Shown here: positions 1 through 64,000 of the stretch, piece after piece
Position numbering within the stretch: the first letter of the stretch is position 1
Layout: every line of letters starts with the position of its first letter
Assembly: GCA_965240325.2 (NCBI GenBank)
Contig: OZ251223.1
Location: 1,612,001-1,676,000, forward strand
Reading direction: 5' to 3'
Source of the DNA: Rebecca billardiae RCC1528
Taxonomy: Eukaryota; Protista; Haptophyta
Length of the DNA stretch: 64,000 bases
Notes under the pieces: generated by a model
What the model was told of the DNA's origin: nothing
Seen by the model: only the letters and a program-made list of their open reading frames with translations
The model's database searches: none
Position numbers and translations under genes: made by a program

Positions 1-837
1 GAGTACGTTGAACGCGGGCGCGACGACGAGCGGCGCGTTGATCACGAAGAGGCGCGCGCCGGTCTCCGGGAAGATCGTGAACGACTCGTGCGTGTCGAAC
101 GTGCCGCGGTAGCTCTGCACGCGCGGCGCCGTCGCGTGCCAGATCAGCTCGGCCACGCCGATCCCGTCGAGGTCGACAATCACCGTCTGCCGCACGAGCC
201 GCCCCTGGGCCTGCGTGAGCTCGTGAAGCAGCAGCTGCATCTGGATCTCGCGCGCCAGGCGGAACTGCAGGAACTCCACCGGGCTCACCGTCTCCACGAG
301 CTGCGCCCACGAGTGCAGCAGCGCGCGCGAGAAGACGAGGACAATGTCACCGTCCCGGTCGAGGGTGCCGGTCGGTAGGAACTCGCCCCAGCAGGGGAGC
401 ACGCGCGACGCGTGCGGCAGCCGCTCGAAGCGCCAGAAGTCGCGGGCGTCAGCAGACCACAAGGACTGGCGCAACTCCGCGGCCCCGAGGCGCTCGCGGA
501 GGCGCATCGCCTCCTCGAAGGCTGCCGCCGCCGTGGGTGCATCGTGCTTGTGGAAGCGGAGGAAGCGTAGCAGGGCTTGCTCGCTCAGCACCTCGGGGAA
601 GTCGCGCCCGGCAGCGCGCTCCGCGCGAATCGTCGTCTGGGCGAGTTCCACGAGTTGCTCGAGGTGCGCTCGCTCCACGGCGTCGATCTTTAGGCCTCGC
701 GCCTCTCCGGGCGGCTTGCGCACCGCGGGCGAGCGCGCGCTATCGCTGGACGCCGACGAGCCTGAAGATCTGCTGCTGTGCGACGGGCTGTCGCCCGCAA
801 TCACGCGCTTGCGCGGCGAAGGAATCTTCCAGCCCAT
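1..837 (-). CDS. CRAL-TRIO (Sec14-like) lipid-binding protein, 3' end runs off the window
   Basis: Hand translation of the minus frame, which is absent from the ORF track. ATG at 837 (MGWKIPSPRK). Contains the CRAL-TRIO-N motif LLRFLRFHKHD, then TVIVDLDGIG and FPETGARLFVINAP, matching the Sec14 'IxDLxG' and 'YPExxxxxxxINAP' signatures. Confidence 0.85.
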   Translation of the reverse strand, partial: MGWKIPSPRKRVIAGDSPSHSSRSSGSSASSDSARSPAVRKPPGEARGLKIDAVERAHLEQLVELAQTTIRAERAAGRDFPEVLSEQALLRFLRFHKHDAPTAAAAFEEAMRLRERLGAAELRQSLWSADARDFWRFERLPHASRVLPCWGEFLPTGTLDRDGDIVLVFSRALLHSWAQLVETVSPVEFLQFRLAREIQMQLLLHELTQAQGRLVRQTVIVDLDGIGVAELIWHATAPRVQSYRGTFDTHESFTIFPETGARLFVINAPLVVAPAFNVL

Positions 838-2226
838 CCGCACCGACGGCCCGCAGAGATGCCCGCCTGCTGCTGGGCCCGCGGGCGAGATACTCCGTGA
901 GGTGCGAAGGCCACACAGAGCGCTCCGGGGGCGTTTGCTGGCCCCTTCTTGGTGCACGTGCGCGGGCGCGCAGCGCGGGCTGCGCGGCAACCCCAAGCTG
1001 GGATCGCGTCGTTTCGGTTGGGTATGGAGGGGAAAATGACTTGACGTATTAATCACACCTTGACGCATCCCTATTCTCTCTCCTCCGCTCAGATTGCCGA
1101 AAGCATATGTCCGAGGACAACATTTGCGAAGGGAGCAACCTTCTTAAACCAACACAAACCAATAGTTCAGCATGCAAGTCAACATCGAGTAATTGCAAGT
1201 CGTAAATGGCGGGCCGTGTAATCGCTCCTTTACCCCTATAATGATAGTCCGAAACTCATCCATCTCCGTTTTAAAAGGCACAGCTTCTGGAAGGAACCGC
1301 TTGTAAGTAGCGCCTTGCTGGCCGCCTCGCGGCGGCGCCAGGTTGCCGCGTAGCAGGCGTGCTGAACGAGATCTACATCATGGCTCCGGGTGACCGTGTT
1401 CAGACTACTCCCAGCTGACGAGCTCTACGATAGTCTGCCGACGTGCGCTGCTGTGCGCAGTACAGCCCCCAATTGTACCCATCGAATCCTCGCACCGCTC
1501 GGTCCATCAGTCACGGGGCGCGCCTGCCGTGGCCTGGTGGCCAACGGGACCGTCCCACTCCTTCGACGGGGACGGGACTGGGAGTGCGAAGGTCATGCGA
1601 CCAGGCAGGGCAGGGGACACTGGCACGCAGGGTAGACGTGCACAGGAGGCTGCAGTTGCTTCACGCGCGAAGCTATGATTGAGGGCTGAGGCATCAGCTG
1701 GGCCGGCTCGCGGTGGGTGAGCGGACCACGTGCTGGTCCGGTCGCCGCACTCTAGCGAGCTCCGGAGAGCCGAGTGATGGTCTCTAGGCGGGACGGCATG
1801 CAAATGGCTCCGCTTGCTTCCTTGCAGAGGGCGCTACGCGGAGAGCACGTCAGTGCGTCCCAGATGATCGCAACTTGACTCCTCGCCCGCGCTGCAACAC
1901 TGCCTCTCGTTCAGACATTGCATACAGTTTACTAAGAATAAGAGACGCAGACAGCTCAGGCAGGCGACAGTAGCGTAGAAAGTGCGCATGCGCGCGCACG
2001 CCGCAACGTATGTGCTCCGCCGCGACGAATTCCTGTCTCGGCGCAGTGTGTGACCCGACATCGAAACGGGCCGAGCGACCGCCATCGCTTCATTCGTTCT
2101 CATCGTCATCAATTCAATAATTCATCGTTTGAGAAAAGCTTCAAAAATAAAGGCGAGGTCGGACGATGCCGACTCGCCAGATGTGAGCAAGGGCGGCGGC
2201 CGGCCTGCGCTCTCCGCGGTGCGCCG

Positions 2227-5200
2227 ATGAAGCGGCTCCACATCGGGTCGACGCCGGCCAAGTTTCAGTTCTCAGTCACTGTGCACAGCGTCGACCTCGG
2301 CCCGGCCAGCCCCGCCGGCGCGTATCACATGGTGTGGAGGCGCGGCAACCGCATCGCCAACACGAGCGCGCGGCCGCTCGGCGCACACGACGAGGGCAGG
2401 CTGGTTCTTGGCGAGACGCTGAGCCTCGTCTGCACGCTGTTCGAGCTCTCGCGCGCCAAGGAGCAGTCCCGCGACTCGCGGTACGAGGAGAAGCTCACCA
2501 CGCTCGCGCTGCACTACGAGGATCCGAACTCGAGCGGCGCGCCCCTCGGCAAGGCCACGTTCGACCTCGCGAGGCACACGGCCGCGCAGCGCGCGCCGAT
2601 CTCGCTCGACCTGCCGATCCTCAGCCGGAAGGGCGCGCGCGTCGGCAGCGTGCAGCTCACCATCTCGTGCCAGCCGCAGCGCTTCGACCACGCCGCCCTC
2701 GGCGACGACGAGGGCGCATCCGGCAATGAGTCAGACCCCTCGGATGAGGCGACAGCGGTCGCGTCCGCCGGCGGCAGCACGGGCTCGCCCGCGAGCAGCA
2801 GCACGACGGGGCTCAAGGGGATGTCGGCGATGAGCAGCGCGATCTCTGCGTATCGCAACGCCAGGAGCGGCAAGCGCTCGCCCGCCGACGGCCGGCAGGT
2901 TGCGCTGCCACCGCCGCCACCGCCGGCGGGCAGCAGAACCGCACACGCTCGGCCGCCGCTGCAGCCGCAGCAGCAGCCGGTGGCGTCGGCACAGCAGCTG
3001 CCGCAGCAGACGGCGGCGCTGCCGGCGCCGCCCGCACTGCCGCAGCCGCCGGCGCCCGCGCCGTATCCGCTCGCGCCACAGCCGCACGCAGGTGCCGCGC
3101 CCGGGCTGTCGCAGCCGCGGCCGCACGGCGCCGGCGCGGACGCCAACGCCGCAACGGCTCCTCCTCGTGCTTGGCACGGCCATGGCGGCGCAGTGCCCGC
3201 CGAGGCGGACGGCGCGCTCGAGTGGCACGTGGCGGCCTTGCGGTCTAAGGGCGGCCCGACCGAGGACGGGCTTCCCGCGCACGCCGCCGCGCAGCGCGAG
3301 GGCGGCGGCGGTGGCGGCGCCGGCGCCGCCGCCGCCGCCGCCGCCGCGCAGCCTGACACGACCGCGGCCGCCCGGCGCGCCCTGGAGGCGATGGAGCTGT
3401 CCGCCGAGCTCCGGGAGGCGGAGTGCGCGCTGGGCGAGGTGGCGCGGCGGCTGCTCGAGGCGGAGGTGCGCGCGCACGAGGAGGAGGAGCGCGCCTCCGC
3501 GGGCGAGGCCGCGCACGCCGCGGCGGAGGCGCGCGCGGCCGCGCTCGAGGCACAGGCGGTGCAAGCCCACGCCCAGACAGCGGAGGCGCTCGACCGGCTC
3601 GGCGCCGCGCTGCAGAAGGGCGCGGCGGAGCGCGGGCGCGACGCGGCGCGGGCGGCGGGCGCGGCGGGCTCGAGGGCGCCGGACGAGCTGCACGAGCAGG
3701 TGCGCGCCGCCCGGGCGCAGCTCGAGGCCGAGACGGCGCGCGCAGCCGCGCTCGCGGCCGAGCTCGCCGCCGCGCGCGAAGCGGCTCGCGGCGCTGACTC
3801 GCGCGCCGCGCAGCAGCGCGGCGCAAGCGCCGCGCGCGCCGAGCGGCTGGCCGCGGCGGCGGAGGCGGCGCGCGCCGCGGGCGCCGCGGAGGTGGAGGCG
3901 CTCGCCGAGGAGAAGGCGCTCTTCGTGCGCCGCTGCGCGGAGCTCGAGGAGGAGGTACGCCAGCCACGCGAGCGCGCGCGCCGTCCACTCCGCGCGCAAA
4001 GGCACCCCGCGGCACCGCCGGCACATGTCTGGGCGCACGCGCACGGCGCGCCGCCGGGATGCTGCGCCGCGCGTGGCATTCAGCCTCTGCTGCGCCGCGC
4101 GCTCACGCCGCGCGCACGGTGCTGCGCTCACGCCGCGCGCTCGCGCGCGCGCACCGCCCGCCCCCCGCCCTCCCGCGCGCAGACGCTGCACCTGCTCGGC
4201 GTGCAGGAGGGCCTGTCGCTGCAGCTGCAGCAGCTGCACGCGGACCAAGTGCCCGCGCTCTCGGCGTCCGAGGCGCGCGCCGCGCGGCTGCAGGCCGAGC
4301 TGGCGCGCGCGCTCGCGGCGGGTGGTGCGGCGGGGCACGCGGCGTCGGGCGGCGCGGACGCGGCGGAGCTCGCCGCGGAGCTCGCCGCCGCGCGCGACGA
4401 AGCGGCCGCCGCGCTGCGCGCCGCCGCGTCGGAAGCCGCCGGCCTGCGCGCGCGCGCGGCCAAGGCTGAGGAGCGCGCGCGCGCGGCCGCGCGGCGCGCA
4501 GACCTGCAGGGTGCGCGCGCCTCCGAGCTGAGCACGCAGCTGAGCGCGGCGGAGCACGCGCGCGCGCGGCTGGGCGTGGCGCTGGGCGCGACCGAGGCGG
4601 AGCTCGCCCTGATGGACGGCGCGTACGCCCAGCTCCTCGCCGAGCTCGGCGCCGAGCGCGCGCGCGCCGATGCACTCAGTACGGCGGACGCTGCGCGGCG
4701 CGCGGCGGACGCGCGCGCGCTCGCCGCGGCCGCGGCCGACGCGGACGCGGACGCGGCGGCGGACATCGACCCTGCTGTGCGGCAGGCGCACGCGCGCGCG
4801 CTCGCGCGCGTGCGCACGGACGCGCGCCTCGCGGAGGAGCGCGCGCGCACGGCCGAGCAGCGCGCGGCCCGCTCCGAGGCCGAGGCGGAGGCGGCGCTCG
4901 CGCGCGTGACGCAGGCTGGCTCGGATGCGGACGCGGCGCACGCGCGCGCCGCGCGCGCCGAGGCTTCGCGCGACCGTCTGCGCGCGCGCCTCGACGAGCT
5001 GGGCGCGACGACCGACGCGGAGGCGCTCGCGCTGCTACCAGAGTGCGCGCCGCGCCGCGCCGCGCCCGCGCCGCGCGCTCGGCGTCGCGCCGCGCGCCCA
5101 CCAAGCGGCAGCGGCGCTTACACGCAGCGCCGCCGTGCCCGCGCGTGCGCGCGCTGCGGCGCGGCAGGCTGCCTGCGGACGGCGCGGCCCTCGGGGATGG

Positions 5201-5558
5201 GGCGGAGGGCGACGCCGAGACGCGCGCGCGCGCGCGCGAGCTTCGCGCCGCGCGCGCCGAGCTCGAGCGCCGCACCCTCGAGCGTGACAGTGCCCTCACG
5301 GAACTTGGCAGCCTGCGCGAAGGCGCGGCGCGCGCGCTGCGGCACCGACTGGCGCTTGCTGCGCAGCTGGGCGCCGCCGAGGCGCGGCTCGAGACGCTGG
5401 AGACGGAGAAGGCGGCGGCGGAGGAGGGCATCGCCGCCGCGTTCAACGAGGTCGTGCGCGAGCTGCAGCTGCAGGTGCAGGCGCTCAGCGCGCGGAATGC
5501 GGAGCTGGAGGGCGCGCGCGCCGACGGCGCCGACTCGCGACCGGCGCCAGCGCCAAGC

Positions 5559-5589
<31 letters not shown>

Positions 5590-5840
5590 GCGGCGCGGCG
5601 AAGGCACTCCGGCTGCCCAAATCCCTCGGTGGCAAGACGTGGCGCCGCACGACCTCGTCGCAGGAGCAGCCGCGGGAGCAGGCGGGGGTGACCGCGTCGG
5701 CCACTGACTCGGAGCGCGGGGCGGGCGCCGACGATGGCGGCGCTGGCGCTGCGGCTGCCGACCCGCCGTCCCCTCGGCTCAGCCGCCTCCAGAGCCTGCA
5801 CGCGCCGAGGCTGAGCTTCCCGCGCTCAAGCAGCGGCTAG
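2227..5840 (+). CDS. NT-C2 (EEIG1/EHBP1-type C2) domain protein with Pro-rich linker and long coiled coil; introns about 3955-4182 and 5043-5167
   Basis: N-terminus KFQFSVTVHSVDL...MVWRRG...ETLSLVCTLF...YEEK...LGKATFDLA is typical NT-C2, followed by Ala/Glu/Arg heptads. The GTACGC..GCGCAG and GTGCGC..GGCAG introns join the 2050 and 5043 frames in phase. Confidence 0.75.
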
Positions 5841-5974
5841 GCTGCGCGCTGCAATATGAACCAGCACGCAGCGCATCATACCGTCGTACGAAGCCTATAC
5901 CAATAATCCTGCTAGTAGCCCAGCGCAACTATTTTAAAGTAGCAGCGGCGCATCAGTGTGGCATCAATATGCGG

Positions 5975-8179
5975 TTACTTCTGAAGAAAGTCACTGCCGG
6001 AGAGCCGGCTGCTGTACGCGGACTCGCGAGATGCAATCTCCGAGCGGAGGTCTGCGCGCAGAACGCTCATCGAGTCGTCGTACAGCGCGCTGCCACCCAC
6101 GAGGCCGGGGATGTCCGAGCGCTCGCCGAAGAGCGCCGTGGAGGTGCCATCGCTCAGCCCCGCCCGCGCCAGGCGGAGCTGGCCCTTCGGCGACGAGGCG
6201 CGCGGCCTGCCGGGCGAGCCGAGAGGGGAGCCGCGCGTGTGCGATGGGCTCGCGTCGGGCGACCGCGTGCCGCCGCGCGCGGTGGGCGCCGCCGATGCCA
6301 CGGCCGAGCGCGGCGGCGGCGAGGCGGCGAGCTCGCTGTGCTTGCGCTCGGCCCGCGCGAGCGCCTGCCGCTGCTCCCACTCCCAGCGCACGTTACTCAC
6401 GTGCGGCAGCAGGTAGTGGTGCTGCGGCAGCCCCTCGCCTATCAGCACGCCGCCGCGCACGCGCACGCGCGTGATGTCGTGCGCGAGCTCGCGCGAGCGC
6501 GTGCGCGCGAGCTCGTACGAGCCCACGCCCTCGTACGGGTCGAGCACCGCTCCGACGGCGAGCGGCTGCCCGTCCTCGTCCACAAAGTCGTTCGGGCGGA
6601 TGCTGCTCTCGAGCACAAAGCCGCCCCCTGCACGCGGCGGCTTGGACGGGAAGCCCGCAGGCACGCCACGCCGGATGGCGCCGCCTGCGCCGCCCGAACT
6701 GCGCGAGGCCACGACGCGCTCGGACTCGAGCGCGGCGAGCAGCTCGAAGAGCGCCTCTTCCTCCGCCTCCTCGTCGAGCTCCTCCGCCTCCCCGGCCCCA
6801 TCTCCGCCGGCGTCCGGCGCTGCGGAGAAGTCCGGCCCCGCCATCAGCAGCTCGTCCTCCGCCGAGAAGCCGCCCGCGCCGACGCCCGCGCGCGAGCTCG
6901 AGCTGATGGGGCGGCTGACGCCGATGCTCAGCGCGCTCAGGTCCTCGTCGGGCTGGGACGCCGCGGTCGACATCAGCCGCCCGCGCATCGACTCCGCGCG
7001 CTCGAGCCCGGCCGGCGACCGGAACGAGCCTGCGCGCGCGTCGAGCATTCGACCCCTGCCCGCGCGCGGGCTGCTGCGTGCCATGCCGACGGCGGGGAGC
7101 TCGCCAGCCGCGTCCGTGCCGCCGCCCGCGGAGCGCGACCGTCGCGGCACCGCCGGCTCGGCCAGCGCGGCCGCCGACGCCGCCTGCACGCCGGAAGCTT
7201 GCGCCGTGACGCCATCCGCGTGCTCGAGCGCCGCAGCGCTGTCGGACGCGCTCGTGGCTGCGGCCCCTGCGATGCGGCCGCCAGCGAGCGCGTCGAGAGT
7301 GGCACCGTCGGCGGCCTGCGCGGGGGCCGGCTGCGCGCCGGCACCTGGCGGCGAGGGCGGCGCAGGCGGCTGCGCAGGCGCGCCGGCTGGCCGCGGCGAC
7401 CCCTCGCCTTCTGAGAGCGCCCGGTGGACGGCCGATCGCGGCGCGTGTGCGCTGCCGTCCACGCCATCGTCCGTGCCTCCGCTGCCGCCGGCAGCGCGGG
7501 GCGCTTCAGACTCGGCGAGCTGCGCTGGGCCCCAAGCGGCTGCTGCGCCCAGCTGTGTTGCTCGTGGCCGGGCGCCGACGGGCGGCTCGCTCCCGGGAAC
7601 CGGCGGCAAATCGCCCACCACGCCGACGCCCGTCGACGAGCGGCGAGCCGCAGGTGGGCCCGAGCGAGCGGCGATTGCGCGCCCAGCCTCTGGGGAGTGC
7701 GCTCGGTGGACTGCCGTCCGCGCGGGCTCGGCACCCGCCGGTGCCGCTGCAGGAGCCGCCTCGCGCCCTTTTCTGCGCCTCCGTGCGCGCGGCACGGGGG
7801 CGGGGACGGGGATGGCACGTCCGGGGACGCGCACACCCGGTGGCTTCTCCAGCTTGACGTTGGTGAAGGGCAGGCTGGGGAGGTCGTCGACACGCGGCGC
7901 GGGAACGATGGCGCCGGGGAGCGCGTGCACTCGCATGACTGCACCGCGCTGCTGGGACACGGTGAGGAAGCCGGCTGGGCTCGGCGGGGCCGCACGCGCG
8001 CCCCCAGCGGCGCGCATGGCGCGGCTCTTTGTCGACGGATGCGAGCGGGCATGCAGGTACTTGGGAACGCGGATCAACGAGCTCGGCGCGGACAAGCCCG
8101 TGCTCACCGCGCGCTGCTCGATCTCATTGAAGAGCTCGCCGTGCAGCTCCTCCCATTCTCGCGCCACATCGTCATCCAT
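5975..8179 (-). CDS. Hypothetical protein (734 aa, largely low-complexity)
   Basis: Long ATG-to-TAA ORF with non-shadow composition at both ends (MDDDVAREWEELHGELFNEIEQ; FVLESSIRPNDFVDEDG...WEWEQRQ). No family recognised. Confidence 0.6.
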   Translation of the reverse strand: MDDDVAREWEELHGELFNEIEQRAVSTGLSAPSSLIRVPKYLHARSHPSTKSRAMRAAGGARAAPPSPAGFLTVSQQRGAVMRVHALPGAIVPAPRVDDLPSLPFTNVKLEKPPGVRVPGRAIPVPAPVPRARRRRKGREAAPAAAPAGAEPARTAVHRAHSPEAGRAIAARSGPPAARRSSTGVGVVGDLPPVPGSEPPVGARPRATQLGAAAAWGPAQLAESEAPRAAGGSGGTDDGVDGSAHAPRSAVHRALSEGEGSPRPAGAPAQPPAPPSPPGAGAQPAPAQAADGATLDALAGGRIAGAAATSASDSAAALEHADGVTAQASGVQAASAAALAEPAVPRRSRSAGGGTDAAGELPAVGMARSSPRAGRGRMLDARAGSFRSPAGLERAESMRGRLMSTAASQPDEDLSALSIGVSRPISSSSRAGVGAGGFSAEDELLMAGPDFSAAPDAGGDGAGEAEELDEEAEEEALFELLAALESERVVASRSSGGAGGAIRRGVPAGFPSKPPRAGGGFVLESSIRPNDFVDEDGQPLAVGAVLDPYEGVGSYELARTRSRELAHDITRVRVRGGVLIGEGLPQHHYLLPHVSNVRWEWEQRQALARAERKHSELAASPPPRSAVASAAPTARGGTRSPDASPSHTRGSPLGSPGRPRASSPKGQLRLARAGLSDGTSTALFGERSDIPGLVGGSALYDDSMSVLRADLRSEIASRESAYSSRLSGSDFLQK

Positions 8180-9589
8180 ATCACGCCCCGACGAGGGCCC
8201 ACGATGGCGACGTGAGGGAGTGGATCAAGGAGTGCTTATGTACCAAGGTCGTCCAGGTAGAAAGAACATCACGACCAAGGACTGCCACGCCCGAAACTGC
8301 GCGATCGAAGAAACAGCGTAACAGACGCCCGCCATTTTGTGGTTGTACGACGATTTGCATTTTGATATGACGCAGGTCTGCATGCTGCTTTTGTGCTTTG
8401 CGTCACGGACTCACGGTGCCTCGGTGGCAGCGCTCGATCGTCGGCAAGTCGACGTTGGTGGCAGAGCGCCGGCCGCAACGCAATCGTTAATCGAGCAGCA
8501 TGTCTCAGGCATGAGAGCGCGGCTTGAGCCATGTCACAGACTAAGGCGGGTGGCGTGGCGCGCAGCCGCCGCGTGGGCGCGCAGCACTCGACAATGGCGC
8601 GTGCCACTCGCAGGCTTGCCACGGTAGCCAGTACGCCCGAACTTTCGCGCGCGCGCCGTGAGTGCGCTCCTACCCTCCTTTCCATCTGGAACTGCCGACG
8701 CTGTTTCACGGGCCCGCCGCACTGTAAGACCGCCGTCCAAGCGGCCTCCGTCCGCACGGGAGTCCGTCCACTGCATGAGCGGGGTTGGCATTCGCGCAAT
8801 GCACATGCTGCTGAGAAAGATCTTGCCAGGAGGCGCGGCGCACAGGTGACTGTTGCAAGCGCACAGCACGTGCTCAGATTGCAAGCTCACCTTGACAGCC
8901 ACACTCGACATTGATGCCGTCTGCTCGCGCCGGCCATGTCTGCTGGTTTGGCAGCGGCGCGAAGCATCAAGGTCAGCTCGGTAGCGGGGTGGGCAGTAGC
9001 GCATGCATCCAATGCGTGGGGTGGGCGCATCGGACCTCCAGCCGGCCAAGCTGGGTTGCACAACGGCGCCGCGCAGACCGCGCAATTGATGCTCGCAGCC
9101 TGCCAGGCAAGGTTGCAGGTGCCATGGGCCATGCGACTACCGCCGGCACCCTGGCGCGCACTCGAGTGCTCTGCGCGAGATCACGCTCGCATGCGTCGCC
9201 ATGAGCGCGGGTGTGCGAGGTCAGCCGTCGAGCAGGTGGGCCCGGTCGTGCGCAAGGGTATCGACGAAAGGAGCGATGATTGTGCCATCATGATTGTGTG
9301 CGATTTCGGAAAATCATATGGGGGAAGGATTTTTGTTTATTCGTGGGTTTCCAGGATATTTCCCCCGATGAGCTTCGTCAGTAGCGCATGGTAGGGTGGT
9401 ATGTTGATGCTCAAATACCACTTTCGGCCCACCCATGTGGGCCTGTCTGGGTAGCGCAACCGCATAGTATTCATGGTGAGTCCGGAGTACCGGGCGGCTA
9501 CTTGTAATACTTGGAAATGTGATCATCCCGCAAATTCGAGAAGTCGTCGCCCTGTCGAAGGGGATCTTTGTCAGAGTACCTCATTTTAT

Positions 9590-9826
9590 CACCGATTTCG
9601 GGCAACCGTGCTCATAAAGTCTGATTGTGTGACTTCAGATTGGAAAGTCAAGTCGAACCGACTTCGACTTCCAAAGCTTCTGTCGAATCCTGAAGCGAAG
9701 TGAGCTTGCGATTTGCGTTCCACTTTGGAAGTCGAAGCGGAACCCGTGTCAAAGCCGCGAACCCTCTTCTGAGAAGTTGGCTTCACACTTTGGGAGCACT
9801 TTGCCCAATCGGGTTCGGGTTCGCTT

Positions 9827-9864
<38 letters not shown>

Positions 9865-11042
9865 TTCTCCGGCGGCGGGGCGCGCACGGGGCACGGCGCG
9901 GCGGGAGCGGATGTGCTCGCAGAGCCGGCGCGTGCGGACGGGCTGTTGTGGAAGTGCACGTGGCGCCCTCCTGCGCCGCGCGTCTTGCGCCACGCCTCTC
10001 TCGCCGCGGCTCAGGGCAGCGCGCATGCGCGCGCCGCCTCAAGGCCAGCCTAGTGCCGCGCCGCAGCCGACCGCGCGCGCGCCGTGCGCGGCGTGGCCGG
10101 GAAGGATCGGGCGCGGCTGCCGGGCGAGATGGCGATGCCATACGCGCACGCCATGCCGCCCCGCGACGCCGCGAAAGGGCACAATAACGGATCCACACAG
10201 CTGTTGACGAGTTGGCTGACCACTAGTCGTAACAAGCCAGACCTGAGCTCGAAGAAGATGATGAACGATCATCAGCGCGAGAAAAGCGTCGCATGGCGCA
10301 CCTTCTACATGGCCGTATGGTGATAGACACGCATGCACGCACAGCACTTGTGCCCGTCTGGCACCGTTCTGCGTCTCAATGATCGTCCCGACAAGGGTCA
10401 CGACCGCGAGGCCGTGCACGCCATTTGTGACAAGCCGAAGAGGCATGCAAACGGACCGATGACACGGTCGTCAAGGCGTGGCGGGGCGGCATGGCGAGCA
10501 CACGTGGGGTCGCCATCTCGCCCGGCAGCCGCGCCCGTTCCTTCCCGGCCACGCCGCGCACGGCGCGCGCGCGGTCGGCTGCGGCGCGGCACTAGGCTGG
10601 CCTTGAGGCGGCGCGCGCATGCGCGCTGCCCTGAGCCGCGGCGAGAGAGGCATGGCGCAAGACGCGCGGCGCAGGAGGGCGCCATCTGCACTTCCACAAC
10701 AGCCCGTCCGCACGCGCCGGCTCTGCGAGCACATCCGCTCCCGCCGCGCCGTGCCCCGTGCGCGCCCCGCCGCCGGAGAAGCCCTCGCCGCCGCCGCCGC
10801 CCGCTGACCAACTCGACCTGTACTTTGGCTTCGCTTCGGAACGACTTTGCCACTCCGAGTCGTCAAGTTTGCGAAGCGGTACCGAAGCGAGACCCGTTCG
10901 CAAAGGACGTTCGACTTCATAGGACCGAAGGTGTTCTGAACTAGGAGCTGGCTTCCGAACACACTTCCGAAGAGGGGATGAAGTTGAAGTCTCACTTCAG
11001 CTTGAGAATCACTTTGATGAGCACGGTTGCCCGAAATCGGTT
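9590..11042. mobile_element. Non-autonomous foldback/TIR element: about 30-bp terminal IRs plus about 325-bp internal inverted arms
   Basis: ACCGATTTCGGGCAACCGTGCTCAT(-)AAAGT at 9591 is the reverse complement of ACTTTGATGAGCACGGTTGCCCGAAATCGGT ending at 11041. The arms at about 9845-10170 and 10475-10800 are near-identical reverse complements. Confidence 0.8.
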
Positions 11043-11258
11043 ATATGATAAGTGACCTCACCTTTTGCTTGCCCCGTGCTTCGGGCATATACCGGCTTTA
11101 CCCACACGCCCGCGGACCGTTTCTATCAGTTTAAACTTGGTAATTACCGGCGCCCTGCGGGTATCTCAACCACCTTGCCCAAGCTTTGCCCAGAGTAGGG
11201 CCTGATAGAATTGCTGTCATCAACCGCCATGCCGTTTCGTGCTTGTGATAACCTGGCG

Positions 11259-11435
11259 TAACCACCTGCGCTTGGAGCGTACTCACAGGTAGTAGGCGCA
11301 CTTGAATTCTCGGGTGAATTCCATGTGTAGGGGGATTGGGAAATGATAACCACCTGCGCTTGGAGCGTACTCACAGGTAGTAGGCGCACTTGAATTCTCG
11401 GGTGAATTCCATGTGTAGGGGGATTGGGAAATGAT
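11259..11435. repeat. Perfect tandem duplication, 88-bp unit x2
   Basis: ACCACCTGCGCTTGGAGCGTACTCACAGG...GGGAAATGAT starts at 11261 and again at 11349. Confidence 0.95.
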
Positions 11436-11613
11436 TACAATGGCGCGCGTTTTTGTAAATGGTTGGTTTTTGCGTCCACCAAGGAAGCTCGCGGGATCCG
11501 CTCAAGAACCACAACCCCTGGAGACGAGTACTCCTATAATCATGGTAATCTTGCCACCTTGGAGTGCTGGACGTGTGGGTCCCCGGGCTGCTGGGTAGGG
11601 CGACGACAAATCC

Positions 11614-13155
11614 ATGGCGGCCGCGCAGTGGGTCGGGCGATGTGTGCTGCTGGCCCTCTCGGCCGGTGTGCTCGACGCGGCGGTGCCCACGGCTCGAGCG
11701 CTACCCTCGGTGGTACGGACGCGTCGGACCCTCCCCCGCTCCGAGCTGCGCGCAGGCTCGCCGCCACCGCCGCCGCACTCGCAGCTGACGACGTCGACGA
11801 CGCCCTCGGCGGGCGCGCTCCCAGCGCCGACGGCGGCGCCGACGCTCGTGTGCGCAACGCTCGCGCTGATGGCGATCAATGGTGGCGCTGTCTTCGGCTG
11901 GCCCGGCCTACACGCGCTCCTTCTCGAGCGCGGCGTCGCCCTCACGCCTTCGCAGTGGGCTCGGCTCTACACCATCGGCACTGTGACCTTCTCTGCGGCC
12001 GCGCCGCTGGCGGGCGCGCTCGCTGACCGGCGCGGCCCATCGACGACAAGCGCCGTCGCCGGCGTCACATGTGCCGCCGGCCTCACCGGGCTCGCACGTT
12101 GTGATGGCCTCCCCGGCCTCGCCCTGTCCTACGCCCTCCTGTCCTTTGGCTGCCTCGCCAGCCTGATGTCGGCCGTCTGCCTGGGCAACGCGCGCGACAC
12201 GCGCTGGCACCGGCCGGTGCTGCGCGAGGCCGCGCGCGCGCGCGTGATCGCGGCCGTCTCCTGCCTCGTCGACGTCAGCGCGGTGACCTTCGTGGCGCTG
12301 CGCTCGCTGCAGCGCCGCTTTCCTGGCGCCTCGTGGGCCGCGACCGCCCCCCTCCTCGGCGCGCTCGCCGTGGTGACCTGCAGCCTGCAGGCTCTCGTGA
12401 GCGCGCGCTGGGGCGCGCTCGGGCGCAGACCGGCGCGGGCGGACGGCGCGACGAATGCACGCGCGGCGCGCGCGGCGGTCGGCTCCGATGGCTTGGAGCG
12501 CGCAGCCCCGCCCGCGGCGCGCGCGCTGCTGCCTTGCCTCCTCTCCGCCGACTTCGCCGCGATCCTTGCGTTCGCCGCCGTGCACACGCTCGTGTGCGGC
12601 CACGCGCTCGCGCACCTTCCTCAGCACGTGGCTGCCGGCGCGGCCGCGCCCGCCGCCGCCGAGGGCCTCGGCGAGTTGGCCGCGGTGCTCATGACGCTCG
12701 GCTGCGTGCCGTTCATCCCGCTCGTTGGCATCGTCCTCGACCGCGGGCTCGGCTTCTCGCTCTACGTGACGAACGCGCTCGGCCTCGTCCAGGGCGCGCT
12801 CGCGCTCGCGCCGTCCGCGCGCGCGCGGCTGGTGGCGGCGGTGCTCTTCGCGCCGTACCGAGGGCTGGTGTACTCGACCATCAACGTCTTTCACCAGCGC
12901 GTCTTCGGTGCGGGTGTGAGCGGGCGCACGCTCGGGAGCGCGTCGGCGCTGTCGGCGGCGCCGCTGCTGCTGCTGCTGCTGCCGAGGTTTGGCGGCGGCG
13001 CGCAGTACGTGCGCGGCGCGACCGTCTTGCTCGCGGCGGCCGCCTCGCTCGCGGCGGGTGTCGGCGCGTATGTTGCCAGCCACGGGGCCCGCAGTGTCGG
13101 CGCGCGTGATGCTCGCGGCGCGGCGAGGTCAGGCGCCACTGACGCGCGCACTTGA
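11614..13155 (+). CDS. MFS transporter, SLC43/LAT3/FMP42-like
   Basis: About 12 hydrophobic helices. TM1 motif GAVFGWPGL (SLC43-type G.xFGW), MFS motif A GALADRRG and a second-half GIVLDR. Signal-peptide-like N-terminus. Confidence 0.75.
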   Translation: MAAAQWVGRCVLLALSAGVLDAAVPTARALPSVVRTRRTLPRSELRAGSPPPPPHSQLTTSTTPSAGALPAPTAAPTLVCATLALMAINGGAVFGWPGLHALLLERGVALTPSQWARLYTIGTVTFSAAAPLAGALADRRGPSTTSAVAGVTCAAGLTGLARCDGLPGLALSYALLSFGCLASLMSAVCLGNARDTRWHRPVLREAARARVIAAVSCLVDVSAVTFVALRSLQRRFPGASWAATAPLLGALAVVTCSLQALVSARWGALGRRPARADGATNARAARAAVGSDGLERAAPPAARALLPCLLSADFAAILAFAAVHTLVCGHALAHLPQHVAAGAAAPAAAEGLGELAAVLMTLGCVPFIPLVGIVLDRGLGFSLYVTNALGLVQGALALAPSARARLVAAVLFAPYRGLVYSTINVFHQRVFGAGVSGRTLGSASALSAAPLLLLLLPRFGGGAQYVRGATVLLAAAASLAAGVGAYVASHGARSVGARDARGAARSGATDART

Positions 13156-13782
13156 CGCGCGCCCTCCGCCGGCGCCGCCTCGCAGCCGGCTGCCGCCGTC
13201 GATGGGCGCGAGACGCTTCGCAAGCTGAGTGAGCCTCATCAGGGCTCGAGGCTTGCGGGAGAGGCCTGGTCAGCACCACTCCGGGAAAGGGAGTAGGACG
13301 GCTCACGGGTACGGTGGGATTTTTCCCGGACCCATCCCCCCCCACCCTTTCCATCGAAGACGCCAGTCTGGTGTGCGCACGGAATTCTGGTTGTCATTTA
13401 CCGCAGCGTGGAACCAAGATCTATCAAGGTCATAATCGAACTGATCGGAAGTCTCGTGCAATACCCGGCTCCATCAGGGCCATCACAGCGCCGAGATTTC
13501 AACGCTCCACCCGGGTCCATATTTTGCTACGGGTTGACGAGCCGGTCACCACTGATGAAGAATCGGATCTTCGCGTCGATCATTCCGGAAGAACAAGCTG
13601 GTAAAAAGTTGGAGAAGATTGTAGCTACCCCAGCTCGGGTCATGTGCCGAGCTTTTGTTCTCAGGTATTCGGGTAGCCACCGAAGGCCGCTGCATCCTCG
13701 AGCGCTTCACGTCACCTCCAACCCGCCGCCAAGAGGCAACACACAGCACATGCTCAGTGCCCCCCAGAGGGGCTCCGCTCGA

Positions 13783-16398
13783 ATGACTTCAGAGGCCACG
13801 CCTCCATCCGCGGCTGACCCGCCCGATTGGGACTCGGGCCCGCCCGAGCTCGACGACGACGATCCGGCTGCGCCCCCCGACGACGACGCGCCGCATTCGC
13901 AACCGCCGGTTGCGGCGCCAACGCTGTCCGCGGAACACGCGGATGGCGCCCAGCGATGGAAAGTGAACGCGGACGCCCGCGCGACGCTCGAGAGCGTGTT
14001 CCTGCAGGAGCCGCTCCCTTCGAAGGAGACGATTCAGCGTCTCGCGTCAGAGCTGAATGTGACCGCGCGCCGGGTGCAGGTCTGGTTCCAGAACCGCCGC
14101 CAGCGCTGCGCGCGCAAGTGGGTGAACAAGCGCTCGTGGCTTCCTCGCGGCGCGCGCGGGCTCAGCCCGCTGCTGCCGCATCCGGCCGCCGCGGCCGCCG
14201 CGGCGGAGGCTGCCGCGCTGGATTCGGCTGGTGGCGGACACTTCCTGCCGCCGCCCGCCGTCGAGATGGGCGCGCGCGAGCCGGCCGGCTGCGGTTCGGA
14301 CCTGCTCTCGCAGCCCGGCGGCTCGGCCGCGGGCGTTGGCAGCGCGGGCGCGGCAGGACTCGGGCCGTCGATGGCGCAGGCCGGTGGTTCGCAGTGCCAG
14401 ATGCTGCTCGAGGCCTCCGCGCCTCACCGCATCATGTGGGCGAGCACCGGCTGGCTCCAGCTCACCGGCTACATGCTCAACCAGGTGCTCGGCAGCACGC
14501 TCGACGTCTTCGCCGGACCGGGGACGGACACTCGCGCGATCAACGGCCTCATGCAGCAGGCGGTCGAGCGCGGGACCGAGGCGTCCTCCGTCGTCTTCCA
14601 CTACACGCAGGCCGGCCACCCTTTCCAGCACATCCTCAAGTTCGAGCTGCTGCGCGACGGCACGCCGCAGCGGTTCCTCCTCGCGTCGTGCGCGCCGCTC
14701 TACCCGCAGGGGCTGTCGGATGTGGTGCGCTCGCCGCTCACCAACGCCGAGCTGATGCGCGCGAGCGCAGGTGCCGGCAGCGGCTTCGACGCGTCCATCG
14801 TCGGAGGCGGCGCACCCGCGCCAAAGGCGGCGGACGCGCGCCCGTCTGAGGCCAAGCTGATGCCGCCGACCGCGACCGGCCGGCTCTCGCCGCCACCGTT
14901 ACGCATCGGCGGCGGCGGCGGCGGCGGGACGCGCCAGCTGCCGCCCGCAGCAGCGGCGCGGACGGCGGCGGGCGCGCTTGACACGAGCTCCGACGCACGC
15001 AGCGGCGTCACGTCGGGAGGCGGCGGCGGCGGCGGCGGCGCCAGCCGGCTCCTCGGCGATGCGGCGACCGGCGGTCTCGGAGCCTCGGGGTTCGAGTCGC
15101 AGCAGATGCACCAGCTCTTCCAGCAGCAGCAGCAGCAGCAGCGGCGGCAAGGACAACACTCGGAACAAGACAACATGAACTCCAACTTCGCCCGCGCCTT
15201 TGCAGCCCAGGTGAACATCGCGAGCGATGCGCGCCCGCGCGCCCGCCCTGCGTGCGACCACCGCCGCCGTCTGGCGCCCTCCGCCACGCTCTCGCTGACT
15301 CGCGCGCCACCCCTTCCGCCGCGTCGCGCCCGCTCGCGTAGCAGCAAGGCAATGTGATTGCAGCACTGGCTGCGACCGACCAGTTCACCGATCAGCAACG
15401 GGCGCAATTCATGATGGTGCGACGCGGGCCCACCCCACCGCGCCCCTCGCGCTGCGCTCTCCCGACGCGCGCCGTGCCGTGCGCGTGCCATCGGGCGCAC
15501 GGGCGCTGACGCCCCCCTGCCCTCTCCCGCGGCCACCGCCACCGCGCAGGCACTGCGCGAGTCCCAGTTGGCGCAGATCTCGCAGATGCAGCAGCAGCAG
15601 CAGCAGCAGATGCGCTTCTCCCAGCTGCAGATGCTGTACCAGCAGCAGGTGCTGCGCACGCAGGAGGAGCAGCAGCAGATCGAGCAGCGCGAGCAGCGGC
15701 AGCGCGAGCAGCAGGAGCAGCAGGAGCAGCAGGAGCAGTGGCGCGCGCAGTCACAGCGCCAGCACACCGCGGCGGTCGGCGGGGGAGGCTGCACGGACTC
15801 GCGCGCCGCGTCGCAGATGGCGGCGCTGCTGGCCGGAGGGGGCTACGCGCCGTCGGCGCAGTCGCTGGCGGCGTTCTCGCAGATCCAGCAGGCCCTCAAC
15901 CGCACGGCGCCACATGGCGCGGGCTTGGGCGCGGCCGCTGGCAACAGCGGCGACCTGGCTGCTGCCGTGCAGCCTGAGCGCGGCGGAGGCGGCGCAGGCG
16001 CAGGTGCAGCACGCGGCGGCGGCGGCGGCGCGGGCCGCAGCGGCGGCGGCGCGGCGAGCTGCGCGCAGGGCTTGCCACACGCTGGGCTCAGCACAGCCAA
16101 GCAGGCTTGTGGGCGCCTGGCGCATGGCGCGTCGGTGGAGGCCATCGGCAAGCACGCCCTCGGCGCCGCAGCTGCGCATGCACCGAGCAGGGGCGTAGGA
16201 GGCGGAGCAGCACCACCGGCCGTGCCGCAGATGCGCCCCGGCGCCGGCGTGCGCGCAGGCGGTGTTCCACTGACGCCGGGCATGATGAAGCGCGGAAACG
16301 GCTCCGGCGCACCGAACGCGCTGCCCGACCTCGACGATGCCTCCGTGTGGTCCTGGCTGAACTCAGATTTGCCCATCGACGTCGAGCTTGGCGGCTGA
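13783..16398 (+). CDS. Homeodomain + PAS (LOV-like) transcription factor with Gln-rich C-terminus; introns about 15211-15341 and 15417-15549
   Basis: Homeodomain RWKVNADARATLESVF...IQRLASELNVTARRVQVWFQNRRQR and PAS IMWASTGWLQLTGY..QVLG...GPGTD...HYTQAGHPF. Two phase-0 introns with CTGAC branch sites link to the poly-Q exon ending at 16398. The start could be 13750. Confidence 0.85.
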
Positions 16399-16822
16399 CC
16401 GGATCCGATCTGTGACTGTGTTTGACCTGGCTGTGCGATCAGCGCGACTCGGCAGCATTGACTCGACTCAGCGGCGCGGTCGCTGAGGCCGCGGCGCAGA
16501 TCCATCCAGTGACAGTCTGATGTCTAAGACTCTACTATTAATAAACTCAAAACATCGCCATCAGCGCAGCTACTGCGCCATCAACGGTCACGACGACATC
16601 ACGACGCGCTAGGCCGAGACCCGATCGTGCGCGGGTCACGCGGACGCGGTCCGACGGGTCCGAGACTCGAGAGTACGACTTAGAAGAGCATCAGATCAGG
16701 CTCCAGCAGCGGCTGCTAGTAGTCGGGAGCCTTGGGCCTGCGGGCCTCACGGACTCCACCCTGCCGCTTGACCCCCGAGGCCGGGTCGGCCGAAGGTTCC
16801 GCCGGTAGGTAGTCCGCCACTG

Positions 16823-18733
16823 TCACGACGCCGCCGCGCCGGCTCGCAATGTCATCACGCACATGCCGTCCGGCTGCCGCCGAAAGCGCAGCGCGGCCCT
16901 CACGGTCAAGCCGCTGAATCGGCCAGTGCCGGCAGTGGTGTGATGGCTGTCCGTCGCGAGGGGGGGCTGCAACACGTGCTGCTCACCATCGCTCTGCTCC
17001 GAAGCCACTGGAGCCGTCCCAAATTCGTCAGGCTCTGCCCACGAGGCGGCTGCATCCGCATCGCCCGTCTCGGCTGCGAGCCCGACTGCTCGCACGCGTT
17101 CGATGGCCTCGCAGGCTTGCAGCAGCGCGATGCCCAGCAGCTGCATCTGGGCAAGGGCCAGGCGCGATGCAGGGCATCGCTTTGGGCCAGCCGAGAAGGG
17201 TAGCAGCCAGTTCGCGGCGGGAGAGCTTGCGGCTTCCGTGCCAGCGCGTTGGTCGACATGGCTGGCGTCGCCTCGGCCCACCTCTGCCTCGACGCCTGCC
17301 GGAGCTTCGGCGGCCGCGGTCGCGGCCTCGTGCGCACCCGCCTGCAGGTGACGGCCCAACCGCAACGCGGCAGCTGGTGGCGCCCAGTGCGTGGGCACGT
17401 GGTGTAGCAGCCACGGCGAGACCACGACAGCGTCGCCCCGGCGGAACGTGTGCAGCCTTTCTGAGCAGGACCCGGGCACATGCATCAGCGGCCGAGGCGC
17501 AGGCTCGCGCCTCGGGTACCCCCCGAGCAGCACGTGCACGTCGCGCGTTGCCGTGAGCCGCACGTGCGAGATGCCTGGGTGCAGCCGCAGCACCTCGAGC
17601 ACGAGCGCACCCAGGTGGCGGAGCGGCTGGTGGCGCTGGGCCAGGTGCTCGGCGGGCGCGGGTGCGCTCGCGAAGATGGGCGGGCCGGAAAGTACCAGCT
17701 GCTCGAACGAGACACGCCCATCGATCACCCCCGAGCGCACCTCGGCCCGCACGGCGGCGAGCTCGGCCTCTGGGGCCCCGCCGCCACGGGCCAGCGCCGA
17801 CACGAGCGCGAGCAGCTCGGTGCCCGCGTTGAGCGCGGCGAAGAGCAGGCCCGTGGCGTGTGCGACGGCCTGAGCGCGCAACGCCGCCTCGCCCTGCGAC
17901 GCGCCGCCGTCACGCTGCACGAGGAGGAGGGAACACAGCGTCACCGGCGGCTCTGCACCTGGTGGCTGGCCGCGCTGCGACCGGGTGGCGCAGGCGAGTT
18001 GCGAGTCAACAGCCTGGCCGACAATGCGCTCGAGGCGCTGCGCGAGCGTGCGGAACGTGGACCAGCCCTCGTAGCCCAGCCCATCGGTGTCGCTCAGCTG
18101 CGCGTGCTCGAGCAGCTCCTCGAACAGCGCGATCAGGACCTGTCGGTGGCGCTTTGAAAAGTTGTGACCCAGCAGCGTGCGCGAGGCCGCCGACAGCGCA
18201 AACCCCTGAAGCGCGCGGAGCACCGTTGGCTCGGGAACGCAGCCGAGCGGATGTGCCGCCTGGAGGTCGAGCAGCTCGTGCACAAGCTCGTTGCAGCACT
18301 CAGAGAGCGTCGGCAGCGAGGCGCGCAGGTGCGACAGGCCAAACAGCGGCGCGAGCGCCAACCGTGCTGCATCGTGCGGTGCGCCCTCCAGGAGCAGCAA
18401 CGAGCCGTCAAGGAACGGCCAGTAGCGTCGGTACATGGAGAGCTCGCGCACGAAGGCCTTGGACTCGCAGATACGCCTCGCCAGGGGCGCGTCGAGCACG
18501 AGAGCATACTTCGTCGCGCGGCCTGGCGCCACAGAGATCATGCCATCCGCCGCGTGCGCCTCAGCAGCTGCGAGGAGCTGCCTGCGCGTGGGCGCTCCGG
18601 GGAGCCTGAGCGTGACGAGGCTCGTGCGCTGCGGGCGATAGCACCGCAGGGCACGATACAGCGCGTACGACGTGACAGCCGCTGCCGCCGCGACGACAGC
18701 GGCGGGAAGAGCCGACTTTGATGTCCACGACAT
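16823..18733 (-). CDS. Cytochrome P450 (divergent)
   Basis: N-terminal membrane anchor, K-helix EVLR (ExxR) and heme motif PFSAGPKRCPA (FxxGxRxC). Confidence 0.85.
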   Translation of the reverse strand: MSWTSKSALPAAVVAAAAAVTSYALYRALRCYRPQRTSLVTLRLPGAPTRRQLLAAAEAHAADGMISVAPGRATKYALVLDAPLARRICESKAFVRELSMYRRYWPFLDGSLLLLEGAPHDAARLALAPLFGLSHLRASLPTLSECCNELVHELLDLQAAHPLGCVPEPTVLRALQGFALSAASRTLLGHNFSKRHRQVLIALFEELLEHAQLSDTDGLGYEGWSTFRTLAQRLERIVGQAVDSQLACATRSQRGQPPGAEPPVTLCSLLLVQRDGGASQGEAALRAQAVAHATGLLFAALNAGTELLALVSALARGGGAPEAELAAVRAEVRSGVIDGRVSFEQLVLSGPPIFASAPAPAEHLAQRHQPLRHLGALVLEVLRLHPGISHVRLTATRDVHVLLGGYPRREPAPRPLMHVPGSCSERLHTFRRGDAVVVSPWLLHHVPTHWAPPAAALRLGRHLQAGAHEAATAAAEAPAGVEAEVGRGDASHVDQRAGTEAASSPAANWLLPFSAGPKRCPASRLALAQMQLLGIALLQACEAIERVRAVGLAAETGDADAAASWAEPDEFGTAPVASEQSDGEQHVLQPPLATDSHHTTAGTGRFSGLTVRAALRFRRQPDGMCVMTLRAGAAAS

Positions 18734-19038
18734 CAAGACGCAGCACGCTTACTAGTTACCCGTCGGCCATCGTGCGAGGTCGTGCTGCTTTTGACCAAAA
18801 AAGTTTTTTAAAGGCCGCCGGATTGGCCGGAAGCCCGGATGATCCGGGTAGTGTAGGGCGTGTAGCTAGTACAGTAGTCGTCGATATTCCAGCAGATTTC
18901 TCTAATAATAATAGTATTATAAATAAACAATATTATAACAATAATTTACTACTCGTATATACCAGCGGTCCGTGCGGAGAGCGCGCCATGTGACGCAGTG
19001 AGTCACTGATCACTCAGCGCAGCCTGCCTGGCAGCCAC

Positions 19039-20170
19039 TCATACCTGACCCGGCGCCAGCTGCAGCAGCGTGCGCGTCCGCAAGGCCAAGCGGCGCAAGC
19101 GGCGCCTGCGGGCTGAGTACAGTACTAGGCCAAGGCGAGCCGCGCAGAACGCGGTAATGGACGTTCGGCACACCTGCGCGGCGCGGAAGTCGGCGGACGC
19201 GCAGCCGAGCCGCAGCACAGGCACGCAACCCACGGATGAGGGGGGCACGGATGAGAGCCCGACGCGCGCTGCGCGCCGCACGGGCAGAGGCGAGCTGATC
19301 GACGAGCAGCGCGTGAGACGCACGTCCGCACCAGGCGTTCGCGGGGGTGCGGGCGCACCTGGGTGGCTCCGGATGGGGTTGTCGTGAGCTCGCCTGACCA
19401 CACGGATGCTGCCGCCCGCGCAGCCGCCGTTCGGGTTCAGCGTGCGAAGCACGTGAGTTCTCGCCGGAATGCCCCGCGTCTGGGGCCGGCTGCTGCAAGC
19501 TGCAGCATGCCTCGAATTGCGTACACGCGAGCCTGCCCCACCCAAAGAGGTGTGCTGTGCCTCGGCCGCCGGCACAGAGTCGGGTGCCGAGAGGCGCATC
19601 CGCTTGGATGCGCGCCGCGTGCGCCGCGGGCCGGCGCCGTTCTCCTCGGACTGCGCGGGCTCTGTATCCACGGCAGCACTCTGAGCGAGCACAGTCTCAG
19701 CCGGATCGGCCGCTGCGTCCTCGGCCTGCGGCGACTGTGCACGTTGCCTGTGCCCAAGGCCGAGCAGTGCGACCAGCTCTGCGCAGGGCGCTGCGCGCGC
19801 ACACAACGACCGCGCGGAGAGGGACCGGCGGGCGGGGTCCGGGGTGTCAGTGACACAGCCCGATAGCGCGAGACGCGAGCGCGAGACGCGAGACGCGAGA
19901 CGCCGCGGGCGCGCGGTCCGCTCACACACGCTGCCGCGCGTGCAGCGTACGTGGCGTCTTGAGCGAGTTGGCAGCCTTGATGAGCGCGTTGATGTCGAGA
20001 GCTCCCGAGGACGTGCTCGCGCACGGCAGCCCTCGCGCTGCCGGTGTGGTCAATCCAGGCATCGCGGTGACAGCCATGCTCGCCGCCCGTGAGCCCGTTG
20101 GCGTCGCGTTCGGCCCGACCGGAACGTGGGCGTTACTCAGCCCTGCTGTTCCGTGAAGCCCGATGCTCAT
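19039..20170 (-). CDS. Hypothetical protein, one probable intron about 19779-19929
   Basis: ATG at 20170 (MSIGLHG...LDINALIKAANSLK) joins the 19039 frame via a GT..GCGCAG intron containing a CTGAC branch site. No family recognised. Confidence 0.4.
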
Positions 20171-20493
20171 CGCTCTACGAGCCGAGCGGCGACGTAGCAC
20201 ACGATGTGAGCGTGCTGGCGAGCACGCGTTGCGTGGAGGAGACGACGGCGGCTTTCCCGCTTCTCGAGTTCGCCTGCGGCGTTGGAAAGCTTTCAAACGA
20301 CCAGCCGGAGCGGCCTTCTGCTCCCGGACTCTCCAGCGCTCTCGCAAGGTCGACGAAGCTGGCTGGCGCCTGGCGCACACACAAAACTTGCTGCAGCAGA
20401 TAGCTCAGCACGCCTGCCGACGGTGGCCGCCGCCCGCGCACCCAACCAACATCGCCGCCGCTGTGTCGTCACTGCGGCGACGGCGCTGGCGAG

Positions 20494-21408
20494 ATGTCAT
20501 CCGCGCTGCTCGCGGAGATCCAGCGAGGAAAGGCCTTACGTCGCACCGAGACGAGGGGAGCCTCCTCGGCAGCCGCCGGGACGGTGACTGATGACGTTCG
20601 CGCCGCTGAGGCTGGCGCAGTGCCCGATGCTCCGCAGGTGGCGCGTGCACACCCGACATGCGCGCCATCCACGCCGGCGGTGGCGAGGGCAGCACCGGGA
20701 GGCGCGACGATGAGCCCATTTGGCGATATCAGCGGCGTCCGGCTGCGCAAAACCGGGCTGCGCGTGGGCGGCGATGCTGTGTCTTCCTCGACCCCGCAGC
20801 CGGAGCCCACCACTCGCGGGCAGCAGCAGCCGGCTGAGGCGCGCCCGGCTGCGCGAGCGCCGCTTGGCGTGCCGCCCACGCCGCCAGATACGCGCCGTCC
20901 GCTACCGCCGCCGCCGCCACCGCCACCGCCAGACTCCCTGAAGGACTCGCCGGATCATGCCCACGCGCACCCGTCGCGTGGGCGAGCTGCTCCGACCGAG
21001 CTGCCAGCGCAAGGTGCGAGCACACCGGCGGCTTTCTCGGAGCTTGCGCGCGCGGCGGCGTCGCGTGCTGCGTCAAAGGCCAACGTGAACGTGGACGCAT
21101 CCGCGCAGCACGGGCTCAAGCAGCCGTCGGCGGGGAAGCCTCGCGCCGATGCGCCGGGACCCAGATCCGAGCCGCCAGTGTCGACTTGCGCGGCCAAGCC
21201 AAGCGCAGGGCTGCGCCCTCGCCCTCAGACACAGCCGGTACAGGCTTCCTCGCACGTGTCTGGTTACCCGTCGATCGAGCGCGGCCCGAAGCACTCGGCG
21301 GCTAAGGCGCACGCGTCGCCTCGAGCACCCCGACCCGACGAGCCGGCTGCCAAGCCGCAAGAGCAGGCCTGCGCGGCGCATCCAGCCAAGCAGTCACGCG
21401 CTGCGCCA

Positions 21409-21462
<54 letters not shown>

Positions 21463-22605
21463 ACCGCTGCAGTGGCGATGGCGAGCGCAGCAGCGGCCAC
21501 CACGCCACACGCTGGCTCCCCGGAGCACACGGGCGCCCCGGTCAAAGTCCGTGTGCGTGCCTCCGCTGTGCCCAAGCAGCCGCTGCGGGCGAACGCGAGC
21601 GCACATAGCTCCGTGCCGCCGCCGGTCCCGTCGCACGCTGTGCCGCACGCGGCCGAGGAGCGCGCCAGAGCGACGACGGCGCCTGCGCTCGCGGCAGCGG
21701 CTGCGACGGCGGTGAGCGCGGCAGGAGCGAGGAAGAGCCTCAACGGCGCCAGCCCGCCCCCGTCGAGACCTCCGGATGCCGCGAGCTGGCACTTCGACCC
21801 GAGGCTGCCTCCGGTGCCCCCGTTCGAAGGCGGGCCGCGCACCTACCCACCCGGTGTGCCGGCGCACAGCGCGCGGCTGGACGAGCTGCTCGGCGCGGCG
21901 CCCGCCAGGCGCACGAGCGGCGCGCATGGGCAGCCGCGCGGCACAGCCTCTCCCCGCGACCCGCCGATGCCCCAGCAGCCGCCGCCTCCGCCGCCAGCGA
22001 CCGCCGTGCGTGGCCGCCCTGAGGCCGCGCCGTCAGAACCGCGGCCGCAGACGCAGGAGCGGGCCAAGGCTGCACCTGCGCAGCTGCCGCCGCCGCCGCC
22101 CTCGTCAGCTCCGCCGCAGCCGCCTCCCGCCCCGCCGCTGCAGCTGCCTCCGCCCCCACCGCCGCAGCCGCAGCCGCCGCCACCGCCGCAGCCGCCTCCC
22201 GTCGTCACCTCAATGCGTGCTGCGCCGGCGGCCCAACGGAAGGCGCCTGCCACCGCGACAGCTTTGCCGCCACCACCGCCCGCGGCGGCGCTGCACAACG
22301 TGCCGCCGCCGCCGCCTCCCGCTGTGGCCATGCAGCACGCAACGCCGCCGCCAGCTCCCGGCGCTGGCCCGCCGAGCAGCGGCGCCCAAGCGCCCAAGCG
22401 CCCGGCTGAGGTGATGCGAGTGCGCACGGCCTCGGATGTGCTCGCTCCGCCCCCAGCAGCCGTGCTGCTGAGTGTTATGACTCCGCCTGGAGTGCACGCC
22501 GCAGGTGTGGGCACAGCGGCACGCAGAGCGTCCGCGGATGCCGTGCAGCCTCCGGCTCCGCCACCGCCACCGCCACCACCAATGCCCCATGGCGGAAGGC
22601 GTTAG
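20494..22605 (+). CDS. WH2-domain proline-rich actin regulator, WIP/verprolin-like
   Basis: WH2 motif SALLAEIQRGKALRRTET at the N-terminus, a second WH2-like FGDISGVRLRKTG, multiple poly-Pro tracts, and WHFDPRLPPVPPF..PRTYPPG resembling the WIP WASP-binding segment. Confidence 0.8.
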
Positions 22606-23336
22606 CCCCTAGCCCCCTGCGCCCATGCACTGGGACTACCACCGTCACACCAGACACCACTCACCAGTCTCACTGGCTCAGACCGACAGACCTGCTGCGT
22701 CCAGGAGAGAGTACTCACTCACTACTCCGCCACTGACCACTGTGCGGGCGAGTCCACTCTCCAGCGGACACGGGACCTCACGGGGCCGGGCGCGGCCGTC
22801 CGCCGTGACTCGTGAGTGGCGGGCGTGACGGCGGGACCGCCCGAACATCGTCACATCGATCATGATTCTGATTCATCATTCTGCTGACTTTCAGGCTGAA
22901 GTCATGACTCGGTCGTCGTCTTACACAGTCGATTACACGATTCTCACTTAAACTCGTCCGCGAGACTCTTACAGCGGTGGCGAGGACCGAGACGTACGAC
23001 TGCGCGGCATTATATTATTCTGCCGTCGTATTATTCGGTTTGTCCAGCCGCCACTCAGATGTAAGTTGACTGAAGTAGTCGAATCGAGTAGTCGAATGCC
23101 ATGCGCGCCGGTCCACGAGACGATCGATCGAGTGCAGCGATGGAGCTAGTCCTGGAGCACGCCGCCCGGCGGCCTCCAGCTGCTGCGCGCTCGATCTGCC
23201 CGCCGCTCGCGAGCACGATGCCGGTGCGCGCTCAGCGCGCCCGGTCTGATCACGCGCCATGGCCTCACGGTTGCCGGTTGGGTCCTCGCGCCTAAGGCCT
23301 AAGGGCCGTTTGTCGGGGAGGGCGCATTCGGCCCCG

Positions 23337-25980
23337 TCAGAGTGGCCTCGGGTCGAGCCCGCACGTGACCTTTGGGTGGCTGGCGTCCCTCCCCTTGGAG
23401 AAGTCGTACGCGCAGTCGGTGAGCCGCTGCTTCGAGTTGGCGTACAGCGGCACCCACTCCTTGGTGAACGTGCGGCCCTGCGCGTCTGTGTGCGGCACAA
23501 TGTCCCAGAACAGGTCGTAGAAGATGTGGCCGTTCAGACGGGGCGACCACGTGCAGCACATCATGCTGGCCCAGTCCGCCGCTTGCTTCATGAAGGCGCT
23601 CTGCGCCGGGAGCACGCGTGCGGCGCGGCCGCGGGCGATGAGCGGCGTGCGCGCGAGGTGCGCGCCCGTTGGTCACGCAGACTGGCTGTGGCCGCCGCCG
23701 CAGCGGCCGCGGCGGCGCAGGCGCAGGCGTGCGCACCTGCTCGTCTGCTGAGAGCATGCGGAAGATGTCCGGGATGTCCGTTACGCCGAGGATGCGCGCC
23801 GAGCCCGCTGAGAGCGCGCCGCCCGGCGCGGGCGTGAGCGCGTCGACCAGCGCGCCGAGGTGCGAGCGCCCCTCCTTCCCCTCCGCCGCGCTGAACGCGC
23901 CGAGCGACACGTGCGCACGCGACGCGTTCACGTCCGCGGGCATGTCCTCATGCTGCACAAACGAGTGCTGGCGCGGCAGCCATTGCTGCTTCTGGTTGAG
24001 CAGCTGCACGTCGAGGATGTGGTCCATCGGGCAGTCTGCGCGCGCGAGCCGCAAGCGGACGGGCCGCGCACGCTCAAGCCCCGCGCGCGCACGCGGCGGC
24101 GCTCGCGGGGCCGCGCTCGCGCGCGCGGCAGCTCGCGCGTGCGCGCGCGCACCCTGTATTGGCTGGTCCATCACAGACGCGGGGATGGTGCCGTTGTGCT
24201 CCGCCCACCACTTGTCGTAGAGGCACAGCATGCGCGGCATGACGAACTGGCGGCGCAGCGCCTGCGCGAGCAGCATCCCCGAGCGCACGTACACGAGCTG
24301 CTCGTGCACCAGCCGCATGTGCTTCTCGACCGTGAACGGCGGGGAGGTCAGGCTCTCGTCGCGGCCGCGCTTGCCCAACCAGCCGCCGTCCGCGAGGTAG
24401 AGAAAGCCGCCGTCGCGCCCGCCCTCGCCCTGCCGGTAGTAGTCGGGCTCGTCGTCCCACAGCCCGAGCGAGCGCAGCCGCACGCGCTTGCCGTGCGCCT
24501 CGTAGAACAGCCAGCACGCGTGGAAGGCGAACGGCCGCTCCGCCTTGTTCCGGTCGCAGTAGCCGGACACAAACGTGAAGCCTGTGCAGAAGAGAGAGCT
24601 GGGCAGCACGCCCGCGACCAGTGTGCCATCAAACGCCAGCCCGAGCTTCTTCTGGCGCGCAGCCGGCGTGAAGGCGGGCGGCAGCGGCAGGCGCGCGTTG
24701 TGCGCCGTCTGGTCGGCGAACCCCGCGCCGTCCTTCCGCGAGCTCATCAGCTGGAAGAAGACGTTCTGGTCCCACTGGAGCGAGCCGCTCACCAGCCGGG
24801 TGACCCACGCGCGCGCGAGCGGCTCGGCGCGCGGCCGCGCAAAGATCACGCCGATGTTCATCGTGTACACGAGGTTGTGCGGCGGGTCGATGCCGCCGTC
24901 GAGCGAGGGGGCGCCGATGTAGTCCGTCGTCACGAGGATGTCCGCCTCGTCGTACCGCGCGAAGAAGGGCAGCGGGTTGCGAATGAGCACGGCGTCTGCA
25001 TCCATGAGCAGCGCGCTCAGGTTGCGGCCCAGCAGGTCGTGCAGCAGCTGGACCTTCTCGATGCCCATCTTCTTGAAGTTGGGCGAGTTCCAGCCGTAGT
25101 CGAGCTGGCCGGGCAGCGGCGCGCGCTTCGCGCCCTCGCCCATCTGGAACGTCGCGACCCCGCGCTTCTGCAGCAGCCCCAGCGCGCTCGGGTCGAGCGC
25201 GCCCACCACCAGGTTGGTCAGCCCGAGCTTCTCACACCGGCGCACCCACGACAGCCCAAAGTCGAAGCGCTGCATGTTGACGAAGGTGGCGATGACGGTG
25301 TTGTTCGGCTTGGGGATCTTGGCGAGCGCGTCGTCGAGCGTGGGCATCGCTCCGCTCGGCTTCGAAGCCGCGCCCGGCTTCTGCCACCACGGGATCCGCA
25401 CCGCGCGCGCGAACGGATCGCGCGTGAAGATGCGCGGTGGCGTGCTCGGCTCGCCGGGCGGCCGCAGCGGCAGCAGCTGCTCGGGGCCGATGCGCAGCGC
25501 CGGCTCGGCGCCGCTCCCGCCGCTCGTCGCCCTGGACCGGGGCTGAGCGCCGCGCGGCTGAGCGGTCGGCGTGGGTGTCGGCGCGGGCGTCGCGAGCACC
25601 GCCGAAAGCGGCAGCTGCAGCAGGTACTCCAGAGATCTGTTGCTCCCGCGCTTCGAGTACCCGAGCTGCCGCAGCCGATCGAGCAAGTGCTCGCGCTGCT
25701 GGCCGATGAGGCGTATCTCGCCCTTTCGCACTTGCGCGACGAACTTCCCTACGCTCTCCATGTCGGGCGGATCCGTGAGGCGCGTGCGTCCAGCCGCGTG
25801 CGCCGCCGCCTCGTCGCCAATCCACGCACTCGCAAACGACGATCGCGACTCCGCCATGTACTTCATGACCATGCGCGCATTGCTGCCCAGCACGCCGACG
25901 ACGACGAGCACGACCAAGCCCATGACCAGCCGCTGTATCCCTGCCGCCTGCCCGCCGCGCGCCGTCGCAAGTGGCGCCAT
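23337..25980 (-). CDS. Nucleotide-diphospho-sugar transferase (GT77), arabinosyltransferase XEG113-like; introns 24036-24152 and 23601-23736
   Basis: Type II TM anchor, LVVGALD, DxD motif LLMDADAVLIRNP, MNIGVIF, WDQNVF, GKRVRLR. After splicing: CPMDH and a C-terminal WxxxxCC...GHIFYDLFWD similar to XEG113. Confidence 0.8.
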
Positions 25981-26054
25981 GGCTTGTGCAGGCGCAAGGG
26001 TGCCCCACGGCCGACGAAGCACAGGCGCTCAGCACATCAACGAGCAGCCGCAAG

Positions 26055-27407
26055 ATGGCGGCCCTCGCCGGCGTGGTCGCCGCGTGCCTTGCGCTTTCTG
26101 GGGGGGTCATCGGTGGGCGCGCCCTGCCGACGCGCGCGCACCCCCGCGTGCACGTGGTCCTGTCGTCGGCTCCTCGCCAGCTCGATCCCGCCGCGCGCTT
26201 AGTGGATGGCAGCGCCGCTGTTCGCCGCGTGCTTGCTTTTCCCGTCGCGTTTGCCGCCGCGTCGAATTGGCTCGCGTGCTGCATCCACGTCGCGGCGGAG
26301 CTGCGCGTGTTCGACGCGCTCGCGTACGGGCCGAGGACTGTCGCTGAGCTCGCCGCCGACGTCGGTGCCGACGTCGACGCGCTGGGCCGCCTGCTGCGCG
26401 CGCTCGGCGGGCAGGGTCCAATCGCGGGCGTGGTCGTCGAGGTCTTCGACACGCGCCTGCCTTTCGAGCCGCCATTCCCGCTGCCTGTACCGCCACCGCC
26501 GCCATTCCTGCGCGGGGGAGACGGCGCCGAGCCCGAGCAGGGCGCCCGCCGCTACGCCCTCACGCCGCTCGGCGCGATGCTGCGCGAGGACGGCGTCGGC
26601 TCGATGCGGCCGTGGGCTCTCTTCAGCGGGCAGGAGCTGGGACGCGCATGGGGCAGCGGCCTGCTGCACGCGGTGCGCACGGGGCGCCCTGCGTTTGGCG
26701 AGAGCCAGGGCGACGTGCCCGCGGGCGCCGCGTCCGAGTTCTTTGCGTACATGGCGAACAACCCCGCTGCCGCCGCGCGCTTCGACGCGAGCATGGCCGC
26801 GGTGAGCACGTACACCGTCGAGACGGGCGGCGCGGCCGAGCTCTATGATTGGTCGCGAGCGGGGCGCGCGCGCACAATTGTGGACGTCGGCGGCGGCACG
26901 GGGACGCTGCTCGCGGCCATTCTGGAGAAGCACACTCGGCTGCGTGGCACGCTCTTCGACCAGTCACACGTGCTCGAGGGCGCGCCTGCCGTGCTGCGCG
27001 CGGCGGCACCGGGAGTGACCGAGCGCGTCGAGCTGGCCGCCGGCAGCTTCTTTGACGAGCGCGCTCTGCCCACGAGCGCGGACGTGTACGTGCTCAAGAA
27101 CATCGTGCACGACTGGCCGGACGACGAGGCCGTGCGCATCCTGCGCGCGGTCGCGCGCGCCATGCGGCCCGACTCGGTCGCCGTCTGCCTCGACATTGTC
27201 CGCTCCGACAGGCTCGGGCACGAGCCTTGGCGCCTCGACTTTGCCGACTACTTCGACCTCAACATGCTCGTCACGGTGGGTGGCAAGGAGCGAAGCCGCG
27301 CGGAGTGGGAGGCGCTCGCACGCCGCGCGGGGCTGCGCGTCGCAGGAGTCACGCCTGGTCGCGACGGTGGTGTCGCAGCCATTGAGTGCCGCCGACCAGC
27401 ACCGTAG
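26055..27407 (+). CDS. SAM-dependent O-methyltransferase (Methyltransf_2 with dimerisation domain)
   Basis: AAELRVFDAL, YALTPLG, IVDVGGGTG (motif I), AGSFF, DVYVLKNIVHDWPD, DLNMLV..GGKER. Confidence 0.92.
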   Translation: MAALAGVVAACLALSGGVIGGRALPTRAHPRVHVVLSSAPRQLDPAARLVDGSAAVRRVLAFPVAFAAASNWLACCIHVAAELRVFDALAYGPRTVAELAADVGADVDALGRLLRALGGQGPIAGVVVEVFDTRLPFEPPFPLPVPPPPPFLRGGDGAEPEQGARRYALTPLGAMLREDGVGSMRPWALFSGQELGRAWGSGLLHAVRTGRPAFGESQGDVPAGAASEFFAYMANNPAAAARFDASMAAVSTYTVETGGAAELYDWSRAGRARTIVDVGGGTGTLLAAILEKHTRLRGTLFDQSHVLEGAPAVLRAAAPGVTERVELAAGSFFDERALPTSADVYVLKNIVHDWPDDEAVRILRAVARAMRPDSVAVCLDIVRSDRLGHEPWRLDFADYFDLNMLVTVGGKERSRAEWEALARRAGLRVAGVTPGRDGGVAAIECRRPAP

Positions 27408-27507
27408 GACGCCGGTCGTTGTAACTCTGAGTCCAAGCACTAAGCAGACTACTCGTAATACGCCATCTAGTGATCTACTGTTTATCGCTCGCCCTGAGTC
27501 GTCGTGA

Positions 27508-27527
27508 TCTCTCTCTCTCTCTCTCTC

Positions 27528-27595
<68 letters not shown>
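27508..27595. repeat. (CT)n microsatellite
   Basis: Directly visible, one interruption. Confidence 0.95.
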
Positions 27596-27597
<2 letters not shown>

Positions 27598-28367
27598 AAT
27601 GATACTAGTGATCGCGAGCGCGCGCTGTCCGAGCGCGCGCAAGCTTCAGCGAGCCGTCCGGCTCCGATGCCGCTGCGCCTGCGATCGAGTGCGACTCGGC
27701 GGTGAAACTTATAATTCATATATTTCATCTGCGCGCGCCATCACCGTATACTTATTGTGCACTTATATTGTTAAATCGCGTCGTTAAGTATACTGTCTCC
27801 GAGCGCGGGGCGGCCGCTTCAGCTGCAATGGCCGCCTCCGGATCAGGATGAGGTGCGGCAACGCGCCCCTCACCTGCCTGCGCCGGTCTGTTTTGTGGCG
27901 GTGTCTTTTAGTGCAGTGTTGGATGGCGTCAATCACGCCTTAAACAAGTGTGCACGTTAAAACATCATAGTAAACTGTAGTCACTTTAATAACTGGTTAC
28001 TCTGCGCGCTGTAAGTGACCACGAGTCCGGTGCGGACCATTAAGCGCATCACTGAACATCATCACCGTGATGCCTGATGGCGATACTGCTCTCATACTCG
28101 TCACTCTTAATGGCGGAGCCCTGCCGCGTGTCATGAAAGTTTTAGTTAGTTAGATAGAGAGAGAGACAGAGATGTTCGAAAGCTATTATTTATATATAAT
28201 TCAATTTCATCTCAAGCAGTCCGCGTAGCTACTGTAAGTGTAGTTCAGCGTGACACTCCGAGACCGAGCTTGTGACTCGGACACGGCCACGGGACAGCTG
28301 TCAGCTCCGCTGCTCCGCAGTGAACTGCATGAAGGCTGGGAATGAAGACTGATCGCGTCATCACAAT

Positions 28368-28895
28368 TCACATGTTGATGGATTGGGGGTTCGTGAGCAT
28401 CTGGTTCACGCGCGACATCGACTGCACAAGAGCATGGGCAAGCTGCGGATTTTTCACGAGCAGCTCGTGCGCGTTCTGCGGCTGCTGCCCGACGTAGTTG
28501 CGTGCGCTAATGAGCAGGTCGACGTGCTGCTCAGGCGTCATGCCTTGAACGACGGACGCTATTTGCTCCTGCGTGAGCTGCTCGCTGGTCGCCGCGGCCG
28601 TCGAAGCCGCTGCGGCCGTTGCTCGTGTACTGCTCCGATCGCCATGTCCCTGGCCGTCCGCAATGTTGATGCGGAGCTGTCGGCCCTTGAACGGCAGGTC
28701 CTCCAGGTTGCGCACGGCCGACAGGGCAGTCTCGTGGTCCCTGTACTCGCAGAAGCCGAACCCCTTGGGTTTACCAGTCTCCTTGTCGGATACCAAGCGC
28801 AAGCTCACCACCGGGCCGGCTTGCGAGAAGTGTGCAATCAGCTCCTCCTCGCTCGCATCGTAGGGCAGGTTGCCCAGAAAGACGGTCGACGCCAT
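28368..28895 (-). CDS. CSTF2: Cleavage stimulation factor 64 kDa subunit / Rna15 homologue (RRM + hinge)
   Basis: [12 protein letters not shown]...[29 protein letters not shown] and hinge [13 protein letters not shown]. Confidence 0.88.
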
Positions 28896-29077
28896 GCTGC
28901 GCAGTGCTTGCGCACGTCGAGCGGGTCGTTTTACATGCTGTTTTTCTTTTTTCTTTTTGCACCCCCGCCATCGCCGTCGGCCTCCGAAAGCGCGAGCGCG
29001 TGGCCGCGTGGCCGCAGTGCTCACGGCGCCTCATCGAATCGGGTAGGACTGGGAGCGCGCCGCAGCTGCAGGGCAGC

Positions 29078-29509
29078 ATGCTGCCTCTGGTAAACGTGGC
29101 GTTGCTCGGGCTAGCGGTGGGGCGGTCGACACATGTCTCTCTCACGCACACCGCGTTCCGCATTGCCGGCGCAAGGCGCTTGGCGATGCGGACAGGCGAC
29201 AACGATGCTGCGAACAATCCGGGATTTAGCAACCCTTTGCCGCCACCGACGGGCAAGCGGGTGGACGAGATTGTCGACTTCCCGACAATGCTCCGCTTCA
29301 AGATTGTCGGTGTCAACGATGAGACCTTCGTCTCCGATATGGAAGCGCTATGTGGAAAGGAGACGGGCAGGCCGGTGACAGCGACGAAGATGCGTGATAA
29401 TGGCAAGTACCGCTCCATCACGATGGATCTGGTCATCGACTCGGCAGCGCATTTCTACTCGCTGTACTCTGCTGTGGGGAAGGATGCGCGCGTGAAGTTC
29501 ATGATCTAG
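29078..29509 (+). CDS. DUF493/YbeD-like protein, probably plastid-targeted
   Basis: Signal plus transit-like N-terminus; IVDFPT.LRFKIVG...GKYRSIT...Y......RVKFMI fits DUF493. Confidence 0.8.
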   Translation: MLPLVNVALLGLAVGRSTHVSLTHTAFRIAGARRLAMRTGDNDAANNPGFSNPLPPPTGKRVDEIVDFPTMLRFKIVGVNDETFVSDMEALCGKETGRPVTATKMRDNGKYRSITMDLVIDSAAHFYSLYSAVGKDARVKFMI

Positions 29510-29932
29510 TTCTTTGCCGTTGGGTTAGATGCTGCGGCGCCTTGGCGGCCCGACTAGTTCACCGGGTCGATTGTCGCTGCTCACTGGCCACTCGAGCAGG
29601 GCATCGGGCCATCATCGGGATCATCGCGATCTCATCGCCGGCGCTCTACGCCCCCTGACTGACCCAGTTGTCCCGCTTCCGCAATGCGAATGACTGAATC
29701 GGAGCAGACAACGCATCTCCGCCCCGACTCCGGCTGGCACTGCTGCCGTGAGTGCGTGAGGCGTGACCGGCTGACTCATGAGGTGATCTGCTAAGGCCTG
29801 ATCACCGATGCCGACTCAGGCCCGATGCCGCCGAGGGTTGTAACCAACGACGGTGCGGCCTACTCTGAAGCCTTAGTACGTACGTTACACAATTCACTAT
29901 TCTGTATTCAGCATGACGGAGACTTATGATAT

Positions 29933-31601
29933 CACCACAACGATTGCCGGGTGGGCGGGTGGGCAGTTTTCGTGAATTCTCAAACGAAAGAACGAGTACC
30001 CACATAGACACACGAACTTAACAGCCGTGCAAAACGCACGCAGATGCCCGTTCTTCGGCAAAGAAAGGGGAGCCGAGCGGTACAAGCCGGCCGCCGCGCA
30101 TGTCTTCGTGCCCACTGTCGCATGCCGTCTGGATCGTCCTTACTCATACAACCCTGCGGGGAGCCCCTCTGGGCCTCGCCCAATCCGGGCCTGGCTCGGC
30201 TTGACGACCGGAAAACCTCCAGGCAGCCGGACCCTGGCTGCCAGCCCGCCCTCATGAGGGCTACCGGTGAGTTATACCCGCATAACCGAGCGGTTATACA
30301 ACCAACCACAAGTGATGAAAGTACGTCGTTGCGCAGGCGGCGGCGCGGGATCGCGCGGGCCCGCGGCGAATTGGAAACACCGAAAGACGGGCAGAGGCCG
30401 CGAAGGCGGCCAAAAGTTGGGTTGTGGGCGATTGCGGGGCGAGCGGTCTTGCGACCGCTAACGTCGCATCGCACGGGGCGCGTGCGGCCGTGCAGCTGGG
30501 AAGTGGTCTGGAGCGCCATCAGAGACGTGAACTAAGAGTAGCCAGCGTCGCTCGCTGCTACCTTGCCGCCTCTGGTCAGTGCGCGCGCCCACGCTGCCAA
30601 TCGGCGAGCAGCGGGCGCCGCCGATCGTGCTGCAGCCGTGTGAATGAGTGACACTGGACAGTCAACGAGGAGTGAGCGAGGGCTGCTGACGGTGTATAGC
30701 CCTACTCAGTTGCGCGCCATGCGGCCTCGAACGTCTGCGCAAGAGCTACAGCACGAGCCGTCGTAGCTTTTCAAAGCGTTCCGACTGGCGCAAGTCCATC
30801 CGTGGCCGAGCTCTCACGAGGAGCTGTAGGTGAGCGGGTTGCGAATACTGCCCTGAGCGCATCCCATGCGCACATCCTGCAACCAGCAATGCCGCATGAG
30901 CATGCAGACGTTTGAGGCATTATCCATCTGTGTCGCCGTCGCGTCGCGGGTGCGGCGGTTCCGCTGAAGGCTGTATGGCGCAGGCGGCCTCCTGGACGTG
31001 CGTGCTTGGACTGGTGGCGTACTTGTCGTGACTACGGGGGACAGCACATCGCGATTACATGTGTACATAGCCACGCCGAGCTGCACAGCGCGCCGCGCGT
31101 CAGCCCAGCAGTGCACCACGCTCTCATCTTGCGGCCCGCCGCCACACTGCAGGCCGCCGCTTTCCCGCGAGAGGCCAAGACTGTACCCAAGCGACGCTGG
31201 GTGACGGGGGGCACGGCGCAGTGGGACGCAACCAATCAATCTGAGGCTGGCATGCCGCCTACACGGGCACGTCGGCAGCTACACCAGCGCGCACCGCGCA
31301 GGGCAGTGCCGCCCCCCCTCGCTCGTGAGGCTACCGCCGTGCGCCTGCCAGCCGCCCACCTTCGAGCCCCCCCGAAGCTCGGGGCTCGCGGTTTGCCCTG
31401 GCTTCGCGCAGTGGAGCGGGCAAAGCTTTGAGCCAGCTTGGAACTCCTAATCAAAGCGCTTGGCGGGAGCCTGAAAGAATTAACGTACTCCGATTACTTG
31501 GGGTACCCCAAGTAAGTTACTGGCTTAGAGTTCGGGTCTGAAATCCCGTTGTCGATTCTCACGAAAATTGCCTCCCTTCCCACCCGGCAATCGTTGTGGT
31601 G
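29933..31601. mobile_element. Non-autonomous DNA transposon with about 40-bp TIRs and ATAT target-site duplication
   Basis: ATAT|CACCACAACGATTGCCGGGTGGG...CAGTTTTCGTGA at 29933 and TCACGAAAATTG...CCCACCCGGCAATCGTTGTGGTG|ATAT ending at 31601. No intact internal ORF. Confidence 0.85.
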
Positions 31602-31897
31602 ATATATAGTATATATATATATGTTGAGCTGACGAGGCCAGGGGCGCGCATCTCAGCAGATGGCGTCGCCGGCGGTGAGTCAGGGCCGGTGCTGCAGCAG
31701 GCAGACCGGCGGCGCAGCTGCTGCAGAGCAGCAGTGCGGATGAACTGGCACAGTCTGGGGCACGCATCTCAGCAGATGGCGTTGCCGCTGGGGTGTCAGG
31801 GCTGGCGCCGCATCAGGCGGGCCGGCGGCAGCAGCTGCTGCGGAGCAGTGGCTGGCAGCGCGCGCGTCCAGGACGCGCGCGGCAGCAGACGCGCGAG

Positions 31898-32150
31898 CGC
31901 GGAGCAGCGCGGGCGCAGCGGCGCGGGCGCGGAGCAGCGCGGGCGCAGCGGCGCGGGAGCGCGGAGCAGCGCGGGGCGCGCGGAGCAGCGCGGAGCGCGC
32001 GGAGCAGCGCGGAGCAGCGCGGAGCAGCGCGGAGCAGCGCGGAGCGCGCGGAGCAGCGCGGAGCAGCGCGGAGCAGCGCGGAGCAGCGCGGAGCAGCGCG
32101 GAGCAGCGCGGAGCAGCGCGGAGCAGCGCGGAGCAGCGCGGAGCAGCGCG
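31898..32150. repeat. Minisatellite, 10-bp unit GCGGAGCAGC
   Basis: Degenerate at the 5' side and perfect from about 32048 to 32150. Confidence 0.92.
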
Positions 32151-32516
32151 GGCGTCATGCTGGTACACTGGATTTGTCCAAGGAAAGCAGGTGAGCAGCA
32201 CCGGACATGGACGAGAAGCAGTGGTACAAAGTTGAGCGGCAACAGGACGGACGGTGCGATCGCCGATTGGCTGATCGCGGCAAAATCTGGGTAAGTCGGC
32301 ACGGCGATGATACTACCGCCCCGAGCCCAGGAGCGATCGGAGCTCGATCGCTGTTTTGGCCCGGCGCAAGAGCGCCGGAAATAAGGGCCAGGTTCAGAGG
32401 CTTGAGAGCTGATGAGATCGCGAGGCATGTGATCCTCGCGGTGGCGTCCGTCCTGTCGTGCGCGGTGAGCTTTTAGCAGGGCTCGAGACGCTCGGAGCTT
32501 GCGGTAATCCCAATAA

Positions 32517-32529
32517 TATATATACATAT

Positions 32530-32569
<40 letters not shown>
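32517..32569. repeat. (TA)n/(TACA)n microsatellite
   Basis: Directly visible. Confidence 0.9.
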
Positions 32570-34505
32570 GCTGGCATCATCAGCCATTCTCGGCCTCGGC
32601 GGGCTCGGCTTGGCGTCATCGTAACGCCGGCCGCACCAGCGGCCCGGCCCGGGTCGGTCACGGGTTGGCGCCGCGTCGGCGCCGTCGGCGCCGCGGCCGT
32701 CGGCGGATCCGATCATCGCCCGGGATCCGGGGGGCGCGCGGTGCCGTCGGCCTCGCGATCGCGCGCTCAGGTGCGCGCGCGCTGCCGCCGCTGCCCCGCC
32801 TGCCCGTGCGCATGCTGAGATGCTCGAGAGACTCTAGGCGGCGCCGCGCCGGCGCGCGGCCTTCGGGCGGCGGCCGCCCGTGCCATTATTGTCATTATTG
32901 ATATGCGCATCAGTCTAATCGCCGCAGCGCGCCGGCGCCGCCGCCAGGCCCAGCGCGACTCAGTGACTCCGCGAGCAGGTTAGGTACTGTACCGTCCTAA
33001 GATGAGTATTTTCGTGTTTTATGAACGAATTTACTAGCTAATAGCTTTCGGGACAAAGTCGAATATGTTGTATATATAAGTATTATGACCAGCTGAGTGC
33101 TGATCAGATTCAGCAGAGAGTGACTCAGAGACTGAGAGAGGGCACTCACGGACAGTGTAGACTGTAGTCCGGAACCAAGCCTTAGCAGCCCTCACGCCGG
33201 CGCCGCCCTCGGCCCGCTCGGGCTCGCCGCTCCGCGCTCGGCGACGCCGGCGGGGCTCGGGCCCTGAACTCGTAACAGAACTGAAAGTGACTGCTCCTGG
33301 GCATTACTCTCCGGCCTGACTCTGACTGAGTCTCAGTCTGAGGGCGAGGCTGAGCCTTCTGCCCGTGAGTTCTGGCCTTGGACTAGCTAGTCTACTACTA
33401 GTCACTTGAGACGGGCGGGCTGCTTACGAACGAGAGTGCTCGGCGCGGCATGACGTCGACGAGTTACCAGTGACAGTCAGCTACAGTACGCTACGTCAAT
33501 AGTAGCTTACAGTCAGGCCTTAGAAGTTCATCGTCACAGTCTTTCTGTTATTAACTAAGTTCTCTTTGCGTCCCGGTTTCGACAGCCAATATTAGATGAG
33601 TCGTTTGAATAATAATAATCAATCAGGTTGAATTCTAATAATATATATATGTGTCCTCGCCCACTCCTCCTGCATGAAGAGCGACGCGACGCCATTGAGT
33701 ATGGACGAACATCACCCACAGTCTGCGTGATGTGCATGCGAGGGCAGGTATTGCAGCACATATGTGAGCATCATCACTGCATCATGCAGCAAATGCCGAT
33801 ACACACCATGCCGAAATGGTGATGTATAAATATATACTTGCGCGTGGTGGGGATTTGTCCCTGGCTGAACGGGAAGAGCGACTGAGCCGACGCGGTGCCA
33901 AAGCTGCGCGCAGACTGCGCCAGCGTGTGGCAGCAAGGTCCCGTTTGTGAGCAGGAGAGCAGGCTGCAAGCGCAGCACTCACAGGCCTCAGCCTGTGACG
34001 ACAAGGTTGTCAACCACAACGGAGGCTGCAGGGGCGGAAGTGGCGGGTTTCGCAACGAGCACAAGCAAAGAACGCAGAGGAGATGGCGGGACCTCGGGCT
34101 TTGCAGATGCGCAGGCAAGCAGGGGCTGCCGAGAGATGAGCAGCTCGGCCCGAAAGGTCGTGTAACCGATATGATCGAGCGAGCTCTGCTAGGTGGGCTG
34201 CTTGATATGAACTTTGGTAAGTTGCCACGCCGACTTAAGATGACCTTGGATATGATCTCGAGCGCCGGATAGTGGAGAGGAGCGGGTACTTACAGAGGAG
34301 CCAGTGTGGTTGGCCGATATGAAAGGACCGCAGCGCCCGCCATGATGATGATATAAAGGATAGCTCAGTGGCCGATGAGCTCCGGAAATCGACTGCAACT
34401 ACCTGCAGGACCTATAGAAGACGATGGCGGCCCTTGGCCTTGTCCACCAGCTGCGCGTTGCCTTTCCAGCCTCCCGACACACTCGGTTATAACTCCGTTA
34501 TAACG

Positions 34506-34702
<197 letters not shown>

Positions 34703-35022
34703 CTGATATTAACTCATAATTATTAAGTGACAATAAATCACATATTGACACATTTAGTGACATTCGGTGATTACTGATTCTTTGAACAGCGTCGCAGAAT
34801 CGAGCACCTATTACAGGTGTAGCGCTGCGGCTGCCCTCAACTCAAGCTGAAGCCGTGCGGATCATGCTGAATGTCATGTGCAGCAGAGTGCTGAGTGTCA
34901 CGGTGGCCCAGACGCGAATCGCCCGAATCGGCCGCACCGTCCCGGAAGCGCCGCAGCAATGGTGAACACTAGACTCCGTCGGCACTCTGAATGCCCATCG
35001 AGAAGCTCATGCGCTCGAGCGC

Positions 35023-36085
35023 TTACTTCATCGACGAAGACAGCTCGTCCACCTTAGACGTAACCGACGAAGTCACCTCGCCGATCTTGTCAGCCGCCGT
35101 GCTCACCTTGTCCGAGATCTGCGCGAGGTGGCGCGGCCGGGGCACGCAGCGCGGCGCGGGGTCACAAAGATATGTCAGCGTACCGGTTCACGCACACCGC
35201 GCCACGACGTCTGCGGGGCGAGGGCGCGGTGAGCGGCGTGAACAAGCGGCGTACCTTCAGCTTCGAGTCGATCTTCTCGGAGATGCCGTAGTTGTCGTTG
35301 ATCTTAGTGACGGTGCCCACAACCTTGTCGGTCACCTCCTTCGCCTTAGACAGCACCTGCTTCTCCTCGATGAAGCTCAGGGTCTTCTTGTAGCTCTTGG
35401 CCACAGTCGCGCCTGCGAGGGCGTGCGCGCGCCGCGCGGCCGGCGTCACCACGCCGCAGCCCGTGCCATGCGATCATGCACCACGCCGTGTCGAGCCGCC
35501 AGCGCTGGAAAGCTCGCGCGCACGGCCGCAGCACGCGCAGCACGCAGCACGCAGCACTCACCGCTCGACTTCACAAAATCACCGACCTTGCTGTCGGTCG
35601 TGGTGGCGTACGCGGCAAGGCCAGCGAGAATACCAGCGGTGAGCAGGTTGTCCAGCACGTAGATGCCGATGAACGCCCCGGTGATGGCCGCCGCATTCGA
35701 GATCTCCGCGTCTGTCGGATCCTCCGCCATCACAATCGCCCTGCAGTGTGCGCGTCGACGCGCAGGTGGGTGCACGAGAGCGGTGAGGCCAGACGGGCGT
35801 AGGCGTGCGCGCACATCGACGAATTACTCGCCTCTGGGCCCGCGGTGCCGCCCTGACGTCGGCCTCCACAGACTCCTCGCGCCTGGCTCGCGACCCGGCG
35901 CGACCCATGGGTGCCACGCGCGCTGCGGTCATGCACACGTACCGCGCCGAGCGCTGCGTGAGCGGCACTGCCACGCGTGCCGGACGCGCGACCGACATCG
36001 CAGACGCCGTCGCCGGCCGCGGGGCGCCCGCCTGGTAGCCGGCAGCGCAGGCGACGAGCGCCGAGAGCGTGAGTGCGCGGAGCAT
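35023..36085 (-). CDS. Small plastid-targeted membrane protein of unknown function; 3 introns (35741-35942, 35413-35561, 35119-35254)
   Basis: Signal peptide MLRALTLSALVACAAG-Y plus transit peptide. Spliced product has a hydrophobic hairpin (AAAITGAFIGIYVL..LLTAGILAGLAAYA) and Lys/Asp amphipathic helices. All three introns are in phase. Confidence 0.75.
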
Positions 36086-36325
36086 GGTGTGGCGGAGGTT
36101 GGCGAGACGCACGCTTCGGCTCGCTCTTTCGGCAGCGGCGCACCTTGAACCGCAGCCGCGGAGCGGCCGCGCGCGCTCTCAGCGCCAAGCTGCCCAAACG
36201 CTTGAACAACGTCGACTTTGTTAATTCGATTTATCTGACGAAACCGGCCGCCATCCTGCGGTCCTGGACACTCGCGCTACCCATCCGGATCCGATGCAAG
36301 GAGTCCGGGAGACACGGAGCACCCA

Positions 36326-37255
36326 ATGGCAGCGGCGCCAATGGCGAAAAAAGCGTCCGCCCGAAAGCCCGCCGGGCTGAACTTCGAGGTGTGCAAGCGG
36401 AACACGCTGGGCAAGCTCGACAAGAGCCCAAAGGGCTCGCTCGACCCGCCCATCGAGGCGCTCGTGCACAAGATCAACGCGCACAGGGACTTCTGCACGA
36501 CGAGCTCGTGCTCGGGCCGCGTCTCGCTGTACGCGAGCGCTGTCCCCGCCGCGGTGCAAGGCGGGGGCGCTGCGGCGAGCTGCACGCCGGTCTCGGGGAA
36601 GTGGCTCCTCGTCATCCACCGCGAGCTCGAGGAGGGGGAGCTGCAAGCCGCACTCGCCCCTGAGGCGCTGAGCCAGGCGCATGCGCGCGGGCTGGAGCAC
36701 GTCCTGCTCAAGGTTGAGCCCGCCATCCTGCACGTGCAGTGCCGCTCGCTCGACGACGCAACGTCGCTGCTACAGCTCGCGATCGCCTCGGGGTTCCGCG
36801 AGTCGGGCATCGTGCTGAGCTCGTCGCAGAAAGTGATGCTCGCCATCCGCACAACATCCAACGCGATGGAGCTGCCGATCGTACGGGATGGCACGCTGCT
36901 CGCCTCGGCGCACCACGTCGACGTGCTCTTCGACGAGGCCAACAAGCGCTTTAGGGCAAACGCGCGGGCCCTCGCGCGCTTGGAGGGTGCCTTTGACCAG
37001 CATGCGCTCGCATCTGCGACGACGTCAACGCGCAGCACGTCCGAGGTGCACCAAGTCTCACTCGCGCACTCGCATCCGAGCGGTGAGGTGCAACGGGCAG
37101 GGGCGACGCCTTGGACTGTGTGCTGCCGCTGGACGGCATCGGCGTCCTACCTGTGGCGCATATGGTGGTCTGCGCTGTGCCTGCTGGTCGAGCACGCTTT
37201 GTGCCTGGGCTTCGAAGCACTGGACTTGTCGCGCGCAGCAGTGTCGTTCGCGTGA
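36326..37255 (+). CDS. TYW3: tRNA wybutosine-synthesizing protein 3 (yW-86 N4-methyltransferase)
   Basis: DKSPKGSLD...IN...TTSSCSGR, KVEPAILHVQC, A..SGFRESG, LAIRT. Confidence 0.9.
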   Translation: MAAAPMAKKASARKPAGLNFEVCKRNTLGKLDKSPKGSLDPPIEALVHKINAHRDFCTTSSCSGRVSLYASAVPAAVQGGGAAASCTPVSGKWLLVIHRELEEGELQAALAPEALSQAHARGLEHVLLKVEPAILHVQCRSLDDATSLLQLAIASGFRESGIVLSSSQKVMLAIRTTSNAMELPIVRDGTLLASAHHVDVLFDEANKRFRANARALARLEGAFDQHALASATTSTRSTSEVHQVSLAHSHPSGEVQRAGATPWTVCCRWTASASYLWRIWWSALCLLVEHALCLGFEALDLSRAAVSFA

Positions 37256-38339
37256 CACAGACAGTGGCCGGGCGCTCGGCGGATCATGGCCACAATAATG
37301 GGAGTTGGGTAAATGGGAGTCGCCGGGCCGCGACGACCGCGCACTAGCTGAACATTATTGGGAATAATAGTTTGTTTTAAACGTTAATACTACGACTTGA
37401 ACGTGTGAGTCTATACGCCTACGCGGCCATTCGGTGCCGCCTGCTGGCATCATCCGGATGGCAGAATGAATTAATATGCGGCCATGGTGATCATGATGGC
37501 GGATTCGCGCATGATGTGACATGCTGCGCAGTGTCACTGGTCCGGGCAGCACCATCGGAGTCCATCGTCCATCCTGATTCCTGAATCCTGCTGGCCGAAT
37601 AGTTCCTGATGGCGCGCAGAGTTCTGCGGCGCGCACAGTCACATATCGAAGTGATCGCGCCATGCGTGCGCGCATGCCGATCCAGAACTGGCACCGATCT
37701 AATAATACATACATATATATATATATATATTGATAATTGCAATCACGTCGCGTCTAAATTCGGATGACAAGTGAATAATATTGCGCTGTAGTTATATACT
37801 CAATATGACCGCGTTCCGCGATCCTTTTCCGTGCAGAACCAACGTAGTTCGGGGCCCGCGGTGGCGGTGCACCCTCCGTCGCAGTCGTCCCGTACGTAAC
37901 TAGACTCCATCCAGCGGCGCGCCGCCCAGCGCCGCGCCGCCGCCGGCCCGGCCGGGCGGGCGCGTCGGCGGCTGGCGTGCGCCGAGTGTGGATGTCGGTC
38001 GTCGGCCGAGCTGCCCTCATCACAGACTCGGCCCTTACCTGACTGAGTGACCCCCTGCGCGTGACGCGCGACGGCCGACAGGCGGATGCGACTCGGCGTG
38101 ATCGACGCACGAGCGCGACTCTACGTGCACGCCAGGCCACCGGCGGAGCTGACTGACAGCCAGGGAGCCGACGGCGCGGGACCGCGGATTCGACTTCGTT
38201 CGGGCCTGCATTCGGCGCGGGGCGCGGTGACGACTACTTCCGAGGGGCGTCGGTATATCCCGTGACTAGCCCGGACTAGCAGTGCCGCCTGTAGTCCCAT
38301 CATCAGCAGTGCAGCCCATTAATAGTAAGACTCGTCGCG

Positions 38340-39584
38340 TCATGATTTGTCATCCGACGATGGAGCTAGACTGAGTTGAGGCTGCTGACGGGAATGAGAA
38401 TCCTGCCTGCGCAGGCGCGCGGCCTCCTCCTCCGCCCACGCGCACCGCGCCCAGAAGGCGCACGGCGCGCTGTCCTTGCCATAGGGGCGGCAGTGGACGA
38501 CGTACTCGAGCGCACCACTCTCACGCACTTTTGCCTTCAGCGCAACTGGCCGGCCGCACCAGCACGTGCCAAGCGCGGGGAGGTCTCGCCGCATGCGGAA
38601 GGTGAGCGAAACGCGCTGCATGTGCGCGGTGGGGTGCGCCCACATGGCGGCAGGCGCACACCGGGGCACAGCATGCTGCCATCGCTCCTGCGCATCATCC
38701 CACATGACAATGGCCGAGTTGTGCGCCAGCGGCACGGAGACGGCGCGGCCGTGTCGACGCTCCTGCTGGGTGCCCAGTCCGGGGCTGGCCGGCGATGGAC
38801 GGTGTGATGCCTGAGCAGCTGGCGCGACGCACATCTCGCGCATGTCGAAACGGCGGCATGCGCCTAGCGAGAGCCCGACGATGATCGGGCGGGGCCCCAG
38901 GTCCATAATGTGGTCCGCATGCCAGCCGACGCACTCCGAGCCATCTGCGTAGTAGTTGGCCAGGGCGAAAGTCGGCTGCCAGTGAACGCTTGGCCGACGC
39001 CGGCGGACAGCTTGTGCGATCAGGCCGGCCGCGTGCTGCAAGTCGGTTGAGGGCGCTCGCTTCTCGTGGCCGTACTCACTCAGATGGGCTGCACTAGTAG
39101 CGTCTCCATCAACCACGTAGGTTGCGCTCAAACGGGGTGTGTCGTGCGCGACCCCGCGCACGTACCACGTTGCCCGGCGCCACACCTTTGCATCGCCGAG
39201 CAGCCACTCCAATAGCGATGTCGCCAGCTCTGGCGGCAGCACATCGCGCACGAGCGTCACGGGGGCCACGCGCTCGAGCTCATCGTCGGAGATGGGACGC
39301 CATGCCCCGTCTGGTCGGTCTCGTGCTTGAGCTGGACCAACGAACGAGGAGGGTGGGCGCGCCTTGCCCAGGACGTCTACGACTGAGCGCGGTCGCTTCC
39401 GAGACTGCACCGGCTCGTGTGATGCCGTCGCGGTCGCACCCAGGTTCTCGTGGGAAGACGAGCGCGTGGATCCACACATGGCGCACGTCAGGAAGTCGCG
39501 CTCATCATCCGTCGTGTGTGCGTATGTGCAAGTCGTGCACACCCACCCTTCCAGTGCAGCGCCAAGGGGGGCCGGGGCCGCCAT
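38340..39584 (-). CDS. AlkB-family 2OG-Fe(II) dioxygenase (ALKBH2/3-like) with N-terminal RanBP2-type and C-terminal GRF-like zinc fingers
   Basis: WVCTTCTY...CAMC; NYYADG..VGWHAD (HxD), IVGLSLGA.RRF, WQHAVP, RVSLTFR; CWCG...C...CAFW. Confidence 0.88.
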   Translation of the reverse strand: MAAPAPLGAALEGWVCTTCTYAHTTDDERDFLTCAMCGSTRSSSHENLGATATASHEPVQSRKRPRSVVDVLGKARPPSSFVGPAQARDRPDGAWRPISDDELERVAPVTLVRDVLPPELATSLLEWLLGDAKVWRRATWYVRGVAHDTPRLSATYVVDGDATSAAHLSEYGHEKRAPSTDLQHAAGLIAQAVRRRRPSVHWQPTFALANYYADGSECVGWHADHIMDLGPRPIIVGLSLGACRRFDMREMCVAPAAQASHRPSPASPGLGTQQERRHGRAVSVPLAHNSAIVMWDDAQERWQHAVPRCAPAAMWAHPTAHMQRVSLTFRMRRDLPALGTCWCGRPVALKAKVRESGALEYVVHCRPYGKDSAPCAFWARCAWAEEEAARLRRQDSHSRQQPQLSLAPSSDDKS

Positions 39585-39728
39585 GCTGAAAGCATCACCA
39601 TAAATAACCTCATTGACATTCGCCGATTCGCGTAGAATATTTCGTCATCGCGATCTATAATTCGAATCATTCGCGAGTTCGACGACTGCTTGCACAGCCA
39701 AGAGCGCCCGTGAGCTGCCTGGGCCGGC

Positions 39729-42080
39729 CTACGCCCGCTCGAGCTCTGCGAGCAGCACCTCGAGCAAGCGTGTGCACTCGCTCGGCGGCGTCGTCGGCGT
39801 GCACATGAAGTACACCACGTTGCCCAGCGGGCGCGCCTGGATGCCGCGCGCGGACAGCCGTCCGAGCAGCTCGTGCGTGGCACCCGACGCCCACCCCGCC
39901 TCCGCCGACACCACCTCCGCGGCGAAGAGTGTGCCCAGGTGGACGGTGCGCGCGACGGAGGGCAGGCGGGAGATGCGCCTCACGAGCTCGTCGTCCCACA
40001 GCTCCACCAGCCTGCCGCCGCCCGGCGCCAGGTTGGGGTTGGTGGCCGGGTCGGCGTAGATATCGAGCGTGGCGCTCGAGACCTGGCAGCCGATCGCGTG
40101 CGCCGAGTAGGAGTGGCCGTGCAGCAGCGCGTGGGTCTTGCTCTGCCCGGCGAAGGCTTCGAAGACGCGCTCGGTGGCGAGCGTCGCGCTGAGCGGCACC
40201 GTGCCCCCCGTGAGCAGCTTGGCGTATGCCGCCACGTCCGGCGTGATCCCGAGCATCGCGGCGGTGCTCGGCACGCCCAGCCTGTACAGCCCCACGAACA
40301 CCTCGTCCAGCACCACCGGCATGCTGCGCGCGCGGCACTCCTCGGCGAGGACGCGCTGGAAGAGCGGGTCGACGAGGATCATGCCGCCCGCGCCCTGCAC
40401 CATCGGCTCGAGCACGAGCGCGCCAAGCAGCGCGCCGCTCTCGCTCGAGTGCGCGTCCAGCGTGGTGCGCACGTGCGCGCGGTACGTGGCCGCCAGCTCG
40501 GAGCGCAGCCGCGCGCTCACGTCGAGCGCGGCCGCGCGCGTGTCCCAGCGCCCGGCCGAGGACGGGGCGGGGTGCGGGATGCTCGCGGGGAGCTCGACGG
40601 TCCACTCCCCGCCGCGCATCGCGACCGACGGCACGTCGAAGAAGAGCCCCTGCGGCCTGTGCCACGGCGTCTGCCTGGGGCCGGAGAAGACGCTCAGCGG
40701 CTGCGCGTTCATCGTGCCGAGCGTGTCGCCGTGGTACGAGCCGTTCGCGCCCACGATCGCGAGGGGCGGGAGGTCGGCGTCGGCGAGGTCGAGCAGGCCC
40801 TTCGACGCGTAGAACGCGCGGAACGCCATCTTGAGCGCCACCTCCATCGCCGTCGAGCCGTCGTCCGAGTAGAACACGCGGCTCGCCCAGCCGCTGCCCG
40901 CTGTGTCCAGAAGCCTGCGCGCGTTCTGCAAGGCGGCGTCGTGCGCGTTCGAGGGGTACATCACGTGGCCCCAGCGGCCGGAGGCGTAGGCGATGGCGCG
41001 CGAGAGGGCGGGCGTGAGCGGCGCGGAGACGCCCTGCGTCCACCACGACGCGCACGCGTCGAACGCCGTCGTGAGCTCCGTCCCGCCGCCGGGCCGCCGC
41101 CTGAGCACAGTGAGGTCCTCGCCGCAGCGCGAGTCAATCACACCGACCGTTTCGTCAGAAACGAGGCCGTGCTGCGTGAAGGGCCACCAGAGCATGCGCC
41201 GCGCGTCGGCGGGCGCGCTGGCCAGGGCGGCGGTGCGGCCCTCGTGCCACGCCAGCAGCGCGTCCAGGATCGCGTCGAACTGCGCCGCGCTCGACTCGAG
41301 CCACGCGCCCACCTCGGCGGGGCTCGCCTCGCGGCCGCCCGGCTTGCGCAGCGGCGGCAACGTGAGCACGCGCGTCGCGCGCGCGTCGACGCTGCGCGCG
41401 ATCGCGTCGTGGTTGGCGAGGCCGCCGTCGAGGAGCGCGAGCACGGGCGTGTCGTACCCCCGCAGCAGCAGGCTCTCGTACGCGCACACCGACGAGCTGA
41501 TGCCGCCCAGCCCGCCGTCGCCGACCAGGATGGCTGGCAGCCGGAGCGGGCGGAGCACGTCGGCCTGCAGGCTGCCGCTGGGCCCGGGGCTGGCCGGGCC
41601 GCCGGCGGTCTCGACAAGGGCCAGGCCGCACGCCCCTCGCACGATCGGCGCCGGAGACCCATCCGCGCCGCTGCCCAGCACGGCTGCGCCAAAGTTGGCC
41701 AGCTCGGCGCGCGTCGCATCGGCAACCTCCGCATCGGCCACGGCGCGACCCTCGCGCTCGACGGCGAGGTGCGGGCTCACCGGGTCCTTCCACGCGTACA
41801 GCGTGCGCGCTGCCGTCGGGTCGGTGCACGGCGCCGGATCGGTGATGCCCGCCGCCGTCGCCGCGTGCGCGCCAAGCGTGTGGCCGACGCTCGCGAGCCG
41901 AGCGACGAGCGCGCCGTCCGAGTCGGCCGGAAAGCCCGTCTGCACCGGCTTGAGGAAGCGCGCGGGCAGCTTCGCCCGGCGCGCGGCGGCGAAGACGCCG
42001 GCGCTCACGAGCGTCTTGCCCACGCCCGTGCCGCTGCCCCACACGCCGAACGCGGCGAGCGAGGTCGGAACGCCCGACAT
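39729..42080 (-). CDS. BIO3-BIO1: Bifunctional dethiobiotin synthetase / DAPA aminotransferase
   Basis: GTGVGKT, KPVQTG, VETAGG (BioD); WWPFTQH, DACASWWT, GSTAMEVALKMA, YHGDT, EPMVQGAGGM, DEVF, PLP-lysine AKLLTGG, HGHSY (BioA). Confidence 0.96.
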   Translation of the reverse strand: MSGVPTSLAAFGVWGSGTGVGKTLVSAGVFAAARRAKLPARFLKPVQTGFPADSDGALVARLASVGHTLGAHAATAAGITDPAPCTDPTAARTLYAWKDPVSPHLAVEREGRAVADAEVADATRAELANFGAAVLGSGADGSPAPIVRGACGLALVETAGGPASPGPSGSLQADVLRPLRLPAILVGDGGLGGISSSVCAYESLLLRGYDTPVLALLDGGLANHDAIARSVDARATRVLTLPPLRKPGGREASPAEVGAWLESSAAQFDAILDALLAWHEGRTAALASAPADARRMLWWPFTQHGLVSDETVGVIDSRCGEDLTVLRRRPGGGTELTTAFDACASWWTQGVSAPLTPALSRAIAYASGRWGHVMYPSNAHDAALQNARRLLDTAGSGWASRVFYSDDGSTAMEVALKMAFRAFYASKGLLDLADADLPPLAIVGANGSYHGDTLGTMNAQPLSVFSGPRQTPWHRPQGLFFDVPSVAMRGGEWTVELPASIPHPAPSSAGRWDTRAAALDVSARLRSELAATYRAHVRTTLDAHSSESGALLGALVLEPMVQGAGGMILVDPLFQRVLAEECRARSMPVVLDEVFVGLYRLGVPSTAAMLGITPDVAAYAKLLTGGTVPLSATLATERVFEAFAGQSKTHALLHGHSYSAHAIGCQVSSATLDIYADPATNPNLAPGGGRLVELWDDELVRRISRLPSVARTVHLGTLFAAEVVSAEAGWASGATHELLGRLSARGIQARPLGNVVYFMCTPTTPPSECTRLLEVLLAELERA

Positions 42081-42443
42081 TGCCGTACGATACGTCGCGG
42101 TCGCCGGTCGCCGGCGGCGGCTCCGGCCTCACGTGGCTGCCTGGCTGGCCGGGGCGGTCCGGCCGGTTCTTTTTTGGCCGAACGCACGGCGACCGATCGA
42201 CTGCATCAATACCGCCCTGCTTGATCAAAGGTCCCGCCTTGACGACGATGAACAACTGACTGCAACTGTTCATGAGCTGGTGAGCAGCTCACTCACAGTC
42301 ATACTGTATTGAACAGTGAACAGTCACAGACTGACATCTGCATCGCCGTGAAAGTGATCGTCGTCTCTCGACAAGCTGCACCCGCAGTCTCAGCCCGCCA
42401 TGCCGGCCTCTCAGGGTCTAACCGGCTTCCCCCCACCTCCGAA

Positions 42444-45400
42444 TCAAAGCACGCCCATCGGCGTGTCCGCTCCCGCGCACTGCGAGAGCGCCGGCAGGCA
42501 CTGCTCGGCCGTGCACGCGTGGCACGCGGCCGCGCGCGAGTCCCACGAGCAGCTCGAGCGGCACGTGGACTTGGAGCACGCGACCGCCGTGGCGAAGCAC
42601 TGCGCGCACGGCTCGGACAGCTCGAGCCCCTGCAGGCAGTGCTGCGTGCACGGCGGCTGCGCGCGGCGATGGCGCGGCGCAGCGGTGTGCACGCGGGGCG
42701 CGCGGCGTGAGCTCCGCGCGCGCCGCGCGCCGCGCGCCGCGCGCTTTGGCCGAGCGCGCCACGCGGGGCAGCGCAGGCGCGCGCAAAAAGCGCACCTGTC
42801 CCCAGCACTGCGAGGAGCACGTCTGCAGCTGGTCGGCGAAGGGCGTGGCGAAGATGGCGCGCTGGTCGCCGACGGCGCCGCACGCCGACACCGCCCGCGT
42901 GAGCGCCGGCACCGCCGGGCCGAGCGGCCCCCACCCAGCGAGCGAGCGCGCGCGCGCGCGCAGCGCAACGCTCGCGTGCGGCGGCAGCCCACTCAAGGTG
43001 CAGCGCGGGTGCTCGACGTCGCCCGGCACGGCCGGGCCGGCGGTTGGCGCGTCGGACTCGGCGGGCTCGGCGCCGTCCGCGCGGCGCTCGACGCGGCAGC
43101 CCGCCGCCCACTCCCCGCCGCCCTCCTCCGCCCCCAGCCGCGCCCAGTGCAGCTCGTACCCCACGACGGACGACGTCTCTTCGATGGCCCGCGGCCACGC
43201 CACACCCAGCCCGTCTGCGTAGCTGCGCGGCGCGGCGGTGGCGGCGGTGGCGGCGGTGGCGGGGCGGGAGCGGCGTGAGGGCGCGCACGCCCGGATGCAC
43301 CACCGCCACCGCGCCGCGCGCGCGGGGCTTGCGCGCGCGGGGCGTGCGCGCGCGCCGCGCACCGCTGCTCGATGACCAGGTCGACGGGCGCGCGCGGAGG
43401 CCGCAGCTCACGCGTGACGGCGGCGACGGGCGCGCTCCACTCGCCTGCGCCGTGCGCGTTGCGCGCGCGCACGGCGACGGTGTACACGGAGGCGGGGAGC
43501 AGCCCCTCGAGCACGTGCGTGCTGCGCGAGGGCGGCACGGCGCGCACCACGCCCTCGTGCGCGGGCAGCTCGTCCACCCCGCTGCGCGCCTCCACCACGC
43601 GCAACTCATACCCCAGCAGCGGCGCGCCGCGCGTGCGCGCCGGCTGCCACTGCAGCCGCAGCGCCGTCGGCGCCGCGCGAAACAGCAGCCCGCGCACCGC
43701 GGCGGGCGCGGTGGCGTTCTGCGCGTTGGTGGGCAGCGTGAGCGGCGCGGACCACTCCGAGTAGCCGTACGCGTTCCGCGCGCGCGCGCGCACGCTGTAC
43801 GAGTGCCCCGGCCCCTCCGGCCCGGCGCTCACGCGCGCCCACGCCAGCGGCTCGGAGCGAGCGGCCGGCAGCTCTCGCGCGCTCGCAAACGGCACCTCCG
43901 CGAGCTCCGTGCGCGGCGCGCAGCAGCGGCGGTCGTAGCACCAGCAGAACGGGCCGCAGCAGCCGACGAGGTTGGCGCCCTTGCAGTGCTCCCACATCGG
44001 CGCGAGCCGCGTGCCCTCCTCCGTCCAGTTCGCCCGGCCGAGCTGCGCGCAGCCGAGCGCGCACGACGGCCCCGTCTGCTCGCACGCGCGCACCGTCTGC
44101 AGCGCATACGAAGAGTGCTCGAGCTGGTAGCCGCTCACCTCGGCGCCGTTGGCGTGCGGCGGCGCCCACTGCACCTCGACCCACGAGACGCCCGTGTCGC
44201 GCGGCACGAGCGCGGGCGGGCGCGGCGCCGACGCCCCGCCCGTGCGCACGGCCGCGCACTCAGACCAGCGGCTGAGCTCGCCCCCAAGCGGCGCCCCCGT
44301 CACCTCAGCTCGCAGCTGTAGCCGCACGCGCGCGCACAGCGCGGTCTGCGCGGGCAGCCCGCCGAGCTCGACGCGCGTGCGCAGCCCGGCGTACGTCGCG
44401 AGCGGCGCGCCGTCGGGCCCCCCGCGCAGCAGCTGCACCTCGCTGCCCGCCGCGAACGCGCCCTCCGGCGGCGCGTCGCTCCAGTCCAGCTCGACAACAT
44501 CCCGACCGGCATAGAGCGGCCGCGGCGCGGCAGGCGAAAACGGTCGCGGGCCGCTGTCGCCGCCGTCGCCGCCGTCGCCGCCGCCGTGCGGCCGTCTCCT
44601 GGAGCCGCTGAGCGCGACGACGATCGCGACGAGCAGCACGCCCGCGAGGATCGCCGCCGCGTAGCAGCACAGCATGCGCCGCCGCCCGCTCTTGGGCGCG
44701 CCGTCGGCGGCCGCGGGCGCCTGCGCCCTGTCGCGCCGCCGCGCGCGCGCCGCCTCGCCCTCCGCGGCCGCGCTGTCGCGCGTGCCGGCGACGAGCAGGC
44801 GCGTGCGCCCGCTCTCGAGCTTCGAGCCGGCGTGCCCTGCCTCGGCGGCCGCCTGCGCGGCCGACGCCGACGCGCCGGGCGAGAGCGACGCCATGGCGCA
44901 CGCCAGGCTGCGCGCAGTGCTGCCGTCGGCAAGGGCCGCGTGTGCGCTCGCGCGCCGCGAGCCGGCCGCCGGGCTCCCGCCGCGCGCGGCCGGGCGTGCG
45001 CCGGGGCGTCGCTCTCGCTGCGGGCTGCCCGGCGCGGAGCCCACGCGGCTGCTCGGCACCGAGCCCACGCGGCTGCTCGGCACCGAGCCCACGCGGCTGC
45101 TCGGCGACGAGCGCAGCTCGAGCTGACCGGTCGAGTCGTCGATGTAGGCCTCGGCGCCGACCGAGGAGAGCAGCCAGCGGTCGCCGAGGACGGTGAGGCT
45201 CTTGTGCGAGCCGGGGCTGGTCATCTCGCTGCCGTGCGCGGCGCTGTGCGCCCCCTCGCTCTCGCCGCCCGACGAGTGCACCACGGTCACGGGCGGCGGC
45301 ACCGCCAGCGCGCCGGTGCCCTCATGCGGCTGCGTGCCACCGCTCGGCGTCGGTGGCTGCGCCGCACCGCCGCTGAAGCTGCCGCCGCCGCTCGAGCGGC

Positions 45401-45830
45401 GCGCGCGCGCCGCGGCGGTGGCAGCAGCCGCACCATGCGCAGCGCTCCCCGCGCGCGAGCCGCGGTGCGCCTGCGGCTGGACGCTCGGCGCGGGCGGCTC
45501 GGCTGCGAGCGGCTTGTCCCAGGTCGTCTCGTTGGTGAGCTGGTTCCAGTAGTACGTGTCGCCCGAGTCGGGGTCCTTGACGGGCACCCAGCCGGCGGCG
45601 AGGGCCGATCCTCCGCCGCCGAGAGGCCCGGGGGTCACTACTCCCGCCGCGACGTCGGCGCGAGTGCTGTGCGGCGGCGTTGACGGCACGTTGGTATCGC
45701 GCGACTGTGCGCACGCGCGCGCTCCGCCGCCTGGCGTGTGGGGGGCTCCGTCGGCGGCGACCTTGTCGGCGTGGCGAGACGACGCGTCACGCACCCCCCG
45801 CGCGCGCGATGCCCTGTCATCGCCGTCCAT
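42444..45830 (-). CDS. Single-pass membrane protein: WW domain, TM, about 4 fibronectin-III domains, Cys-rich C-terminal domain; introns 43223-43362 and 42657-42795
   Basis: WW GWVPVKDPDSGDTYYWNQLTNETTWDKP; TM AAILAGVLLVAIVVAL; FN3 motifs W.PP..NG..V.GY.L, YSVRARARNAYGYSEWS and L.GLLP...Y.V.VRARN..G.GEWS. Introns join in phase. Confidence 0.85.
45037..45108. repeat. 24-bp coding tandem repeat x3 (PSSRVGSV)
   Basis: GAGCCCACGCGGCTGCTCGGCACC repeated. Confidence 0.9.
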
Positions 45831-46321
45831 GACCCCCGACCCGCCGGATCCCGCGCGCGTGCGGCGCGACCGGCTGCGCGGCCGCTGCAGCAGCGGCGGG
45901 CGCGCGTTCAAGACGATGCGGATGCCTGCCGCCGCCCGCCTCTCCGCGACGTTTGTGGGCTCGGAATTCCCATTCAAAAATGGGTCGATTTTCGGCTTTC
46001 CGCACATGCTTTTCGGCACGATGGCGGCGACTGTGCGCACAAGCTTGTCGGTCCCGCTCGGGAGCAGGACTGAGGCGCGGACAGGCGGTTGCCTCCGGAC
46101 TCATGACGAAGTTCGTTTTTTTCCACCGAGGTGGTTTCGCGATCTCCTTGCGCGCGAGCTTGCGGCCGCACACTTGTGGCTCACGGGCGGGCGCCTCTCC
46201 TGCTCGCTCATCGACCAGGCGCGCGCATCGGGCGAGCGCACGTGGCCGGGCGCGGGCGCTCGAGCGAGACCGACTCCTCCCTCGCCAGCGGGTGGCGGAG
46301 CCGCCGACGCATCCGGTCGCC

Positions 46322-49300
46322 ATGGCGTGGGACGATGCGAACGCCGCCATCATGATCCAGAAGATCATCCGCGGCAAGATCGCGCGGCGCGAGGTGGCGC
46401 AGCGGCGGCTGCACGCCGCGGCGGGCGACATGCTGCTCACGCTGCTGGAGTCCACGCGGCTGGACACGGAGTCGAAGGTCGCGGCGGCGCGCATCACGCG
46501 CGACCTCGAGCGCCTGCCCGAGCTCGTGCCGCGCATGGGCTCGAAGAGCTCGTTCGACGAGCGCTCGCAGGCGACCAAGGAGGTCGCGTGGGTGCTGTGC
46601 GAGGTGCGCGGCGAGGAGATGGAGAAGCGCGCGTTCGAGGTGGTGCAGGAGTCGGGCGTGGCCGAGTACATCGTGCCGCTCGCGCGCGAGTGCCTCGAGC
46701 CGCCCAACACCGCCGTGCTCTACCCGCTGTTTGCAATCATGTCCAACCTGCCGACGCTCGGCCACAAGGCCGGCGAGCAGCTGCTGAAGGACTCGGGCTG
46801 CTTCGCGCTGCTCATCGACTGTCTGTACTCGGCGGACATGGGCGTGCAGTACTACGCCGCCGCGGGCGTCTCCAACATGTCGCACGACGTCGAGGCCGTG
46901 ACGATGGTGAAGAACAAGAAGGCGACCGCGCAGCTCGAGAAGCTCCTCGACTCCAACAACCGGCACATCATCAACTTCGCGCTCAAGGCGCTGGAGAACG
47001 TGAACGAGGTGCAGTCGGTGTTCGACTTCCTCTTCGGCCTCAAGAAGCAGGAGATCGCCGACCGCAAGGCGCGCATGGAGGCGGCGCGCGAGCGGTACCA
47101 GCAGATGTCCGACGCGGACGCGCGCAAGAGCTTTGCTGCCAAGCAGATCCAGCGGTGGATCCGCGGGCGGAACGTGCGGAAGGGGATGGCGCGCACGCTG
47201 GACGACCGGGCGGAGATCGCGCGCGCCGCCGTGCGCATCCAGGCCGCGGCGCGCGGGCGGATGGCGCGCAAGGTCTCGGCCGGCGTGCGCGCGCGGCTGC
47301 GCGCGCTGCGCATGCAGGCGGGCGTGTCCAAGGTGAGCGTCGCGCAGGCGCGCCTCAAGAAGCGCACCAAGACGAACCGGAAGAAGGTGATGCAGGCGGC
47401 GGGGCAGCGGCGGATCGAGCGGCTCGCCGCGCTCGCCGCGCGCCTCTCGAAGCACGACGGCGTCGTCGCGCACACCGCCATGCTGCTCGACGCGACCGAG
47501 CGCGAGCTCGAGACGCTCGAGGCGCACGCGGACGGGCCGCTCACAGACGAGTGCCACCGCATCCTGAAGGACCTGCTCGCGCGGTACGAGCTGGCGTGCG
47601 CGGGCGGCGGGCCGAGCGGCAAGTCGCGCCTCGAGCACGTCCAGCCGCTCGTCGCCAAGTTCGCCGGCGTCTTCCCCGACGTGGACGTGCACGCCGCGAT
47701 GCTCCTCTTTGGAACCAAGACAGAGCTCCTTTTTCTAGAGGAGGTGCGCGAGCCGTCCGACCCCGAGGCGAAGGCGGTGCTGGTGACGCTCTCGCTGCGG
47801 CACGAGGTGTCGCAGGCGCCGGCGAGCGGCGCGAGCGCCACCTTCCTCGAGAGCCTGTACGCGCTGGTCGAGCGGCACGAGGAGTCCGCGCGCACGCCCG
47901 TCCACCTGGCGATGCCGCTGTTTGGCACGATGGCCGAGGTGGAGGCGCTGGAGGGGATGGAGCCGGGCGGCATGGACGCGGAGGTGGCGCTCTCCGACCT
48001 GCACCTGCGCGTCGAGCTGGCGATCACGGCGCTGCAGATGCAGCGCTACGGCCGCGTGCGCGACTTCATGGCCACCGCCGCGCGCGGCGCGCTGCACGCC
48101 GGCATGCTCTTTGCGGCGACGAGCGGCGAGGTGCGGCGGCTCGAGGGCGCTTGGGACGCGCACGGCGGCCGCTTCGCCGACTCGGCGCACCCGCTGCTCG
48201 TGGAGCTGAGGCTGCGGTACGACATGCTCGCCGCGACGTCGGAGGGCGAGACCCGCCACTTCGACTCGACCGCCGCCGCCGCCGAGCCCGGCGCGCCCGC
48301 CCCGCCGCCGCGGCCGCGCGCGCGCGCGCAGCGCGCGCAGCAGCTCTTCCACAAGTACGAGGATGTGCAGGGGGTGAGTGTGCACCCGGGCATGCTGCTG
48401 TTCAGCACGCAGGCGGAGATGGAGCGGCTGGAGCACTCGAAGGAGCTCTCGTCGCGCGAGACGCTCATGATCCTCACCGACACGCGCGTGCGCCACGAGC
48501 TCGCCGCCGCCACGATCGAGGGCAACACGAAGCGGCTCGCCAAGGCGCACTGGCTGATGCTCAAGTTTGAAGATGTGCCGTATGTGCACTCCGCCATGCT
48601 GCTCGCCGGCACCAAGCCGGAGGTGAAGCGGCTCGAGACGCTCGAGCCGGGCTCGGAGGAGGCGCACGAGGTGCTCGAGGCGCTGCGCATGCGCTTCGAG
48701 CGCCAGGCCGCGCAGCTCCTGCAGATGAAGCGCGAGCGCGCCGAGCAGGCGGCCACCAACATGGCTGGCGGCGCGCGCACACTCGCGGCCGTCAGTGCGG
48801 TCCGCCCGACGGTGCAGGCCAAGGTGGAGCGCTCGACGGCGGTGGCGACGCACGCGCAGGCGGCGCACCGGCGGAACAAGGCGCAGCAGGAGGCGCAGCA
48901 GAAGCGCGAGCGCCAGGCCGCGCTCAACAAGGCGCAGCGCGTCTTCCCCGTCTACCAGCACGCGCGCGAGTCGATGGCCGAGAGGCACGTGGCGAAGAAG
49001 GACGCGGCGACCACGATGCAGGCGCACTACCGCGGGCAGCAGGCGCGCGGGCTCGCGGAGAAGAAGGAGGCGCGGCAGAGCGCGCTGCACCGCGCCGGCG
49101 TCGCCGGCCCCGCGACCAACGAGGCGGCGCGCAAGCTCAAGCACTCGACCGAGGTGCGCGTCGACGCGGCGATCACGCTGCAGCGCTACTGGCGCGGGTA
49201 CGCGGCGCGCAAGCTGTTTGCGCAGCGGCTCGTGAGCAATCAGCAGATCCGCGGCGTGATGAGCCTGGGGCCCGCGGTGTACCGCGTGCCGCCCGTCTTC

Positions 49301-50576
49301 GACAAGGCGCTCGCCAAGCGCCAGCGCGCCGCCATCCTCATCCAGCGCCACGCGCGCGGCCGCCTCGCGCGGCTGTATGCCGTGCACAAGCGCGAGGTGC
49401 TCGACGAGATGGGCGATCTCGCGTCTCTCTACCCGGTGCTGCATGAGGCGCGCGGCGCGCTCAAGTGGCTGAGCAAGCAGAAGCACTTCGCGGCGATCGA
49501 GATCCAGCGGCACTGGCGCGGTGCGCGCGCGCGCGCGGCGGCGGCGCGGCGGTTGCGCCAGGCCCGACGCCGGCCGAGGACGCGGCCGCCGCGCTCGGCG
49601 CGCAGCCCGCGCCTCCACCGCCGAGCCTCGCGCCTCGTGCCTCGCGCCTCACGCCCGCCCCTCGCCCGCGCGCGCGCGCGCGCCCGCGCCGCCGCAGGCT
49701 ACTCCGCACGCAAGCGCGTGCGCAAGCTGCTCGCGCGGATGGCTCGCGAGTACCGGCGGCGGCAGCAGCGCGAGTACGTCCTGCAGATGGACGCGCACAT
49801 GTACAGGCAGTACCAGACGCGCAAGACTCGGTGCGCGGCGCGGCGCGGCCGAGCCGGGGCGTCCCCCGCCGGCGCGGTCCGCCGCGCGCCGCGGCGCGCG
49901 CGCGCCTGCTGACGCGCGCCGCGCGCCGCTGCCCCGCCCCCCCCCGCGCCGCCCGCGCCGCCATCGCTCCACCAGCCACCCGATGCACGGCCTCCCGCCG
50001 GTCGACAGCGGCTCGATCTTCTACTCGCCGCCGCCGAAGACCTCCGCTGGCGTGCGCTCGCGATCGCCGCAGAGCACCCTCGGCGGCGCGTCGGAGCCCT
50101 CGCGTCCGGGCCGAGCGGGCCCGCGGCCGATCAGTGCGTACATGCCGCCGCAGCAGAGCTCGGTGATGGAGCGGCGGCCGGACAAGGAGCTGGACAACTT
50201 CCGCCACCTGCCGCAGACGCTCCGCTCCAACATCTCCTACTACCCGGGGCGCGCGTACCTACAGGCGATGCACGCGCTGCCCGCGCAGCCGCTGCGCAAG
50301 TATGTGAACACGCAGCGCGGCCAGTCGCTGCTGCAGCCGCTGCCGCGCCTGCCCAACGGCCTCGACACGCAGCTCGCGGAGACGCTGCACGTGCCGAGCT
50401 TCCAGCAGCCGCCGCCCAAGGAGCCGGACGACTTTGCCGAGCTCGCGTACGGGCGGCACAGCAACAGCCCGCCCCGCAGCCCCAAGACCACCAAGGGCTC
50501 GCGCGTCTCGCACAGCCCGGCGCAGCGCTCGAGTGCCGGCAAGCAGAAGCGGCTGGCGGCGACCACATCCTTCTGA
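46322..50576 (+). CDS. Large IQ-motif (calmodulin-binding) protein with ARM-like region and six internal helical repeats; introns 49521-49697 and 49831-49975
   Basis: IQ motifs IQKIIRG, IQRWIRG, IQAAARG, MQAHYRG, LQRYWRG, IQRHARG and IQRHWRG|YSAR (the last completed by splicing). ARM-like VQYYAAAGVSNM..LEKLL...NFALKALENV. Confidence 0.82.
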
Positions 50577-51232
50577 CGCTTCTGACGACGGCGAGTTGGC
50601 GTGACGACGCACGCACGCGCAGCCGTCTGCGAGCAGCCTTGCGCCCGTGGCACGCACCGTGCATGCGCGCGATGAGTGCGTCCGCGAGCAGCGCCGAGCG
50701 CTGGCACCTGCCGTCATCCGTCTCGCGCCTCGAGTCGTGCTCCCATAGGCACGAGCAGGCGTGAGCAGACGCCCGCAGACGGCTCCGCTACGGTACGCCC
50801 GCGCTACAGCACTAGTCCGCTATTCGCGTCGGAATGAGCTACTCAACTACGACTGCTACGCAAGTCGTTTGACGATCGGATCCGTCGTCATTGCCGTATC
50901 ATCAGCCATGCTGCATGCACTTAGTGCATGCTGCGACTCGTACTCGTTGAGTCGTTCATTCAGTCCGCGCTGCGACCGCGGCGCACTCCGTCCGACCTGA
51001 CGATGCCTGATTCTACGGCCGCCTGACTGCCGGACCGTCGTAGTGCGCTAGTAGTTAGCTGCTACTATACGTTAGCCGAGGCGATTCATCATAACTCATC
51101 GTCGCCGCTGATCCGCCTGCGTACAGCGTAATTTACTATATTACTCAGTGAGTGTAAGCGTAATGGTGATGACACGGCGGTTGGCAGCGATATGCGTCCA
51201 CTAGGGGTTCGGTCACATCTAAATCATCAACC

Positions 51233-51347
51233 TATACAAAAATCCCCAAAATCCTGCGCGCATCCTCTTTTTGATTTTGCGGAGCACGTGCGCCGCCCCC
51301 CCGGCTTTCGCTCACGCTCAGACCTTTATTCGAGTAACTTGGGGGCC

Positions 51348-51378
<31 letters not shown>

Positions 51379-51387
51379 GCGTGCGCC
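51233..51387 (+). repeat. Dispersed repeat copy A (with expanded poly-G tract)
   Basis: TTTGCGGAGCACGTGCGCCGCCCCCCCGGCTTTCGCTCACGCTCAGACCTTT is reverse-complementary to 62806-62860. Confidence 0.85.
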
Positions 51388-51541
51388 ATTAAATAATAAG
51401 TGCGACGATGATTATTATGATGACGATGACGACGACGAAGCTCATCCTGCTGCTGAGACTGCTGACGATGAGGATGCAGGGAGCAGGTGATAGATAGGCA
51501 CTCCCATCCATCGGGCATCGTCAGCCCGTCATTAATCATCG

Positions 51542-54463
51542 TCATGCCTCTGCGAGGGTCTCGTACAGCTCGACGCCCTTCTTTGAGGCCGTCTCCACGT
51601 CGGTGAGGTTGCTCCACAGGTCGAGCCGCACGAGCTGGTCGGCTCTGCGCGGGAGCGAGCCGCCCGGCAGCATCGAGGCGAACTCGTGGCGCAGCAGCGG
51701 CACGGTGAAGTCCGCCGGGTCGTGGTCGAGCGTGTTCGCCTTGGCGGCGATGTGCTCGCCCGGCTCGAGGTGGTTGGTCGAGAACGAGCTCTGGTTCCGA
51801 AAGTTTGGGTAGAGCATCCACTTGGCGCGGAGGTACATGAGCTCGATCAGGAACTTCTTCCACGAGCCCTTCCACCCGGGCACGGCCGAGTCGGGGATGG
51901 CGATGCGCTTGGGCGAGTCCGCGCCGGTGCGCAGCAGCAGCCACTCGCGGAAGTTGCGCCACGGCTGCGCGTAGAAGAGCGCACCCCACGAGCACGGCAG
52001 CTGCTGCGCAAACGGCTGGCCGCGCAGCTCGGCGTGCAGGTTGACCCGGCGGCGCGGGATCTTGACCTCGACGAGCCGCGGCGTGTACAGCGAGATGCCG
52101 ATCATGTCCGGGTCGGCCGCCGCCTCGCCCGAGTACCGGTACATGAGCAGCGCGTACTTGAGCCACGCGTAGAACGAGGGCGCCACCTCGATGTCGTCCT
52201 CGAGCAGCACCGCGTACTCGTCGTCACTCGCGGGCGTCCACGACTCGACGACGGCCGTGGCGAGCCCGGCGTGCGCCGCGCGCGCGTGCACGCTCTTCGG
52301 GCCGTGCGGCCAGTGGAACTGCGAGATGAAGCGGTGGGTCGGGTCGTCCGCGTTCGCGTCCAGCGCGAAGCGGATCGGCACCTCGTCCCCCAGGTAGTCT
52401 GCGCTCGCGAGCGCGTTGCACAGCCGCTTAAGCGAGTGCGCGCGCCGCCACGTGATCACGACGATCACGACGCGGGGCGCGTGCCACGCGGCGAGCGCGC
52501 GCGGCGAGAGCGTGCCCAGCCAGGAGAGCGTCTCGAGCTGCGGGCGCGGGAGGAGGATCGGCAGGCGCGCGCGCGGCACCGGCGCCTGCCCGTACGGCGC
52601 GGCCTCGGCGTCCGCGCCGTGCGCGGCGGGCGGCGCGCTCAGCTGAAGCCCGCGCGCGGCCGCGTCCGCCCACGGCGCGTCGCTCTCGGCGCCGCCAAAT
52701 GTCGTGCGCACCGCCACGGCGAGCGGGCAGGGGCGCGCGCCGTCGCCGACCGCGGCGATGACCAGCGTGGGCTGCACGGTCTCGCGCAGGTGGGCCAGCA
52801 CGCGCGCGAGCCGCCGCGCCTCGCCGACCGACGACTCGGCCTCGACGGCGCTGAACCAGCCGTCCGCGAGCGCAAAGGAGCGTCCCCACACCATGTCCCC
52901 GGCCGCCTCGGCGCCGGCCGCGCCGTCGTCCGCGGCGGGGGGCGAAGAAGAGGCGTCCGACGCGCCGGGCTGGGAGCCGCCGGGCGCGCGGCCGACGGCC
53001 ACGTCGCAGCGCACGCGCCGTGGCTCGGCCGCCGCCGCCGCCGCTCCGCGGCGCGCGCGAGCGCAGTGGGGCGCCAGCACTCGCAGGAGCTGGCGGCCGG
53101 CCGCATCGTCCGCGCCGACGAGCAGCCAGCGCTCGGTGGGTGCGGGCTGGGCACCGGCGTCGGCGTCGGCGCCGGGGCCGAAGCCGCCCGGCTCGGCGTC
53201 GGCGCGCGCCTCCGCCCCGCCCGCCTCCGCGGCGGGCGCGTCGATCGGCACGCGCACGCGGCCGTGCCGGCCGAGCGCAACAGGTGCCATCCCCGCGCGC
53301 AGCGCGCGAGACACGGCGCGGTCGGGCGCGGTGGGCCCGCGGCTCGAGGCGGGCCAGGACTCGGCCCGACGCGCGCCCGCGTCCCCCGTCAGCACCGTCT
53401 CCACGGGCAACACCGTCGTGCGCACGCCGAGCAGCCGGCGCAGCCCGTCGCTCAGCGCGAGCATCGCGCCGCCCGGCCCCAGGCCTGCGGGCGGCTCGGT
53501 GCCCAGCACGAGCTTGGCCCACGACTCGTGCAGTAGCGCCATGCCGTCCAGGTAGTCGACGTCGAGGGCGTGCTCGATGACGAGGCCGGAGGAGCTGTCG
53601 GGCGCGCATAGGTGGGCGTACGGCGCGTCGCCCTCGCCGCCCGCGCCGCGCGCGGGCACCGCACTCGCGGGAAGCACCACGCAGCCGGCCTCGCCATACA
53701 CGGCGGGTGTGCGCCCGTCCGCGAGGTCGAGCGCGGCCGCGGCGAGCGCGGAGCGGAGGAAGCGGTGGGAGGGGATGGCGTGCGGCTCGAGGAGCACGAC
53801 GTACGGCGTGGGGCTCTGCAGTGCCAGCTGCAGAGCGCCGTACTCGCGCAGCTCCGCCACGAGGCGCACCGCCTTGACCACCTCGGGCGCGCGCCTCTGC
53901 TCAGCCAGGGCGGCCTGCGCGGCTGCCTCGCGCGCCGCGCGCTCCGACGAGGTGGCGAGGCTGCCCACGCCGTACGTGACGACCCACACGCCGGATGGGC
54001 GCGCGTGCTGCGAGAGCAGCGCGCGCGTCTGCCGGCAGATGGTCCACGCCTCGTCGTGCGACGCGATCGCGGTGACGGGCGCGACCTCCGCCTCGCCCAG
54101 CAGCAGATTGCGCTCTCGCGCCTCGGCCATGAGCTGCGTCAGGGTCGGGCCGGTGCGCTCGAGCGCTGTGAAGAGTCGCTGGCGCCGCACCCTCCACACG
54201 CTCTCCACGAAGGATGGGCGCTCCGTGGCTGGCGGCGGCGGCGGCGGCGGTGGCCGTGCTCTGCATGTGCGCGGATGGTAGTTGTGCGACTGTCGGAGCA
54301 GCAGGGGCGTCCCGGCGTCGGCGTGCCCGAGCAGCGCGACGAACTGCACCACCACCGTGCTCACCGCGAAGATGAAGACGAAAGCCGCCACTTCGCGCAC
54401 GCGCACGCGGCGCAGGACTGCGCCGAGGCAGGCGCGCGCGCCGCCGACGTTCGCCCGCGACAT
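51542..54463 (-). CDS. GT-A fold (GT2-like) glycosyltransferase, type II membrane protein
   Basis: N-terminal TM; VIT..R..SL.RL..L..ADYLGD, WPHGPK, GL..AV.ESW, VLLEDDIEV, PCSWGA.F, FSTNHLEPGEH, as in the plant/algal/fungal GT2-like family. Confidence 0.82.
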   Translation of the reverse strand: MSRANVGGARACLGAVLRRVRVREVAAFVFIFAVSTVVVQFVALLGHADAGTPLLLRQSHNYHPRTCRARPPPPPPPPATERPSFVESVWRVRRQRLFTALERTGPTLTQLMAEARERNLLLGEAEVAPVTAIASHDEAWTICRQTRALLSQHARPSGVWVVTYGVGSLATSSERAAREAAAQAALAEQRRAPEVVKAVRLVAELREYGALQLALQSPTPYVVLLEPHAIPSHRFLRSALAAAALDLADGRTPAVYGEAGCVVLPASAVPARGAGGEGDAPYAHLCAPDSSSGLVIEHALDVDYLDGMALLHESWAKLVLGTEPPAGLGPGGAMLALSDGLRRLLGVRTTVLPVETVLTGDAGARRAESWPASSRGPTAPDRAVSRALRAGMAPVALGRHGRVRVPIDAPAAEAGGAEARADAEPGGFGPGADADAGAQPAPTERWLLVGADDAAGRQLLRVLAPHCARARRGAAAAAAEPRRVRCDVAVGRAPGGSQPGASDASSSPPAADDGAAGAEAAGDMVWGRSFALADGWFSAVEAESSVGEARRLARVLAHLRETVQPTLVIAAVGDGARPCPLAVAVRTTFGGAESDAPWADAAARGLQLSAPPAAHGADAEAAPYGQAPVPRARLPILLPRPQLETLSWLGTLSPRALAAWHAPRVVIVVITWRRAHSLKRLCNALASADYLGDEVPIRFALDANADDPTHRFISQFHWPHGPKSVHARAAHAGLATAVVESWTPASDDEYAVLLEDDIEVAPSFYAWLKYALLMYRYSGEAAADPDMIGISLYTPRLVEVKIPRRRVNLHAELRGQPFAQQLPCSWGALFYAQPWRNFREWLLLRTGADSPKRIAIPDSAVPGWKGSWKKFLIELMYLRAKWMLYPNFRNQSSFSTNHLEPGEHIAAKANTLDHDPADFTVPLLRHEFASMLPGGSLPRRADQLVRLDLWSNLTDVETASKKGVELYETLAEA

Positions 54464-54625
54464 CAGGATGGCGGTGTGCCCGGTGCCGGACCCGGGCAGT
54501 CCGGATTCTGCACGGCTGCATCTGCACCGGAACTCGCTGGTCCTTCCCGCGTCTGCGCGCGGAGGACGCCCTCGGTACGCCCGTCACGCCGACAGTGGAG
54601 CCCGCCAAGGCTGCCGCCTTCCGCG

Positions 54626-57478
54626 ATGAGCACACCCGCCGCGAACACGCGGCGCTCAAAGCTCTTGCGGCTGTGCGCGGGCGCGACGCTGGTGCTCGTC
54701 GGCGAGCTCTGCGTCGCCGCAGCACTCTTCGCGCGCACCGACGGCTGGTCTGCACTCTGGTCTCTTCGCGTGCGATTCACCGACACGCGCCACTCGTTTG
54801 CCGACGTGTTCGTGCTCATCGCTGTGAAGGCCATCCTTGTGGTCGTCTGCGGCGCGGCCGCGGCGTGGTTCGGGCGGCTCCCAGAGGCTGGCGACGAGTC
54901 CGCCCACGGGGGCGCCGCGCACCAGCGCGCCGATGACGACACCGTCGTCGTGCAGCCGCTGCTGCTCGGCGGCACCAACGGCGGCAGTAACGGCGGCGCC
55001 GCCAGCGGTGGTGCCGCGGCGGCCGGCACGAACGGCAATCGGGACAAGCTGGGCTTCGACGCGAAGCAGCGCGCGAACGTGCGCAGGCAGGGGCTCATCG
55101 CCGCCGTCTTCTTCTTCTCCACCGCCTTCCAGATGTTTGTCGGCATCAAGACGATCCAGTTTGCGTTTGCGGACGCGCTCCGGCAGGCGCTGATGCTCGG
55201 CGCGCTCATCGCCGGGACCAACCTGAGCACGTGGCTGGTCGTGCGCGCGGCCCGCGAGGCGACGGCGGACGACGGGTACTTCGTGCCCGAGTTCCACCCG
55301 CACCCGCTCTTCTACCGCCCGGAGGTCCCCTTCCGCAAGTGCGACCTGTGCAACGAGCGCGGCTCCACCTTCTACTCGTGCCGCAAGTGCGGCTTCGACG
55401 TGTGCCCGCGCTGCTACCACAAGAAGGACAAGAAGACGTCGGAGGGGCTGCTGCGCTCCGACTCCGGGTACAAGGAGCCGCCCGAGTTCTCCACGTACCA
55501 GTACATCGTCAACACCGCGCGGCTCGTCAAGCCGCACGTGCCGCTGTTTGTGGTGGCGGTGACGTGCCTGGTCGCGACCACGCTCACGCAGCTCTTCCTG
55601 CCCAACTACCAGGGCAAGATCCTCGACTCGATCGTGCAGGGCGACACGGAGGCGTTCCGCTCGGCGATCATGGTCTACCTCGTCCTCTCCGTCGGCACGG
55701 GGCTGCTGAACGCCGTGCGCTCGCTCTGCTTCAACGTGGCGATGCGCCAGATCGGCATGTCGCTGCGCAAGTCGCTCTTCTCGCAGATCATCTCGCAGGA
55801 CATGATCTTCTTCGACTCGATCAAGACGGGCGACCTGATCTCGCGGCTGTCGGGCAACATCGGCTCGATGCTCTCGCCGCTGCAGAACACGCTGCAGACG
55901 CTGCTCTCAAACCTCATCCTCCTCGTCGGCTCGCTCGTGATGTGCTTCGTGATCTCGTGGCGGCTCTCCTTCCTCGCGTTCACCACGCTCGCGCCGATCC
56001 TGTACATCACGGCCGCGTACGCGCGCTGGTCGCGCCGGCAGAACTACATGATCTGGCAGACGCTCGGCGACGCGAACGCCGACGCGGCCGAGGCGTTCAC
56101 CAACATGCGCCTCGTGCGCGCCTTCTCCACCGAGGAGATCGAGCGCGCCAAGTACGGCGAGAAGTGCGACCTCTCGCTGCGCAAGGGGATGCTCGACGCG
56201 CTGTACGGCACGCTCACCGTCACGCTCGGCGACTACCTCGACCAGGGCGCGTCGGTGATCATCCTGTGGTGCGGCGGCGCGACGGCGATGCAGCCCGACT
56301 CGGCGCTCAGCGTGGGGCGGCTCATCACGTACACGCTGTACTACAACAAGATCCAGTCCTCGTACAACGCGCTGAACGGCGTGCTCAACTCGTTCACGCG
56401 CTCGGCAGGCGCGGCGATGCGCGTGCTCTCGCTCTTCGACCTCACGCCCGACATCCCCTCGACGGACCCGAGCAAGGGCGAGGCGCTGCCGCCGGGCGCG
56501 CGCGAGGGCTGCGCCGTGCGCTTCGAGAATGTCGACTTCCACTACCAGCTGCGCCCGGAGCGCAAGGTGCTCGACGGCTTCTCGCTCGACGTGCCCGCGG
56601 GCACGGTCACTGCGCTCGTCGGCCGCTCGGGCGCGGGCAAGAGCACGTGCGCGTCGCTCCTGCTGCGCTTCTACGACGTGAAGGGCGGGCGGATCGTCGT
56701 GGACGGGCGGGACGTGCGCTCCCTCTCGGTGCGCTCGCTGCACTCCGCCATGGGCGTGGTCACGCAGGACACGCAGCTGTTCAACTCGTCCATCGAGGAC
56801 AACATCGCGTACGGGCTCGAGGTGCGAAGCTCTCTGCGCGAGCCCATCGCGCACCCAACCGCCCGCCGCGCTGCCCCGCGCCAAGGCCGCGCGCACCGCG
56901 CCGTGCGGAGCACGCGGGTCCGCGCGGCCGCGACAGCAGCAGCCGTTTGCAACGCGCCGCACCGCACCGCGCTCCCGGGTGGCTGACCGCCGCTGCGCGC
57001 GTGCGCGACCGCGCTTTCCCGCTGGGCGCAGGGCTACTCGCACGAGCAGCTCGTGCACGCCGCGCGCCAGGCGCAGGCGCATGACTTCATCATGGCGCTG
57101 CCTGACGGCTACCGCACGCGCGTCGGCGAGCGCGGCACTCGGCTCTCCGGAGGCCAGAAGCAGCGGCTGGCCATCTGCCGCGCGCTGCTGCGCAGGCCGC
57201 GCCTTCTGCTCCTGGACGAGGCGACGTCTTCGCTCGACGCGTCGAGCGAGGCCGAGGTGCAGGCCTCGCTCGACGCGCTCATCTGGACGGGCGAGCACAC
57301 CGTCATCCTGATCGCGCACCGCCTCTCCACCGTGGTGAACGCGCACCAGATTGCGCTGCTCGCGGACGGCGCTGTGGCGGAGAGCGGCACGCACGACGAG
57401 CTCATCGCCGCAGGGGGCCAGTACGCAGAGCTCGTGGCGCACCAGCTGCAGCAGCAGCGCGAGACGATACCCGAGTGA
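54626..57478 (+). CDS. ABCB half-transporter (TAP/ABCB9-like) with N-terminal TMD0 and inserted Cys/His zinc domain; intron 56822-57031
   Basis: ABC-TM motifs QD..FFD..KTGDL.SRL and EAF.N.R.VRAF; Walker A GRSGAGKST, Q-loop VTQD, signature LSGGQKQR, Walker B LLLDEATSSLD, AHRLST. Confidence 0.93.
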
Positions 57479-57850
57479 TCGCGCGCTGCACACTGCGACT
57501 ACCTGCAGTCCAACTCCCCGTACAGCCTGTGCAGCACTACGGCGTCATCAGTGGCATCACCTGCGTCCTGGATTCAATTCACTTCGCCACTGACATGATC
57601 GTCTATGGGGTACAGTGCAGTACTGTGATCATCAATAGCTACGACGACAGCAGCGACTGGCGCGGCGGCTGGCAACACGCGCGCGGCTGTGACGCTGGCG
57701 GCGCCCGCTCAGCGGGCGGGCCCGCGCCGGGCTGAGCTGCCCTGTGCCCGGCCAGCCAGCCGATCACCCGGACGATGCGGTGTTGTGTGGTAACACTGAG
57801 TTTCATGCGCGCATCAGAGCCCTATATACTATAGACGCCATACAGCAGTA

Positions 57851-57965
57851 GTATGTATGTGTGTATATATATATATATATGTGTATATGTATATATATAC
57901 ATATATATATATATATATGTACAGAGAGAGAGAGAGAGCTGAGAGAGAGAGAGCCAGAGAGAGAG
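57851..57965. repeat. (TA)n/(GA)n microsatellite cluster
   Basis: Directly visible. Confidence 0.9.
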
Positions 57966-58201
57966 CCAGCATCAGTCTGCCGGCGGCACTTAAGCTATAT
58001 ATATGATAAGTCGTCTGCTGCTTGATGTTTATATAATTAAGTTAGGCCCGCCGGCGGGCGGACCCGGAGACGCCGAGACGCGGACATAACTAGTAGTTAG
58101 TAATACTACTAAGAAACTTGTGATGTGACTCCGTAGGCGCTCATCGGGCTACGACCGAACGGCTTCGGTCAGTAAGAAACCGAGATAAGCTGCTAGCTAG
58201 T

Positions 58202-58689
58202 GGCTCCGGCTCCGGTCCACCCCCCCCCCCAGCTCCGTTACGTCTTGGCCCCGAGCCGAAGTCAACCAAGCGGACCATGCAGCAGAGTGAGACTGAGAGT
58301 CCCTTCCGATCCCCGATTGATGACTTCAACGAGAAATGTCGCATCCGACCACCTCCCAATAGGTTCAGACTCTATTTTTACTATGTAATTACCCGTCCCT
58401 TACTCAGATGTCAGCATAGTTCGGGAGCATTCCGGACACCTGTATACATATGCGAAAATCAAAATGATACCCGGAATGGGTATTTGGTTATAGAAAATAG
58501 AGTCTGAACCTATTGGAGGTGTGGCTGATGATGATCCATCTGGCCGTAATATCGTCCAAGGCGGACCGCCTGGGGTGGGCTAGGAGCTATTATTGTAGAT
58601 CATCAGAGGCGGCGATCCCGCCGATTGCAGTGTCAATATGTAACGCTCCACTGACCGGACTGGGGGGGGGGTGGACCGAAGCCGGAGCC
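58202..58689. mobile_element. MITE (488 bp) with about 29-bp TIRs and TAGT 4-bp TSD
   Basis: TAGT|GGCTCCGGCTCCGGTCCAC(C)n ... (G)nTGGACCGAAGCCGGAGCC|TAGT. Internal IR at 58352-58379 versus 58494-58519. Confidence 0.85.
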
Positions 58690-59006
58690 TAGTGCTAGCC
58701 GTGGGATCTCTGACTTCTTATTGCCCGCGATTGTCCCGATAGTGGTCGCTACCAGCGCCGTGCCCGCACATAGTAGCTATATACCTGGTAATTGTATCTG
58801 CGACGATCACTGCTGCCGATGGCGATGACTCTGATGCATCAGAGTCCGATATCGGCGCGATATAATTCGCCATCATCAGTTGCGCGTCAGCGGGTCAGAC
58901 TACGGTCAGCGATAATAGTAATAGTTCACTGCGCGGCTGAGTGAGAAAAATAATTATTGTTTGAGTCGTCAGCAGCATCGTCGCCGTCATCGCGCGCGTC
59001 TCTGCT

Positions 59007-59472
59007 GGCTCCGGCTTCGGTTGACCCCCCTAAGTCCGGTCACTGGAGCGTTACAGAGTCTTGACATGGAGATCGGCGCGGGATCGCCGCCTCTGATGAT
59101 CTACAATCGCTCTAGACCACCCGGCACTCCAGGCGGTCCCTTGGACGATATGACGGCAAGATGGATCGTCATCAGCCAAACTTCCTTCAGACTCGATTTT
59201 CTATAACTAACTACCCAACCCGGATGCCATTTCAATTTGCTCATATATGTATGTATATATATAGGTATCCGGATCACTCCCGGACAGTGCTAAAACCTGA
59301 GTAAGGGACGGGTAACTGTAAACATATATTTAGAGTATAAACATAGATGAGTCTGAACCTATTATTGGGAAGTTGTCATGTGCCCCATTCCTATACTGTA
59401 GTCGTTGAAGTCATAATCAGCTTAGGGGGTCGATGAATAAAGGGATTATATTTGGCTCCTGTCCGAAGAGCC
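59007..59472. mobile_element. Second, more diverged copy of the same MITE in opposite orientation
   Basis: Begins GGCTCCGGCTTCGGTTGACCCCCC. Blocks GGGATCGCCGCCTCTGATGATCTACAAT, CTGAGTAAGGGACGGGTAA, GAGTCTGAACCTATT and CGTTGAAGTCA are colinear reverse complements of 58320-58689. Confidence 0.8.
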
Positions 59473-59591
59473 TACTCCCGGAGTACTCACATGCTGCACT
59501 ACTGCTTCACGTCCGAATGAGCAGCGCACTACAGGCACGGCGCAGTCAGCGCGGCACCGATCATCATAGATAAGAAATGATGATTTTTAAA

Positions 59592-61777
59592 TCAGACCAT
59601 TTCATGAACAGCCTGCTTCAAGCTGCTCGTGTCGTCAGCTGCCCCTGCTTGCGCGTCACGCTGCTCGACTCTGTCCAGTCTGCCGCCCAGGAAGCCAGCT
59701 CCCTGCGGCCTGGGGAGGGGAGACGGTGCCTTTCCCCCCTCGGACGAGCCCGCTGAGCTCGCGGAAGTGCGCCTGGACTTCGAGTTGGAGAGACGCCTCC
59801 GCTTCGGGAGCAGGCGGGCAAAGCGTCCCGCCTGGCGCCTTCGTTTGTCGCCGACCGCAGCAAAAAGCTCCAGCATTGAGAGCTGGTGCCCTACTCGCGA
59901 GCGCACGCCGAGCACGAGCTTGACGATTCGATTGAACTCCTCGGCACCACCCTCGCTCGCCTCGACGATGGCGAGCAGCAGCGCGCGGTCGCGCGCCTTG
60001 GAGCACTGCGCGTTGCGCACGTCCAAGCCCTTCGTGAGCTCGCTCTGGTCGTGCTCGCCGCACGCGCTGGGCACGTACGGCACGTGCAAGTCGCGCATGC
60101 TGCGGCGCATCTGCACAAACACGAAGATCTCGATGAGCGTCCAGAGGCGACTTGGATACGTGGTGCCGGCGAGCACGACAAACTGCTGGCACGCCGCGAT
60201 CCACACGGGCAGGCACTGCAGGTTCTCCGAGATGCGCGACTGGTCGACGCAGAAGCGGTCGAGCTGCGGGGACGTCAGCCGGGCGGGGGGCGCGCCGGGC
60301 CGGTCAGCTGGCGGCACGCGGAGACAGACCGGTTCGCCGGCGGTCGCCGCTCCCGCTCCCGCTGCGCGCGGTGGTGTCGTGCGCGCGCGCGCGCGGCTGC
60401 GCACCCACACGCGCGGCTCGCGCCGATGCTCCTTGACAAAGCGCTCACGCCACTGCTGCAGCTGCGCCCACTTGCAGTCGACTTCATCGCTCCAGCTGTG
60501 GGAGAGGAACTGCGCGCGTGATGGGGCGCGCGCGGGCGGGCATCGCAGTCGTCAGGCGCGTGCGGCCGCGGGCGCGTCTCCGCACACCCACGCCATCCGC
60601 GTGGCTGGCGCACGGTGCGCGTGCGGCGCACACGCACCCCGTCCGCTTCGCCAAGGAGAGCTGGCACCGAGAGCTCCCACAGGGCGGGGTCGGGCACGCT
60701 CGAGCGCAGGTGCTCCTTCGTGATGAGCTCGATAGGGACCACGCGGAAGCGCTCGGACGCGAGCTTCTGCACGACTCTCGGCTCGTCATCGCCCAGCATC
60801 GACGCGATCGCCGCGGCCATCCCCACCGCCTCTGAGCGCGCGGCCAGCCACAGGTGAACCCGCCTCCGCACGGCGGGCGTCATCATCGCGCCCCCGACAA
60901 AGAGGAGACCAAAGAGCAGGACCCAGGTCGCCGCAGTCTCCACGGAGCTCTCGTGGCAGTCGTACTGGTACCTGACCACCAGGCTCACAGCCGGGAAGAA
61001 GCCGCCGAAGAAGAAGCTCGCACCCATCCAGAACCATGCGCCTGCGAGCCTGATCCGAGTGGCCATGCTGGCGCTGAGCGCGAGCCGCAGCAAGTTGGCA
61101 CCGCTCACCAACCCGAGAAAGCTCCAGCCGGCCATGGTGACGATCCAGGAGAGCATGCACGGGCACGAGACGCGATCGTGCGCGAACATATCCACACACT
61201 CCCGAGCGCCCAGGTCCGGCTGCAACACCACGAGCCACCACAGGTCACCGAAGGCGAGCGAGAACATGGCCAGGCACAGGGCGGCGAGGACAAAGCACGT
61301 GTACTTCACGTGGCGCTCCCGCGAAGGCGAGACGAGGCTGACGAGGGCGAAGACTGTGAATGGGCACATACTCGACGGCACCAGCTGCGACTCCGCGCAG
61401 TGCCAGCCGGTCTTGAAGCACGCGATCCCAAAGCCGACTAGTGAACCGGCGAGCACGATGGTGAAGCTGCCCGCGCCGATGACGAGCGGTGCGAGGACGC
61501 GCAAGCGGTAGCTCCGCCGCGTGGAGCGCTTCATGGCCTCCAGCTGGGCCGATATCTGCTGTGCCGATGGCACCGGCGAGACGTCCTGCGAGGCCCCGTC
61601 CGCGCCTGAGCCTGGCAGCAAATCATTCAGCGCAGCATCCTGCTGCGCCCACGTCCCCCACGACAGGCTGGATAGAGCGGCCGACCAGACCCTCGAGCGA
61701 CGGTCGCTGCGCGGCTCAGCCATGCTGCCGCTGGAATCGTCGCGCACCAGCCGGGGGCTGCTGCTGCACTGCCCCAT
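59592..61777 (-). CDS. Multi-pass membrane protein with C-terminal TIR-like (TIR_2) domain; introns 60510-60637 and 60264-60404
   Basis: MGQC N-terminus and about 6 TM helices. Spliced C-terminus DG|FLSHSWSD...KW..L..W...PRVW|LDRFCVDQ...LPVWIAAC..FVVLAGTTYPSRLWTLIEIF follows the TIR betaA (FxSHS), betaB (WxD) and alphaC (S.W...E) pattern. Confidence 0.8.
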
Positions 61778-61968
61778 CGGTGGGATTCACTGCCAGCCGG
61801 TGGCCTCCGCCATGAATGTTTGACGGCGCCCAAACAAGCAGGCGGTCGCTCGGCAGCTCAGCCCCGAGTCCGGCGACTCAAGAGAATGGACACTGCGCAG
61901 GACCAAGCGGTCACTTGACGCCCAGCGCCTGCTGCCACCGATTCGCGTACGCAGCATTCATCACCGCG

Positions 61969-62715
61969 ATGCTGGCCGGCACCTGCCTTCTGCTGGCCAC
62001 GAGCGCAGCGCGCTCGGTGCACCACCGTGTTGGGCCGCTCCGGGCTAGCAGCATCTCACCACCCGCCTCGTCAGCATGGGACATCCGGGAGCGGGCACCA
62101 GCGTCGGACAGCTCGGTGTTCTTCGTGCTGGGTGGGCCGGGCAGTGGGAAGGGCACACAGTGCGATCTGCTGCGAGAGGCGTTTGGCATGTGCCACCTGA
62201 GCGCAGGCGACCTCCTTCGTGCCGAGGCGAGCAAGCCGACTGAGCTCGGCGAGTCCATCTCGAAGATCCTCGTTGAGGGCCAGATCGTGCCATCCCACGT
62301 GACCGTGTCCCTGCTGGCTGCTGCCATGCGCGAACGGCCTGGGCCCTTCCTCATTGACGGCTTTCCTCGCTCGATGGAGAACCTGAAGGAATACAAGGAA
62401 GGGATGGGTGACGATGCCACGTGCGAATTCGTGCTTTTTCTCGACCTGTCCGAGGAGGTCATGTGCCGGCGGCTGCTCGGGCGCTCAGAGGTCAGCGATC
62501 GGTCTGACGACAACGAGGTGACCATCAAGAAGCGCTTCAAGACCTTCCAGGAGCAGACCATGCCTGTGATCGACCTTATGGCGAAGCAAGGGCTCGTTCG
62601 TCGCGTCCCAGCCGATGGCACCCCGGAAGAGGTGTTTGCAGCGGTGCGCAGTCTCTTTGACGACGCATTGGCAGCCTCGTCCCCTCAAGTCCTGCCAAGC
62701 CCGAGAGCGGGCTGA
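61969..62715 (+). CDS. UMP-CMP kinase (adenylate kinase family), probably organelle-targeted
   Basis: FVLGGPGSGKGTQC, HLSAGDLLR, GQIVP, FLIDGFPR, RSDDN..TIKKRF; signal-like N-terminus. Confidence 0.92.
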   Translation: MLAGTCLLLATSAARSVHHRVGPLRASSISPPASSAWDIRERAPASDSSVFFVLGGPGSGKGTQCDLLREAFGMCHLSAGDLLRAEASKPTELGESISKILVEGQIVPSHVTVSLLAAAMRERPGPFLIDGFPRSMENLKEYKEGMGDDATCEFVLFLDLSEEVMCRRLLGRSEVSDRSDDNEVTIKKRFKTFQEQTMPVIDLMAKQGLVRRVPADGTPEEVFAAVRSLFDDALAASSPQVLPSPRAG

Positions 62716-62788
62716 CGCACCCTGCCAGTACCAAGTCCAAAGTTGGGCGTGCGGGGTGTCACGCAGTGTCGCAGTAGTGGCATGTTAG

Positions 62789-62906
62789 GGCGCACGGCCC
62801 CCCCGAAAGGTCTGAGCGTGAGCGAAAGCCGGGGGGAGGCGGCGCACGTGCTCCGCAAACTCAAAAAAGATAATGGCGCGCGTGATGGTGGGGATTTATT
62901 TGTATA
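62789..62906 (-). repeat. Dispersed repeat copy B (inverted relative to 51233-51387)
   Basis: AAAGGTCTGAGCGTGAGCGAAAGCCGGGGGGAGGCGGCGCACGTGCTCCGCAAA. Confidence 0.85.
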
Positions 62907-63162
62907 ATTTTAGCAGGGGGCGGAAGCTGCTTATGAATGACATTCACCCCCCTTGAAGTTGATGACGGTTTGATTGCGTCAATATGTGAGATTCTCCCGC
63001 CACGTATTAATCTTCACTTTAAGCACCAGTCACACTTAGGAAAAAGCATGGTCCAATAGCAAACACCATCAACCCTGCGTTCGAACATTCTATGGTAAGA
63101 TGCCTGAATTGTAAGAGCCTGAAACAGCTCGCCAACCAGAGGAAAGAGAGGTTGGGTCGATG

Positions 63163-63212
63163 ATCATTTGTTGATGAGTCATCGATTATTCATTCACTCA
63201 TCAACAAATGAT
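63163..63212. repeat. Perfect 17-bp inverted repeat with 16-nt loop
   Basis: ATCATTTGTTGATGAGT ... ACTCATCAACAAATGAT. Confidence 0.9.
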
Positions 63213-63343
63213 GGCCGCGGCCCGCGGACCTGAAAATCTCATGAGCATATAAGAATTTCTACCGCTTCACGTACGAACTTTGACGATTCTCCCTCATTTA
63301 ATAGTTAGTGTTACCTGCGCGTCCGGGACCGCTTGACGAATAT

Positions 63344-63407
63344 GAAGGAAAACTTGAGCGGACAAATCTTCATAAGAAGGAAAACTTGAGCGGACAAATC
63401 TTCATAA
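63344..63407. repeat. Perfect 32-bp tandem duplication
   Basis: GAAGGAAAACTTGAGCGGACAAATCTTCATAA x2. Confidence 0.95.
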
Positions 63408-64000
63408 TATCTCCCTTGATGATGAATACCACGCTGCGGCGGGTCCCAACGGCCGTCGGCATCGCATTCGTGCCTCGCTCACCCCGCGCGCCCCGCCCTG
63501 CCGACCCGCGTCCACGCGCGTGCGCGCCCGTCGCGCAGCCTTTTCGGTGCAAGCTCCGTTCTGCTGCTGCAACTACGAGTCGCTCGCAGACGGCAGAGGT
63601 GATGCTGCTGGCGGTCAGAGGGCGATACGATGCGGTGTCTTTGACTGGGCTGTGCCACTGCTACAACCTCGCCGCGATGGCTCGAGGTGAACGTGGCGGC
63701 TGAGGGCGTCTCAGCTCGTCCGGGTGTCACAAGCTGCGGGCGCACTCGCAGCCCCGCGGGCTGGAGCTGTGTTCGAGACTGTGGCTGGCGCAGGCGCACG
63801 AGGAGAGGGCAGCGCGAGTGTCTGCGTGCTCGCTGCATCTTGCTGCGCGATGGTCCGCTCGTCTGCTCCCACGATCTCGACCTATCTCGTCTGGGAGCGG
63901 CGAGCGCACGATCAGCTTGCAGCTGCCGTCGCGGGCGACGGTGCCACTGTCTCGTGGTCAAACACAGCGCTCGGCGTGAGCAGCCCGCGGGAGCGGTGGC

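What the first reader, a model, noticed from the sequence alone, without database searches (positions are those of the whole stretch)
13954..14700. Homeodomain fused to a LOV-like PAS domain that has lost the photoactive cysteine
Seen: a Q50 homeodomain (WFQNRR) followed by a PAS that aligns without gaps to the LOV consensus. I.WAS.GW..LTGY...QVLG-STLDVFA-GPGTD matches I.YAS..F..LTGY...EVLG-RNCRFLQ-GP.TD, and HYTQAGHPF matches NYRKDG.PF. The adduct-forming Cys is Leu, and flavin-contact Asn/Gln positions are Thr/Ala/His. Established: aureochromes (bZIP-LOV) are algal one-component light-regulated transcription factors. Inference: an effector-first HD-PAS factor that senses another ligand, or acts as a blind dimer partner of true LOV factors (clock or light circuit).
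Basis: partly seen in the sequence, partly recalled or inferred. Interest (0 to 1): 0.72.

Follow-up and report, generated by a model that had tools for sequence, protein, structure and literature searches.

The report
Homeodomain factor with blind LOV-like domain
A haptophyte-type alga encodes a DNA-binding homeodomain protein with a sensor domain that descends from blue-light (LOV) sensors but has lost nearly every residue that holds the flavin pigment; this protein type was already described in marine plankton surveys, so this is a new, more degenerate member of a known but functionally untested class.

Summary
One open reading frame (13750-15210, +) encodes a Q50 homeodomain (13951-14136), a disordered linker of about 85 residues and a PAS domain (14395-14700). 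The nearest solved relatives of the PAS domain, by sequence and by predicted fold, are aureochrome and phototropin LOV domains.

The adduct cysteine is Leu. Only 1 of the 9-10 residues used in the literature to define LOV receptors is kept, and both phosphate-binding arginines are gone.

The gene continues past a 339-nt in-frame intron into a Gln-rich tail that ends in a conserved acidic-hydrophobic motif.

Orthologues with the same layout exist in an MMETSP transcript and in the Pavlovales sp. CCMP2436 genome. Homeodomain-PAS relatives occur in Prymnesium and Calcidiscus.

The class is not new. Thiriet-Rupert 2016 noted homeobox+PAS factors in Tisochrysis lutea. Coesel 2021 described homeobox-LOV proteins of haptophytes in which Cys is replaced by Leu. 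A 2026 survey confirmed the combination.

The cysteine loss is old and family-wide: Leu, Met, His and Ser replace C450, R467, N492 and Q513 in more than 100 domains.

Most likely this is a transcription activator whose LOV-derived, flavin-free PAS domain mediates dimerisation or partner or ligand control, not photochemistry. Function is untested.

No earlier scan note covered this gene type.

The parts
13750..15210 (+). Exon 1 of the gene. The start is the ATG at 13750 or the next in-frame ATG at 13783. It encodes the N-terminal acidic/Pro-rich region, the homeodomain, the linker, the PAS domain and a Gly/Ala-rich stretch.
   Evidence: Single ORF 13408-15357 in frame 1. Third-position GC rises to 0.87-0.97 from about 13950 and is low before 13700. 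A gene caller on a Logan contig starts the gene at 13783. GT donor at 15211.
13951..14136 (+). Homeodomain: typical 60-residue, non-TALE type with Q50 (WFQNRRQR). It carries the haptophyte-specific 'RW.(V/I)' N-terminal signature.
   Evidence: Pfam PF00046, E 4.6e-15. PDB homeodomain hits. AF2 predicts three helices at pLDDT about 95. The signature is shared with 15 haptophyte homeodomain proteins.
14137..14394 (+). Disordered linker of about 85 residues, rich in Ala and Gly. Its first part (KWVNKR..RGARGLSPLLPHP) is conserved among the pavlovophyte orthologues.
   Evidence: AF2 pLDDT below 40 over residues 67-152 of window:13930-14760, with pTM 0.43, so no confident packing between the domains. 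Conservation with P0001 and L004.
14395..14700 (+). LOV-derived PAS domain with five strands and four helices and no flanking A'alpha or Jalpha helix predicted. The motif GSTLDVFAG replaces GRNCRFLQG.
   Evidence: phmmer against PDB, aureochrome LOV E 2e-11. AF2 core pLDDT above 96. Foldseek top 50 all LOV. Residue table.
15211..15549 (+). Predicted intron: GT..AG, 339 nt, in frame. If retained it would end the protein at the TGA at 15355-15357.
   Evidence: GTGAAC donor and CAG acceptor read directly from the sequence. Codon-position GC pattern is lost at 15298-15477. The downstream ORF is in the same frame and its end is conserved in two other species. No RNA reads were available to confirm the splice.
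15550..16398 (+). Exon 2: Gln-rich and Gly/Ala-rich C-terminal region, up to the stop codon at 16396-16398.
   Evidence: ORF 15568-16398. GC3 is 1.0 in the Gln-rich part. BLASTP to the second ORF of transcript L001, E 2e-12. No Pfam domain.
16321..16362 (+). Conserved C-terminal acidic-hydrophobic motif LPDLDDASVWSWLN, a candidate activation or partner-docking motif.
   Evidence: Conserved in L001 (LPDLDDASVWSWLN) and in L004 of Pavlovales sp. CCMP2436 (IDDASVWSWLN). P0158 ends with DDVLTWLNPDD, and prymnesiophyte relatives carry (I)SEMLDLF at the same place.

Best explanation
This is a nuclear gene of a very GC-rich haptophyte, most likely of the Pavlovophyceae. It encodes a sequence-specific transcription factor of about 770 residues.

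Layout: an N-terminal Q50 homeodomain, a disordered linker, a LOV-derived PAS domain, a Gln-rich region and a short acidic-hydrophobic C-terminal motif.

It belongs to the homeobox-LOV(Leu) class already reported from haptophytes.

Shown here: both domains are real, confidently folded and in one reading frame. The architecture is conserved across haptophyte classes. The PAS descends from LOV domains but keeps only the glycine of the 9-10 residues that define flavin-binding LOV receptors.

Inferred: this PAS does not bind FMN and performs no LOV photochemistry. It acts as a tethered protein-interaction module, either for homodimerisation that gives the homeodomain two-site DNA binding or for docking to a partner. 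A non-flavin ligand in the remodelled pocket may modulate it. The Gln-rich tail and the acidic motif would supply activation.

Because the linker is disordered and ranges from about 75 to about 485 residues among relatives, control is more likely through oligomeric state or partner binding than through direct helical allostery of the aureochrome type.
For: - Domains: Pfam homeodomain E 4.6e-15. LOV similarity E 2e-11. AF2 PAS pLDDT 85. Foldseek top 50 all LOV. The two-domain model has both domains at about 95 pLDDT, the linker below 40 and pTM 0.43.
- One gene: a single ORF spans both domains. Codon-position GC pattern supports it. The orthologous MMETSP transcript P0001 has both domains (56% identity over 91% of the region). 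The Pavlovales sp. CCMP2436 locus has a homeodomain exon, a PAS ORF and the C-terminal motif.
- Family: 13 of 70 Leu-type proteins carry a homeodomain, and it is the only partner domain found. Members come from Prymnesium parvum and Calcidiscus leptoporus. The homeodomain signature is shared.
- Pocket: 9 of 10 conserved LOV residues are replaced, and R467 is Met. The residue list is taken from PMC9098866 and bioRxiv 10.1101/2024.02.29.582800.
- Tree: the window groups with P0001, P0011 and P0002 (99/100), inside the Leu-type group and apart from the Cys-type LOVs.
- Literature: the class is described, with Cys replaced by Leu, and its transcripts oscillate over the day.
Against: - No experiment exists for any member, so flavin binding is excluded only by residue logic.
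- The wider family keeps Q454 (77%) and N482 (73%). Its replacement residues (Leu, Met, His, Ser) are strongly conserved. This could mean a functional ligand pocket rather than a filled-in one.
- No RNA data for this gene itself could be obtained. The intron and the full-length product are therefore predictions.
- Dimerisation is inferred from what PAS and LOV domains generally do, not shown here.
Confidence: 0.6

Rival explanations
1. The PAS domain is a sensor for a small molecule that is not FMN, for example a non-phosphorylated flavin or lumichrome-like heterocycle, a metabolite, or a metal or haem-type ligand. Ligand binding would switch the factor on or off.
For: - Across 114 Leu-type domains the positions that touch the flavin ring in LOV are not random. 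They are fixed to a new set: Leu 100% at C450, His 74% at N492, Ser 69% at Q513, Met 68% at R467 and Trp 91% at window residue 35, while Q454 and N482 are mostly kept (near-invariant columns).
- Loss of both phosphate-binding arginines fits a ligand without phosphate.
- In the window the pocket positions are His, His, Cys, Met and Asp, residues that often bind metals or haem.
Against: - Buried residues of any PAS core are conserved for packing alone.
- Leu and Met replacements are also what would be expected if the cavity were simply filled.
- The window departs from the family consensus at three of these positions (Q454A, N482H, Ser to Cys). It sits on a long stem branch (1.21 changes per column), which suggests relaxed or changed constraint.
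- No ligand can be named from sequence.
Confidence: 0.22
2. It is a true blue-light receptor without cysteine. The PAS would still bind a flavin and signal through light-driven flavin reduction to the neutral semiquinone, as shown for engineered and archaeal Cys-less LOV proteins.
For: - Coesel 2021 raises exactly this possibility for the Leu-type homeobox, bZIP and EF-hand variants, citing Yee 2015. The paper reports diel transcript oscillation with a morning peak for homeobox-LOV in Prymnesiales and Zygodiscales.
- LOV signalling tolerates loss of the active-site Gln (PMC9098866).
- The fold is an intact LOV-type PAS.
Against: Those precedents keep the rest of the flavin pocket. Here N449, R451, Q454, R467, N482, N492 and Q513 are all replaced, including a charge reversal at the phosphate site (R451D). 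The domain passes 1 of 9 residues, where published filters demand at least 8 of 9. Diel mRNA rhythm says nothing about photochemistry of the protein.
Confidence: 0.08
3. It is a 'blind' heterodimer partner. The PAS would pair with the LOV domain of genuine photoreceptors of the same cell and so bring the homeodomain under light control indirectly.
For: - LOV and PAS domains commonly dimerise through their beta-sheets (established knowledge; aureochrome LOV dimers 5a8b and 5dkl are the top structural matches).
- Unchecked notes of this scan report many canonical LOV domains elsewhere in the same genome.
Against: - Nothing in the sequence points to a specific partner.
- The domain is only about 30% identical to Cys-type LOVs and belongs to a separate old clade.
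- The noted LOV proteins of this genome are giant channel or RGS arrays and kinases, which are unlikely nuclear partners.
Confidence: 0.08

Closest known systems
Homeobox-LOV proteins of Haptophyta (Coesel et al. 2021, PNAS, PMC8017926, Fig. 3C clade; confirmed as the 'Homeodomain-LOV' motif in PMC13737086, 2026)
   Same: N-terminal homeobox, C-terminal LOV-like PAS and Cys replaced by Leu in the GXNCRFLQG motif. Haptophyte origin. The PAS groups with these proteins in the tree. The homeodomain 'RW' signature and a C-terminal acidic-hydrophobic motif are shared.
   Different: The window and its three closest relatives form a separate, long-branched, probably pavlovophyte subclade. It has a short linker (about 75-90 residues against 110-485) and a more degenerate pocket. 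The window also loses Q454 and N482, which most family members keep, and has Cys where they have Ser. Its C-terminal motif is DDASVWSWLN rather than SEMLDLF.
Homeobox + PAS transcription factors of Tisochrysis lutea (Thiriet-Rupert et al. 2016, BMC Genomics, PMC4827209)
   Same: The same domain association in a haptophyte. Four copies were reported as an 'undescribed association'.
   Different: That paper gives only the domain combination. It has no LOV relationship, no residue analysis and no function. Those sequences were not compared directly here.
Aureochromes (bZIP-LOV blue-light transcription factors of stramenopiles)
   Same: Effector-first topology: a DNA-binding domain N-terminal to a LOV-type PAS. 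Aureochrome LOV domains are the nearest solved structures by sequence (E 2e-11) and by fold.
   Different: - Homeodomain instead of bZIP.
- Haptophyte rather than stramenopile.
- No adduct Cys and no flavin-contact set.
- No predicted A'alpha or Jalpha helices.
- A disordered linker instead of a short helical one.
Cysteine-less LOV receptors that signal by flavin photoreduction (Yee et al. 2015, cited in PMC8017926) and glutamine-deficient LOV receptors (PMC9098866)
   Same: Natural LOV-type domains that lack a residue once thought essential.
   Different: Those proteins keep at least 8 of the 9 other conserved flavin-pocket residues and bind flavin. This one keeps 1.
Non-photoreceptor PAS transcription factors (animal bHLH-PAS; diatom bHLH-PAS RITMO1, mentioned in PMC8017926)
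   Same: A DNA-binding domain plus a PAS used for dimerisation, partner choice or ligand binding rather than for light. This is the working model proposed here.
   Different: A different DNA-binding domain, a single PAS, and a PAS of clear LOV descent.

Membership tests
LOV photoreceptor domain (flavin-binding, adduct-forming) | PAS fold of LOV type | tested here: met
   AF2 pLDDT 85 with core above 96. Foldseek top 50 PDB hits are all LOV domains, TM 0.65-0.69.
LOV photoreceptor domain (flavin-binding, adduct-forming) | Adduct-forming cysteine in GXNCRFLQG | tested here: not met
   The motif is GSTLDVFAG, so Cys is replaced by Leu.
LOV photoreceptor domain (flavin-binding, adduct-forming) | At least 8 of the 9 conserved residues (G, N, C, R, F, L, Q of the motif plus two Asn), the filter used in PMC9098866 and in bioRxiv 10.1101/2024.02.29.582800 | tested here: not met
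   Only the Gly is kept. The changes are N449T, C450L, R451D, F452V, L453F, Q454A, N482H and N492H, plus Q513C and R467M.
LOV photoreceptor domain (flavin-binding, adduct-forming) | Binds FMN, FAD or riboflavin and shows a blue-light photocycle | not testable with these tools
   Needs recombinant protein and spectroscopy.
Haptophyte homeobox-LOV(Leu) clade (Coesel 2021) | Homeobox on the N-terminal side of a LOV-like domain in one protein | tested here: met
   One ORF. Pfam homeodomain plus LOV-like PAS. The orthologous transcript carries both.
Haptophyte homeobox-LOV(Leu) clade (Coesel 2021) | Cys of the light-sensitive motif replaced by Leu | tested here: met
   Leu at the C450 position. The same holds in 8 homeodomain-bearing relatives. 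The other 4 homeodomain-linked domains counted have Met, Ile or Ala.
Haptophyte homeobox-LOV(Leu) clade (Coesel 2021) | PAS domain groups phylogenetically with the Leu-type domains rather than with Cys-type LOVs | tested here: met
   The window falls in a 50-row Leu-type group (support 84/91, not starred). The 28 Cys-type rows lie on the other side (74/60). There are 104 columns, so deep forks are weak.
Haptophyte homeobox-LOV(Leu) clade (Coesel 2021) | Haptophyte (or photosynthetic stramenopile) origin | tested here: inconclusive
The closest relatives are Pavlovales sp. CCMP2436 (KAJ1629644.1) and an MMETSP transcript. More distant ones are Prymnesium and Calcidiscus. Scan notes call the genome haptophyte-type (unchecked).
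Haptophyte homeobox-LOV(Leu) clade (Coesel 2021) | Diel oscillation of the transcript | not testable with these tools
   No RNA run was listed for this stretch.
Aureochrome | bZIP DNA-binding domain N-terminal to the LOV | tested here: not met
   Pfam finds a homeodomain and no bZIP.
Aureochrome | Photoactive LOV with Cys and the flavin pocket | tested here: not met
   See the residue table.
Typical (non-TALE) Q50 homeodomain | 60-residue three-helix domain above the Pfam threshold, with WFxNRR and Gln at position 50 and no 3-residue TALE insertion | tested here: met
   PF00046 at 55.6 bits against a cut-off of 22.9. The printed alignments to DUX4 homeodomains have no gaps. AF2 predicts three helices. 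WFQNRRQR is read.

The most novel reading that the evidence does not exclude
The Leu-type LOV-like domains of protists, more than 100 in the top hits alone, have a near-invariant replacement pocket: Leu, Met, His, Ser and Trp where LOV has Cys, Arg, Asn, Gln and Phe. This pocket might bind a so far unidentified non-FMN ligand or chromophore. The homeodomain-PAS proteins, this one included, would then be a new class of one-component sensor transcription factors. Haptophytes lack the canonical clock genes.
Probability: 0.15. Interest if true: 0.7.

Novelty: new member of a known kind. Interest (0 to 1): 0.3.

Why it matters
Haptophytes are major ocean primary producers. Coesel 2021 states that they lack the canonical clock components, and it is not known how transcription factors tie into their daily timing.

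Homeobox-LOV proteins were flagged in 2021 as candidates because their transcripts cycle daily, but nobody has tested whether the Leu-type domain binds flavin.

This gene adds three things:
- a genomic, intron-resolved copy from a second haptophyte class;
- evidence that the fusion predates the split of Pavlovophyceae and Prymnesiophyceae;
- a residue-level argument that at least this branch cannot be a conventional flavin photoreceptor.

Together these sharpen the experiment to do. On its own it is a rediscovery of a published class, so its surprise value is modest.

Tried and rejected
- RNA evidence for this locus: the look-up of sequencing runs listed no run. The splice at 15211/15549 and the start codon stay predictions.
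- Paralogues in the window: tblastn and a family HMM over all six frames found only the gene itself. The rest of the genome could not be searched. Scan notes list no other homeodomain-PAS gene.
- Homeodomain-LOV proteins that keep NCRFLQ: none among the 85 Cys-type domains of the 150 best representative proteins. This covers only the top of 941 hits.
- bZIP or EF-hand partners of Leu-type domains (reported by Coesel): none among the 70 proteins scanned.
- Naming the organism: an exact-protein look-up of the upstream gene found only an unnamed Logan contig (ERR14847148).
- Aureochrome membership: rejected, because there is no bZIP, no Cys and the source is not a stramenopile.
- Recent pseudogenisation of a true LOV: rejected, because the Leu state is family-wide and both domains are conserved across species.
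- Interdomain contact: the two-domain AF2 model gave none (pTM 0.43).
- A short retained intron to explain the in-frame TGA in transcript L001: no GT..AG pair that is a multiple of three fits (read). This is left unexplained.
Full report
**What is there**

The window is very GC-rich, 60-79% in 2-kb steps. A single frame-1 ORF runs from 13408 to 15357.

From the ATG at 13750 it encodes a protein with a Pfam Homeodomain at residues 68-119 (E 4.6e-15, 55.6 bits against a cut-off of 22.9). PAS_9 and PAS_4 match only weakly, at residues 225-310 and below the cut-off. The homeodomain has WFQNRRQR, so position 50 is Gln, and it aligns across its length to solved homeodomains.

The PAS stretch (window:14350-14760) is more like LOV domains than the generic Pfam score suggests. 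phmmer against all PDB chains gives aureochrome LOV domains first (6i23, 3ue6; E 2e-11), then phototropin LOV1 and LOV2 and bacterial LOV proteins.

An AlphaFold2 model built on 42 family sequences is confident (mean pLDDT 85, core above 96). It has the five-strand, four-helix PAS topology. Its 50 best Foldseek matches in the PDB are all LOV domains, led by Phaeodactylum aureochrome 1a (E 7e-9, TM 0.67-0.69, 30% identity).

**Gene model**

Codon-position GC shows coding signal (GC3 0.87-0.97) from about 13950. There is none before about 13700, and the signal is lost at 15298-15477.

A GT at 15211 (GTGAAC) and an AG at 15548-15549 bound a 339-nt in-frame intron. The next ORF (to the stop at 16396-16398) is in the same frame, is Gln-rich, and ends with LPDLDDASVWSWLN.

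That tail is conserved in two other species:
- the second ORF of MMETSP transcript contig L001 (BLASTP E 2e-12);
- the Pavlovales sp. CCMP2436 genome.

It is therefore coding and part of this gene. The predicted product has about 770 residues. No RNA run could be listed for the locus, so the splice is a prediction.

**Relatives and taxon**

The word-index search found P0001, a 443-residue MMETSP transcript marked complete. It is 56% identical over 91% of the homeodomain-to-PAS region and has both domains in one ORF. The search also found P0002 and the more distant P0003.

The exhaustive representative search with the PAS alone gave 941 hits at E of 0.001 or better. The closest single-domain hits are P0001, P0011 and P0002.

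P0011 is KAJ1629644.1 of Pavlovales sp. CCMP2436. Its annotated model lacks the homeodomain. The locus, however, has a homeodomain exon just upstream, separated by an intron that falls right after WFQN, and it has the C-terminal motif downstream. The three-part layout is thus conserved in three pavlovophyte-like genomes or transcriptomes.

More distant homeodomain-PAS proteins come from Prymnesium parvum (KAL1525809.1, annotated only as a homeobox protein), a Prymnesium MAG and Calcidiscus leptoporus. Their homeodomains share a distinctive RW.(I/V)...LE.(V)(F/Y)...QVWFQN(R/K)RQR signature with the window's. They end in a comparable acidic-hydrophobic motif, (I)SEMLDLF.

This points to one old fusion that predates the split of the two haptophyte classes. 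That conclusion is an inference.

**The pocket**

The positions conserved in LOV receptors, in AsLOV2 numbering, are G447, N449, C450, R451, F452, L453, Q454, N482, N492 and Q513. The list is taken from the methods of bioRxiv 10.1101/2024.02.29.582800. PMC9098866 gives the same motif and Asn positions in BsYtvA numbering, with the active-site Gln named separately.

Using a plant phototropin LOV2 in alignment A1 as a ruler, the window keeps only G447. The others are T, L, D, V, F, A, H, H and C. The second phosphate-binding Arg (R467; its role is stated from my own knowledge) is Met. Published filters for calling a LOV receptor require at least 8 of 9, and this domain scores 1.

It is therefore LOV-derived but fails membership as a LOV photoreceptor. 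The charge reversal at R451 and the loss of both Asn make canonical FMN binding very unlikely. This is an inference from residues.

**The family**

Among 257 PAS segments from the best 150 proteins, 115 have Leu and 85 have Cys at the adduct position.

The Leu type has its own fixed signature:

| Position (AsLOV2) | Leu-type family |
|---|---|
| C450 | Leu 100% |
| N492 | His 74% |
| Q513 | Ser 69% |
| R467 | Met 68% |
| window residue 35 | Trp 91% |
| Q454 | kept in 77% |
| N482 | kept in 73% |

These columns are near-invariant in alignment A3.

No Cys-type domain in the set is linked to a homeodomain. The homeodomain-linked domains are Leu (8), Met, Ile or Ala. Homeodomain is the only partner domain among 70 Leu-type proteins.

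In an IQ-TREE analysis (86 rows, 104 columns), the window, P0001, P0011 and P0002 form a clade with 99/100 support on a long stem (1.21). The clade lies inside a 50-row Leu-type group (84/91). The 28 Cys-type domains fall on the other side (74/60).

The cysteine loss is therefore old and family-wide, not a recent event in this gene. The window's branch has diverged further than the rest (Q454A, N482H, Ser to Cys).

**Literature**

- Thiriet-Rupert et al. 2016 reported four T. lutea factors with a PAS plus homeobox association (PMC4827209).
- Coesel et al. 2021 described a clade of LOV-domain sequences from haptophytes and photosynthetic stramenopiles with an N-terminal homeobox, bZIP or EF-hand. 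In these the Cys is replaced by Leu. The paper noted diel transcript rhythms, with a morning peak for homeobox-LOV in Prymnesiales and Zygodiscales. It left open whether the proteins respond to light (PMC8017926).
- A 2026 survey confirmed 'Homeodomain-LOV' (PMC13737086).
- I found no paper with an experiment on any member.

The class is thus known, and its function is not.

**How it most likely works**

Shown: two autonomous, well-folded domains joined by a disordered linker. The two-domain AF2 model has a linker pLDDT below 40 and pTM 0.43. Among relatives the linker ranges from about 75 to about 485 residues. No flanking A'alpha or Jalpha helix is predicted.

Inferred: with such a tether, the PAS probably controls the factor through oligomeric state or partner binding rather than by direct allostery. 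The Gln-rich region and the acidic-hydrophobic end look like an activation region.

I rate the flavin-free interaction-module reading at about 0.6. The rivals are a non-flavin ligand sensor at about 0.2, a Cys-less flavin photoreceptor at about 0.1 or less for this copy, and a blind partner of true LOV proteins at about 0.1 or less. Unchecked scan notes say that the same genome holds many canonical LOV domains.

**Verdict**

This is a real, well-supported gene and a new pavlovophyte-type member of a published class. Interest is modest (0.3). The open and testable question is what, if anything, the conserved Leu/Met/His/Ser pocket binds.

**Scope and operator notes**

No reads were laid. No toxin, effector or virus sequence was handled.

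Noticed in passing
L001:1484-1498: In the MMETSP transcript of the closest orthologue, the homeodomain-PAS ORF and the conserved C-terminal ORF are in the same frame and are separated by a single TGA. The TGA lies next to a GTGAAC hexamer identical to the window's intron donor. No GT..AG pair that is a multiple of three explains it. It could be an assembly error, partial splicing or read-through.
   Followed up: partly
L004:3604-5525 (Pavlovales sp. CCMP2436, MU631475.1): The GenBank model KAJ1629644.1 covers only the PAS part. A homeodomain exon lies upstream (3604 to about 3780), with an intron directly after WFQN. The conserved C-terminal motif lies in a downstream ORF in another frame. The public annotation therefore hides the homeodomain-PAS architecture.
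   Followed up: partly
L006:4596-5636 and L007:6001-7041: A common ocean protein of 346 residues (P0013/P0173, seen on dozens of Tara contigs) consists of two tandem Leu-type LOV-like PAS domains and nothing else. Its neighbours (UCH hydrolase, E2F/DP factor) show that it comes from a compact eukaryotic genome. No function is known for it.
   Followed up: partly
window:16823-18736 (-): The downstream neighbour on the minus strand is a divergent cytochrome P450. Only the C-terminal haem-binding part matches Pfam (E 8.5e-9).
   Followed up: no
window:11614-13155 (+): The upstream ORF of 513 residues looks like a multi-pass membrane protein but has no Pfam match. An identical product is called on Logan contig ERR14847148_10742, which also spans the start of the homeodomain-PAS gene.
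   Followed up: partly
window:13300-13720: A stretch of lower GC lies between the two genes, immediately upstream of the homeodomain-PAS start codon. It is probably the promoter and 5' UTR.
   Followed up: no
same genome, other pieces (scan note s1-365573): Another first-reader note reports a homeodomain fused to tandem GAF-like sensor domains in this genome. Homeodomain-plus-sensor fusions may be a recurring theme in this alga. I did not examine it.
   Followed up: no

Follow-up and report, generated by a model that had tools for sequence, protein, structure and literature searches.

A three-exon gene on the minus strand

The gene described here occupies positions 59592 to 61777 on the minus strand of the window, that is, of the whole 64-kb stretch of DNA that was analysed. 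It has three exons and encodes a protein of 638 residues. Its parts, listed roughly in the order in which they are read, are as follows.

60638..61777, minus strand: exon 1, 380 codons, with the MGQC N-terminus, six transmembrane (TM) helices and the linker as far as ...LLGEADG; its 3' end is gap-free against the homologues
60869..61486, minus strand: six-helix membrane module, residues ~98–303, placed by hydropathy; in the AF2 model of the homologue P0091 it fits six long helices and a loop hairpin
60662..60868, minus strand: juxtamembrane linker, residues ~304–372, with RRRVHLW, an Ala-rich helix (AAAIA) and RFRVVP
59874..60661, minus strand: predicted TIR/HET-like domain, residues ~373–545, ~170 residues, cut by both introns; AF2 pLDDT 82
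60510..60637, minus strand: intron 1, 128 nt, GTGCGT...GCGCAG, phase 0
60405..60509, minus strand: exon 2, 35 codons, with βA (FLSHSW), αA and βB (RVW)
60264..60404, minus strand: intron 2, 141 nt, GTGCGC...CCGCAG, in frame and stop-free
59592..60263, minus strand: exon 3, 223 codons (60263–59595) plus the stop codon (59594–59592), with the DxxCxDQ motif, αB, βC, αC carrying E460, the remainder of the domain to ~59874, and then the tail
60240..60263, minus strand: LDRFCVDQ, a HET-type motif at the end of βB and in the BB-loop region, preceded by the Trp with which exon 2 ends; the sole part matched by Pfam HET
60129..60131, minus strand: GAG codon of Glu460, in SRLWTLIE, a catalytic-type residue that is invariant in 93/93 sequences and in 223/224 domain copies

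The TIR-like domain is hidden in the open reading frame (ORF) track because only two overlapping fragments, of 500 and 272 residues, are listed there. The first-pass annotation had placed it across three exons, and the spliced model bears this out, since it runs gap-free against intronless homologues. Excision of intron 1 gives LGEADGFLSHSW, which fits the family consensus LGxCDAFxSHSW without a gap, and without intron 2 the family motif VW-LDRFCVDQ is whole again. Against P0003 the alignment has a gap that corresponds exactly to intron 2, at 47 codons. The spliced product aligns to more than 100 homologues with 35–43% identity over residues ~290–535 and E-values down to 1e-60 (BLAST). Both splice junctions are gap-free against uninterrupted homologues, including P0091, which is derived from a transcriptome, and the splicing originally modelled from the DNA is therefore well supported.

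The ends of the protein are less well defined. The C-terminal tail is 93 residues long, basic and of low complexity, with no counterpart in the homologues, which have a median tail of 36 residues. At the other end, the ATG is preceded by an in-frame TGA at a distance of 12 nt, and a kinase ORF is arranged head-to-head with the gene. The first ATG of this kinase ORF is only 38 nt away, and for this reason the MGQC start is not secure. The MGQC sequence is present in frame as first described, but the acylation proposed for it is no more secure than the start codon.

GC-rich windows generate many long spurious ORFs on both strands, and it could be argued that the motifs described below have arisen by chance in such DNA, or that the locus is a pseudogene; neither the 93-residue tail nor the start codon has support from homologues. 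However, the introns are canonical GT-AG introns, the reading frame is intact and every family-invariant residue has been kept. The alignments to homologues, which reach 1e-60 and span both junctions, are far beyond anything expected by chance. The alignments across the junctions and the invariant residues effectively refute a pseudogene or artefact, to which we give almost no probability. The gene is a real, nuclear, intron-split gene from a GC-rich protist.

Neither tblastn nor a family HMM run against the six-frame translation turned up a second copy of the gene in the window. The gene has no defence-type neighbours in the window, and scanning the window for Rfam families and tRNAs gave no matches.

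The C-terminal domain: a predicted TIR fold with HET-type motifs

The AF2 model of the window domain includes a 47-residue insert coded by intron 2. A clean homologue, P0091, was therefore modelled full-length in its place, giving a pLDDT of 85.9 and a pTM of 0.79. The top PDB matches to this model in Foldseek are the TIR domains of SNC1, RPP1, RUN1, RPPT, RPS4 and AbTir. Most of the TIR matches have a probability of 0.94–1.00 (0.80 for RPS4), with target-normalised TM-scores of 0.42–0.56; the E-values are modest (best 0.027, none at E ≤ 0.001), as are the TM-scores at only ~0.5. The insert-bearing model of the window domain matches the same TIR domains, with weaker scores because of the insert. 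In a library of viral structures the matches were a CeV-01B 'Toll-like receptor' (probability 0.99) and a Tetraselmis virus TIR/WD40 protein (0.96), and the five best PDB profile matches are all TIR domains. The models thus predict a flavodoxin-like α/β fold that superposes on solved TIR domains. This is the outcome anticipated in the first-pass annotation, which had proposed AlphaFold and Foldseek as a check; here it comes from the domain model together with P0091, with plant TIR domains as top matches.

Comparison with Pfam suggests that the family sits between HET and TIR_2. TIR_2 is matched by 64/93 family members at E ≤ 0.1 (best 6e-7), most of them below the curated cut-off, and Pfam TIR by 10/93; three members have a precomputed PF13676 assignment. 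HET (PF06985) is matched by 31/93 members at E ≤ 0.1 (best 0.0018), all below the cut-off. The best HET score is 17.3 bits against a gathering cut-off of 22.5, and it covers profile positions 40–63 only, so that by Pfam scoring the family falls short of HET membership. The exon translations from the window, and the in-frame read-through from exon 2 through intron 2 into exon 3, gave no relevant Pfam match. A single-sequence PDB search with the domain of one homologue found no match, and PADLOC, searched for ThsB and other TIR effectors, gave no match at E ≤ 0.1, either with the window domain or with four homologues.

The motifs FLSHSW, VWLDRFCVDQ and SRLWTLIE are visible by eye and invariant in the family, and only the middle block is scored by Pfam HET. 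As a set (SHSW, WxDxxCxDQ, RLWxxxE) they appear closer to the fungal HET type. The original description of the domain as TIR-like therefore holds for the fold and for the Glu, but the motif set is of HET type and the pieces in the window reach neither Pfam model.

TIR NADases use a Glu in αC. In a PDB profile alignment, E460 lines up with the Glu of the WCLNEL motif of SNC1, which we take to be the catalytic E84, and in the AF2 models it lies at the N-terminal end of αC. From this alignment and the helix position, E460 is the probable equivalent of SNC1 E84 or SARM1 E642. Its conservation in nearly all domain copies is in line with the catalytic-type Glu identified at the outset. Other residues of the domain are similarly constrained: His (222/222), Arg (224/224), Trp (224/224), Asp (224/225), Cys (221/225) and Gln (219/224).

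The membrane module and the protein family

Six hydrophobic segments precede the domain, at residues ~98–120, 132–150, 161–185, 207–228, 248–268 and 283–303, in agreement with the earlier count of about six TM helices with Cys in the loops. The three outward-facing loops contain four Cys in total, and the TM3–TM4 loop has a conserved Cys pair, which family alignments and the P0091 model place in a predicted hairpin. The cytosol-facing segments have 16 K+R against 2 D+E, while the outer loops have 4 K+R against 8 D+E. Given the positive-inside rule and the even number of helices, both termini, and hence the TIR-like domain, are predicted to be cytosolic. A luminal domain, named in the first-pass annotation as evidence that would count against its proposal, is not what the loop charges predict.

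The linker that follows has Ala, Gly and Phe columns that are nearly invariant in family alignments, and in the P0091 model it forms two helices and a short strand. The membrane module itself evolves fast across the family: its identity to P0091 is 18%, compared to 48% for the domain. It has no Pfam, PDB or confident Foldseek match. No LRR or other Pfam domain was found in the N-terminal 380 residues, and when exon 1 was used in a word-based homology search, the only match was the ORF of the window itself. Pfam searches of the module member by member gave singleton weak matches only, from which no assignment was made. PDB profile matches to claudin-3 (E = 0.026) and to the TM region of an NMDA receptor (E = 0.11) are marginal and were taken as compositional, and Foldseek matches to GPCR fusions and BI-1-like proteins were set aside on account of their low probability and an rmsd of >20 Å.

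Related TIR-like proteins had been expected in other haptophytes, and a large family of relatives does exist. The family comprises ~1,800 representative clusters, with 1,001 representatives at E ≤ 1e-10, and its named members are dinoflagellates. Several of the BLAST alignments extend into TM4–6, and 4–7 hydrophobic peaks lie ahead of the domain in 120/143 long members. The multi-TM N-terminus is general in the family. In one member, P0107, the whole module is duplicated in tandem. By sequence comparison, then, the protein is placed in a large, uncharacterised protist family with a polytopic TM region, a linker and a HET/TIR-like domain.

Related systems and possible function

The best structural matches are the NADase domains of plant TNL and TIR-only proteins (SNC1, RPP1, RUN1, RPS4), which have the same βA-αA-βB-αB-βC-αC order and a xSxxWCxxEL-like motif that lines up with the catalytic-type Glu of the window protein. 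However, the identity is only 15–22%, the plant domains have SFRG where the window protein has SHSW, the window protein has a WxDxxCxDQ motif at the BB-loop, and the Pfam cut-offs are mostly missed. Plant TNLs are fused to NB-ARC-LRR, whereas here the fusion is to a six-pass membrane module. The three hallmark blocks of fungal HET (PF06985) can be picked out in the protein by eye (xSHSW, WxDxxCxDQ, RxWxxxE), but TIR_2 matches more family members than HET does, and fungal HET proteins are soluble or NLR-linked rather than polytopic. HET and TIR are recognised as remotely related, and homologues of HET have been reported from Haptophyceae, stramenopiles and green algae (PMC4986451, PMC4540973); the three conserved blocks of HET are shared with TIR (PMC4986451). 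An enzymatic activity has been demonstrated for no domain with the HET motifs (PMC10197012).

Among membrane proteins, the Toll-like and IL-1 receptors likewise carry a cytosolic TIR-superfamily domain, but they are single-pass proteins with LRR or Ig ectodomains, while the window protein has six TM helices and neither an LRR nor an ectodomain. It is not a Toll-like receptor in the sense of a single-pass protein with an LRR ectodomain. Dictyostelium TirC, a TM-tethered and highly active NADase (PMC13142454), resembles it in having a membrane-tethered cytosolic TIR, whose tether restrains a toxic, Glu-dependent NADase. TirC differs in having a single N-terminal helix and in being a recent bacterial acquisition, and it lacks the six-helix module and the conserved linker. 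In Chlamydomonas a TIR makes 3'cADPR (bioRxiv 10.64898/2026.04.20.719644). In Gephyrocapsa huxleyi, also a GC-rich marine protist, virus-responsive genes reported in 2025 encode multi-TM N-termini followed by TIR domains with a conserved Glu (PMC12489294). They are likened to the window gene here by description only, and they were picked by Pfam TIR models, of which the window protein falls short. Together with the Haptophyceae homologues of HET reported in 2014 (PMC4986451), these genes (PMC12489294) make the idea less new than the first-pass annotation supposed.

The best explanation, and in our view on balance a probable one, is that this is a six-pass protein with a cytosolic, HET-motif TIR-superfamily enzyme that is controlled from the membrane and serves signalling or cell death. 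The six helices would leave both termini in the cytosol, and the conserved amphipathic linker would couple TM6 to the domain. The domain would act as an enzyme in which Glu460 cleaves NAD+ or a related nucleotide, leading, as in TIR NADases, to depletion of that nucleotide or to ADPR-type signals. The membrane module and linker may restrain or trigger the activity or the oligomerisation of the domain, and the outcome may be stress, immune or cell-death signalling. It is by analogy that we infer NADase activity, a sensing or receptor role and an immune or antiviral role.

The domain could instead be a non-enzymatic adaptor that serves only for homotypic assembly and recruitment of partners, with the membrane module as a mere anchor. 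HET was first read as an adaptor-like relative of TIR (PMC4986451), and the sequence similarity to enzymatic TIRs is weak. We nevertheless regard an adaptor as rather unlikely: enzymatic TIRs of plants and bacteria give the best structural matches, and the Glu, His, Asp, Cys and Arg are near-absolute across 231 domain copies that share only 35–50% identity overall, a degree of polar conservation that is seen more in active sites than at interfaces. Alternatively, the six-helix module might be the functional part, a channel or transporter, possibly oligomeric, that is gated when the flavodoxin-like tail binds NAD or ADPR-type ligands. The six-TM architecture with its conserved, tightly coupled linker is compatible with this, and the tandem duplication in P0107 suggests that the module functions as a multimer. 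Against it, no channel or transporter with significant similarity was found, the PDB profile and Foldseek matches of the module being those dismissed above, and conservation is far lower in the module than in the domain; a channel or transporter is distinctly unlikely.

A further proposal is about what the protein does for the cell and not about its chemistry, and is compatible with an NADase mechanism. In HET-type allorecognition or cell-fusion incompatibility, a polymorphic surface module would see non-self at contact or mating, and the domain would trigger death. The HET-type motifs, the size of the family and its fast-evolving N-terminal module would fit such a role, and fungal HET domains alone induce death (PMC10197012), but we consider it very unlikely. 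The membrane-controlled enzyme can also be read more broadly, as one of a protist-wide set of membrane-gated TIR-superfamily enzymes bridging HET and TIR. In these, a six-helix sensor whose outer hairpin is stabilised by a disulfide would detect a cue from outside the cell or from the lumen and pass it through the linker, causing Glu460-dependent production of an NAD-derived messenger of the cADPR type. This broader form is unlikely as it stands. A membrane-bound ADP-ribosyl cyclase activity of protists has long been sought; if the broader form were true, the family could include it, and the HET motif set would gain its first biochemical function.

The protein is a good candidate for testing rather than a new kind of system, because it is a member of a large uncharacterised protist family. 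For the single gene the gain is modest, as it is one divergent member known from sequence alone. No known immune enzymes are more widespread than TIR domains, yet nearly every eukaryotic clade other than animals and land plants is uncharacterised in this respect (PMC13142454). HET, the death domain of fungi and a distant relative of TIR, is still without a known chemistry (PMC10197012). The family, with ~1,800 clusters in marine protists, joins a dedicated six-pass module to a domain with HET-type motifs and the fold and Glu of TIR. It offers a practical setting in which to learn whether HET-type domains act as NADases and by what means a polytopic module controls such an enzyme. If it were virus-responsive like the multi-TM TIR genes of G. 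huxleyi (PMC12489294), it would bear on bloom termination and on the arms races between hosts and viruses.

Structure and surroundings of the gene

The first-pass annotation placed a TIR-like protein at 59592-61777, and these limits coincide exactly with a gene on the minus strand, from its stop codon to its ATG. The domain is indeed hidden in the ORF track, where the gene is cut into an ORF of 500 aa (60275-61777) and one of 272 aa (59592-60410); the latter spans intron 2 in prokaryote-style ORF calling because this intron is in frame and stop-free.

Exons and introns of the TIR-like gene
61777-60638, minus strand: exon 1, 380 codons, MGQC...LLGEADG
60637-60510, minus strand: intron 1, 128 nt, GTGCGT...CAG
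60509-60405, minus strand: exon 2, 35 codons, FLSHSW...REPRVW
60404-60264, minus strand: intron 2, 141 nt, GTGCGC...CAG, in frame and stop-free
60263-59595, minus strand: exon 3, followed by TGA

The spliced product has 638 aa. More than 100 homologues align to it over residues ~290-535 with 35-43% identity and E-values down to 1e-60. That the domain is split by introns is supported by homologues that pass both splice junctions without a gap, among them the uninterrupted P0091, the product of a Trinity transcript. When the homologue P0003 (JGI, 475 aa) is aligned to the read-through (exon 2, intron 2 and exon 3 translated without splicing), the single gap is exactly the 47 intron-coded residues. 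Splicing regains two motifs of the family, LGxxDxF-SHSW and VW-xDxxCxDQ. The gene model is supported by homology rather than by RNA; a Logan contig from ERR14847151, which is the other public record of the DNA, is unspliced. Retention of intron 2 (60264-60404, minus strand) would add 47 Ala/Arg/Pro-rich residues between βB and the DxxCxDQ motif.

Both ends of the protein require comment. The domain is followed by a basic, Ser/Gly/Ala-rich tail of 93 aa (59595-59873, minus strand), which has no counterpart among the homologues (median tail 36 aa); possibly this tail is disordered, or the gene model errs at its 3′ end. The N-terminus, MGQCSS, fits the N-myristoylation pattern, with a Cys adjoining, which would agree with a cytosolic N-terminus. 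However, the start is insecure, since an adenylate-kinase-type gene (Pfam ADK; 61816-62715, plus strand) lies head-to-head with the TIR-like gene, and just 38 nt separate its first ATG, at 61816, from the MGQC ATG (61777). Either the two genes have overlapping 5′ UTRs, or one start codon lies further in. There is a signal-peptide-like Met at ~61969.

The window holds a single copy of the TIR-like gene, and the genes around it are of ordinary eukaryotic kinds and do not form a defence cluster. tRNA and Rfam scans of the window were empty.

Neighbouring genes identified with Pfam
2050-5691, plus strand: NT-C2 protein
13408-15357, plus strand: homeodomain protein
16823-18736, minus strand: P450
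23299-26022, minus strand: nucleotide-diphospho-sugar transferase
42993-46040, minus strand: WW+fn3 protein
45953-49912, plus strand: Arm/IQ protein
53612-56986, plus strand: C1-domain plus ABC transporter

A long imperfect inverted repeat (58389-59315) lies on the 3′ side of the gene, at a distance of about 280 nt. Its arms of ~300 nt are collinear (58389-58700 and 59006-59315; 79-100% complementary), with a spacer of ~300 nt, and it is flanked by (TA/TG)n tracts (57851-57928, 59229-59272) within a block of low GC (54%). We regard it as a possible foldback or MITE-like element.

Fold and conservation of the domain

At the sequence level the family assignment is weak but consistent. No Pfam model matched the window's own domain pieces, while the P0003 domain matched TIR_2 at E = 0.039 and, in its central motif only, HET at E = 0.006. 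Among the 93 members of the domain alignment, TIR_2 was matched by 64 (best 6e-7), HET by 31 and TIR by 10. In public sources some family members are labelled 'TIR domain-containing', and a single one bears the name 'Heterokaryon incompatibility domain-containing'. The five best matches in a PDB-sequence profile search were all TIR domains (SNC1, SIGIRR, RPPT; E = 0.17-0.76), with the family RLWcxxE aligned to STWCLNE of SNC1, whose Glu is the catalytic E84.

Invariant positions in this alignment (read-through numbering) are F1, H4, W6, K13, W35, D84, C87, L100, P101, G115, R121, L122, W123, E127 and C169, of which E127 corresponds to Glu460 after splicing (codon 60131-60129). Across 231 domain copies, counting those aligned (non-gap) at each position, the residues of the putative active site show nearly absolute constraint (Glu 223/224, His of SHSW 222/222, Arg 224/224, Trp 224/224, Asp 224/225, Cys 221/225).

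Structure prediction gives a solid TIR fold, as the first-pass annotation had proposed. The AlphaFold2 model of the window domain (pLDDT 82) has the order βA-αA-βB-(insert)-αB-βC-αC, and its Foldseek matches are mostly plant TIR domains, at weak scores (E = 0.07-0.3) that are likely due to the 47-aa intron-coded insert. For the P0091 model, SNC1, RPP1, RUN1 and RPPT rank at the top, with RPS4, AbTir and SPARTA TIR domains lower down; most TIR matches have probabilities of 0.94-1.00 (RPS4 0.80, SPARTA 0.75-0.85), over ~155-185 aligned columns and with target-normalised TM-scores of 0.42-0.56 for stand-alone TIR-domain entries. The confident matches in a viral library were to a TIR/WD40 protein of a Tetraselmis virus (probability 0.96) and to the Chrysochromulina ericina virus 'Toll-like receptor' (0.99). 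No match reached E ≤ 0.001. The Glu is predicted to lie in the pocket, on the basis of the alignment and its place at the start of αC.

The membrane module and its family

Hydropathy gives six transmembrane segments (residues ~98-120, 132-150, 161-185, 207-228, 248-268 and 283-303), in line with the six or so first reported. With N-in/C-in topology, the cytosolic side (N-flank, loops 2-3 and 4-5, post-TM6) has K+R 16, D+E 2 and no Cys, and the outer side (loops 1-2, 3-4 and 5-6) K+R 4, D+E 8 and Cys 4. Because these charges obey the positive-inside rule, both termini and the C-terminal domain are placed in the cytosol. The AlphaFold2 model of full-length P0091, built from a 62-sequence alignment that included the window's exons, is confident (pLDDT 85.9, pTM 0.79) and shows six long helices, two linker helices and then the α/β domain, with a conserved Cys pair on a β-hairpin in loop 3-4. 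The six-helix module matches nothing known: per-member Pfam searches found no recurrent family, PDB profile searches only marginal matches and Foldseek only low-probability ones.

An exhaustive HMMER search with the window domain found 1,835 representative proteins at E ≤ 1e-3 (1,001 at E ≤ 1e-10), with identities of at most 49% for non-self matches. The named members are dinoflagellates (Symbiodinium, Effrenium, Prorocentrum, Zooxanthella, Kryptoperidinium, Yihiella). In 143 members the domain is preceded by at least 200 residues, and 120 of these show 4-7 hydrophobic peaks in that stretch. The best non-self match, P0107 (ENA, 1110 aa), is from an AT-richer organism and contains the complete unit of multi-TM module and domain twice, as a tandem duplication. 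A further homologue lies in another GC-rich, intron-bearing genome (L002:1141-2515, JGI metagenome 3300038657, GC 65%). It lacks an intron where the window has intron 1, but has one a few codons past the intron 2 site and another later; intron positions are therefore not conserved.

Possible function

The feature is real, a membrane protein that crosses the bilayer six times and carries a TIR-fold domain on the cytosolic side, and for this structural part alone our confidence is very high. The proposed reading as an immune or signalling NADase is partly supported. We hypothesise that the domain would cleave NAD+ or a related nucleotide, dependent on Glu460, that the membrane module and conserved linker would control this cleavage, and that the output would be signalling, immune or death. 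We consider this chain as a whole somewhat more probable than its negation; the enzymatic step has roughly an even chance, and an immune role less than that. In its action the domain would most resemble the TIR NADases of plants and bacteria. Dictyostelium TirC is a membrane-tethered, active TIR NADase (PMC13142454), and 3′cADPR is made by an algal TIR (bioRxiv 10.64898/2026.04.20.719644). In its motifs the domain is most similar to fungal HET, which has been tied to TIR by HHpred; HET homologues were recorded from Haptophyceae, stramenopiles and green algae (2014-2015; PMC4986451, PMC4540973), and the activity of HET is still unknown (PMC10197012).

The protein might instead be a non-enzymatic adaptor, which we think rather unlikely, or, less probably still, a channel or transporter whose nucleotide-binding tail is regulatory. 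A HET-type allorecognition role, slightly less probable again, would be compatible with the proposed chemistry. An artefact is very improbable.

The domain type in algae and the idea of multiple TM helices plus TIR are already known; virus-responsive genes of Gephyrocapsa huxleyi were reported to encode multi-TM N-termini ahead of TIR domains (PMC12489294). TIR clades confined to eukaryotes are recognised as uncharacterised (PMC13142454). The protein belongs, as a divergent member, to a large, automatically annotated and experimentally untouched family in which a TIR fold and HET motifs occur together with a novel membrane module of six helices. The gene is a good and directly testable candidate.
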